Positions 1-64,000 of a stretch of 64,000 nucleotides of DNA are shown here, one piece after another. The notes below the pieces were generated by a model. It was not told the origin of the DNA, ran no database searches, and saw only the letters and a program-made list of their open reading frames with translations. The DNA comes from a bacterium (GTDB lineage: Bacteria; UBA8248). A program made the translations under genes and the position numbers. Location of the stretch: NCBI GenBank assembly GCA_965213685.1, contig CBDBZY010000064.1, positions 160,001 through 224,000 on the forward strand. Direction: 5' to 3'. How positions within the stretch are numbered: the first letter of the stretch is position 1; every line of letters begins with the position of its first letter.

Positions 1-68
1 ATACTGGTGATAGTGGGCAACATAAATCAGAATTTACTGTACTGTAAAAATGAGGAATAGTGCAGGCT

Positions 69-1772
69 TTAGATCCAACTTCCAGGACAACCACATTTAC
101 CACTAAACATCTCTGATGGCCTTCTATCATGTGTGGATATGCAACCTATGTCTGTAGCACTTTTGTTTACTGACTGAAGAAAGTCTTGTAGCTCTTGTTT
201 CAACACTGGTACAAGGTCAGTGTGCTGGTCAGATATATCAGTTGTTTCTTTAGGATCGGCTACCACATCATAAAGATTGACACTCTGTATGTTTCCTTTA
301 TTGTACTCAACAACAAGTTTTTGTGAGTCTCGTAATACTGCACCATAGAAAGATGAGTTTAAATCTCCCTTTTTAATGTGAAAGGCAAAAGCAATTGAAC
401 TATTGCGATGATTGACATCTTCTTTGAGAAATGGTAGGATAGAAACACCGTCTATTGGTCGATCTTGAGGAGGATCAATGCCAAGGATATCACACACAGT
501 TGGTAGCAGGTCATTTGTCACCACAGGATAATTGGACTTTCGATTGGCTTTAATCACTGCTGGCCATTCTAATATTGCAGGGACTCGAATACCACCTTCA
601 AACACTGTCCCTTTCTCTCCTCTCAAACCAGCTGTAGAGCCTGGAGTGCCTTTCTGTGGGCCATTGTCACTTGAGAACCACACAAATGTGTTGTTCTTAA
701 TGCCATATGTTTCCAGTAAACCTCTGACTCTCCCTATTGCTTGGTCCAGTTGCGATATAGCTCCATAGTAATGGGTAACATCTTCTGAGTAACCTTGTTT
801 TCTGTACATAGTGTAGTAGGGATCAAGAGCATAGTACACACGATGCACGTCATGATATGCAAGTATGACAAAAATAGGCTTTTCATCAAATTGTGATTTT
901 TGGAGGAATTTCTCAAACCTATCCACAATGAAATCTGAATCTCCAGCTATGAAGTCATTGTAGGCCTGCAATGTTTTTGACTCCATATCCATGTAGTGAT
1001 AATCTCTGCAGGTTTTGTGTTGGTACCATCTCTTCTCAACAGTGCAATTGAAGTGTTCAGAGCATCGGCAGTTTGGTGCCACTGAGGATGTGTCTCTTTC
1101 AGTTACTAACCACTGGTCAAAACCATGCATGCCAGGATGGGACACAGGCCACTTCTTGTTACCCCCTTCAATAACTTTCAAGTCACCAACATGCCATTTC
1201 CCAAATATGGCAGTTTTGTAGCCTTCGTTCTTCAGAAGTTCAGGCAGTGTTACTTCAGAGGTAGGTAGGGGCATAGAACAGGGGCATTCGCCATCGTTAC
1301 ATGGAACACCCAGATCCGCGTGCCAGATACAGTACCGATTGTGGTTACGTCCTGTCAACAGAGTGCCTCTGGTTGGTGAGCAAACGGGACCTCCTGAATA
1401 AAACCTCGTTAGGAGGACACTGTTTGGTCCTCGGGCCATTTGGTTGAGATTTGGTGTCTTAGCCTTTCCTCCATTATACTCCACGTCACCATAGCCCAGG
1501 TCATCAGCTAATAAGTACAGAATATTTGGACGTTGCAATGGATTCTTGTGTCTGTTAAGTTGTGAATTTTTGTCCTCTATAGGAAATCTAAATTGTTTCT
1601 TCACATTAGCTGATGTCATACTTGTGTTTGAAATCTTGTCTTCCTTACTGTCTACTCTTTTCATTGAAGTAACGCCATTGACATCTCCTAGTGCGCTGTA
1701 CAACACAGATACTAAGATACTCACCACCACTGCCGCTACTACTATTGCCACTCTGAAATCTCCCACTTTCAT
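69..1772 (-). CDS. Arylsulfatase (formylglycine-dependent S1 family), intronless, N-terminal signal anchor; paralog 1
   Basis: ORF has PNILYLLADDLGYGD, CSPTR (CxPxR), GKWHVG, SSDNG and GEKGTVFEGGIRVP. Likely start is MKVGDFR at 1772, just before the hydrophobic segment VAIVVAAVVVSILVSVLYSALG; the ORF is open to 1916. Confidence 0.93.
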   Translation of the reverse strand: MKVGDFRVAIVVAAVVVSILVSVLYSALGDVNGVTSMKRVDSKEDKISNTSMTSANVKKQFRFPIEDKNSQLNRHKNPLQRPNILYLLADDLGYGDVEYNGGKAKTPNLNQMARGPNSVLLTRFYSGGPVCSPTRGTLLTGRNHNRYCIWHADLGVPCNDGECPCSMPLPTSEVTLPELLKNEGYKTAIFGKWHVGDLKVIEGGNKKWPVSHPGMHGFDQWLVTERDTSSVAPNCRCSEHFNCTVEKRWYQHKTCRDYHYMDMESKTLQAYNDFIAGDSDFIVDRFEKFLQKSQFDEKPIFVILAYHDVHRVYYALDPYYTMYRKQGYSEDVTHYYGAISQLDQAIGRVRGLLETYGIKNNTFVWFSSDNGPQKGTPGSTAGLRGEKGTVFEGGIRVPAILEWPAVIKANRKSNYPVVTNDLLPTVCDILGIDPPQDRPIDGVSILPFLKEDVNHRNSSIAFAFHIKKGDLNSSFYGAVLRDSQKLVVEYNKGNIQSVNLYDVVADPKETTDISDQHTDLVPVLKQELQDFLQSVNKSATDIGCISTHDRRPSEMFSGKCGCPGSWI

Positions 1773-1913
1773 AGTTTGGTGAGGAGACACACCTGCAGCT
1801 GTAGTACAGAAGGAAGGAACAATGGTAGAAAGTGATCTCTCTACATAAGCAGGGTACATATACACAAACACAGCCTTGCTGTGGGCCATGTATAAGCACA
1901 AGACATACACGCC

Positions 1914-1985
1914 CACTGCAAAAATTCCATGGTTATTTTAACCATGGTTTTCTCAGTTGCACATTTGTTCAACAGTGGACACTGT
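1914..1985 (+). mobile_element. Truncated end of the CACTG MITE immediately upstream of the sulfatase (also at ~29213-29285)
   Basis: cactgcaaaaattccatggttattttaacc...tctcagttgcacatttgttc matches the left end of the 12368-12819 element. Confidence 0.7.
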
Positions 1986-2645
1986 GCAAATATGCAGGAA
2001 ATTCATCTTAAGAAATGTGGGAGGATTGAGAAACTAAATGACAGGTTTTAGTTCATTAAGCATGACATACAATGTACATGTAACTGTAAGCATCCATTAT
2101 GGACTGTAGCTACAGTGTCATGGCCAGGCCTTGCGAGAGCTCAGTATGTTGAACAGCTACACTTAGTGAGACTAGAAGACCTTGATAATACTTACAGCGA
2201 GTCAGATTAGCTTTGTGGCCTGCTGTCGAGCGTGTCCAATTTTGGGTGTATACAGTACTTCATTAAGTCTGTACACACATACACACAGCTAATAGCACGA
2301 AAGCAACTAGATGCTTTGAACTTTTTAAAAAGCATTATACACAGTGTGTTCATATCTTTGACTATTAAACGGTCACTGCAAATGCGAGTACTCTTGGTTT
2401 AGTCTATTTCATTTTTGCATGGACTCTATTTGCCTTACATTTTCACTACATTTCACGTCTGTAGTTATTCTGATGTCATATTCTTTGGGTTGAAGTTGTC
2501 ACCACACTAGTAGTGGTATGTTGTTCAACTTCATTTTAATTGAGTTGTGAGAAATCATATTATATGTTTGACAAAATACCACAGTTTTTGGATAAGTAGT
2601 ATATTGTGCTGCAAGTTGTGTGCTGATCATTGAACTAAATTCTAG

Positions 2646-3420
2646 AAACATGTTTGAAAGATGTAGGGACGGCTGTGCCAAAAACCACAGAAACTAGGTG
2701 TAGGGATGGCAGTATGCAGGCAAGACATGTTATACAAAGACTACACAAGTAACCCCATCCCTACATCATTTTTTATACCTGATATGATTTTGCTGGCTAT
2801 GCATGCCATTAGGTATTGAAAACAGCAGTTTGAAGCAAAAAATGTAGGGATGGGGTTACTTGTGTAGTCTTTGTATAACATGTCTTGCCTGCACATCCCT
2901 ACACCTAGTTTCTGTGGTTTTTGGCACAGCCTCCCTACATCTTTCAACATTAAAAAAATGTTTTTAATACTTGTTTGTATCCTTTTTCCTGGTAATAGTT
3001 CACTAAAATGTATTTTGTTCTTGCAAGCTTCTTTCAGAATCCCTCGAACAAATCATAACAGCCACTGCTACCCATCAGGAACAGAGTAGAAAGGGGCTTA
3101 ACCGGAAGGAGCTTGACCACCATCACGCCATTTTGAAGTTGGGGGGCTGAGCCCCTCCAAAAAGTCCTGAGCTAGAGTGACTACTTCACTACATGTATCT
3201 AACTGGCTAACTCATACCCGCGTTTTTGTACAATAGAAAGACGCTGCTCAAACCTCTCTCAAATCAGCGACAACGCCAGCCTAAAATTAATAGGCGTGGC
3301 TTCGCGAGGCCGTTCTCGCTAGGTGCAGAGAAAAAGCCACACCCGAAATTACAGGTCCAACCCTTACGTCACTGTGGTGCTGTAATTCAAGGGAAGGAAT
3401 GTTGTGAAGACGAAGAGGAA
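2646..3420 (+). mobile_element. Helentron/DINE-like element, 3'-truncated, with terminal palindrome (copies at ~30832-31620 and inverted at ~63250-64000)
   Basis: Inverted arms ~2650-2775 and ~2838-2960 built on TGTAGGGATGG, followed by family core blocks gttggggggctgagcccctc and taataggcgtggcttcgcgaggcc. Confidence 0.7.
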
Positions 3421-3654
3421 TACAATTGACCTTATGCAGTGAAATGAATACACTAAGTCTCTTGAACAGAGATCCAGTTACAGTGACAGTTGAATAATCA
3501 CTGACCAGGTGAAAAAGGCGTCCAGCGTGAGAAAGGTGTGGTGACAGTAAGCAAGAACTCGATGCTACACTCTTAGCATGCTAGCAGCCCTTAGGAGTAG
3601 GCTGGACCCTGCCATGTTTACCTCTCTTTCGATACTCTTAGCCATCCTCATTGA

Positions 3655-4053
3655 GTACATGAAATAACATGTGCATAGCACACCAGCTAGAAAGAGTCAA
3701 AGAAAGTTAAAAGAAAGGTGAATTAAGGCCATAACCCCCTCTACGTATACATGTAACACAATGAGCACAAGACACCTGGATGCCCAGCCTTGAGAACTGG
3801 GGCGGTGGGTTGAAGATCTTTTATGGCGCCAACTCTCCAAGTGCTGTCTTGAACTCACATACACACAGACACAGACATGAACAACAAAAACAGCCTCAAG
3901 GCTTAGAAAAATAGCTCAGAGCAATTTAACACACCACAGCCTCTAGGCTTAGAAAATAACTTTGACATACAGTAGCCTCTAAGCTTAGAAAAATCTAAAT
4001 TGGAAAACAACTAGAACAGCCTCAAGGTTTAGAAAAATAAATTTAACACACCA
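3655..4053 (-). mobile_element. Solo 3'-terminal repeat (pLTR-like) of Penelope-like family 1; twister copy with a 10-nt deletion (similar copy at 39680-40078)
   Basis: Near-identical to 31862-32269; lacks ccacacaccc within the twister region. Confidence 0.75.
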
Positions 4054-4255
4054 GCGTATACTGCGCATTGCGCAGCATTGCGCGATATCACGTGACCCTC
4101 GATGGGCTGGTATAGTACAGTACTAGTACTTGACTTGCTTACTACGTAATTTTCATTACTGCGCTTGCATTGTTTGTTCTAAAACGGCAGTTACTCCACA
4201 GGAGGTTGGAAGCGGCGACGAAATCATGCGACTTAAATCCCACACATAAACAATT

Positions 4256-5665
4256 GTGAAGGCATAGACTTAAAATGGAACCTTTAGTTAGCCACACTTT
4301 GTAGTTTTGAGTAATGAGCCTCCAAAGTGGAATGTTTGCAGGGATTTACCCTCTGCAATGTCTGCCATTCTTTGGGCATTAGCGCACCATTTACATTCAA
4401 AAGTTTTTGCATGTACTAATTAGTTGCCATAGCAACCAGATGTGGCCACGCCTACCTCGTTATTGCTAGCTGAATGTACTAAGAGACTTTCAGGGCTCTA
4501 CAGCACTTCGCAAAACTGATTTTATACCAACTTATTTGTTGGTTTCGTGAGTCCTAGACAGGAAATAGAGTGCAACAAAGTAAGACCCACAACAAGGGAA
4601 GCCCGGAGGGAGAGATCTAGGGAGATCTACAAGGCTGGTAAATCAAGAGGACCATACAGACTTAGCAGGAGTGTCAACGAGTCTCTCAATAAGAGCAGCA
4701 CTGAAGGCGAAAGTTCAGAGGTGGGCACTAATTTGGACGGCATGTGCACGAAGTGCCATCCGGTTCTATCAAGGTGTGTTGATACTTTTAAGTCCATGAA
4801 AAAGCAAGGATCTAGTCTAAAGATGGTGAAGAGGATAAATCCTGTACCAAGAAGAGCAGATATGGATCATTATAGAGATGTGAAAACTCAGAATGACTGG
4901 CTACGTTCCAATGTTTTTGACTCCATGGGAAATTTTCTTTATTGTGCCAAATTTATACGTGCAGCTTTTGGTATTTCCAAGCAGTGTCTTGCCCGACAGC
5001 ATAAGATGGAGCAGTCTGCTTCACAAGAGCCAATCACACATTTAACGAAAGCTGAAGTCGAAGAAAAGCGATTAGGAGAGTTTGTTGTCATGCCAAGTGG
5101 ATGTGATGAAGCCTTTAGTACATGGTGGAAGAGGAAAGCTTCAGGTGATGTTGTCAATGTCAAATATCCTCACGAATGACACAGATTAGCTGGAAAAGTC
5201 TCAAACTCTGCTAAAACTGACACAATGCAGGAATCCGCACACTCCACGATTTTGTGATCATAAAACACATCCTCACTGATGAGGTCATCATGTGTGTGAG
5301 AAAGCTGTGTTATACAGGAAGTTTTGAAAGCTCAAAAATGAAAATAGCACAGGGAGTTAGCTCAGACCTAGATGCTATTCCCAAAGAGAGTAGCTCATAC
5401 AAAGCTACAAGTGAGTAAAGCTTCAAAGAAAATGGAAGATTTAAAGTCTATGTACACTAAGTTTGTATGCCGTACTAGGTGGCCAGAATTCTTGCAGGAA
5501 CAGTAGACAATAATAGTTTATTGTAGTGTTCTTCATCATTGTAAGGTTATTATTTGGTCATATAGCACTGTAAAAGACAATTCTATTAATAATGAAATGA
5601 TTCTGACCAAAAAGTGCATTTGGGATAGGTGTGGCTAAGGTTCCATTTTAAGTCTATGCCTTCAC
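4256..5665 (+). mobile_element. Sola-like DNA transposon, internally deleted, with transposase fragment ORF 4547-5179
   Basis: 29-bp perfect TIR GTGAAGGCATAGACTTAAAATGGAACCTT; 4-bp TSD AATT; empty site at ~62400. The YCAKFIRAAFGISK segment resembles a Sola transposase N-terminal motif (from memory, not searched). Confidence 0.6.
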
Positions 5666-6101
5666 AATTACTATACCGTCAATGAGCATATTTAGCATAT
5701 ATACCAGTCGAGTTGGTAGGTTTGTGAAAGCGCTCCTGTAGCTATGCGTGTCAGGCAGGTATCGTCGCTATCTTCTACACTGGCCCTAGGCGCTACCTGT
5801 TTACATTGCTGAAGCTCTGTTGTGCGTTGTGCCGTAACTCGCCAATTACGCAACTGAGATGACCATAGCAAGGTTAAGATCACGCTTTTTTTTGCTATGT
5901 ACACATAAACGTAGCCTTACTTTGGGCTGTATAAGCATGGGACATACATGCAAACGTATCCTTACTGTTGATTTCTCCTGTCTCAGCTCAGCTTAGTTTA
6001 AGAAATGGGCAGTCTCCATAGTGTATGTTCCAGGTGGTAGAGTGCTGTTCACTTAGTGACACCATTACCCCTATTGTGTGGGCAGGGCCATTACCTCAGT
6101 A

Positions 6102-6277
6102 AAATGAAACCTCTGTATAGTGTTCACTCTGTAAAACAGCCACCTCATTATTACAGCCACCTACTCAGGTCGCTTGGGATATAATGCCCAATATTTACAC
6201 CTCTATTAAACAGCCACCTCTCTATTACAGCTACAAATTTATGGCCCATAGGTGACCACTCTAGGGAGGTTCCACTG
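6102..6277. mobile_element. Tc1/mariner(pogo)-type MITE (copy 40719-40894)
   Basis: TA-CAGTGAAACCTC ... GAGGTTCCACTG termini and internal acagccacct repeats. Confidence 0.6.
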
Positions 6278-6376
6278 CAATGGCTTAAAACTGTGCACAA
6301 AACCTGCTGGTTGGCAAAAAGTGCATGGAGTGCTAGTCGGCTAGTGCTAGTGTATCGCCTTGTCAGTGGCAGCACC

Positions 6377-6592
6377 ATGAGTAATGGTTATGTCAACCCA
6401 TTGGACTACCAGTCCAGGAAGAGATACTATGAAAAGCTGGAAGCTGGAAGCTGTTGGCCTGTCTCTTAATGTTGAACCATATAGCGCTAGTGATAGATTC
6501 CATTCTGACACGACCCTTTGGCCAAAGATCGAATTTCAGGCCTGGCACCTACGTTCAGGAACAACTTCTCTCATGGAAGCAGATGGAAGCAC
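6377..6592 (+). pseudogene. Remnant of a transposon accessory protein gene (N-terminus of SWIM/YqaJ-type ORF)
   Basis: With the 41-kb copy, reconstructs to RKRYYEKL...WPKIEY...RPGTYVQEQLLSWKQMEA; family assignment is from motif memory. Confidence 0.4.
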
Positions 6593-7039
6593 CCAGCTGG
6601 ATTCAAAAACGTGCGTGACAAGTCCACTGACTGAGGACTGAGCACACCAGCGTCAGCCGTTGGACGGGAAGAACACTATAGCTAACACAGTGCAACTATC
6701 AGAAAACTCTAATCTATGTCTATTCCTCACTCACGATGTTTCTGTTATATTCTCTCTTCAAGAGAGGAGGTTACCGCCGTACAGTCAGTCAGGAACGTGT
6801 TTATACACAGCACGGTTGTTACTAAAACCCAGGACGGGACGGGGTGAATCCCCGTCCGTACGCGTATGATAGCCACGCTGGTGGCAGTTAGGCACTCCTG
6901 GCACGTATCTACTACGGACTCTACAAGTGCTTCGGCAGGACATGTAGCTACTACGGACTCTACAAGTGCTTCGTCGCATCATACCTTTACACTGTATCCT
7001 TGCAAATTTCACAGTTCATGACAAGACTGTGTTAATATT

Positions 7040-7130
7040 ACTTTCACAAAAACGACAAAACCTCTTGCGAAGACCTACACAAGATACATGAAACCGTTCC
7101 ATACAAGTGTCACATTCAATCATGGCGCAA
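7040..7130 (-). pseudogene. PHD-finger remnant inside the P-like element
   Basis: Minus-strand translation CAMIECDTCMERFHVSCVGLRKRFCRFCE. Confidence 0.55.
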
Positions 7131-7439
7131 GCATTTTTTGTAGTATGGTACAGTCTGCTTCCCTTTTGTCACCCTGAAATAATGTCAAACTCTTCTCAAT
7201 GGGCATAATGTACACGGCTTGGGCAATCATGTGACCGCTTCCAACCTCCTCTGGTTACTACAAGTACACCAGGCCTGACTCAGCAACACGAATGCCCTAT
7301 GACATGTCAGACTCTCTTAGTGAGACACATGATAACCCCTCAATCGACAAAGTGGTTAATAAAGTCTGGGGCAGCCAAACCCAGCCCAGCCTAGCCTGGT
7401 TGTGTATGAGGGAGGAAAAACTCACTGCCGTATCATCTG

Positions 7440-7547
7440 AGTGATGGAAAGAAAGTGGAAGAAAAAGTGGACTCCTGCAGGACCTGAACCCACGAATCTC
7501 AGCTTTATATGCTGACATTCTACCGACTGAGTCAGAGCTAAAGAGCC
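7440..7547 (-). repeat. tRNA-derived (SINE-head-like) sequence
   Basis: A-box-like gactcagtcggtag, stem tcagc...gctga, B-box-like gggttcaggtcc, then TTTTT. Copies near 42.9 kb and 61.8 kb. Confidence 0.6.
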
Positions 7548-7789
7548 CAGCCAGCAGGCAGGCTGTTTGTTTGTCATGTTTGTTTTCCCCCCTCATACAC
7601 CAACCAGGGGTTATCATGTGTCTATACTTAAAAAAAAACAGAGGGTCTCCTGCTTCAGCCACTGCCCCACAGACTAACTAGGCTAGGCTAGGTTGGTTGC
7701 CCTAGACTTTAACAACCATCTTGTCTGTTGGGGCAGCAGGGAGCTTCATTGCAGATCGGAAGAGACTGTTGTCAGGATATGGTATCGAC

Positions 7790-7890
7790 TTTGCCTGCTG
7801 TCAGAAGTCGGAAGAGCGTCAGCATATAGAAAGCTGAGAGTTGTGGGTTTGAATCCTGAAAGAGTCCACTTTTTCTTCCACTTTCTTTCT
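7790..7890 (+). repeat. tRNA-derived (SINE-head-like) sequence directly upstream of LINE-A
   Basis: agtcggaagagcgtcagcatatagaaagctgagagttgtgggtttgaatcc; the 43.27-kb copy has a canonical B box GGTTCGAGTCC. Confidence 0.6.
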
Positions 7891-10186
7891 CTTAGAGAGT
7901 CTAACTGATGAGACTAGTGTGGGCTACGGCAAAAGCCTTTGATACCAAGCGCTGCCGTTCATGATGGCTTTGCCATCAGATAGTAATGAACAAAGCACTA
8001 GTAACAGTGAAGCAAGTGGGAATGTTTCTGATCAGCGCTCCCCGTCTCCTTTTTTGGTCATGGACTGAGGGCATCTGGCCGTACCGTGGTGGGTGATCGT
8101 TCACACTCAACACAATTATCTAATCACGAGACACTGACAATTATGTATTCAAATGCTCGAAGTTTGTTACCTAGATTGAAGAACTACAAGTTTTAGTGTA
8201 TAGTAATCTATGTATTGTTGAATCATGGCTATCACAAGGCATATTTGACAACGAAATAACAATTATGGGTTATAACTGTCATAGAAAAGATTGTAACAGG
8301 CATGGTGGAGGTGTATGTGTATATACAAGTCAGCATCCTGCCACAATGAATATGTCAGAAGAGGTTCATGCAGATCTGGAATGTATATTTGTGAATGTTT
8401 TGAAAGGTACAGTCAAAACAACAGTTGGATGTTTCTATCGACCACCCAATTCTCCAAATTATATATTTGATACTCTCACAGATTCTATTTTTGCACTTCA
8501 GCCTAACCTGTTGACTAATTTCGTACTTATTGGTGACTTTAATGTTGATACTTCAAGAGGAATTAATACATGTCTGAACAATTTCATGGCAACGTTGAGT
8601 CTCAGCCAAGTGGTGACCACGATAACACATATTTCTCCCTCTGGACGAGAGACTACAATTGACTTGTGCTTCATGTCATGTATAGAAAATCTTATTTCTT
8701 GTGAAACAAGACCTCCGCTTGGAACCTCTGATCATAAGTCTCTTGTTGTCACCTTGAGAAGTGACTGTATGCGAAGGAACAAACTTCATTACGAAAAACT
8801 TCTATGGAGGTACACTGAAGCCAATGTAGAAAGGGCATGTGCATTGATAAGAAACACTGACTGGAAAATCATCTTGACGAGTAATGTAAATGAGTCATGG
8901 CAAAACTGGAAAAGGATCTTTTTAGACATAATGAAACAGTGTGTTCCACGAGCTAAACAGCAATGCCGGCGTTATTTGCTTTGGATTAACAAAAATATTA
9001 TGTGTGCTATTAAAAGAAGAGATCACTTGTATCGTAAGTTCAAGATATCGCAGAGTGTATCTGCTTGGAAGAAGTATAAAGAGATGAGAAATCGAGTGGT
9101 CAAACTCATTAGGTCATCCAGAGCTGTTTTTTTCAGTAACCTCTCCAGAATGGCAAATGATCCTCAGAAGTTTTGGAAAATAGTGAACTCTTCGAACACT
9201 GTTTCAAGTCATATTCCTACACTGGTTTCTGATAATACGTTGGTGTCGGAAGACGCTGAGAGAGCTGAAGTACTGAACATTTTCTTTGGTGAGAGCCTTA
9301 ACAAATCAGATCCTCCTCTTCAACATTCTCCATCTCAACATCTGAGTGACTCCACCTCAGATATATCATTAATTGACATCTCTGAAGAGGAAGTTGTGTG
9401 CCTGATTTCTTCCCTGAAGCCCAAAAAGTCACCTGGAATAACTACTGTTGAAATGTTACAGTTGGTTGCCCAGTGTATTGGGCCAGCACTAATGCTGCTA
9501 TTTAACATTTTCTTGCAATGGGAAAAATTCCATCGGAGTGGAAAGTTGGAAAAGTTATTCCTATACCCAAGGGAAAACATCTTCAGTTGCCATCCAACTA
9601 TCGTCCAATTATGCTTCTAACCATTGTCAGCAAGATTTTAGAACGACATATCTTTAATATTCTGCGTGACTTCATGCACAACCAGTGCCCACTCTCTCCA
9701 AACCAGTGGGGATTCTGCTCAGGGAAATCCACTAGCACTGCTCTAGCTTACATTACACATTGCTGGAATGCAAAGTTGCATACTGGTGTGGATATATGTG
9801 CAGTCTTTTTTGACTTAAGAAAGGCCTTCGATAGGGCACTGCTTCAGAAACTTTCTAAGCTAGATTTACCTCCTCTGTTGTTCCAGTGGCTCCAGGACTA
9901 CTTAACTGGTAGATTTAAGCAAGTTGCTATCGGAGAGGCAATATCCAGGTTACTTCCTGTTCTATTGGGTGTGCCTCAAGGGTCAACACTTGGTCCGCTG
10001 TTGTTCATCTTTTTCATTGATGATATTTGTGATCTCCCACTATCGAAGGATTCCACTCTTGCACTCTATGCAGATGACATCTGCTATTCCAGGCCTATTT
10101 GCAGCAGTGAGGACTTTGCAATTGTACAAAGGGAAATTGACTTAATTGGAAACTGGTCCAGTAGTAACCATCTGAAATTTATTTAA

Positions 10187-10772
10187 GGGTGGTCGGACAT
10201 CATGAATATTAATAAGGCATGTGGTTGCTATGCTATTATATCTCGCAAAGTATGGTACCTACCATACATGTCGCGTTTGGACCCTTATAGACATTGCAGA
10301 CACTGCAATTCGTATACCAAGTTTCACAGCTCCAGCTTACCTAGTCACCGAGAGTTACGGCGGTAAAGTCTTAGACTCTTTCTCTATAAAACTTCTTAAC
10401 CGATTTACCTATCTCCCTGAAACTCAGGCACCAGAGTTATTCGAGCAAGCGCTAGCCATTAACGTGGCCGTTTTCAACGTATCTAGTACGCAAGCACGGG
10501 TTTTTGAACTTTTCTCGAATTTGGAGCGTTCAATTCGGAAAAACTCCACGTTACGGTCTGCGGTACCTGCCCACGATGACGCCAACGGAAGGGCGTCCCG
10601 ATCAGGAAAAGCGCTACGGAGTTTTACAGAGTTATGCACGCTGCATACTTTAGACGGGCCAGATCTACTACGCTAATGCGTGCAGCTGTTGCATTTGGCT
10701 TCCACTAATTAACCACGAAGCCCAGATCTGCGCATTCCTTTAGAGCCGCACAGTATCCATGTCCGAGCACCC
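10187..10772. mobile_element. Kolobok-like MITE B (inverted copy 51041-51623)
   Basis: TTAA TSD; TIRs GGGTGGTCGGACAT / ATGTCCGAGCACCC (RR..YY termini); empty site with a single TTAA at ~45606. Confidence 0.75.
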
Positions 10773-10891
10773 TTAAGATAAGTGTCAATGGATGTTTATA
10801 TCTCCAAACGATCTAAGAACCCTGAATGTTATGCAGTCGACCTGTTTGTTAATGCAACTAAACTAAATCGTGTCTTTGAAGTGAAGTGCTT

Positions 10892-11290
10892 ATTATTATT
10901 ATTATTAGAAGCTTTACAGTACAGGAATTAGAAAAGGAGGAAGTGACCAGATGATACATGGACAGTTGTACTGAAGGACTAGTAGTACATGTACTCCTAG
11001 CCTTTAACACAAATACATATGCATATTAAACACAACGGGGGGACAAATGGCTTCTATAGAGTAACATCTTGAAAGGTGCACATAACTGGTAAAGTAACAC
11101 ACTTGTTACACGGACAAACAAAGTGATAAGAACATAAATTTTCAGGGTCAAAGTTTGCAACAAAGTAGCTCCAGAAAAAACATTTTAGTTTGCGCTTGAT
11201 GGTGTTAAGTGACTGGTCTACATCAATGATTGGAAGAGAATTCCAAAGACGGGGCAGACGATTAAAGTAGAAGTGTCTATCACGATTTGT
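10892..11290 (-). mobile_element. 5'-truncated 3' end of another CR1/L2-type LINE with (TAA)n tail, nested in LINE-A
   Basis: Encodes RHFYFNRLPRLWNSLP...CPCNKC; flanked by tgctt/tactt; absent at ~45720. Confidence 0.8.
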
Positions 11291-12367
11291 TACTTGGGCG
11301 TACATGTACTTATCACTCACAACCTAAATTAGGCTGCACATATTCATTCTGTGGTCTCCAAAACAAGACAAAAACTGGGTTTTCTCTACCGCAAGTTTTA
11401 CAAACACTGCAACACTACAGTTCTCCGGAAACTATATGTATCATTAATATGCCCAGTACTGTTGCATTGTATGGGACCCCTTCACAAAGGGCTCAATTGA
11501 ACACTTGGAAAAAACTCCAAAGCTGGCTGCAAAAATCTGCCTGAAGAAGTGGAACTTATCATACACTACCATGTTGAGGGAGCTTAACTTGCCTACATTG
11601 CAAATGTGCAATCTAGGAGGCACATTATGAAGCTATGTGTTGTTTATGCCATACTTAATAACTCAATGTACTTCCCATCAGGTATCTTTGATCGCAATTC
11701 CAGTGTCAGCACTAGAACCAATACTCCACTGTGCCTCCAGCCTGTACATTGCTCTACCAATTATTTCATGTTTTCTTTTGTTCCTCATTCCATCCTTCTG
11801 TGGCACAGTCTCCCACCATGCATCTCTGGATCTGCATCATTGTTGTCTTTTAAACGCGCATTACATGTTTGGCTCTAGTTCACTTGTCCATTCCTTATAT
11901 CTATTGACTAAATTGCACTGAAGTACGTCACTAGCTATTGTGCTATTGCACTTCGTATTTCTAATAATGGACTCACCCTCGGAACGCCTGGGTATGAGGC
12001 TAGTCGCTACTAAGCCTCGGTATAACCAACTCTAGCGCTTCTGCTCTATGCCGTCGCTATATACATCCGCATGTACGTGTAGTAAATGTAAACGTCATCA
12101 ATGAAACGCAAGACGTCATTGACCAATTTTTATATTACGTAATGTAATCAGTGTGTACCTGGCGTTCCTCCTCGCCGCAGAGTACAAAACCACGTTTATA
12201 ATGTACTGTGCAACACTAAATATTATGGGGTGTGATCTGTGTCAAAATTGGTAATGGAAGCTTTCAATAATACTTTGCATATTTATGCAGGGATACACAT
12301 AATAGCAATCTGCTAACACAGGATGTGTAACCTTATATACTAATTACAAAGCTAAAACTAACAGGTA

Positions 12368-12819
12368 CACTGCAAAAAATCCATGGTTATTTTAACCAAT
12401 AAGAATGGTTATCTCAGTTGCACATTTGTTCTCTCAACACTTGGCACTGAGCAGAGGTATAAAGAATGTGCAAGATGTGTAGGATATCACCCAGGAGGAA
12501 TTGAGCGGTAGAAGACAGTCCATTAGTCTACTGAGCATGACAGAGGAGTGACCCCCCATCATGGCATCCTCTGTCAAATTCCTGTCATAGCACACAATTA
12601 CTTTTACAATTACTCACATTATTGGGGACACCCTACACTTTGCCCACAAGCCTTCAATCTCAAGAGTATAGGATAACTCTGTGTGGGGGGTTACATGATG
12701 TCATTCAGCTTCAATATCAAGAGTATAGGACAACTCAGTGTGGGAATGAGATGGTGTCACTCAGCTGCAACTGAGATAACCTTAGCAAAGTATAAAATAA
12801 CCATTTCTTTTTTGCAGTG
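12368..12819. mobile_element. CACTA/EnSpm-like MITE (copies 48053-48547, 56994-57402; partial 57735-57874 and ~25700-27250)
   Basis: CACTGCAAAAAA...TTTTTTGCAGTG TIRs, 2-bp TA duplication; empty site at ~58830. Confidence 0.75.
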
Positions 12820-14163
12820 TACAGATGGTTATGTGCAATAGGAAACAACATTTTGTTTGAAGTAACCATATGTGGAATTCAACACAGGTGAAGCTTACTA
12901 CGCGTGCATGTCTTGCTAGGAATCTTGCTAGGAATGTCGCTACATAACATTGTGGCCAGCAACCACACCCGGGGGGGTGTCCGGAACAAGTCCTGACCAG
13001 ACTCTCGCTTGCGGAGAGAGTCTGGCTACGCGAGACTACTCTCGGTTGGAGCCCAGTCGCGCCCTCTGGTTGCCAACACCTATTGCTTTCGGAAACCGGT
13101 AGAATCTTGTGTGCTTGGTGCCTCCGTACGCGCTGCAACGTACTGGCATTTAGTACGCAACATGGACGAAAATACAATGCAATATACAGGGGCAAAAATG
13201 TGGCATACTGTAATACCATAGAACGCAACATACGCTTTACCCACCAAGCGCTTTCTTACACTTTTGCACCTCGCTAAGCGCCCTCAGTTCTGCAGCACCA
13301 CCACGCGCGGCTCCTGGAAAGTACATGCGAGTTCAGCTGATATTGAAGGACGAAACCCCAACACTGTGTCACAACCCGCGTAGAGTGAAGGAGGGCTGGA
13401 TTCAAAACGTGCGTGACTAGTCCACTGCGGAACACACCAGGCACAATGTCAGTCAGTGGGCTGGAACGACACTACGACACCATAAACTATGTCTATTACC
13501 CTACTCATTATGGTTCTTACCTAATATTCAGGAGAGGAGGGTTTTGTGCGTAAGAGGTACTTGCTATGCTTGCTGCGTTTAGCAGAAAAGGGTATTGTAT
13601 GGGCCCTTTAGAGCGAAGGTATGAAGATATTTTAAACGTGAAGTCTGACTATGTATAGTAGCGAAGCCCCCCATACGCACACCTGACAACCGTAAGTGTA
13701 GTCGCTTCCGTCGGTCACGGTATAAAAGGCCCCTGCCCCGGGCACAACCTTTGACCCCTCCTGCACATGGCGGACAGATTCAAAATAGCGAGCAGCAACC
13801 AGCGCACTATCCACGTCCATCACAGCACCCTACCCTTCGCTATGTACCGCTTTTGGCGCGAATAACGTTCATTTCACGTGGCCGCGCGTCTTCGAGCGAT
13901 TGTCTGGTCGAAATAGCCCTGAACAGTTTGCCATGGCAGAATGACATGAGAGAAGCACTGAAGAGGGGAAGCCTGAGATCCAGGTATACAAACAAGTGAA
14001 TATAGGTACATACAGATGAAAAATGAAAGATAAAAGTACACTGCTAGGTACAGGTGCACTGTGGTGGTCGTCAGCCTCCTCAGACTTTTGTCGGTAGCTA
14101 TATAGGCTGAATAGATTCCTCCAGGAGTCCAGGCCAGAGGAGTTTAGTCCGTCAGTCAAGTGG

Positions 14164-14502
14164 ATGGAGGATGAGTGTGTGTGTCCAAAAAGGAGACGTA
14201 CAGGAGATAAACAACTTGACCCTGTAGCGGCAAGTGAAGATGCTTGCACTTACAATTCTTACATTTACATATGCAGACGGACACATAAAGGAGATCACCC
14301 CGTACTGGGTCACCCCACTGACAAAGCCCACTGCCCTCACTGTCTGTGCACACCGTGTGTGGTGGCACAGCCCCCAGACTTTCTGGTTGGCAGTTCAGCT
14401 GCCAGTCTGAACAACGTATCCAAGCAATACAGCCTGTACAGAAAGTTCTGGGCATTACTACAGCAGTTGGGAGTGTGGGAGCACCCAACGTACTTGGAAT
14501 AA
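14164..14502 (+). pseudogene. Transposon-associated Cys/Trp-rich protein fragment (copy ~49860-50190)
   Basis: CPHCLCTPC...YSLYRKFWALLQQLGVWEHPTYL; disrupted in the second copy; lies in a TTAA-bounded block. Confidence 0.4.
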
Positions 14503-15052
14503 AACAAAACACCACCACACACCAAGTATACCTTACCACCATTTGCATAACTGGCTTTCACTCCTCCACTGCGGCGAGAGTGTGACACACGCTTTCACAA
14601 CATCTGTGTACTGCTGCTTCTTGTTCACTACAAGAACGCAAGAGAAGCACACAAATCACGAAGTGCTTTCTCCTCGCAAAGGAAGAGTTCCTGTCCCAGC
14701 AGCACAGCACCATCACTGTACATCCCTGTAGTACACATATACATGTAGCAAGAAACCTATCAAGTTCAAGGACAAACATGGCGACAGGCTAACACCTTTA
14801 CTACTACTTACCTGCATTTTCCAACATACAGCTAGTTGTTGCTACTCTTGCACGTGGTCTGCGGATACTAGAATACTGTACCACAGGTTGGATGGGTGTA
14901 CTGGGGACGCTACTTCGCTCTTCCACCAGGGACAGCAAGTTCGAGTAGCTCGCGTTCATTGAGCTGTGGTGCGCCTTGGGGTGTCAAAAAACTTCGCATG
15001 GCACTCAGACGCTGTAGAAAGGATGCTTTGGCATCATCAGTTGGAAACTTAA

Positions 15053-15625
15053 ACGACCCTAAGACATGATTTTGCCTGATTTATGTTTTATTGTAATCTC
15101 CTAATGATGCCTGTTAGCGAAATAACGTAGTTTTGCGTGATATGTCGGTTCATAGAATTATAAAATTTACGCAATATGCATATCGCTAATTATAGAAAAA
15201 AAAATTGCCAATAACGGCTAATGCTGCAGAGACGAAACCTCGGTGGATGATTACTAAGCATGTTGGCTATCTAAGTTTGCTTTAAAAATCCGTGCTAAAT
15301 CTTTCTTTCTAGACATATAGATCTAATCGTTTTCTTCGTGCTGCAGAATTTAGAAAAACGGTAGCAAATTCTGCCGTAAAGTAGCAAGCCAAGCCTCGAG
15401 CAACCCATTGCGCATAAACTAGTTCACTCCCCTTTGGCGAGCATCCACCTCTTCACCGGTTGGCGCCACACAGCGCCGCACGTCCAACGGTAGCGGGAAA
15501 TATGAATTTTTCCCAGCGAACTTGCAACCGCGCCAAAGAATTGCTGTCGTTTTAGCGTTGGTAAATGTAGGGGGAAAGCGACGGTAGAGTAATTGACGAA
15601 GAACGCAATCATGACTCGCCCTCCC
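15053..15625 (-). mobile_element. Kolobok-like MITE A (internally deleted copy 50736-51036)
   Basis: Reverse complement of 34096-34668; ends in cgccctccc-TTAA; the other TIR is clipped by about 6 bp. Confidence 0.75.
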
Positions 15626-16271
15626 TTAAGTGGCCTTAAACGGCGGAAGCGGAAGTGCCCGCCCCTTGTTGGGCCATGATGAAAGCAGGTGTTGAATAGT
15701 CTCGTCCAGACCCTCACGCGCCCCCCGAAAGAGGGTCTGGCAACTATACTCGACCCTATGACGTGGCCGTCCGGCATGTGGGATGGCCAATCACAGCGCA
15801 GCATTCTTCAATTCTACGTTCCATAGTAGATCGGCGCCTGTTCAACAAGTAACGCCACCCAATCATTTATTTTTACTTGTTACCTGCATTTGTAGTCTTT
15901 GTATGCCCTGTCTTGCCTATATTTTATACAAAGCAAAAATAGAATTGTTGTTTTAACAAAACAAGGCCAAGGCACAGCTCACAACAGCTGTTACAACTAT
16001 ATTTGTAGTACAGTTTACATGGCCCTGCAGCAAATATAACAAAGGTCTTTATCATAGGAACAATGTCATTTTTGCTGTGTACACAGCTAAAAAGAGATGG
16101 ACAATTGAATGTTATTCCAGGTACTAGCACTCACCACATCATTCAGTTTTCTTGCCACTATTTCTCTTTTAAACTCTTAACGACAGAATAGGCGAACAAT
16201 GAATCAATGCTGGTGTCAGTTTATGCTCAGTGGATTAAAAAATGTATTGTCGTACTTCTTAATCATCCCTA

Positions 16272-20070
<3,799 letters not shown>

Positions 20071-20150
20071 CTAGGCTTATAAATATGTGCTTCCCCTTAT
20101 CCTGCCACTAATAAGTCAAAGCAGACACAGGAATTCGAACTCTACCCTCA

Positions 20151-20237
20151 GGCCTCCCCCTTGGCAGAGTGGTTATGCATTTCGTCTGGTAAACGGATGA
20201 ATGTGGGTTCGAATCCTGCAGTGGGAGCCGGTTTTTT
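20151..20237 (+). repeat. tRNA-like pseudogene or SINE head (anticodon loop CTGGTAA, Thr-like)
   Basis: A box tggcagagtgg, anticodon arm ttcgt-ctggtaa-acgga, B box ggttcgaatcc, then TTTTTT; acceptor stem is imperfect. Confidence 0.55.
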
Positions 20238-20327
20238 CCGGCGAGGAAAACTGGTGTCTGCTACGGATACGGAGCAGGAGTGGCCTTAGGTTCACAAAAA
20301 CAGAGCATTCATGCCTAGTAGATTTAA

Positions 20328-20545
20328 ACAAGTATGAAAAACATTATCAAAAAATGTATAGGGATGTAGGGATGGCCGTGCCAAAAACTACAGAAACTAG
20401 GTGTAGGGATGGCAGTGTGCAGGCAAGACATGTTATACAAAGACTACACAACTAACCCCATCCCTACATCTTTTTTATATCTGAAATCATTCTGCGAGTT
20501 ATGCTACAAGATTACTGGGAAGAACAATTTTTGAGCCAAAAAAAA
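20328..20545 (+). mobile_element. Single arm plus spacer of the Helentron-like palindrome (same subfamily as the 33162 copy)
   Basis: Starts acaagtatgaaaaacatt; spacer matches ~33310-33380. Confidence 0.7.
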
Positions 20546-20967
20546 GGCATAGGTATAGGCTTCAATTCTTCTTCACTCCTACACTTCTATAAAAGACAAG
20601 TTCTTGCATTCAAAAACTAGATATCACTTCACCATTACTCACTAAGGAAGCCACATAAATGGGAAGACTTAGAGTGCTTCCTGAGTGGTCACACCATACA
20701 TGATACCCACAAGATAGGATGTGGCCAATTCATTGCCAACATCTGGAGAAGGAAGGAGAGTCATGCAAGTGTACATGTTTGTTCACAATATATGGCACTT
20801 TCCCCCTTACCTTCATGCAAAAAAGCTTCGTGCCAGTTGAGGTAGTTGACAGGCAGGTCTTCTGGGGAGGGGTAGGGTTACACAGCTCGTGTTTAATAGC
20901 GCTAGTTTGAGGTGATAGGAGTGCTCTATAAAACATGACAAGGGACATACTTCAAGCACAAAAACGA

Positions 20968-21484
20968 ATATATGGCTTACGAAAGTTCATGCTTGCCCAG
21001 AGCTCACCGAAGCACGCACAATGAGAGATAAAAGTACATTCTTGCCTCGTTTATCTTCCACTGATCTCAGGCCGGGTATCGTTTTTCACGCGGGAGGTTT
21101 TCATGGTAACTCTGCCATCAATCCGTGATTTTCACTGCCCTCTAAATATGATGGGAACTTGCGCTTTGAAGAAATCACGACTGGAATATCCTTTCGCGTT
21201 CGAACGACGCTACCGCGCTTTTTTTTGTGCGCAGGCGCACGTCGTTTTTTGGGCGTGCACTCGGCCGGGCGCGGCGGCCAAGTGGCAGTTGACCTTGACA
21301 CAGAAAGCGCGCGATGTGTTAGGAGCCGTGAGGGGCTGTTTCTACACGCATCACTCTGCGATTGCTGGAGGAGACCAGTGAGTTTATTACTAAGCGCTAG
21401 TCTTTACCCTCGCGTAACCTAATCCCTTCGTATAAAAGGCATGCCGATTTATGTTGTCTAAGTTTGTACCCGTCCGCCATATAT
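20968..21484. mobile_element. Putative MITE, unclassified
   Basis: Short inverted termini ATATATGGCnnACG around a CpG-rich interior; no empty site available. Confidence 0.35.
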
Positions 21485-21489
21485 GTGAC

Positions 21490-22105
21490 TGTACGGTTGT
21501 CAGTCTGATGCGTTGGACTTTGTGGCAGTGTGACTGTCTGTCTGATATGTTTGTCTTTGTTACTGTCAGTCTGATATGTTAGAGTTGTGGCAGTGTGGCT
21601 GTGTGTTGGTCGGATACATTGTACATTGTATATTTGGCTGTGCGGCTGTCAGTCTGACATGTTGGGCTTTGGTGGCCATGTGGCTGTCAGTCTGATATGT
21701 TGGGCTTTGGTGGCCATGTGGCTGTCAGTCTGATATGTTGGGCTTTGGTGGCTGTGTGGCTGTCAGTCTGATATGTTGGGCTTTGGTGGCCGTGTGGCTA
21801 TGATGAGTATCAGTCTGGTATGTTGGGCTTTGGTGGCCGTGTGGTTGTCAGTCTGATATGTTGGACATTGGTGGCTGTGTGGTTGTCAGTCTGATATGTT
21901 GGGCTTTGGTGGCCGTGTGGTTGTCAGTCTGATATGTTGGGCTTTGGTGGCCGTGTGGCTGTCAGTCTGATATGTTGGGCTTTGGCAGCCGTGTGGCTGT
22001 CAGTCTGATATGTTGGGCTTTGGCAGCCGTGTGGCTGTAAGTCTGATATATTGGGCTTTGGTGGCTGTGTGGCTGTTAGTCTGATATGTTGGGCCTTGTG
22101 GCTGA
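21490..22105 (+). repeat. ~38-bp minisatellite (GTCAGTCTGATATGTTGGGCTTTGGTGGCCGTGTGGCT)
   Basis: About 12 well-conserved tandem units plus degenerate 5' units; no unique spacers. Confidence 0.9.
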
Positions 22106-23509
22106 TGACCTTACCTTAGAGTGAATTATATTCTGGTTGTTTCCATGGACTGTATTAATTTTTGTTATTAATTACGTGTATTTACACTAATACTATCAGC
22201 TACATTTGTAAGTTTCAGAAAACACATATAGGTCAACGCTAATATGAAAAAAGTAATATACAAAGAAGGCAGAAGGTAAAGTGATAGAGTACAAATCTCT
22301 GCTCCACACTGTGACCCATAACTGATGCCAGACTAATGATCTCACTTCCTCAACCTGTGGAATGTGAGTGTAAAGTGCATTTGTAGGGCTTATTGTCCTT
22401 TCTCCTTTCTTGTGACTTTTCTCTCATTTCTACAGGCTATTTTCATCCGTAATCTAGCTATCTGGATTTGTTCATTCCAATCTTTGTTCTTAATATATAC
22501 TCTCATATGCATGCTCCATGACACTGAAAATATCTTCAATTATATATAGCTGTCAAGATAGCACATCTTTTGATGGGCAGCTCTCGACTTTATTGTGAAC
22601 AAATCCAGCTCTCATTGGTGTTGCATTCACATTTACTTTCTCACTCCTCTTTGATGGGATGTTGGTAGTTTTCCTGTGGTGTAACTTTCCTTTTTCTTTT
22701 CTATAGATTTAGACAAATCCACAGTATTATATACATTATGTGAATATAATAATTATTATTATTATAATTGTTATAATCATGAGACATCACTTTCGATGAC
22801 CATTGTGTAGTTATTATTGCATGATGTTCACATAGGTATAGGTTACATATGGTACCATAGACATCAAAATTGGCAGTGACCCCCTTGTGGGTGCTAAGAT
22901 GACCACAGGTGCTACATGCCTGGACACCTGGCATGTTAAGGTAACACCCCAGGTATGAGTGTCACAGTGTTGCTGTAACCACCAGGGTGTTCCAAAAGCA
23001 CTCCTAGCTTTGACACCTGAAATCAAGGTGCTGAGACAGCACAAGGGGTGCTCCATTAGCACCCCATTGGTGTTATCTTGACATTGGAGTGTTGTGGGAA
23101 CACTTAGGTGTCTGCATGACACACAGAAATTTGACACCCTGGTGCTCTGATGACACCCCATTTTTAGAGTGTAGGCAACCGATCAATATACAACTGACCA
23201 CTCACACTGCCACGCTCAACTGAGATATATGAACCATTGCGATCACTCTCAATTCTAGGCAATAACAACGAACCCGTCTGAGACATAGCCATCCAACAAC
23301 AACACAGGGCTCACTTCGCACGTGCAGCATGCGTTAATAGGTCCACCATGGGAGACGACAGGACAGTAGAAACCCACGCGAACGGACGGACACGGAGACA
23401 GAGATGATGACTGACTTCCTCGAGTTTGCTGGACGAAGGGCGAGAGTCGGCCGCGACAGTAGACAGCCACACTAAGACCAAGCACTTTAGCAATATCTTA
23501 CACATTGTA

Positions 23510-23881
23510 CCGTAGATCGGTCATTGTTAAAATATTTTCGTCTGTGTCTCTAACGACAGAAATTGAACGCGCGAAATATTTCCACGTAATACACGCGAAA
23601 TGTTTTCCACATAGATCGTGAAACACTTCAGCGTGTACACGTGTGCAGAAATGGCTTTGTTGAGGTATATGAAACCAATCCGTTCTTTACCTGATCTTAG
23701 ATGAGACTCAATCCGTGTATGCAAGTGTACAAAGTCCGTAAAACGCCGCCTTAAATATAATTTTGTCGCGTTTAAAATTTCGTCATTTTGTCGGTGTGCT
23801 GCATGGAGCGACCAAAGTAAATTAACGCGAAAATATTTAACAGACGAAAGTTTCCACCGCTGATAATTTCCTGATCTACGG
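23510..23881. mobile_element. Tc1/mariner-type MITE
   Basis: TA-CCGTAGATC ... GATCTACGG-TA. Confidence 0.65.
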
Positions 23882-23898
23882 TATATAGTGTGTCAGAT

Positions 23899-24211
23899 CA
23901 GGGGCGTAAGAAGATGCTTTCGATGGGGGGCTGACCTTGTGGGCGGCCCAACCTATACCTGGGGGCATGTCTCCCCAGGAAATCACTTCAATGTGCACGC
24001 TCTGAAATCAGTTCTAGTGCATTCTGAGACAAACCCATGTTATGAAAGCAAACTAGACAGCTACAGCTACTAAAAGTTTCAGCTAAAGCAGCGAATATCT
24101 ATAGCAGCATGCATGACAGTATCTATTACTAGTGCAGTAACTGGGGGTGTGGCCTTTACACACACATGGGGGGCTGTAGCCCCCCAGCCCCCCTGCTTCT
24201 TACGCATTCTT
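23899..24211. mobile_element. hAT-like MITE
   Basis: CAGGGGCGTAAGAAG / CTTCTTACGCATTCTTG imperfect TIRs; CAGAT on both flanks. Confidence 0.5.
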
Positions 24212-24242
24212 GCAGATGTAGTACGAACAAAGATGCGGCAAC

Positions 24243-25167
24243 TAACCCTCTGCGTGCATGCGCAGCGAGGGTTACGGTAGTTACCCTCGGCGCGCATTCG
24301 CCAGGTATTACTGCCTCCGTTTGTGTTTGTCCGCGGGAGCTAATCTGTGGACTGGCGCTAGTACACGTCTAACGGAAGGCACTAGCGGCTTGTGCGGCAC
24401 ATTTTGAAAAGGCGTTATCTCTAACTGCTTCGTTCGAAAGTTAGAAGCATAATCACGGAGTGCGGTAGCACTCTGTATATATAGGGATTGCCCATGTCAC
24501 TCGGCATTAACCATTTTCACTATGCACTTCAGATTTCACATTGAGGAGATTAGTGTTAAGAATAGGTGAAAAGGAAACTGTAGTCAGAAACTGGTGAAAT
24601 GAAAAGCACTAAAGTGTAAACCCTCGGCGCAGTTACATTGCATGCTACAACAGACTGCACAGATGATGCAAGCATTGTTGGTTTAGGTCCACTCAATTGG
24701 GCTATAGTCTAGTGTCGTGCCTTGTCTTGTCTAGGATATGTATTTTCTTTCATTTGACGCAAGTAATTAGACAGCTCCTGGATATTGCATAATGGAGCAT
24801 GCGCAGCGAGGGTTGCGGTAGTTACCCTCGGCGCGCATTCGCCAGGTATCACTGCCTCTGTTTGTGTTTGTCCGCGGGAGCTAATCTGTGGACTGGCGCT
24901 AGTACACGTCTAACGGAAGGCACTAGCGGCTTCAGCGGCACATTTTTGAAAGGGCGTTATCTCTAAAACTGCTTCGTTCGAAAGTTAGAAGCATTATGAC
25001 GGAGTGCGGTAGCACTCTGTATATATATATATAGGGATTGCCCAGATCACTCGGCATCAACCCTGTACATTTGAAAATTCGAGTTTTCATTTTCACTATG
25101 CACTTCACACTTCACATTGAGGAGATTAGTGTTAAGAATAGGAACTGTAGTCAGAAACTGGTGAAAA
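24243..25167 (+). repeat. Two tandem copies (~24255-24600 and ~24797-25167) of a hairpin-headed interspersed repeat
   Basis: gcatgcgcagcgagggtt(a/g)cggtagttaccctcggcgcgc... repeated at high identity; the first copy begins with an aaccctc...gagggtt hairpin. Confidence 0.7.
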
Positions 25168-26023
25168 TATACGAGATATTGGCAGTATAATTATTGTAAT
25201 TCTTCTCTTTCTTATTCAGGTTGAAGAAACGAAACCCAACAACCATAATATCGGTTCACCAAAATGGCTGCGTAATGAGGATCTGAGTGCATTGTGAACT
25301 TATTGCTGGGTCCAGGCTCGGTGCCCGAACAGAAGTTATTCTTTCCTTTCTTTCCTTCTTCACCTGTATCAGCAGAGTATTTCGTACCATACCATCTCCA
25401 GGTGAACTAAGACTTCCAAATATTATCTGGACAGTAAGTCCTCCCATCTCGGCTCCTCCTCTGATAGGAAGGTGTTCCGATTGTCCCCTAAAGTGGTTCT
25501 GACAGCACAAGATTTGGGGGGTCTGCCAGTGTGATGCTGGCAGATTCGACAATGACCACTGGTAGTACTTAGGAAAGAATAGGGAGATAAACTTTTGTCC
25601 TGGGTAATGGCCTGGTGCTTAGTGTACTGGACTCCCAGTCTCTGTGTCCAGGTTTGGTGCTCGGACAGAAGTTTACCTTTCCTTTCTTTCCTTCATCAGC
25701 TGTGTCAGCAGAGTAATTCTTAGACTATGGTTATTCAGCCACGTATCGTTCTCTCAACCCCTGGCACTGAACAGATGTGAAGAAAATTTGTGTAAAATTC
25801 TTACAAATTATGCATATGAGTCATAGAGTAGATGACAATTCTTTGGTCTAGTTACGACCTCCCATTATGGGTCATTTACCCATCACATATCAAGCTCCTG
25901 CCATAGCACACACTCTAGTTACTCTGGAGACATCCTACACCTTGTGCACATGCATCCCATCTCAAGAATATATTGCAGAGTGGGAGTGACATGGCATCAT
26001 TCAGCTGCAACTGAGATATATAT

Positions 26024-27214
26024 AAAAGTATGAAAAACATTTTCCAAAAATGTAGAGGGATGTAGGGATGGCAGTGCCAAAAACCACAGAAACTAGGTGT
26101 AGAGATGGCAGTGTACAGGCAAGACAGGATATAAAAAGACTACACAAGCAACCCCATCCCTACATCTTTCTTTTTCCTTGAAATTGTTCTGTGAGTTTAG
26201 CTATGACAATTCTGGGAACATCCATGCCATGCGGTGAGAAAAAAGAAAGATGTAGGGATGGGGTTACTTGTGTAGTCTTTTTATATCCTGTCTTGCCTGT
26301 ACACTGCCATCTCTACACCTAGTTTCTGTGGTTTTTGGCACTGCCATCCCTACATCCCTCTACATTTTTGGAAAATGTTTTTCATACTTGTTTGTGTACT
26401 TTTTCTTGTACAATAGTACACAAAATGTTCTTACAAGTTTCATTCAAAATCCAACAAACATATCAGTGATCAGAGCAGCCATTGCTACTAGTCAGCGGCG
26501 GAGATACGAGTGGGTAAACCTCGTGATCTGTCACTTACGAAGTTGGGAGCCTGGCTGAGCCCCTCTAAAAAGTCCTGAGCTAGAGTAGTTTCCTCAGCGT
26601 ATCTGAGTAGCTAACTCATACCAGTTACATTAGCGTTCGTTGTACAATCGTACGGCGAAGTAAGAACGCGCTCTTTTCAGTGACAAAAGACGAGTAGCCT
26701 TGGCCATCGAGAAATTAATAGGCGTGGCTTCGCGAGGCCCGCCCTCACGTGCTTATAATTTGCGCCACGTGACAATAATTATTAGAAAATGGCTTCCAAA
26801 TATGGTAAAGTTGTCTGGGGTTCTAGATTCTGCCCATAGTAGAGAAGATACTAACATTTTGTTAGCAGAGATCATACTTCGTAGTGATTACAGTAGATCT
26901 GTGAAAGAACTATGGTGATTACTTCAGCCACTTTCGAGTAAAGTCGTTTGAAAGAAATCTCGTAAGAAGAAGAAGAAGAAGAAGAATAAGAAAGAAAAAC
27001 AAAATCACCTTTCGTCCATTATCTGGCAGTAAGTCAAGGAATGCATTCTAGCTACTTGTGGGGTATCGTTGGGTAGAGAAGCGGTCGAATAGGCCATTCG
27101 CGTGCCGAGAAAGGCTTAAAACGCGAGTATTCGCGAGTTAAGAAGGCTTTCCAATGTACGCGCACTATGGGAGTGTCGGCGCCATCCCTACATAGAGAGT
27201 CTACCGACTCTCTG
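26024..27214 (+). mobile_element. Full-length Helentron/DINE-like non-autonomous element
   Basis: Terminal palindrome 26024-26391, core blocks, (GAA)n, 3' subterminal CCATCCCTACAT followed by hairpin AGAGAGTC-TACC-GACTCTCT. Confidence 0.75.
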
Positions 27215-27368
27215 GTATATTCATACCAAGGTTAAAACTAACCATCCTTCCTATCATGTTAAGGGAGAGCTATACGTATGATATGCATATGCAGCAGGCG
27301 GTATGTTCAACACTGGACATTTGAATAAGTACCTCACATCAAAGTATACATAAAGGCACAATAATTAT

Positions 27369-29069
27369 CTAAAACCTTCTATGACAGTTACATTTACTAT
27401 CAACCACTTTTGATGGCCTTCTATCATGTATGGATATGCAACCTATGTCTGTAGCACTTTTGTTTACCGACTGAACAAAGTCTTTTAGCTCTTGTTTCAA
27501 CACTGGTACAAGGTCAGTGTGCTGGTCAGATATATCAGTTGTTTCTTTAGGATCAGCTACCACATCATAAAGATTGACACTCTGTATGTTTCCTTTATTG
27601 TACTTAACAACAAGTTTTTGTGAGTCTCGTAATACTGCACCATAGAAAGATGAGTATAAATCTCCCTTTTTAATGTGAAAGGCAAAAGCAATTGAGCCAT
27701 TGCGATGATTGACATCTCCTTTGAGAAATGGCAGAATAGAGACACCGTCTATTGGTCGATCTTGAGGAGGATCAATGCCAAGGATATCACACACAGTCGG
27801 TAGCAGGTCATTTGTCACCACAGGATAATCGGACTTTCGATTGGCTTTAATCACTGCTGGCCATTCTAATATTGCAGGCACTCGAATACCACCTTCAAAC
27901 ACTGTCCCTTTCTCTCCTCTCAAACCAGCTGTAGAGCCTGGAGTGCCTTTCTGTGGGCCATTGTCACTTGAGAACCACACAAATGTGTTGTTCTTAATGC
28001 CATATGTTTCCAGTAAACGTCTGACTCTCCCTATTGCTTGGTCCAGTTGCGATATAGCTCCATAGTAATGGGTAACATATCCTGAGTAACCTTGTTTTCT
28101 GTACATAGTGTAGTAGGGATCAAGAGCATAGTACCGGTAATGCACGTCATGAAATGCAAGTATAACAAAAAAGGGATTTTCACTAGAATGCGATTCTTGA
28201 AGATATTTCTCAAACATGTCCACAATAAAATCTGAATCTCCAATTATGGAGTCGTTGTAGGCTTGCAATTTTTCTGACTCCTTATCCATGTAGTGATAGG
28301 CTTTGCAGGCGTCTTGTCCATAGAATCTCTTCTGAACAGTGCAACTGAAGTGTTTTGAGCATCGGCAGTTTGGTGCCACTGAGGATGTGTCTCTTTCAGT
28401 TACTAACCACTGGTCAAAACCATGCATGCCAGGATGGGACACAGGCCACTTCTTGTTACCCCCTTCAATAACTTTCAAATCACCAACATGCCATTTCCCA
28501 AATATGGCAGTTTTGTAGCCTTCATTCTTCAGAAGTTCAGGCAGTGTTACTTCAGAGGTAGGTAGAGGCATAGAACAGGGGCATTTGCCATCATTACATG
28601 GATTACCCAGATCTGCGTGCCAGATACAGTATCGATTGTGGTTACGTCCTGTCAATAGAGTGCCTCTGGTTGGTGAGCAAACGGGACCTCCCGAATAAAA
28701 CCTCGTTAGGAGGACACTGTTTGGTCCTCGGGCCATTTGGTTGAGATTTGGTGTCTTAGCCTTTCCTCCATTATACTCCACGTCACCATAGCCCAGGTCA
28801 TCAGCCAATAAGTACAGAATATTTGGATGTTGCAATGGATTCTTGTGTCTGTTAAGTTGTGAATTTTTGTCCTCTATAGGAAATCTAAATTGTTTCTCCA
28901 CATTAGCTGATGTCATACTTGTGTTTGAAATCTTGTCTTCCTTACTGTCTACTCTTTTCATTGGAGTAACGCCATTGACATCTCCTAGTGCGCTGTACAA
29001 CACAGATACTAAGATACTCACCAACACTGCCGCTACTACTATTGCCACTCTGAAATCTCCCACTTTCAT
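27369..29069 (-). CDS. Arylsulfatase, intronless; paralog 2
   Basis: Same motifs as paralog 1, intact ORF, likely start MKVGDFR at 29069. Confidence 0.93.
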   Translation of the reverse strand: MKVGDFRVAIVVAAVLVSILVSVLYSALGDVNGVTPMKRVDSKEDKISNTSMTSANVEKQFRFPIEDKNSQLNRHKNPLQHPNILYLLADDLGYGDVEYNGGKAKTPNLNQMARGPNSVLLTRFYSGGPVCSPTRGTLLTGRNHNRYCIWHADLGNPCNDGKCPCSMPLPTSEVTLPELLKNEGYKTAIFGKWHVGDLKVIEGGNKKWPVSHPGMHGFDQWLVTERDTSSVAPNCRCSKHFSCTVQKRFYGQDACKAYHYMDKESEKLQAYNDSIIGDSDFIVDMFEKYLQESHSSENPFFVILAFHDVHYRYYALDPYYTMYRKQGYSGYVTHYYGAISQLDQAIGRVRRLLETYGIKNNTFVWFSSDNGPQKGTPGSTAGLRGEKGTVFEGGIRVPAILEWPAVIKANRKSDYPVVTNDLLPTVCDILGIDPPQDRPIDGVSILPFLKGDVNHRNGSIAFAFHIKKGDLYSSFYGAVLRDSQKLVVKYNKGNIQSVNLYDVVADPKETTDISDQHTDLVPVLKQELKDFVQSVNKSATDIGCISIHDRRPSKVVDSKCNCHRRF

Positions 29070-29377
29070 AGTTTGGTGAGGAGACACACTTGCAGCTGTA
29101 GTACAGAAGGAAGGAACAATGGTAGGAAGTGATCTCTCTACATAAGCAGGGTATACATATACACAAACACAGCCTTGCTGTGGGCCGTGTATAAGCACAA
29201 GACATACACGCCCACTGCAAAAATTCCATGGCTATTTTAACCATGGTTTTCTCAGTTGCACATTTGTTTAACACTGGACACTGCAAATATGCAGGAAATT
29301 CATCTTAAGAAGTGTGGGAGGATTGAGAAACTAAATGACAGGTTTTAGTTCATTAAGCATGACATACATTGTACATG

Positions 29378-30251
29378 AAAATTCATACTTATAGCACACC
29401 ACAATCCTAGGGACTGCAAGAAAGAAAGAGGGCTAACAAATGGCTACTAGGGCTACGGTAGGGCAGGGCTAACAAGACACAAAAGACAACACAAGTACAC
29501 CACCAAGTCACAACAATCCACAACCACACAACAACAAAGTTAAGCCCTAACAGAAAGGTTGCAGGGGCCAGAATTTAAAAAAACTTAGCAATAGAAAGTT
29601 TAAAAAACGCAAGGCCCAAAAAGTTAAAAAATGTGTAGCAGTAGAAAGGTTAAAAAGAAGGGACCAAAAGTTTAAAAATGTAGCAGTAGAAAGGTTAAAA
29701 AGAAGGGGCCAAAAGTTAAAAACTTTAAAATAGAGTTAAAAACATTGTTCATAAGTTAAAAACATTAGTGGAAAGGTTAAAAACTTATTAGCAAAGGGTA
29801 AGCTTAAAATGAGACAATGTGGACACTAGAAGCCTTGCCTTGAGAGCAAGGTTTGGTGGGTTAAAGATCTTTTATAGCCGACTAACTCTCCCCACTCTTC
29901 CAGTGTCCACACAAGGCAAACACACACACACACACCCATACACAACAATAACAACAGCTAACATACCTTATCAAAAGACAGTCCATACACTCAAACCGAA
30001 TATAGGAACTACTCACAAGAATGAAAGGATAGTAGAAAGTCCACAGATACAGTAGCCACAGATGGCATTTGGCTAACAATGGGTTTGCAACTATGTATTC
30101 CTTTGGGTAACATGTTTCGTCAGGCGACTAAGGCCACAAACTGGCAGGCAAATACCTACAAAAACATGCTGCTTCAAAGTTGCATTAAACTTAGAAAAGA
30201 TACTTTGATGTTTCTGTGAAAACTACATGTACAATGTACAGAAATACAAAA
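29378..30251 (-). mobile_element. 5'-truncated Penelope-like element, family 2 (ORF C-terminus plus 3' UTR)
   Basis: Absent from the paralogous site at ~2080; flanked by ATACA(T/A)TGTACATG. 30091-30222 encodes FSQKHQSIFSKFNATLKQHVFVGICLPVCGLSRLTKHVTQRNT*, homologous to the family-1 C-terminus FTKSHASIFFKFGYSVRKHTEEGICLPANDGFLSRNVCLRS*. ~45-bp tandem repeats at 29550-29800. Confidence 0.8.
29819..29910 (-). ncRNA. Twister ribozyme candidate, type-P5 permutation (family 2)
   Basis: P5 GUGGACACUGGAAG/CUUCUAGUGUCCAC; P2 UGGG/CCCA; G-A then T1 GAG/CUC; U^AA site; T2 CC/GG; P4 CCUUG/CAAGG. Confidence 0.72.
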
Positions 30252-31973
30252 ATACAATGTACATGTAATTGTAAGCATCCATAATGGACTGTAGCTACAG
30301 TGTCATGGCCAGGCCTTGCGAGAGCTCAGTATGTAGAACAGCTACACTTAGTGAGACTAGAAGACTTTGATAATACTTACAGTGAGTCAGATTAGCTTTG
30401 TGGCCTGCTGTCGAGTGTGTCCAATTTTGGGTGTATACAGTACTTCATTAAGTCTGTACACACATACACACAGCTAATAGCACGAAAGCAACTAGATGCT
30501 TTGAACTTTTTAAAAAGCATTATACACAATGCGTTCATATATTTGACTATTAAACGGTCACTACAAATGCGAGTACTCTTGGTTTAATCTATTTCATTTT
30601 TGCATGGACTCTATTTGCCTTACATTTTCACTACATTTCACGTCTGTAGTTATTCTGATGTCATATTGTTTGGGTTGAAGTTGTCACCACACTAGTAGTG
30701 GTATGTTGTTCAACTTCATTTTAATTGAGTTGTGAGAAATCATATTAGTATGTTTGACAAAATACCACAGTTTTTGGATAAGTAGTATGTTGTGCTGCAA
30801 GTTGTGTGTTGATCGTTGAACTAAATTCTAGAAACATGTTTGAAAGATGTAGGGACGGCTGTGCCAAAAACCACAGAAACTAGGTGTAGGGATGGCAGTG
30901 TGCAGGCAAGACATGTTATACAAAGACTACACAAGTAACCCCATCCCTACATCATTTTTTATGCCTGATAGGATTTTGCTGGCTATGCATGCCATTAGGT
31001 ATTGAGAACAGCAGTTTGAAGCAAAAAATGTAGGGATGGGGTTACTTGTGTAGTCTTTGTATAACATGTCTTGCCTGCACATCCCTACACCTAGTTTCTG
31101 TGGTTTTTGGCACAGCCATCCCTACATCTTTCAACATTTAAAAAAATGTTTTTAATACTTGTTTGTATCCTTTTTCCTGGCAATAGTTCACTAAAATGTA
31201 TTCTGTTCTTGCAAGCTTCTTTCAGAATCCCTCGAACAAATCATAACAGCCACTGCTACCCATCAGGAACAGGGTAGAAAGGGGCTTAACCGGAAGGAGC
31301 TTGACCACCATCACGCCATTTTGAAGTTGGGGGGCTGAGCCCCTCCAAAAAGTCCTGAGCTAGAGTGACTACTTCACTACATGTATCTAACTGGCTAACT
31401 CATACCCGCTACATTAACGTTTTTGTACAATAGAAAGACGCTGCTCAAACCTCTCTCAAATCAGCGACAACGCCAGCCTAAAATTAATAGGCGTGGCTTC
31501 GCGAGGCCGTTCTCGCTAGGTGCAGAGAAAAAGCCACACCCGAAATTACAGGTCCAACCCTTACGTCACTGTGGTGCTGTAATTCAAGGGAAGGAATGTT
31601 GTGAAGACGAAGAGGAATACAATTGACCTTATGCAGTGAAATGAATACACTAAGTCTCTTGAACAGAGATCCAGTTACAGTGACAGTTGAATAATCACTG
31701 ACCAGGTGAAAAAGGCGTCCAGCGTGAGAGTAGAACCAAGGTGTGGTGACAGCAAGCAAGAACTCGATGCTACACTCTTAGCATGCTAGCAGCCCTTAGG
31801 AGTAGGCTGGACCCTGCCATGTTTACCGTCTCTTTCGATACTCTTAGCCATCCTCATTTAGTACATGAAATAACATGTGCATGGCACACCAGCTAGAAAG
31901 AGTCAAAGAAAGTTAAAAGAAAGGTGAATTAAGGCCATAACCCCCTATACGTATACATGTAACACAATGAGCA

Positions 31974-32067
31974 CAAGACACCTGGATGCCCAGCCTTGAG
32001 AACTGGGGCGGTGGGTTGAAGATCTTTTATGGCGCCAACTCTCCCCACACACCCAAGTGCTGTCTTG
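31974..32067 (-). ncRNA. Twister ribozyme candidate, type-P5 (family 1, 3' UTR)
   Basis: P5 CACUUGGGUG/CAUCCAGGUG; UGGG-G-A-GAG; C^AA-CCCA-CC; P4 CCCAG/CUGGG enclosing UUCUCAAGG. Confidence 0.7.
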
Positions 32068-32099
32068 AGCTCACATATACACAGACACAGACATGAACA

Positions 32100-32330
32100 C
32101 CAAAAACAGCCTCAAGGCTTAGAAAAATAGCTCAGAGCAATTTAACACACCACAGCCTCTAGGCTTAAAAAATAACTTTGACATACAGTAGCCTCTAAGC
32201 TTAGAAAAATCTAAATTGAAAAACAACTAGAACAGCCTCAAGGCTTAGAAAAATAGATTTAACACACCACAGCCTCTAGGCTTAGAGAATAACTCTCACA
32301 TACAGTAGCCTCTAAGCTTAGAAAAGTAGA
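32100..32330. repeat. Tandem subrepeats (agcctc(a/t)aggcttagaaaa) in the family-1 3' UTR
   Basis: Six subunits forming a ~120-bp higher-order duplication. Confidence 0.75.
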
Positions 32331-33161
32331 AACCTTCTACAAAACTACAAGTACACAATATATACACAAAATTATGTACAGTAAAAAGAAAGTAACCATG
32401 AAGACACTGCTCACCTTTAAACAATCTGCTAGCAGCAGCAAATGCTCACAAATGAGCCCTTGAGGTCCTGTCATACGGTTTGGTTACTATCTCCACTATA
32501 ATCCATACATCCCACTTACAAGCTTACAAGGTCAAGGTTGTGATATGTACATGTACATGTAAACAGGATTACGAACGTAGACAGACGTTACGGCTCAAGA
32601 AACCATCATTGGCTGGCAAGCAAATTCCCTCTTCGGTGTGTTTACGTACACTGTACCCAAATTTAAAGAAAATACTTGCATGTGATTTTGTAAACCTTTT
32701 AAATGCCACACATAGTCCTGAGTACCAAAACCCCTGTCTAATGAGTTTTTGTGTAAGCTTGTAGTGCCTTTCTTTAAACTGTACAAAAGTACTACATATT
32801 CTACCAATACGTACTAGTTGGGAAATATATACTCCATACGCTGGTTTAGCAGGGATATTTGAGCTCAAATGAGGGAAATTTATAACGTCAAATTGAAAAC
32901 TATCCCTTTTGTCATAAACCGTAGTAGAGTATTTCCCATTGTTTATTGTAATAAGTACATCTAAGTACGACAATGTCGTGGGACTCTCTGTAGTATTTTT
33001 AAGCTGAAGTTCTGGGGGACATATGTCAGCAATTGCCCTTTCAAACCACCTGTTGTTAAGCGTCAGCAAATCATCGATATATCTCATTGTGTTATTAAAC
33101 TGCTTTGCCAATATTATGTTGTTCTTTAGTAGGGTCTTCATGTACCCATACTCATAATAAA

Positions 33162-35480
33162 AAAGTATGAAAAACATTTTCAAAAAATGTATAGGGATGT
33201 AGGGATGGCCGTGCCAAACACTACAGAAACTAGGTGTAGGGATGGCAGTGTGCAGGGAAGACATGTTATACAAAGACTACACAACTAACCCCATCCCTAC
33301 ATCTATTTTTTTTATATCTGAAATCATTCTGCGAGTTATGCTACAAGATTACTGGGAAGAGCAATTTTTGAGCCAAAAAAAAGATGTAGGGATGGGGTTA
33401 GTTGTGTAGTCTTTGTATAACATGTCTTCCCTGCACACTGCCATCCCTACACCTAGTTTCTGTAGTTTTTGGCACGGCCATCCCTACATCCCTATACATT
33501 TTTTGAAAATGTTTTTCATACTTGTTTGCATCCCTTTTTTTGCACAGGGGTACCATTAAAAAGTATTTTTCTTGCCACTGAAGCTTCTTTCAGAGTCCAG
33601 CAAACAAATCAGTGGTCATAACAGCCATTGCTAAGGCGGGTAGGGAGGGGCTTGAACACCATCATTTCTGAAGTTGGGGGCTGAGCCCCTCTAAAAATTC
33701 TTGAGCTAGAGTAGCTACATATGTACCTCACTGTATCTAACTGGCCAACTCATCCCCGCTACATAATAGTATAGTGAAGTAAGACGCTGTTCGAACGCGC
33801 CATCAGATATGAAGCAGCCTTTGCTATGTCTCGCGAACCTATAATTAATAGGCGTGGCTTCGCGAGGCCCGCCCTCACGTGCTTACCGTTTGCGCCACGT
33901 GACAGTAACTATTACAAAATGGTTTCCCAAATATGGGGAGTTGTCGGGGACTTCTAGTTTCTGCCCATTTGGGAACGTACTAAGAGTTTTATTAGCACAG
34001 ATCGTACTTGGTAGTGATTACAGTGGATCCGTGAAAGAACTACGGTGATTACTTCAGCCAGTTTTGAGATACGTTAGTCTAAAGAAATCTCTTAAGGGAG
34101 GGCGAGTCATGATTGCGTTCTTCGTCAATTACTCTACCGTCGCTTTCCCCCTACATTTACCAACGCTAAAACGACAGCAATTCTTTGGCGCGGTTGCAAA
34201 TTCGCTGGGAAAAATTCATATTTCCCGCTACCGTTGGACGTGCGGCGCTGTGTGGCGCCAACCGGTGAAGAGGTGGATGCTCGCCAAAGGGGAGTGAACT
34301 AGTTTATGCGCAATGGGTTGCTCGAATCTTGGCTTGCTTCTTTACGGCAGAATTTGCTACCGTTTTTCTAAATTCTGCAGCACGAAGAAAACGATTATAT
34401 GTCTAGAAAGAAAGATTTAGCACGGATTTTTAAAGCAAACTTAGATAGCCAACATGCTTAGTAGTCATCCACCGAAGTTTCGTCTCTGCAGCATTAGCCG
34501 TTATTGGCAAATGTTTTTTCTATAATTAGCGATATGCATATTGCGTAAATTTTATAATTCTATGAACCGACATATCACGCAAAACTATGTTATTTCGCTA
34601 ACAGGCATCATTAGGAGAATACAATAAAACATAAATCAGGCAAAATCATATCTTAGGGTCGTCCTGCCTTAAGGGAGGGCGAGTCATGATTGCGTTCTTC
34701 GTCAATTACTCTACCGTCGCTTTCCCCCTACATTTACCAACGCTAAAACGACAGCAATTCTTTGGCGCGGTTGCAAATTCGCTGGGAAAAATTCATATTT
34801 CCCGCTACCGTTGGACGTGCGGCGCTATGTGGCGCCAACCGGTGAAGAGGTGGATGCTCGCCAAAGGGGAGTGAACTAATTTATGCGCAATGGGTTGCTC
34901 GAGGCTTGGCTTGCTACTTTACGGCAGAATTTGCTACCATTTTTCTAAATTCTGCAGTACGAAGAAAACGATTATATGTCTAGAAAGAAAGATTTAGCAC
35001 GGATTTTTAAAGCAAACTTAGATAGCCAACATGCTTAGTAATCATCCACCGAAGTTTCGTCTCTGCAGCATTAGCCCGTATTGGCAAAATTTTTTTCTAT
35101 AATTAGCGATATGCATATTGCGTAACTTTTATAATTCTATGAACCGACATATCACGCAAAACTACGTTATTTCGCTAACAGGCATCATTAGGAGAATACA
35201 ATAAAAACAAATCAGGCAAAATCATGTCTTAGGGTCGTCCTGCCTTAAGAAGAAGAAGAAGAAGAATAGGAAGAAAGACAAAACGACCTTTGGAGAGTTT
35301 TCTGGTAGTAAGTCAAGGGATGCATTTTAGCTACTTGGGGGGTATTGTTGGGTAGAGAACCACTGGAATAGAATAGCTAGGGGTCCAGAAAGGCTTAGAA
35401 CGCGAGCGTTCGCGAGTTAAGAAAGCTTTCCTATGTACACGCACTATGGGCGTGTCGGCGCCATCCCTACATAGATCTGA
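33162..35480 (+). mobile_element. Helentron/DINE-like element inserted into the Naiad RT domain
   Basis: Removing it rejoins LANLFL|FYYEY in frame with no duplication; palindrome 33162-33525; 3' hairpin collapsed to agatctg. Confidence 0.8.
34096..35244 (+). mobile_element. Tandem pair of Kolobok-like MITE A (34096-34668, 34673-35244)
   Basis: TTAA-GGGAGGGCGA...TCGTCCTGCC-TTAA twice, sharing the central TTAA; equivalent empty site ctcTTAAgaagaag at ~47337. Confidence 0.8.
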
Positions 35481-37258
35481 TAAGAACAAGTTGGCTAGTA
35501 ATGGTGCACAATCTGTGCCCATAGGAATGCCCACACCTTGCCTATATACTCTATTCCCTACACTAATGTATATATTATCTATAAGGTATTCCACAAGTTT
35601 GATAAGAATCTCTTCTCTTATGCTGTATTTAGAAGACGATGTAGATGGAGTATCAGACCAAATTGCTGTACCTCTTTTATTGGCAATCAGGAAAACACTG
35701 TCTCTCACTCTATATGCTTCTTTAATGAGAGTAGTCAATGCATCTTTAAGAGATGTGTGTGGAATACTTGTATATAAAGTAGAAAAATCATAGCTATCAA
35801 AATGTTTGGCAGTAGAAAAATAATTAACATTATTTAAAGGTGAAAGGACCTGCTGGGAGTTATCAATAATCCAGAAGCAATTGACTCCTGTTCTGGAGTA
35901 AATACCGCTACAGTATTGTTTGAAGTGTGATACTACCTTACTCAAGCATGTAGTAAGTAGCTTTGACAGCTGCTTCATACTACATTTGTTAGAAGCAGCT
36001 ATGAATCTTGTGCCATACGGCTGTTTATGTAATTTAGGTAGCCAATAAAATGATGGCAAATGTCGAAAATCAGGTTCTACTTCAATTCTATTAATTGCCA
36101 TAAATTTCAGGAGGTCATTTACTACATTCATACAACCTCTAGCTTCACGATCATACGTACAAGTAGTTGTGAGCTCCTTGAGAACAACCTGTAGGTAGTA
36201 CCTTTTACACACTACTACAACATTGTTTGCTGCTTTGTCTGCTGGTACCAAAACATATTTAGACTGTAGCTCTTGCAAATAATCTAAATGCTTTCCAGGT
36301 TTCAGAACATGTTGCCTCCTTCTATTTATATGCTTTCTTCAGAGTAACCTGATTCGCTGTTCAATGCACTCATTAACCTTATGTTCCCATTCATTCAATA
36401 CTCTTAAATCTACCCTTTCCTTTCTTGACCACTCACGTTTGTATGATGCTACAGCCTCTCTACATATCTCCATATTTACTCTCCAATCAATGCCATTCTG
36501 TTCCCTATAAGATGGTCCCTTCATAATCAATGAGCGAAGTTTGGCCTCTCTAATAATATTCAGGTCACCCGTAACATGTCCAGCAGGCTCATAACAGTAT
36601 TTAGATGAAGAACATTCACAATGCATATCCTCAGTACCAACTTCAAAGTCCAATTCCTCCACTACTCTTTTGTGATTAAATAGCTTGCCTGAAATGGTTT
36701 TGGTATAACTCTTGGAGGTTTGCGATGGCTCAAAAAGGTAGGTACCGTATCCCTGACACACTTACTGTTGAGTATTTTAGGCAATTGTATCATTTCCATC
36801 CCTTTATTGTGGTACTGCACGATCATATATCTGGAATCCTTTTTCGAATATCTACCTCTACTATACGCATCATTTAAAGCCATATGCGAGGTTCCTTTCT
36901 TAAAGGCAATCAAATCCTTCACTAGTACCACAATGCGATGAGGTAAATCATGCACAGTAATCCACCTGTTAACAATATTCCATAATGCCTGCATGCACTT
37001 CCTAGGTAAACTGAGGACCAGACTCCTTAAACTAAAACAAAAACTGTAAGACTTATAATCTGATAACAAGGTCTCCAGTTGTACAGAAAAATCATCTAGA
37101 TCAATCTTTCTCCTACTCCTCTGTGGTTTACGTTTTCTGAACCTCCGTGGCTGTTTATTAAATAGTGCGTTCACAACTACTGCCTCCTTACATTTTGAAA
37201 TATTGCCAACCTTTCTGACGTTATCATTAAGACCATATGGGTAAATAGTACAAAGCTC

Positions 37259-37817
37259 CAAGCCCGTAGGCAGCAAATGGAGTGGGTGGGTGCTTTCTTT
37301 GATTAAGTGGACCTTATGAAATAAGGCTATTAAACTTTACTCATTCAGAGAATGTTATATAATTATGTCAGTTCAAGTACTATAATACCGATGATATACA
37401 CTTTTCAAAGGTGGTGTACACTTAAAACAAAAAAAACCTGTTAAGTATCGTACACACAGACGTATATATGAGCAATGACTCCAATTCAAGCATCGTTTGT
37501 TCACGTACCCACACAGTACAGTAAGCGTGAGCTAGCCGTATTCCGTGAACGTGCATGCGTGAGCGAAAGGGGGAGGGGAGGAAGAGAAAATTGTGCATGA
37601 GCGTTCATCGAATACGGTCTGCATCTGGTTCACGAGACTAACATGTGGGCAAACATATTACTCACTTCTTTGAAAGTAGGCATGACACGCTCGCTCCGCA
37701 CGCATCAACGCTGAGTTATGCAACAACGTACATTAACTAAGAATGATCAAGGTGGACCTCTGTGCAAACGGGGTGGGTGCGTACGCACCCTACGCACCCC
37801 CCCTGCCTACGGGCTTG
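37259..37817. mobile_element. hAT-like MITE interrupting the Naiad GIY-YIG domain
   Basis: Perfect 15-bp TIR CAAGCCCGTAGGCAG; flanks aagctc/aagctt; protein reads EDFWCR|ELCTIYPYGLN across it. Confidence 0.75.
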
Positions 37818-38683
37818 AAGCTTCTACACCAAAAGTCCTCTCTCTCCAATCTTTTAGTGCTTAAACTATTCCTGTCACTAGATGTAATTTCTTCAATAGG
37901 CATAATAAGAATATCATCTTCACAATGGCCATCTGAACTAAAATGTTTGTACAGGTCAACTTTCTCAGCCGATTTCTATGATTATTCAACCTACTCCTCA
38001 ATTTCTGACTAGTTTCACCCACATATTGAACACCACACCTCTTACATGAAATGAGGTATATAACATTAGCCGTGTCACAATTCATTGAAGAGTTGGAACT
38101 GGTAACAGCATAACTCTTCTGTGTAACATTACTCACAAAAGTACTCCCTTGAGACACATGCCTACAAGTCTTACAACGTGAAGAACCACAAGTACAAACA
38201 GTACAAACAGCACAATCTACTGTATTGGTCTGTGTATGAATATCAGTTGTATCCCGTCCTGTATCAACAGGCTTTAAGGAAACAGCATTATTAGCACAAA
38301 CCGTGACATACAAACGGGTTGAGACTGCCTCTAAAGGACCCAGTCCAAGGTCCACCACCTTGGTTTGCCGGGCTAGCAGCCGCCCCCTATTAAACGACGT
38401 GAAGGCTGATGTGACTATAATGAAGAAAGAAGAAGAGGAAGAAAAGAAGAAAGACAAAAAGACAGAAAGGCAAGGTCCCAAAGAGCTATAAATGGAACGT
38501 GCATGGAGCCGCGACCAGGGTATGACACTGGTACTACTGCTTCCCCATACATCCTAGCTCCACAGCACCCAGAGAAAAAGCCAGTGAAAGCTAAAGCATA
38601 AAATATGCTTGATTCTAGTTTCAACACAGTACAGCCTGCCAGGGTAATAAAACCACCAAGCACAGGTCTGAATGTTGAAAGTA

Positions 38684-39000
38684 TACATGAAATAACATGT
38701 GCATAGCACACCAGCTAGAAAGAGTCAAAGAAAGTTAAAAGAAAGGTGAATTAAGGCCATAACCCCCTATACGTATACATGTAACACAATGAGCACAAGA
38801 CACCTGGATGCCCAGCCTTGAGAACTGGGGCGGTGGGTTGAAGATCTTTTATTGCGCCAACTCTCCCCACACACCCAAGTGCTGTCTTGAACTCACATAT
38901 ACACAGACACAGACATGAACAACAAAAACAGCTTCAAGGCTTTGAAAAATAGCTCAGAGCAATTTAACACACCACAGCCTCTAGGCTTAGAAAATAACTT
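38684..39000 (-). repeat. Upstream pseudo-LTR of the family-1 Naiad (direct repeat of its 3' end)
   Basis: Matches 31862-32179, starting at the same TACATGAAA terminus. Confidence 0.8.
38796..38889 (-). ncRNA. Twister ribozyme candidate in the upstream pLTR (core intact)
   Basis: Same as 31974-32067 apart from one linker substitution. Confidence 0.7.
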
Positions 39001-41200
39001 CAATAGTTCACTAAAATGTATTCTGTTCTTGCAAGCTTCTTTCAGAATCCCTCGAACAAATCATAACAGCCACTGCTACCCATCAGGAACAGAGTAGAAA
39101 GGGGCTTAACCCGAAGGAGCTTGACCACCATCACGCCATTTTGAAGTTGGGGGGCTGAGCCCCTCCAAATAGTCCTGAGCTAGAGTGACTACTTCACTAC
39201 ATGTATGTAACTGGCTAACTCATACCCGCTACATTAACGTTTTTGTACAATAGAAAGACGTTGCTCAAACCTCTCTCAAATCAGCGACAATGCCAGCCTA
39301 AAATTAATAGGCGTGGCTTCGCGAGGCCGTTCTCGCTAGGTGCAGAGAAAAAGCCGCACCCGAAATTACAGGTCCAACCCTTACGTCACTGTGGTGCTGT
39401 AATTCAAGGAAAGGAATGTTGTGAAGACAAAGAGGAATACAATTGACCTTATGCAGTGAAATGAATACACTAAGTCTCTTGAACAGAGATCCAGTTACAG
39501 TGACAGTTGAATAATCACTGACCAGGTGAAAAAGGCGTCCAGCGTGAGAGTAGAACCAAGGTGTGGTGACAGTAAGCAAGAATTCGATGCTACACTCCTA
39601 GCATGCTAGCAGCCCTTGGGAGTAGGCTGGACCCTGCCATGTTTACCTCTCTTTCGATACTCTTAGCCATCCTCATTTAGTACATGAAATAACATGTGCA
39701 TAGCACACCAGCTAGAAAGAGTCAAAGAAAGTTAAAAGAAAGGTAAATTAAGGCCATAACCCCCTATACATATACATGTAACACAATGAGCACAAGACAC
39801 CTGGATGCCCAGCCTTGAGAACTGGGGCGGTGGGTTGAAGATCTTTTATGGCGCCAACTCTCCAAGTGCTGTCTTGAACTCACATATACACAGACACAGA
39901 CATGAACAACAAAAACAGCCTCAAGACTTAGAAAAATAGCTCAGAGCAATTTAACACACCACAGCCTCTAGGCTTAGAAAATAACTTTGACATACAGTAG
40001 CCTCTAAGCTTAGAAAAATCTAAATTGGAAAACAACTAGAACAGCCTCAAGGTTTAGAAAAATAAATTTAACACACCAGCGTATACTGCGCATTGCGCAG
40101 CATTGCGCGATATCAAGTGACCCTCGATGGGCTGGTATAGTACAGTACTAGTACTTGACTTGCTTACTACGTAATTTTCATTACTGCGCTTGCGTTGTTT
40201 GTTCTAAAACGGCAGTTACTACACAGGAGGTTGGAAGCGGCGACGAAATCATGCGACTTAAATCCCACACATAAACAATAATTATTACTATACCGTCAAT
40301 GAGCATATTTAGCATATATACCAGTCGAGTTGGTAGGTTTGTGAAAGCGCTCCTGTAGCTATGCGTGTCAGGCAGGTATCGTCGCTATCTTCTACACTGG
40401 CCCTAGGCGCTACCTGTTTACATTGCTGAAGCTCTGTCGTGCGTTGTGCCGTAACTCGCCAATTACGCAACTGAGATGACCATAGCAAGGTTAAGATCAC
40501 GCTTTTTTTTGCTATGTACACATAAACGTAGCCTTACTGTGGGCTGTATAAGCATGGGACATACATACAAACGTATCCTTACTGTTGATTTCTCCTGTCT
40601 CAGCTCAGCTTAGTTTAAGAAATGGGCAGTCTCCATAGTGTATGTTCCAGGTGGTAGAGTGCTGTTCACTGAGTGACACCATTACCCCTATTGTGTGGGC
40701 AGGGCCATTACCTCAGTACAGTGAAACCTCTGTATAGTGTTCACTCTGTAAAGCAGCCACCTCATTATTACAGCCACCTACTCAGGTCACTTGGGATATA
40801 ATGCCCAATATTTACACCTCTATTAAACAGCCACCTCTCTATTACAGCTACAAATTTATGGCCCATAGGTGACCACTCTAGGGAGGTTCCACTGCAATGG
40901 CTTAAAACTGTGCACAAAACCTGCTGGTTGGCAAAAAGTGCATGGAGTGCTAGTCAGCTAGTACTAGTGTATCGCCTTGTCAGTGGCAGCACCATGAGTA
41001 ATGGTTATGTCAACCCATTGGACTACCAGGCCAGGAAGAGATACTATGAAAAGCTGGAAACTGTTGGCCTGTCTCTTAATGTTGAACCATATAGTGCTAG
41101 TGATAGATTCCATTCTGACACGACCCTTTGGCCAAAGATCGAATACAGTTTAATACATTTCAGGCCTGGCACCTACGTTCAGGAACAACTTCTCTCATAT

Positions 41201-41983
41201 CCCGGGTGAAAAATCAGCTGTCGGTACGCGCTATAACGTGCAATTATCCGACAAAAAATCTCGCGTTAGTCCATAGTTTTCCGCGGCTACACTAGAAACA
41301 ACGCCAAGACTACACGTTAAAATACGCGTCATACCGCTGCCAAACGCACTGTACTTCTCCGTGAAATGGCTTTATAACGCGTTTTTGTGTAGCGGAGTGC
41401 AACTACAACCTTCACGCTAGTGCACGCGAGAGAGCCCAGCCTAGCCGCATTGAGGTGTGCGATCGCCGTCATAATACCAGTGAACGTTCGTGACCTCACG
41501 CGCTCGCATGCGCACTGCCATGTTCAAAATGTTATGGATAAGCTATGTAGTATTTGTTATGTTGTATATACACACAATTAAGTAGAGTGCGTGAAGTCAT
41601 GAAGTCGCATCTGACATCTGGACGTGGGTTTCTATGGAAAAGTTCTGCTTTGCAGGCGCCACTTTCATGCGTAATACAAACGTAGCGGTTGCTGCGGTCC
41701 GGCATGCACGCTCATGTGCATGCCGTACTTTCTAGAGGAGTAATGCTGGGCTAGTAATAGATTCATATTTAGAGATAGCAGCTCTATGAGCTAGCCCCTC
41801 CCCATCGCAGGGGTAAAAGTCGCACAGTCGCCGTTAAACAGCGTCGAGTAGAGCGCTGTTATATCGCGGTTTTTGTACTTGAAGCGATACAATATGTAGC
41901 AAATCGTGTTTTCATGACATCACGCGTGATTTTGCGCTATACGCGTTTTTTTGGAGTGAATGACGACAACCTTTTCACCCGGG
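41201..41983. mobile_element. CCC-terminated (EnSpm/CACTA-like) MITE
   Basis: TIR CCCGGGTGAAAA / TTTTCACCCGGG flanked by AT; absent at ~6576. Confidence 0.7.
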
Positions 41984-43337
41984 ATGGAAGCAGATGGAAG
42001 CACCCAGCTGGATTCAAAAACGTGCGTGACAAGTCCACTGACTGAGGACTGAGCACACCAGCGTCAGCTGTTGGACAGGAAGAACACTATAGCTAACACA
42101 GTGCAACTATCAGAAAACTCTAATCTATGTCTATTCCTCACTCACGATGTTTCTGTTATATTCTCTCTTCAAGAGAGGAGGTTACCGCCATACAGTCGGT
42201 CAGGAACGTGTTTATACACAGCACGGTTGTTACTAAAACCCAGGATGGGACGGGGTGAATCCGAGACATCCCGTCCCGTCCGTACGCGTATGATAGCCAC
42301 GCTGGCGGCAGTTAGGCACTCCTGGCACGTATCTACTACGGACTCTACAAGTGCTTCGGCAGGACATGTAGCTACTACGGACTCTACAAGTGCTTCGTCG
42401 CATCATACCTTTACACTGTATCTTTGCAAATTTCACAGTTCATGACAAGACTGTGCAAATATTACTTTCACAAAAACGACAAAACCTCTTGCGAAGACCT
42501 ACACAAGATGCATGAAACCGTTCCATACAAGTGTCACATTCAATCATGGCGCAAGCATTTTTCGTAGTATGGTACAGTCTGCTTCCCTTTCGTCACCCTG
42601 AAATAATGTCAAACTCTTCTCAATGGGCATAATGTACACGGCTTGGGCAATCACGTGACCGCTTCCAACCTCCTCTGGTTACTACAAGTACACCAGGCCT
42701 GACTCAGCAACACGAATGCCCTATGACATGTCAGACTCTTAGTGAGACACATGATAACCCCTCAATCGACAAAGTGGTTAATAAAGTCTGGGGCAACCAA
42801 ACCCAGCCCAGCCTGGTTATGTATGAGGGAGGAAAAACTCACTGCCGTATCATCTGAGTGATGGAAAGAAAGTGGAAGAAAAAGTGGACTCCTGCAGGAC
42901 CTGAACCCACAAATCTCAGCTTTATATGCTGACATTCTACCGACTGAGTCAGAACTAAAGAGCCCAGCCAGCAGGCAGGCTGTTTGTTTGTCATGTTTGT
43001 TTTCCCCCCTCATACACCAACCAGGGGTTATCATGTGTCTATACTTTTAAAAAAACAGACCCTTAATGGGTCTCCTGCTTCAGCCACTGCCCCTCAGACT
43101 AACTAGGCTAGGCTAGGTTGGTTGCCCTAGACTTTAACAACCATCTTGTCTGTTGGGGCAGCAGGGAGCTTCATTGCAGATCGGCAGAGACTGTTGTCAG
43201 GATATGGTATCGACTTTGCCTGCTGTCAGAAGTCGGAAGAGCGTCAGCATATAGAAAACTGAGAGTCCTAGGTTCGAGTCCCACAAGAGTCCACTTTTTC
43301 TTCCACTTTCTTTCTCTTAGAGAGTCTAACTGATGAG

Positions 43338-46300
43338 ACTAGTGTGGGCTACGGCAAAAGCCTTTGATACCAAGCGCTGCCGTTCATGATGGCTTTGCCA
43401 TCAGATAGTAATGAACAAAGCACTAGTAACAGTGAAGCAAGTGCGAATGTTTCTGATCAGCGCTCTCTGTCTCCTTTTTTGGTCATAGACTGAGGGCATC
43501 TGGCCGTACCGTGGTGGATGATCGTTGACACTCAACACAATTATCTAATCATGAGACACTGACAATTATGTATTCAAATGCTCGAAGTTTGTTACCTAGA
43601 TTGAAGTTTTAGTGTATAGTAATCTATGCATTGTTGAATCATGGCTATCACAAGGCATATTTGACAACGAAACAACAATTATGGGTTATAACTGTCATAG
43701 AAAAGATTGTAACAGGCATGGTGGAGGTGTATGTGTATATACAAGTCAGCATCTTGCCACAATGAATATGTCAGAAGAGGTTCATGCAGATCTGGAATGT
43801 ATATTTGTGAATGTTTTGAAAGGTACAGTCAAAACAACAGTTGGATGTTTCTATCGACCACCCCATTCTCCAAATTTTTTTTTGATACTCTCACAGATTC
43901 TATTTTTGCACTTCAGCCTAACCTGTTGACTAATTTCGTACTTATTGGTGACTTTAATGTTGATACTTCAAGAGGAATTAATACATGTCTGAACAATTTC
44001 ATGGCAACGTTGAGTCTCAGCCAAGTGGTCACCACGACAACACATATTTCTCCCACTGGACGAGAGACTACAATTGACTTGTGCTTCGTGTCATGTATAG
44101 AAAATCTTATTTTTTGTGAAACAAGACCTCCGCTTGGAACCTCTGATCATAAGTCTCTTGTTGTCACCTTGAAAAGTGACTGTATGCGAAGGAACAAACT
44201 TCATTACGAAAAACTTCTATGGAGGTACACTGAAGCCAATGTAGAAAGGGCATGTGCATTGATAAGAAACACTGACTGGAAAATAATCTTGATGAGTAAT
44301 GTAAATGAGTCATGGCAAAACTGGAAAAGGATCTTTTTTGACATAATGCAACAGTGTGTTCCACGAGCTAAACAGCAATGCCGGCGTTATTTGCTTTGGA
44401 TTAACAAAAATATTATGTGTGCTATTAAAAGAAGAGATCACTTGTATCGTAAGTTCAAGATATCGTAGAGTGTATCTGCTTGGAAGAAGTATAAAGAGAT
44501 GAGAAATCGAGTGGTCAAACTCATTAGGTCATCCAGAGCTGTTTTTTTCAGTAACTCTCCAGAATGGCAAATGATCCTCAGAAGTTTTGGAAAATAGTGA
44601 ACACTTCGAACACTGTTTCAAGTCATATTCCTACACTGGTTTCTGATAATACGTTGGTGTCGGAAGACGCTGAGAGAGCTGAAGTACTGAACATTTTCTT
44701 TGGTGAGAGCCTTAACAAATCAGATCCTCCTCTTCAACATTCTCCATCTCAACATCTGAGTGACTCCACCTCAGATATATCATTAATAATTTATTGACAT
44801 CTCTGAAGAGGAAGTTGTGTGCCTGATTTCTTCCCTGAAGCCCTAAATGTCACCTGGAAAAACTACTGTTGAAATGTTACAGTTGGTTGCCCAGTGTATT
44901 GGGCCAGCACTAATGCTGCTATTTAACATTTTCTTGCAATGGGAAAAATTCCATCGGAGTGGAAAGTTGGAAAAGTTATTCCTATACCCAAGGGAAAACA
45001 TCTTCAGTTGCCATCCAACTATCGTCCAATTATGCTTCTACCCATTGTCAGCAAGATTTTAGAACGACATATCTTTAATATTCTGCGTGACTTCATGCAC
45101 AACCAGTGCCCACTCTCTCCAAACCAGTGGGGATTCTGCTCAGGGAAATCCACTAGCACTGCTCTAGCTTACATTACACATTGCTGGAATGCAAAGTTGC
45201 ATACTGGTGTGGATATATGTGCAGTCTTTTTTGACTTAAGAAAGGCCTTCGATAGGGCACTGCTTCAGAAACTTTCTAAGCTAGATTTACCTCCTCTGTT
45301 GTTCCAGTGGCTCCAGGACTACTTAACTGGTAGATTTAAGCAAGTTGCTATCGGAGAGGCAATATCCAGGTTACTTCCTGTTCTATTGGGTGTGTGCCTC
45401 AAGGGTCAATACTTGGTCCGCTGTTGTTCATCTTTTTCATTGATGATATTTGTGATCTCCCACTATCGAAGGATTCCACTCTTGCACTCTATGCAGATGA
45501 CATCTGTTATTCCAGGCCTATTTGCAGCAGTGAGGACTTTGCAATTGTACAAAGGGACATTGACTTAATTGGAAACTGGTCCAGTAGTAACCATCCGAAA
45601 TTTATTTAAGATAAGTGTCAATGGATGTTTATATCTCCAAACGATCTAAGAACCCTGAATGTTATGCAGTCGACCTGTTTGTTAATGCAACTAAACTAAA
45701 TCGTGTCTTTGAAGTGAAGTACTTGGGTGTACTTATCACTCACAACCTAAATTGGGCTGCACATATTCATTCTGTGGTCTCCAAAACAAGACAAAAACTG
45801 GGTTTTGTCTACCGCAAGTTTTACAAACACTGCAACACTACAGTTCTCCGGAAACTATATGCATCATTAATATGCCCAGTACTGTTGCATTGTATGGGAC
45901 CCCTTCACAAAGGGCTCAATTGAACACTTGGAAAAAACTCCAAAGCTGGCTGCAAAAATCTGCCTGAAGAAGTAGAACTTATGATACACTACCATGTTGA
46001 GGGAGCTTAACTTGCCTACATTGCAAATTTGCAATCTAGGAGGCACATTATGAAGCTATGTGTTGTTTATGCCATACTTAATGACTCAATGTACTTCCCA
46101 TCAGGTATCTTTGATCGCAATTCCAGTGTCAGCACTAGAACCAATACTCCACTGTGCCTCCAGCCTGTACATTGCTCTACCAATTATTTCATGTTTTCTT
46201 TTGTTCCTCATTCCATCCTTCTGTGGAACAGTCTCCCACCATGCATCTCTGGATCTGCATCCTGCATCATTGTTGTCTTTTAAACGCGCATTACATGTTT

Positions 46301-47652
46301 GGCTCTAGTTCGCTTGTCCATTCCTTATATTTACAAGTATGAAAAACATTTTCCAAAAACGTAGAAGGATGTAGGGATGGCAGTGCCAAAAACCACACAA
46401 ACTAGATATATGGATGGCAGTGTGCAGAGGACTACACAAGTAACCCCATCCCTACATCTTTTTTTCATCTTCGTTTCCTGCACAAAGATGTTTCCAGTAA
46501 TCTCACAGCAAAGTTTAGATACACGTTCTATTCAAAAAAAAAAGATGTAGGGATGGGGTTACTTGTGTAGTCCTCTGCACACTGCCATCCATATATCTAG
46601 TTTGTGTGGTTTTTGGCACTGCCATCCCTACATCCTTCTACATTTTTGGAAAATGTTTTTCATACTTGTTTGCATGCATTTTTTACTGTGCTACAGTACC
46701 ATACAGGAGGTTGTCCTTCTCTAAGTTAAGCACCAACACCTTCCTCCGCGTACGGAAAAATACGGCTGGCTTGCGAGGCTAAGTATGTTTCTTGGGATCA
46801 TACTCGGAAGTGAAGCTCAGTGATGCAACTTTGATTTTTGGGGGCGCCGTATCGTTTGGTAGAGAGATGCATAACGCTGCTTAGCGCTCAAAGTGGCTTG
46901 AAAAGCCTAACACGAGCGTCCGCTAGTTATAAAGAACATTTTTGTATGTACACGCGCAATTGGTACGTCGGTGCCATTCCTACACGAACAGTTTACCGAC
47001 TCTGAAACAACAGTGAAGATAAGGCTGAAACACAGGCCACTCGGCCGTTATCATGAGTAGCTTTTCTTGGAGAAATTACTAGGGCGTGGCTTCGTGTGAT
47101 TGCACGCGGCGCGCGAGGCCGGCCCTCACGTGCTTGCAACCTGTGTCACATGACAATTATTAGAAAATGGCTTCCAAATATGGGCATGTTGTCCAGTGCG
47201 TCTAGTTTCTGCTTATTTGAGAAGATACTAAGATGCCGTTAAGGCAGATCATACGCGGTAGTGATTACAGTTGATCTGTAAAGAACTACGGTGATTACTT
47301 CTGCCAGTTTCGAGAAAAGTCGTTTGAAAAAAATCTCTTAAGAAGAAGAAGAAGAAGAATCAGAAAGAAAAAGAAATCACCACTTCGCCCGTTTCCTGGC
47401 AGTGAGTCTAGGGATGCTTTTTAGCTATCTGGGGGATATTATTGGGTAGAGAAACGTCGGAATAGGATAGCTAGGTGTCTAGAAAGACTTAGAACACGAG
47501 CGTTCCCGAGTTAAGACGGATTTCCAATGTACGCACACTATGGGCGGACCGGCGCCATCCCTACATAGAGAGTCTACCGACTCTCTGATTGACTAAATTG
47601 CACTGAAGTACGTCACTAGCTATTGTGCTATTGCACTTCGTATTTCTAATAA
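43338..47652 (+). mobile_element. LINE-A copy 2 (Helentron-like insertion in its 3' UTR)
   Basis: Paralogous to 7913-11970 without its two nested insertions. Confidence 0.88.
46333..47587 (+). mobile_element. Full-length Helentron/DINE-like element, no TSD
   Basis: Palindrome 46333-46669; 3' CCATCCCTACAT plus AGAGAGTCTACCGACTCTCT; empty sites at ~11900 and ~59295 (ccttatattta|ttgact). Confidence 0.8.
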
Positions 47653-50600
47653 TGGACTCACCCTCGGAACGCCTGGGTATGAGGCTAGTCGCTACTAAGC
47701 CTCGGCATAACCAACTCTAGCGCTTCTGCTCTATGCCGTCGCTATATACATCCGCATGTACGTGTAGTAAATGTAAACGTCATCAATGGAACGCAAGACG
47801 TCATTGACAAATTATTGTATTACGTAATGTAATCAGTATGTACCTGGCGTTCCTCCTCGCCGCAGAGTACAAAACCACGTTTATAATGTACTGTGCAACA
47901 CTAAATATTATGGGGTGTGATCTGTGTCAAAATTGGTAATGGAAGCTTTCAATAATACTTTGCATATTTATGCAGGGATACACATAATAGCAATCTGCTA
48001 ACACAGGATGTGTAACCTTATATACTAATTACAAAGCTAAAACTAACAGGTACACTGCAAAAAATCCATGGTTATTTTAACCAATAAGAATGGTTATCTC
48101 AGTTGCACATTTGTTCTCTCAACACTTGGCACTGAGCAGAGGTATAAAGAATGTGCAAGATGTGTAGGATATCATCCAGGAGGAATTGAGCGGTAGAAGA
48201 CAGTCCATTAGTCTACTGAGCATGACAGAGGAGTGGGCTGTTTGCCCATCCTCATGGATGGGCTGTTTACCCATCCTCATGGGCTGTTTACCCATCCTCT
48301 GTCGAATTCCTGTCATAGCACACAATTACTTACAATTACTCACATATTATTGGGGACACCCTACACTTTGCCCACAAGTCTTCAATCTCAAGAGTATAGG
48401 ATAACTCTGTGTGGGGGGTTACATGATGTCATTCAGCTTCAATATCAAGAGTATAGGACAACTCAGTGTGGGAATGAGATGGTGTCACTCAGCTGCAACT
48501 GAGATAACCTTAGCAAGGTTTAAAATAACCATTTCTTTTTTGCAGTGTACAGATGGTTATGTGCAATAGGAAACAACATTTTGTTTGAAGTAACCATATG
48601 TGGAATTCAACACAGGTGAAGCTTACTAAGCGTGCATGTCTTGCTAGGAATCTTGCTAGGAATGTCGCTACATAACATTGTGGCCAGCAACCACACCCGG
48701 GGGGGTGTCCGGAACAAGTCCTGAACAGACTCTCGCTTGCGGAGAGAGTCTGGCTACGCGAGACTACTCTCGGTTGGAGCCCAGTCGCGCCCTCTGGTTG
48801 CCAACACCTATTGCTTTCGGAAACCGGTAGAATCTTGTGTGCTTGGTGCCTCCGTACGCGCTGCAACGTACTGGCATTTAGTACGCAACATGGACGAAAA
48901 TACAATGCAATATACAGGGGCAAAAATGTGGCATACTGTAATACCATAGAACGCAACATACGCTTTACCCACCAAGCGCTTTCTTACACTTTTGCACCTC
49001 GCTAAGCGCCCTCAGTTCTGCAGCACCACCACGCGCGGCTCCTGACGAAACCCCAACACTGTGTCACAACCCGCGTAGAGTGAAGGAGGGCTGGATTCAA
49101 AACGTGCGTGACTAGTCCACTGCGGAACACACCAGGCACAATGTCAGTCAGTGGGCTGGAACGACACTACGACACCATAAACTATGTCTATTACCCTACT
49201 CATTATGGTTCTTACCTAATATTCAGGAGAGGAGGGTTTTGTGCGTAAGAGGTACTTGCTATGCTTGCTGCGTTTAGCAGAAAAGGGTATTGTATGGGCC
49301 CTTTAGAGCGAAGGTATGAAGATATTTTAAACGTGAAGTCTGACTATGTATAGTAGCGAAGCCCCCCATACGCACACCTGACAACCGTAAGTGTAGTCGC
49401 TTCCGTCGGTCACGGTATAGAAGGCCCCTGCCCCGGGCACAACCTTTGACCCCTCCTGCACATGGCGGACAGATTCAAAATAGCGAGCAGCAACCAGCGC
49501 ACTATCCACGTCCATCACAGCACCCTACCCTTCGCTATGTACCGCTTTTGGCGCGAATAACGTTCATTTCACGTGGCCGCGCGTCTTCTAGCGTTTGTCT
49601 GGTCGAAATAGCCCTGAACAGTTTGCCATGGCAGAATGACATGAGAGAAGCACTGAAGAGGGGAAGCCTGAGATCCAGGTACACAAACAAGTGAATATAG
49701 GTACATACACATGAAAAATGAAAGATAAAAGTACATTGCTAGGTACAGGTGCACTATGGTGGTCGTCAGCCTCCTCAGACTTTTGTCGGTAGCTATATAG
49801 GCTGAATAGATTCCTCCAGGAGTCCAGGCCAGAGGAGTTTAGTCCGTCAGTCAAGTGGATGGAGGATGAGTGTGTGTGTCCAAAAAGGAGACGTACAGGA
49901 GATAAACAACTTGACCCTGTAGCGGCAAGTGAAGATGCTTGCACTTACAATTCTTACATTTACATATGCAGACCGACACATAAAGGGGATCACCCCGTGC
50001 TGTGGTCAACCCACTGACAAAGCCCACTGCCCTCACTGTCTGTGCACACCGTGTGTGGTGGCACAGCCCACAGACTTTCTGGTTGGCAGTTCAGCTGCCA
50101 GTCTGAACAACGTATCCAAGCAATACAGCCTGTACAGAAAGTTCTGGGCATTACTACAGCAGTTGGGAGTGTGGGAGCACCCAACGTAGTTGGAATAAAA
50201 CAAAACACCACCACACACCAAGTATACCTTACCACCATTTGCATAACTGGCTTTCACTCCTCCACTGCGGCGAGAGTGTGACACACGCTTTCACAACATC
50301 TGTGTATACTGCTGCTTCTTGTTCACTACAAGAACGCAAGAGAAGCACACAAATCACGAAGTGCTTTCTCCTCGCAAAGGAAGAGTTCCTGTCCCAACAG
50401 CACAGCACCATCACTGTACATCCCTGTAGTACACATATACATGTAGCAAGAAACCTATCAAGTTCAAGGACAAACATGGCGGCAGGCTAACACCTTTACT
50501 ACTACTTACCTGCATTTTCCAACATACAGCTAGTTGTTGCTACTCTTGCACGTGGTCTGCGGATACTAGAATACTGTACCACAGGTTGGATGGGTGTACT

Positions 50601-52203
50601 GGGGACGCTACTTCGCTCTTCCACCAGGGACAGCAAGTTCGAGTAGCTGTGGTGCGCCCTGGGGTGTCAAAAAACTTCGCGTGGCACTCAGACGCTGTAG
50701 AAAGGATGCTTTGGCATCATCAGTTGGAAACTTAAACGACCCTAAGACATGATTTTGCCTGATTTATGTTTTATTGTATTCTCCTAATGATGACTGTTAG
50801 CGAAATAACGTAGTTTTGCGTGATAAACTAGTTCACTCCCCTTTGGCGAGCATCCACCTCTTCATCGGTTGGCGCCACACAGCGCCGCACGTCCAACGGT
50901 AGCGGGAAATATGAATTTTTTCCCAGCGAATTTGCAACCGCGCCAAAGAATTGCTGTCGTTTTAGGGTTTTGTAAACGTAGGGAGAAAGCGACGGTAGAG
51001 TAATTGACGAAGAACGCAATCATGACTCGCCCTCCCTTAAGGGTGGTCGGACATGGATACTGTGCGGCTCTAAAGGAATGCGCAGATCTGGGCTTCGTGG
51101 TTAATTAGTGGAAGCCAAATGCAACAGCTGCACGCATTAGCGTAATAGATCTGGCCCGTCTAAGGTATGCAGCGTGCATAACTCTGTAAAACTCCGTAGC
51201 GCTTTTCGTGATCGGGACGCCCTTCCGTTGGCGTCATCGTGGGCAGGTACCGCAGACCGTAACGTGGAGTTTTTCCGAATTGAACGCTCCAAATTCGAGA
51301 AAAGTTCAAAAACCCGTGCTTGCGTACTAGATACAGTGAAAACGGCCACGTTAATGGCTAGCGCTTGCTCGAATAGCTCTGGTGCCTGAGTTTCAGGGAG
51401 GTAGGTAAATCGGTTAAGAAGTTTTATAGAGAAAGAGTCTAAGACTTTACCGCCGTAACTCTCGGTGACTAGGTAAGCTGGAGCTGTGAAACTTGGTATA
51501 CGAATTGCAGTGTCTGCAGTGTCTATAAGGGCCCAAACACGACATTGGTAGGTACCGTACTTTGCGAGATATAATAGCATAGCAACCACATGCCTCATTA
51601 ATGTTCATGATATCCGACCACCCCCCGAAAGAGGGTCTGGCAACTATACTCGACCCTATGACGTGGCCGTCCGGCATGTGGGATGGCCAATAACAGCGCA
51701 GCATTCTTCAATTCTACGTTCTTCAGCGCAGCATTCTTCAATTCTACGTTCCATAGTAGATAGTTGCCTGTTCAACAAGTAACGCCACCCAATCATTTAT
51801 TTTTACTTGTTACCTGCATTTGTAGTCTTTGTATGCCCTGTCTTGCCTATATTTTATACACAGCAAAAATAGAATTGTTGTTTTAACAAAACAAGGCCAA
51901 GGCACAGCTCACAACAGCTGTTACAACTATATTTGTAGTACAGTTTTACATGGCCCTGCAGCAAATATAACAAAGGTCTTTATCATAGGAACAATGTCAT
52001 TTTTGCTGTGTACACAGCTAAAAAGAGATGGACAATTGAATGTTATTTCAGGTACTAGCACTCACCACATCATTCAGTTTTCTTGCCACTATTTCTCTTT
52101 TAAACTCTTAACGACAGAATAGGTGAACAATGAATCAATGCTGGTGTCAGTTTATGCTCAGTGGATTAAAATATGTATTGTCATACTTCTTAATCATCCC
52201 TAC

Positions 52204-55059
<2,856 letters not shown>

Positions 55060-56993
55060 TTGGTTCTCTTGATATATGTTTCATTCAGGAACATTGGTTG
55101 CTACCTGATCAGCTGTATCTGCTGAATGAGTTTCACCCTGATTTTCAGTGTCTCAGTTAGTGGTATTGATGGTAGTGTGTTGTTGTGTGGACGGCCATAT
55201 GGGGGCTGTGCCATTTTGTATCGGCAATCTTTGTTTTCTTCCATTACACCACTTTTATGTAATTCTAATCGTTTTTGTGCTGTCAAATTGCATGATTCCT
55301 GTGGTGTTTCTGTCCTTGTGGTTTGTGTGTATATGCCTGCTCAGTCGCATTCATTTTACTTTGATGAGTACCTAAGTACAATTTGTGAGTTGGAGGGCTT
55401 CTTGGAGTTTCATAAGTGTGATGTGAATTTACTTGTTGGTGATTTTAATGTGGATTTTTCTCGGGGTGACAGTTTAACTTTTATGGATGAGTGGGATCTC
55501 TGTGCACGAGATCTTTCCTTTCCAGACGCTATTCAATTTACTTACGAGCGAGATGATGGGCTTGTAACATCTTGCGTTGATCATGTTCTGTGTTCTATTC
55601 ATAACTCAAATATAGTGTCACATGTTACAAGTGTGCTTCTGGGTTCTAATCTTTCTGACCATCATCCAATTGCATTTACTCTTAACGTTGATTGCTCTTT
55701 GATGGATACCACTTCTCATTCGTTTTCTTCCTCTCCTAGTCTGGACTGGGACAAAGCATCTAAAGAAGATCTTGATAATTACTCTAAGTTAGTTGCTCAG
55801 TCACTTCCACCGTTTCCTCCTGATGTTGCTTCTTGTTGTTCCCCTAATTGCTTGTCACATCTTAGTTGTATTGATCGCTTTGCTGATATGCTTATCACAT
55901 GCCTTTTGAAATGTGCAGCATCCTGCATTCAAGAAGTCGAAGCACAGAGGGCTGGTGGGCTGGAATGATGGGCTGAGGAAGTTGAGGCATGAAACCAATT
56001 TCTGGTATCATGTTTGGTTGGAAGCTGGATGCCCTAAATCTGGCGCTCTCTTCGATATAAAGAAGAAGGCAAAAAAGAGGTATAAATATGCAGCCTGTAA
56101 AGTCAAAAGGCAACAGATGTATTTTTTACGAGATAAGTTAGCTAAGTCTTACTGTCGAAAAAACCCTCGAGACTTTTGGTCACTAGTCAATAAATTGACA
56201 AAACCCAGAAATTCCAGATGTGTTCCAGTTGTTGATGGTGTTTCTGATGGTAATGACATTGCAAACTTGTGGGCTTCTCAGTTGCAGGGCCTTCTCAATA
56301 CGCACAGTTCCTCTTTACGGCACACTTTGCTTCAAGCTTTAAATATCTCTTTATCTCTTGATCATCTTTCAACTGTTCATGTCCCCATTGATGATGTACT
56401 GAATACAATCCATCTAATCAAGCCTAGCAAGGTGGATTCTGCACAGCTATCTGCTGAGCATTTAAGGTACTCTGCACTCTCCATTGCTGGTCCTCTGTCT
56501 GCTTTTTTCACAGCTGTTCTTCGTCATGGATACATGCCCAAGTGTATTCGAGATTGTACGTTGGTCCCCATACCAAAAAATAACAAAGATCCTTCTAGCA
56601 GTAAAAACTACAGAGTAATTGCAATTGCATCTCTCTTGAGTAAAGTCCTGGAAAGAATTATACTCTCCAGATATGAATCCTACTTTACAAGTAGTGCTTT
56701 GCAATTTGGCTTCAAGAAAGGTCATTCAACAACTCTTTGCACAGGACTCATAAAGAATATTGTTTCTAGGTATATACGTAAAGGATCTAAGGTTTATGGC
56801 TGTTTTTTAGATGCAAGCAAAGCATTTGATTTGGTGGACCATGGCATTGTGTTTGATATTCTTCATTCTCGTGGTCTCCCAACTCCTATTCTTCGTTTTC
56901 TTCTAAGTTGGTATAGTAGTCAACAAATGTGTGTTCACTGGAATTCTTGTGTGTCTCATTCGTTTTCTGTTTCTAATGGTGTTCGTCAAGGTA
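55060..56993 (+). mobile_element. LINE-B copy 3 (inverted arm, APE to mid-RT)
   Basis: ORFs 55126-55968 and 55913-57055 mirror 54246-54881 and 53222-54301. Confidence 0.88.
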
Positions 56994-57877
56994 CACTGCA
57001 AAAAAGAGATGGTTATTTTAATCTTGATACGGTTATCTCAGTTGCAGCCGAATGACATCATGTCACCCCCACACAGAGTTATCCTATACTCTTGAGATTG
57101 AAGGCTTGTGGGCAAAGTGTAGGGTGTCTCCAATAATATGTGAGTAATTGGGTGTTGTAAAAGTCATTGTGTGCTATAACAGGAATTTGACAGGGGATGG
57201 GTAAACAGCCCATGATGGGGGGTCACTCCTCTGTCATGCTCAGTAGACTAATGGACTGCAATTTATTCTACAGCTCAGTCCCTCCTGGGTGATATCCTAC
57301 ACATTCTTTATACCTCTGTTCAGTGCCAAGTGTTGAGAGGACAAATGTGAAACTGAAGTAACCATTCTTATTGGTTAAAGTAACCATGGAGTTTTTGCAG
57401 TGTACTGCTTAATCAGCCATTTGAACACCCATTACTTAGAGGATATCCTACACATTCTGCACATTTTATATATACCTGTATACCTGTTCAGTTGCATGCA
57501 CCCAAGCTGAATATCATCGTATCATCTCCACACTGCAATTTAGCCAATACGACTTCTCAGTTGCAATGTCTTATTTCTCCCATAGTCCTAAGACTAAATG
57601 CATGTGGGCATGCATGTGTAGGGTGTTCCCAGAGTAATACATGTTGTGACGGGGTGCTTGAAATGTGGTGGGTAAAGCAACACACCTTTCATGCACAATC
57701 AACACCAGTGGGTTGTGGAACTACTACTGCTTAATCAACACCCGTTACTTAGGGGATATCCTACACATTCTGCACATTTTATATATACCTGTTTAGTACC
57801 AGGTGTTGAGAAAGCAAATATGCAACTGAGATAACCATATGTATTGGTTAAAGTAACCATCACTTTTTTGCAGTGCA

Positions 57878-60800
57878 CGTCATAGAGTCGAGTATAGTTG
57901 CCAGACCCATTTCGGGGGGCGCGTGAGGGTCTGGACGAGACTATTCTACACCTGCTTTCATCATGGCCCAACAAGGGGCGGGCACTTCCGCTTCCGCCGT
58001 TTAAGGCCACTTAAAATATCTTCATACCTTCGCTCTAAAGGGCCCATACAATACCCTTTTCTGCTAAACGCAGCAAGCATAGCAAGTACCTCTTACGCAC
58101 AAAACCCTCCTCTCCTGAATATTAGGTAAGAACCATAATGAGTAGGGTGATAGACATAGTTTATGGTGTCGTAGTGTCGTTCCAGCCCACTGACTGACAT
58201 TGTGCCTGGTGTGTTCCGCAGTGGACTAGTCACGCACGTTTTGAATCCAGCCCTCCTTCACTCTACGCGGGTTGTGACACAGAGTGTTGGGGTTTCGTCC
58301 TTTAATATCAGCTAGAACTCGCATGTACTTTCCAGGAGCCGCGCGTGGTGGTGCTGCAGAACTGAGGGCGCTTAGCGAGGTGCAAAAGTGTAAGAAAGCG
58401 CTTGGTGGGTAAAGCGTATGTTGCGTTCTATGGTATTACAGTATGCCACATTTTTGCCCCTGTATATTGCATTGTATTTTCGTCCATGTTGCGTACTAAA
58501 TGCCAGTACGTTGCAGCGCGTACGGAGGCACCAAGCACACAAGATTCTACCGGTTTCCGAAAGCAATAGGTGTTGGCAACCAGAGGGCGCGACTGGGCTC
58601 CAACCGAGAGTAGTCTCGCGTAGCCAGACTCTCTCCGCAAGCGAGAGTCTGGTCATGCAGGACTTGTTCCGGACACCCCCCCGGGTGTGGTTGCTGGCCA
58701 CAATGTTATGTAGCGACATTCCTAGCAAGATTCCTAGCAAGACATGCACGCGTAGTAAGCCTCACCTGTGTTGAATTCCACATATGGTTACTTCAAACAA
58801 AATGTTGTTTTCTATTGCACATAACCATCTGTACCTGTTAGTTTTAGCTTTGTAATTAGTATATAAGGTTACACATCCTGTGTTAGCAGATTGCTATTAT
58901 GTGTATCCCTGCATAAATATGCAAAGTATTATTGAAAGCTTCCATTACCAATTTTGACACAGATCACACCCCATAATATTTAGTGTTGCACAGTACATTA
59001 TAAACGTGGTTTTGTACTCTGCGGCGAGGAGGAACGCCAGGTACACACTGATTACATTACGTAATATAATAATTTGTCAATGACGTCTTGCGTTCCATTG
59101 ATGACGTTTACATTTACTACACGTACATGCGGATGTATATAGCGACGGCATAGAGCAGAAGCACTGGAGTTGGTTATGCCGAGGCTTAGTAGCGACTAGC
59201 CTCATACCCAGGCGTTCCGAGGGTGAGTCCGTTATTAGAAATACGAAGTACAATAGCACAATAGCTAGTGACGTACTTCAGTGCAATATAGTCAATAAAT
59301 ATAAGGAATGGACAAGACAGAACAAGGACAGTGAACTAGAGCCAAACATGTAATGCACGTTTAAAAGACAACAATGATGCAGGATGCAGATCCAGAGATG
59401 CATGGTGGGAGACTGTTCCACAGAAGGATGGAATGAGGAACAAAAGAAAACATGAAATAATTGGTAGAGCAATGTACAGGCTGGAGGCACAGTGGAGTAT
59501 TGGTTCTAGTGCTGACACTGGAATTGCGATCAAAGATACCTGATGGGAAGTACATTGAGTCATTAAGTATGGCATAAACAACACATAGCTTCATAATGTG
59601 CCTCCTAGATTGCAAATTTGCAATGTAGGCAAGTTAAGCTCCCTCAACATGGTAGTGTATCATAAGTTCTACTTCTTCAGGCAGATTTTTGCAGCCAGCT
59701 TTGGAGTTTTTTCCAAGTGTTCAATTGAGCCCTTTGTGAAGGGGTCCCATACAATGCAACAGTACTGGGCATATTAATGATGCATATAGTTTCCGGAGAA
59801 CTGTAGTGTTGCAGTGTTTGTAAAACTTGCGGTAGACAAAACCCAGTTTTTGTCTTGTTTTGGAGACCACAGAATGAATATGTGCAGCCCAATTTAGGTT
59901 GTGAGTGATAAGAACACCCAAGTACTTCACTTCAAAGACACGATTTAGTTTAGTTGCATTAACAAACAGGTCGACTGCATGACATTCAGGGTTCTTAGAT
60001 CGTTTGGAGATATAAACATCCACTGACACTTATCTTTAATAAATTTCGGATGGTTACTACTGGACCAGTTTCCAATTAAGTCAATGTCCCTTTGTACAAT
60101 TGCAAAGTCCTCACTGCTGCAAATAGGCCTGGAATAACAGATGTCATCTGCATAGAGTGCAAGAGTGGAATCCTTCGATAGTGGGAGATCACAAATATCA
60201 TCAATGAAAAAGATGAACAACAGCGGACCAAGTATTGACCCTTGAGGCACACCCAATAGAACAGGAAGTAACCTGGATATTGCCTCTCCGATAGCAACTT
60301 GCTTAAATCTACCAGTTAAGTAGTCCTGGAGCCACTGGAACAACAGAGGAGGTAAATCTAGCTTAGAAAGTTTCTGAAACAGTGCCCTATCGAAGGCCTT
60401 TCTTAAGTCAAAAAAGACTGCACATATATCCACACCAGTATGCAACTTTGCATTCCAGCAATGTGTAATGTAAGCTAGAGCAGCGCTAGTGGATTTCCCT
60501 GAGCAGAACCCCCACTGGTTTGGAGAGAGTGGGCACTAGTTGTGCATGAAGTCACGCAGAATATTAAAGATATGTCGTTCTAAAATCTTGCTGATAATGG
60601 GTAGAAGCGTAATTGGACGATAGTTGGATGGCAGCTGAAGATGTTTTCCCTTGGGTATAGGAATAACTTTTCCAACTTTCCACTCCGATGGAATTTTGCC
60701 CATTGCAAGAAAATGTTAAATAGCAGCATTAGTGCTGGCCCAATACACTGGGCAACCAACTGTAACATTTCAACAGTAGTTATTGCAGGTGACTTTTGGG

Positions 60801-63800
60801 TTTCAGGGAAGAAATCAGGCACACAACTTCCTCTTCAGAGATGTCAATTAATGATATATCTGAGGTGGAGTCACTCAGATGATGAGATGGAGAATGTTGA
60901 AGAGGAGAATCTGATTTGTTAAGGCTCTCACCAAAGAAAACGTTCAGTACTTCAGCTTTCTCAGCGTCTTCCGACACCAACGTATTATCAGAAACCAGTG
61001 TAGGAATATGACTTGAAACAGTGTTCGAAGTGTTCACTATTTTCCAAAAACTTCTGAGGATCATTTGCCATTCTGGAGAGGTTACTGAAAAAAACAGCTC
61101 TGGATGACCTAATGAGTTTGACCACTCGATTTCTCATCTCTTTATACTTTTTCCAAGCAGATACACTCTGCGATATCTTGAACTTACGATACAAGTGATC
61201 TCTTTTAATAGCACACATAATATTTTTGTTAATCCAAAGCAAATAACGCCGGCATTGCTGTTTAGCTCGTGGAACACACTGTTGCATTATGTCTAAAAAG
61301 ATCTTTTTCCAGTTTTGCCATGACTCATTTAAATTACTCGTCAAGATTATTTTCCAGTCAGTGTTTCTTATCAATGCACATGCTTTGCCGTAGCCCACAC
61401 TAGTCTCATCAGTTAGACTCTCTAAGAGAAAGAAAGTGGAAGAAAAAGTGGACTCTTGTGGGACTCGAACCTAGGACTCTCAACTTTCTATATTCTGACG
61501 CTCTTCCGACTTCTGACAGCAGGCAAAGTCGATACCATATCCTGACAACAGTCTCTGCTGATCTGCAATGAAGCTCCCTGCTGCCCCAACAGACAAGATG
61601 GTTGTTAAAGTCTAGGGCAACCAACCTAGCCTAGCCTAGTTAGTCTGAGGGGCAGTGGCTGAAGCAGGAGACCCATTAAGGGTCTGTTTTTTTAAAAGTA
61701 TAGACACATGATAACCCCTGGTTGGTGTATGATGGGGGAAAACAAACATGACAAACAAACAGCCTGCCTGCTGGCTGGGCTCTTTAGCTCTGACTCAGTC
61801 GGTAGAATGTCAGCATATAAAGCTGAGATTCGTGGGTTCAGGTCCTGCAGGAGTCCACTTTTTCTTCCACTTTCTTTCCATCACTCAGATGATACGGCAG
61901 TGAGTTTTTCCTCCCTCATACATAACCAGGCTGGGCTGGGTTTGGTTGCCTCAGACTTTATTAACCACTTTGTCGATTGAGGGGTTATCATGTGTCTCTC
62001 TAAGAGAGTCTGACATGTCATAGGGCATTCGTGTTGCTTAGTCAGGCCTGGTGTACTTGTAGTAACCAGAGGAGGTTGGAAGCGGTTACGTGATCGCCCA
62101 AGCCGTGTACATTATGCCCATTGAGAAGAGTTTGACATTATTTCAGGGTGACGAAAGGGAAGCAGACTGTACCATACTACGAAAAATGCTTTCAGGCCAT
62201 CAACCCCTTCCAACCCCTGGGTAATTGGCGAGTTACGGCACAACGCACGACAGAGCTTCAGCAATGTAAACAGGTAGCGCCTAGGGCCAGTGTAGAAGAT
62301 AGCGACGATACCTGCCTGACACGCATAGCTACAGGAGCGCTTTCACAAACCTACCAACTCGGCTGGTATATATGCTAAATATGCTCATTGACGGTATAGT
62401 AATTGTTTATGTGTGGGATTTAAGTCACATGATTTCGTCGCCGCTTCCAACCTCCTGTGTAGTAACTGCCGTTCTAGCACAAACAACGCAAGCGCAGTAA
62501 TGAAAATTACGTAGTAAGCAAGTCAAGTACTAGTACTGTACTATACTAGCCCATCGAGGGTCACGTGATATCGCGCAATGCTGCGCAATGCGCAGTATAC
62601 GCTGGTGTGTTAAATTTATTTTTCTAAGCCTTGAGGCTGTTCTAGTTGTTTTCCAATTTAGATTTTTCTAAGCTTAGAGGCTACTGTATGTCAAAGTTAT
62701 TTTCTAAGCCTAGAGGCTGTGGTGTGATAAATTGCTCTGAGCTATTTTTCTAAGCCTTGAGGCTGTTTTTGTTGTTAATGTCTGTGTCTGTGTATATGTG
62801 AGTTCAAGACAACACTTGGGTGTATGGGAAGAGTTGGCGCCATAAAAGATCTTCAACCCACCGCCCCAGTTCTCAAGGCTGGGCATCCAGGTGTCTTGTG
62901 CTCATTGTGTTACATGTATACGTATAGGGGGTTATGGCCTTAATTCACCTTTCTTTTAACTTTCTTTGACTCTTTCTAGCTGGTGTGCTATGCACATATT
63001 ATTTCATGTACTAAAGGATGAGGATGGCTAAGAGTATCGAAAGAGACGGTAAACATGGCAGGGTCCAGCCTACTCCCAAGGGCTGCTAGCATGCTAAGAG
63101 TGTAGCATCGAGTTCTTGCTTACTGTCACCACACCTTGGTTCTACTCTCACACTGGACGCCTTTTTCACCTGGTCAGTGATTATTCAACTGTCACTGTAA
63201 CTGGATCTCTGTTCAAGAGACTTAGTGTATTCATTTCACTGCATAAGGTCAATTGTATTCCTCTTCGTCTTCACAACATTCCTTCCCTTGAATTACAGCA
63301 CCACAGTGACGTAAGGGTTGGACCTGTAATTTCGGGTGCGGCTTTTTCTCTGCACCTAGCAAGAACGGCCTCGCGAAGCCACGCCTATTAATTTTAGGCT
63401 GGCGTTGTCGCTGATTTGAGAGAGGTTTGAGCAGCGTCTTTCTATTGTACAAAAACGTTAATGTAGCGGGTATGAGTTAGCCAGTTAGACACATGTAGTG
63501 AAGTAGTCACTCTAGCTCAGGACTTTTTGGAGGGGCTCAGCCCCCCAACTTCAAAATGGCGTGATGGTGGTCAAGCTCCTTCCAGTTAAGCCCCTTTCTA
63601 CTCTGTTCCTGATGGGTAGCAGTGGCTGTTATGATTTGTTCGAGGGATTCTGAAAGAAGCTTGCAAGAACAGAATACATTTTAGTGAACTATTGCCAGGA
63701 AAAAGGATACAAACAAGTATTAAAAACATTTTTTTAAATGTTGAAAGATGTAGGGATGGCTGTGCCAAAAACCACAGAAACTAGGTGTAGGGATGTGCAG

Positions 63801-64000
63801 GCAAGACATGTTGTTATACAAAGACTACACAAGTGACCCCATCCCTACATTTTTTGCTTCAAACTGTTGTTCTCAATACCTAATGGCATGCATAGCCAGC
63901 AAAATCATATCAGGTATAAAAAATGATGTAGGGATGGGGTTACTTGTGTAGTCTTTGTATAACATGTCTTGCCTGCACACTGCCATCCCTACACCTAGTT
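57878..64000 (-). repeat. Inverted third copy of ~2690-15765 with several deletions (includes LINE-A copy 3 at ~59230-61403)
   Basis: Reverse-complement collinearity; runs off the end of the window. Confidence 0.88.
62805..62898 (+). ncRNA. Twister-like copy with G-to-A at the predicted catalytic guanine
   Basis: UGGG-A-A-GAG instead of UGGG-G-A-GAG; the rest of the core is intact. Confidence 0.55.

What the first reader, a model, noticed from the sequence alone, without database searches (positions are those of the whole stretch)
29819..38889. Naiad-type Penelope retroelements carrying twister ribozymes in their terminal repeats
Seen: two Penelope-like families with divergent ORF C-termini each have a ~92-nt sense-strand motif in the 3' UTR (29819-29910; 31974-32067; again in the upstream pLTR at 38796-38889). 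It maps base by base on the twister core: Y^AA site, P2 CCCA/UGGG, G-A, T1 CUC/GAG, T2 CC/GG and a P4 loop ending UCUCAAGG (one extra nucleotide versus the canonical loop). P4 covaries (CCUUG/CAAGG vs CCCAG/CUGGG) and P5 differs in sequence yet pairs in both, while the surrounding UTRs do not align. Established: pLTRs of Penelope-like elements typically carry hammerhead ribozymes. Inference: twister fills that role here, cutting the transcript in both repeats (predicted sites 29863^29862 and 32018^32017) to release a unit-length RNA. I cannot check whether this pairing has already been reported.
Basis: partly seen in the sequence, partly recalled or inferred. Interest (0 to 1): 0.88.

Follow-up and report, generated by a model that had tools for sequence, protein, structure and literature searches.

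The report
Twister-like ribozyme in Naiad retroelements
A conserved ~92-base RNA fold in the terminal repeats of Naiad-type Penelope-like retroelements, a group reported to lack the usual hammerhead ribozyme, matches the twister self-cleaving ribozyme in all core features except its first helix, but cleavage itself is untested.

Summary
The motif lies on the minus (ORF-sense) strand at the stated coordinates. There are six copies in the window and 46 covariance-model matches in the assembly, in five sequence families.

Helices P5, P4 and P2 covary strongly: 95.4% of cells are paired against 79.6% in shuffles (0 of 500 reach the observed value), and 21 of 35 pairs change on both sides. G·U outnumbers A·C by 50 to 7, so the structure belongs to the sense RNA.

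The core lines up position by position with Rfam's Twister-P5 consensus: Y^AA, a 4-bp P2, G-A, T1, T2 and the P4 loop. Both pseudoknots are changed in a compensatory way.

A generic twister descriptor hits 13 places in the assembly, and 11 of them are this family. Shuffled contigs give 0 to 2 hits.

Against membership, no Rfam twister model scores the motif at all. There is no cis P1; two palindromes sit in its place. Loop L4 has one extra base.

The carrier has an N-terminal GIY-YIG domain, a CxC motif and a DKA motif, so it is Naiad-type. Naiads are reported to lack canonical hammerheads (PMC8557442). I found no paper linking twister to Penelope-like elements. Cleavage is inferred, not shown.

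The parts
31974..32067 (-). Family B motif in the 3' UTR / downstream pseudo-LTR; whole twister-like unit, with P5 as the open stem
   Evidence: Sequence. Model R1 scores it 99.4 bits. It passes the strict descriptor.
32050..32067 (-). P5 5' strand (pairs with 31974-31988)
   Evidence: 13 of 14 P5 pairs change on both sides across families.
32044..32047 (-). P2 3' strand UGGG
   Evidence: It pairs with CCCA at 32012-32015. 2 of 4 pairs change on both sides: C-G to U-A in family D, and C-G to G.U in family E.
32042..32043 (-). Conserved G-A (position of the twister general-base G)
   Evidence: Invariant in the 13-sequence seed. It aligns with the G-A of Rfam's Twister-P5 consensus. The role of the G is recalled from the twister literature and from PMC8501958.
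32039..32041 (-). T1 strand GAG (pairs with CUC at 31998-32000 in loop L4)
   Evidence: 98.5% of cells paired; no change on both sides within this genome. Rfam's consensus has GgG/CcC here.
32030..32037 (-). Variable perfect palindrome UGGCGCCA, in the place of the P1 hairpin
   Evidence: 98% paired down to the central pair, and 3 of 5 pairs change on both sides. RNAcofold predicts an intermolecular duplex.
32019..32026 (-). Conserved palindrome AAGAUCUU immediately 5' of the cut
   Evidence: Invariant in four families. Family D has AAAGA-C-UCUUU instead.
32016..32018 (-). Predicted cleavage site C^AA (cut between 32018 and 32017)
   Evidence: The AA is invariant. It aligns with the UAA of Rfam's consensus, next to P2. 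Cleavage was not tested.
32010..32015 (-). P2 5' strand CCCA followed by T2 strand CC
   Evidence: The CC is complementary to the GG that ends L4. Rfam's consensus has GC/GC here.
31989..32007 (-). P4 hairpin CCCAG / UUCUCAAGG / CUGGG
   Evidence: P4 is 100% paired and 3 of 5 pairs change on both sides. UCUCAAGG is invariant.
29819..29910 (-). Family A motif; predicted cut U29863^A29862
   Evidence: R1 scores it 104.7 bits. MFE z-score is -5.06, with 0 of 200 shuffles as stable.
30139..30240 (-). Degenerate RT C-terminus of the 5'-truncated family A element, 229 nt upstream of motif A
   Evidence: tblastn with residues 189-222 of the B element's RT: 41% identity, E 4.7e-6, one in-frame stop.
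38796..38889 (-). Family B motif in the upstream pseudo-LTR
   Evidence: R1 scores it 92.6 bits. 38684-39000 is 97.8% identical to 31862-32178.
39787..39876 (-). Third upstream B copy, lacking the P2 3' strand (deletion)
   Evidence: 59.4 bits. It lies in the repeat 39001-40078, which matches 31181-32269.
3762..3851 (-). B copy with the same deletion
   Evidence: 59.4 bits.
62805..62904 (+). B copy with A in place of the conserved G of G-A
   Evidence: row L051. R1 scores it 94.7 bits.
37861..38553 (-). N-terminal GIY-YIG endonuclease part of the B element's ORF
   Evidence: Pfam PF01541: 26.2 bits against a cut-off of 22.6.
36339..36761 (-). Linker with a CxC motif (HCECSS)
   Evidence: Translation. 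The CxC motif is diagnostic for Naiad/Chlamys according to PMC8557442.
35331..36338 (-). RT, N-terminal part, with DKA motif
   Evidence: RVT_1 scores 20.2 bits, below the cut-off of 29.6, E 5.3e-4. PADKAAN is seen in the translation.
32569..33276 (-). RT, C-terminal part (RYIDD); separated from the N-terminal part by about 2 kb of inserted repeats
   Evidence: Translation; repeats.

Best explanation
The motif is a divergent twister-class self-cleaving ribozyme in the type-P5 permutation. It sits about 240-540 nt 3' of the RT stop and about 156 nt 5' of the element's 3' end, so it is present in both pseudo-LTRs of Naiad-type Penelope-like elements.

Shown here:
- The sense-strand RNA forms P5, P2 and P4.
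- The loop of P4 can form both twister pseudoknots.
- The nucleotides that twister uses for catalysis (the A-A after the cut and the G-A after P2) are invariant across five families whose helices have diverged.

Inferred:
- The RNA cuts itself at Y^AA (29863^29862, 32018^32017, and 38840^38839 in the upstream repeat).
- It thereby takes the role that hammerheads play in other Penelope-like elements, processing read-through or tandem transcripts.

Also inferred: the helix next to the cut (P1) is not formed in cis. Two palindromes replace it, so the active form is probably a dimer of two motifs. These could come from two RNAs or from the two repeats of one transcript, as proposed for the palindromic helix III of metazoan Penelope hammerheads.
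For: 1. Position-by-position fit to Rfam's Twister-P5 consensus, as printed. Rfam has cGCA-GA-GgG-[20-nt P1 hairpin]-UAA-UGCg-GC-Aaga-P4(UCcCAAGC). The motif has UGGG-GA-GAG-[20-22 nt]-YAA-CCCA-CC-(2-3 nt)-P4(N-UCUCAAGG). Both pseudoknots differ from the consensus on both strands at once: GgG/CcC becomes GAG/CUC, and GC/GC becomes CC/GG. Which loop bases pair with which is recalled twister knowledge. It is consistent with the two pseudoknots of 2 and 3 bp described in PMC11662667.

2. Covariation on 22 distinct copies. I used the 23 best of 40 loci; 17 decayed or truncated copies were left out.
- 95.4% of cells paired, against 79.6 +/- 0.9% in shuffles (0 of 500 reach it).
- Partners slid by 1-3 columns give 33-44%.
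- 21 of 35 pairs change on both sides: P5 13 of 14, P4 3 of 5, P2 2 of 4.
- The 13-sequence seed gives the same picture.

3. Strand: 50 G.U cells against 7 A.C cells.

4. A generic type-P5 twister descriptor fixes only GA, AA, AA and the complementarities. It gives 13 hits in the whole assembly on both strands, and 11 are this family. Four block-shuffles of the four host contigs give 0, 1, 2 and 0 hits.

5. Link to the element:
- 5 of 8 loci with a Naiad RT C-terminus have the motif 243-543 nt downstream on the same strand.
- Family A has an RT remnant 229 nt upstream.
- RT C-terminal pieces of the other families are 49-62% identical to family B, while the motif core is kept.

6. Tolerance known from experiment. 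P1 is dispensable, and P2, P4 and L2 imperfections are tolerated. Pseudoknots and catalytic residues are the sensitive parts (PMC11662667). C^AA, A^AA and G^AA sites cleave, and twisters with an imperfect P1 work in a retrotransposon (PMC8501958).

7. The palindrome stays fully self-complementary while its sequence changes (helix 4). RNAcofold favours a dimer by 8-19 kcal/mol in 8 of 8 sequences tested.
Against: - No Rfam twister model scores the motif:
  - nothing at gathering threshold in the window;
  - nothing at E<=10 on 2.7 kb or on 111 bases;
  - Twister-P5 over the assembly peaks at 18.1 bits elsewhere;
  - twister-P1 gives no match at E<=1.
- There is no cis P1. Ten to twelve conserved bases lie between the palindromic hairpin and the cut.
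- L4 has one extra base.
- T1 and T2 never change on both sides within this genome, so their pairing rests on comparison with the Rfam consensus.
- Family E, the most numerous, has a C.U at the fourth P2 pair and fails the strict descriptor.
- Minimum-energy folds pair GAGA (general base plus T1 strand) with UCUU just 5' of the cut, 7 bp in family D. This would compete with the active fold.
- The single-sequence fold of copy B is not unusually stable: z = -1.26, with 24 of 200 shuffles as good.
- Genomic copies end about 156 nt beyond the cut, and their 5' ends do not pile up exactly at it. The template for integration is therefore not simply the cut RNA.
- My descriptor allowed up to 2 extra loop bases after I had seen the motif.
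- All copies come from one host assembly.
Confidence: 0.6

Rival explanations
1. The RNA has a twister-derived fold but no longer cleaves, or cleaves negligibly. It is kept as a structured 3' UTR element that the element's RT or endonuclease recognises for target-primed reverse transcription, or that dimerises two RNAs through its palindromes.
For: - The motif lies in the 3' UTR, about 156 nt from the 3' end where reverse transcription would start.
- Copies extend beyond the cut, so uncut RNA is the template.
- P1 is missing.
- The palindromes and the GAGA/UCUU alternative pairing are conserved although twister catalysis does not need them.
- In R2 elements the element's protein binds the HDV-like ribozyme fold (review PMC6765202).
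- Metazoan Penelope hammerheads cleave poorly in vitro (PMC4209133).
Against: Every position that twister needs for chemistry is invariant across five families, while the helices drift. A mere protein-binding scaffold would not be expected to keep exactly this set. Binding and cleavage do not exclude each other.
Confidence: 0.24
2. It is a conserved three-helix RNA element (P5, P2 and P4 plus a palindrome) that is unrelated to twister. The likeness of the single-stranded parts is coincidence.
For: - There is no Rfam hit of any kind.
- T1 and T2 show no covariation inside the data set.
- A relaxed descriptor is unspecific: 28 other hits, including a SINE-like repeat.
Against: - The strict descriptor finds almost only this family: 11 of 13 hits, against 0-2 in shuffles.
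- The order, spacing and identity of G-A, YAA, loop AA and both loop complementarities all agree with the consensus.
- Even the 20-nt length of the P1 slot agrees.
Confidence: 0.12
3. The conserved features act at the DNA level. For example, the palindromes could serve as endonuclease or integration signals, or as cDNA hairpins. Under this reading the RNA fold is incidental.
For: Two perfect palindromes are conserved. Penelope-like elements form complex tandem and inverted insertions (PMC8557442).
Against: There are 50 G.U cells against 7 A.C cells in the helices. This is expected for RNA of one strand, not for duplex DNA signals. Covariation extends over 30 pairs outside the palindromes.
Confidence: 0.04

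Closest known systems
Twister ribozyme, type P5 (Rfam RF02684, clan CL00120)
   Same: The order of elements is the same: P2 3' strand, G-A, T1, a 20-nt slot, N^AA, P2 5' strand, T2, linker, then P4 with a loop carrying T1', AA and T2'. P5 is the open stem. P2, P4 and P5 are supported by covariation.
   Different: - It scores below every reporting threshold of the Rfam model.
- P1 is not a hairpin that flanks the cut; palindromes take its place.
- T1 is GAG/CUC and T2 is CC/GG.
- L4 has one extra 5' base.
- The junction between P5 and P2 is only 2 nt, with no base between P4 and P5.
Minimal and dimeric type-I hammerheads of Penelope-like elements (Cervera & de la Pena 2014, PMC4209133, passages read; Lunse et al. 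2017, seen only as a reference in PMC6765202, because the paper itself is not held)
   Same: The location is the same: the pseudo-LTRs of the same retroelement class. The closed helix next to the cut is reduced to a short, palindromic element that can only become a stable helix between two copies.
   Different: The ribozyme class is unrelated (no CUGANGA/GAAA core; and the Rfam scans). The host clade, Naiad, is the one reported to lack canonical hammerheads (PMC8557442).
Twister 'T-variants' at the 5' end of Perere-3 (RTE) non-LTR retrotransposons of Schistosoma mansoni (Liu et al. 2021, PMC8501958, passages read). Truncated twisters in RTE elements are also mentioned in PMC7761336.
   Same: Both are twister cores with a non-canonical P1 that belong to a retrotransposon. 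The N^AA site takes any N.
   Different: - The T-variants are at the 5' end, so the cut defines the element's 5' terminus next to the target-site duplication.
- They are found upstream of the element's ORF, and their P1 is formed by the 5' and 3' ends of the ribozyme.
- They belong to non-LTR elements.
- Here the motif is 3' of the ORF, inside the repeat, in the P5 permutation, and in a Penelope-like element.
HDV-like ribozymes of R2, L1Tc and other LINEs (review PMC6765202)
   Same: A self-cleaving fold is recruited by a retroelement for transcript processing, and may double as a protein-binding or translation element.
   Different: The fold is different, its position is at the 5' end, and the element class is different.

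Membership tests
Twister ribozyme (type P5) | N^A-A cleavage-site nucleotides directly 5' of the P2 5' strand | tested here: met
   YAA (U, C or A at N-1) followed by CCCA, CCUA or GCC. The AA is invariant in the 13-sequence seed. It aligns to UAA-UGCg of the Rfam consensus.
Twister ribozyme (type P5) | P2 helix (about 4 bp) followed on its 3' strand by a conserved G-A | tested here: met
   88.6% of cells paired, and 2 of 4 pairs change on both sides. G-A is invariant in the seed. Family E has only 3 pairs.
Twister ribozyme (type P5) | Pseudoknot T1 (3 bp) between L4 and the strand after G-A | tested here: inconclusive
   GAG/CUC is complementary in 98.5% of cells, but no change on both sides occurs within the data. 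It is compensatory only relative to Rfam's GgG/CcC.
Twister ribozyme (type P5) | Pseudoknot T2 (2 bp) between the end of L4 and the bases after the P2 5' strand | tested here: inconclusive
   CC/GG is complementary and invariant. It is compensatory only relative to Rfam's GC/GC.
Twister ribozyme (type P5) | P4 hairpin whose loop carries T1', A-A, T2' | tested here: met
   P4 is 100% paired and 3 of 5 pairs change on both sides. The loop is N-UCUCAAGG, one base longer than Rfam's UCcCAAGC.
Twister ribozyme (type P5) | P1 helix flanking the cut (a closed hairpin in type P5) | tested here: not met
   No complementarity exists between the bases after GAG and those before Y^AA. The slot holds two palindromes instead. 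P1 is reported to be dispensable for cleavage (PMC11662667), so this lowers strict membership, not plausibility.
Twister ribozyme (type P5) | Score at or above Rfam's gathering threshold (37.6 bits for RF02684) | tested here: not met
   No match at all, even at E<=10. The genome-wide best is 18.1 bits at an unrelated place.
Twister ribozyme (type P5) | Site-specific self-cleavage giving 2',3'-cyclic phosphate and 5'-OH ends | not testable with these tools
   No RNA run holds the stretch. The runs laid were contigs and show no ends.
Naiad clade of Penelope-like elements | GIY-YIG endonuclease N-terminal to the RT | tested here: met
   On the minus strand, GIY-YIG at 37861-38553 lies upstream of RVT_1 at 35331-36338.
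Naiad clade of Penelope-like elements | CxC linker motif and DKA in place of DKG (criteria from PMC8557442) | tested here: met
   HCECSS in 36339-36761 and PADKAAN in 35331-36338.
Naiad clade of Penelope-like elements | Placement within Naiad in an RT phylogeny with reference elements | not tested
Naiad clade of Penelope-like elements | Pseudo-LTRs from partial tandem copies | tested here: met
   31181-32269 matches 39001-40078 at 96.9%. 31862-32178 matches 38684-39000 at 97.8%.
Hammerhead ribozyme of Penelope-like elements | CUGANGA ... GAAA catalytic core | tested here: not met
   There is no hammerhead at gathering threshold in the window, and none at E<=10 in 29600-32300. The core is absent from the motif sequence.

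The most novel reading that the evidence does not exclude
Naiad Penelope-like elements are not ribozyme-free. They carry a twister in place of the hammerhead. This twister has been reshaped like the Penelope hammerheads: the helix beside the cut is replaced by palindromes, so that cleavage needs two copies. That would mean two unrelated ribozyme classes converged on the same dimer-gated design in sister retroelement clades, which would argue that dimer-dependent self-cleavage is a core requirement of the Penelope life cycle. It would also mean that standard Rfam screens miss a whole population of eukaryotic twisters.
Probability: 0.3. Interest if true: 0.9.

Novelty: new variant of a known kind. 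Interest (0 to 1): 0.78.

Why it matters
Craig et al. 2021 (PMC8557442, passages read) report that Naiad and most Chlamys elements lack canonical hammerheads. They took this to show that a ribozyme is not needed for proliferation, and perhaps that hammerheads merely parasitise Penelope-like elements. A twister in the same place of the Naiad repeat would reverse that inference. It would make the role of self-cleavage in Penelope-like elements testable by comparing two ribozyme classes.

It would also be the first link of twister to this retroelement class. The known links are to RTE-type non-LTR elements (PMC8501958, PMC7761336). It would give a natural twister that lacks a cis P1 and may work as a dimer.

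Six searches of the paper library found no report of it:
- 'twister ribozyme' + 'Penelope-like': 12 papers, none reporting it.
- 'Naiad' + 'Chlamys' + 'Penelope-like' + 'hammerhead': 4 papers held, 3 listed.
- 'twister' + 'retrotransposon' + 'ribozyme' + 'sponge': 6 papers.
- 'twister' + 'Naiad': 0 papers.
- 'twister' + 'pLTR': 1 paper, a review.
- 'twister' + 'Penelope' + 'GIY-YIG': 1 unrelated paper.

Subscription journals and supplements were not searchable.

Tried and rejected
Rfam:
- Whole window at gathering threshold: only a tRNA.
- E<=10 on 29600-32300 and on 29810-29920: only chance rows, none of them a ribozyme.
- Twister-P5, twister-P1 and Twister-sister over the assembly: nothing at the motif.

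Other collections:
- The pattern GAGTT..AAGATCTTNAA..CTCAAGG found 17 stretches in metagenome contigs and 3 in genome contigs. All are chance matches without P2, T2 or P4.
- The RT query found no relative in viral contigs.
- Model R1 found no match in 41 bacterial relatives of the assembly's bacterium. This is as expected if the motif belongs to the non-bacterial contigs.

Expression:
- No RNA holder was listed.
- The four runs laid were contigs. They gave no begin or end places at the motif and no information on cleavage.
- Runs labelled sponge metagenome hold small shares of the stretch. I did not lay them and draw no habitat conclusion from them.

Cleavage footprint in genomic copies:
- 7 of 19 B-family alignments start between -20 and +14 of the cut.
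- Three of these start 5' of the cut.
- E-family starts are spread from -130 to +29.
- I judged this inconclusive.

Relaxed descriptor (3-bp P2): 44 hits, 16 in the family and 28 others, among them a SINE-like repeat with an apparent T1 co-change. I judged this unspecific and did not use it.

Three of the 8 loci with a Naiad RT C-terminus have no motif, no hammerhead core and no palindrome within 1.2 kb downstream. They are probably truncated, and one of them belongs to a different family.

A cis P1 was sought by eye and by MFE folding and not found.

Papers and tools not available:
- Roth et al. 2014 and Lunse et al. 2017 are not held.
- Supplements are closed. Supplementary files S1 and S2 of PMC8557442 list hammerhead-core annotations for Naiads and may bear on what is already known about their 3' UTRs.

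Full report
WHERE THE WINDOW LIES. The window is part of a 1.6-Mb contig with 44% G+C. The assembly mixes contigs of about 65% G+C, which look bacterial, with contigs of 42-53% G+C. Forty-one relatives of the bacterium have genomes of 2-4.6 Mb and lack the motif. The contig carries a eukaryote-type sulfatase ORF and animal-type retroelements. I therefore treat it as host DNA of an unidentified animal.

THE OBSERVATION. The motif is on the minus strand at 29819-29910, 31974-32067 and 38796-38889, exactly as described. nhmmer and a covariance model built here find 46-47 copies on five host-like contigs. Six of them are in the window.

The copies fall into five sequence families, which I call A, A', B, D and E. 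Between families, similarity is confined to about -47..+43 around the predicted cut, within +/-700 nt.

THE CARRIER. The family B element runs on the minus strand from the upstream repeat, through ORF pieces, to the downstream repeat.
- GIY-YIG (PF01541, 26.2 bits) at 37861-38553.
- A CxC motif in 36339-36761.
- PADKAAN plus a weak RVT_1 match in 35331-36338.
- RYIDD in 32569-33276.

About 2 kb of inserted repeats splits the RT.

An N-terminal endonuclease, CxC, and DKA instead of DKG are the features that Craig et al. give for Naiads (PMC8557442, passages). I could not build an RT tree with reference elements.

The repeats are partial tandem copies. 31181-32269 matches 39001-40078, and 31862-32178 matches 38684-39000.

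In the assembly, 5 of 8 loci with a Naiad RT C-terminus have the motif 243-543 nt downstream. The remaining three show nothing recognisable within 1.2 kb. Family A in the window is a 5'-truncated remnant with a degenerate RT C-terminus at 30139-30240. B-family copies end about 156 nt 3' of the predicted cut in 8 of 19 alignments.

THE FOLD. A seed of 13 sequences and a model-based alignment of the 23 best of 40 loci (17 decayed or truncated copies left out) support four helices. Results on 22 distinct sequences:
- 95.4% of 761 cells form standard pairs, against 79.6 +/- 0.9% in shuffles (0 of 500 reach it).
- Sliding the partners by 1-3 columns gives 33-44%.
- 21 of 35 pairs change on both sides.
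- By helix: P5 13 of 14, P4 3 of 5, P2 2 of 4, and the palindromic hairpin 3 of 5.

G.U cells outnumber A.C cells by 50 to 7. The structure therefore belongs to the ORF-sense RNA.

Minimum-energy folds recover P5, P2 and P4 in most families. Copy A is unusually stable (z = -5.06), copy B is not (z = -1.26).

IS IT A TWISTER? A weak, unrelated hit let me see Rfam's Twister-P5 consensus: cGCA-GAGgG-c[18]g-UAA-UGCg-GC-Aaga-cCG-GUCcCAAGCC-CGg. The motif reads UGGG-GAGAG-[20-22 nt]-YAA-CCCA-CC-[2-3 nt]-CCCAG-N-UCUCAAGG-CUGGG.

Every element is in the same order and at nearly the same spacing. The slot for P1 even has the same length.

The two pseudoknots differ from the consensus on both strands at once. 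GgG/CcC becomes GAG/CUC, and GC/GC becomes CC/GG. Which loop bases pair with which strand is recalled knowledge of the twister structure. It agrees with the 2-bp and 3-bp pseudoknots described in PMC11662667.

I also wrote a generic descriptor. It fixes only G-A, A-A and A-A, and requires a 4-bp P2, a 3-bp T1, a 2-bp T2 and a P4 of 4-6 bp. It gives 13 hits in the whole assembly on both strands, and 11 are this family. Four block-shuffles of the four host contigs give 0, 1, 2 and 0 hits.

WHAT SPEAKS AGAINST MEMBERSHIP.
- No Rfam twister model reports the motif at any threshold tried.
- T1 and T2 do not co-vary within this genome.
- L4 is one base longer than the consensus.
- Family E has only three good P2 pairs.
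- Above all, there is no cis P1.

Experimental work reports that P1 is dispensable and that P2, P4 and L2 imperfections are tolerated. Pseudoknots and catalytic residues are the sensitive parts (PMC11662667). Twisters with an imperfect P1 and any base before ^AA cleave in vitro and in cells (PMC8501958). By those criteria the motif keeps what matters. I file it as a new variant, not as a plain member.

THE P1 SLOT. After GAG come four parts:
- UU;
- a perfect palindrome that differs between families but remains self-complementary down to its central pair (GGCGCC, GGCUAGCC, GGGCCC, GGUGCACC, GGUACC, AGCCGGCU);
- AU or AA;
- a second palindrome, AAGAUCUU. It is conserved in four families and is a 5+1+5 quasi-palindrome in family D.

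The cut follows directly.

A hairpin does not need a self-complementary loop, but an intermolecular duplex does. RNAcofold favours a dimer through the variable palindrome by 8-19 kcal/mol in 8 of 8 sequences.

Cervera and de la Pena describe the same design for helix III of metazoan Penelope hammerheads: a short stem with a palindromic loop, active only when two copies pair (PMC4209133).

I therefore propose that this twister is gated by pairing of two copies. This is inference. The minimum-energy folds also pair GAGA with the UCUU just 5' of the cut. That could be an inactive conformer, and I cannot decide between these readings.

FUNCTION. By analogy with hammerheads in other Penelope-like elements, cuts in the upstream and downstream repeats would give a unit-length RNA. 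Nothing here shows it.
- No RNA run holds the stretch, and the runs laid were contigs.
- Genomic copies extend 156 nt beyond the cut.
- Their 5' ends cluster only loosely near it. In family B, 7 of 19 start within -20..+14. In family E they are spread.

The RNA used for integration is therefore not simply the cut product. The same puzzle is noted for hammerheads of this element class (PMC8557442).

NOVELTY. Naiads are described as lacking canonical hammerheads, and this was taken to mean that they do without a ribozyme (PMC8557442). Twisters are known in RTE-type non-LTR elements (PMC8501958; PMC7761336).

Six full-text searches found no paper that links twister to Penelope-like or Naiad elements. 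Subscription journals and supplements could not be searched.

A canonical type-I hammerhead does occur elsewhere in the same assembly, so both ribozyme classes coexist in this host.

VERDICT.
- A twister-type fold is very likely (about 0.85).
- Self-cleavage at the predicted sites is likely but untested (about 0.6).
- Dependence on a dimer is plausible (about 0.3-0.4).

Noticed in passing
whole assembly; window = contig C64:160001-224000: The assembly mixes contigs of about 65% G+C with contigs of 42-53% G+C that carry animal-type retroelements. Forty-one relatives of the bacterium are 2-4.6 Mb, against 7.97 Mb here. About half of the assembly is therefore probably host DNA binned with a bacterium.
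   Followed up: partly
27369-29231 (-): A 620-aa open frame with a full Sulfatase domain (171.5 bits) and SGSH_C. It is a host gene just 3' of motif A and not part of the retroelement.
   Followed up: partly
20155-20227 (+): A tRNA gene at 44.7 bits, the only Rfam match at gathering threshold in the window.
   Followed up: no
30803-31530: A very high-copy repeat inside the tail of the B repeat. Its word depth in public runs is hundreds of times that of its flanks, with many joints and loose ends. The assembly holds 100-200 blastn hits to it. Its identity is not determined.
   Followed up: no
34091-34673 and 34668-35249: A tandem duplication of about 583 bp (97% identical) within the roughly 2-kb insertion that splits the B element's RT. 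Related copies lie at 15053-15630 and 50816-51042.
   Followed up: no
29700-29818 (minus strand, just 3' of motif A): Four to five repeats of about 20 nt, each containing GTTTTTAAC, follow motif A directly. They may be part of the element's 3' tail.
   Followed up: no
assembly C56:57792-57836 (-) and C41:335872-335916 (-): Matches to Rfam Hammerhead_1: 37.5 bits (over the cut-off) and 29.9 bits. The host therefore also has canonical type-I hammerheads. The second lies about 120 bp from an inverted pair of truncated twister-like copies at C41:336034-336130.
   Followed up: no
assembly, e.g. C18:135476-135531, C18:566483-566542, C64:612968-613022: A SINE-like repeat with at least 11 copies and a tRNA-like head. 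Its tail (…CCCUGAUAAACAGGG) satisfies a relaxed twister descriptor, with an apparent co-change in the T1 positions between two subfamilies. I judged it chance and did not test it further.
   Followed up: partly
assembly C16:227127-227206, 252722-252803, 340984-341065: Three partial matches (90-95% identity) to the 3' half of the family D motif and its tail (+12..+93) lie on a 50% G+C contig. Whether that contig is from the same host was not checked.
   Followed up: no
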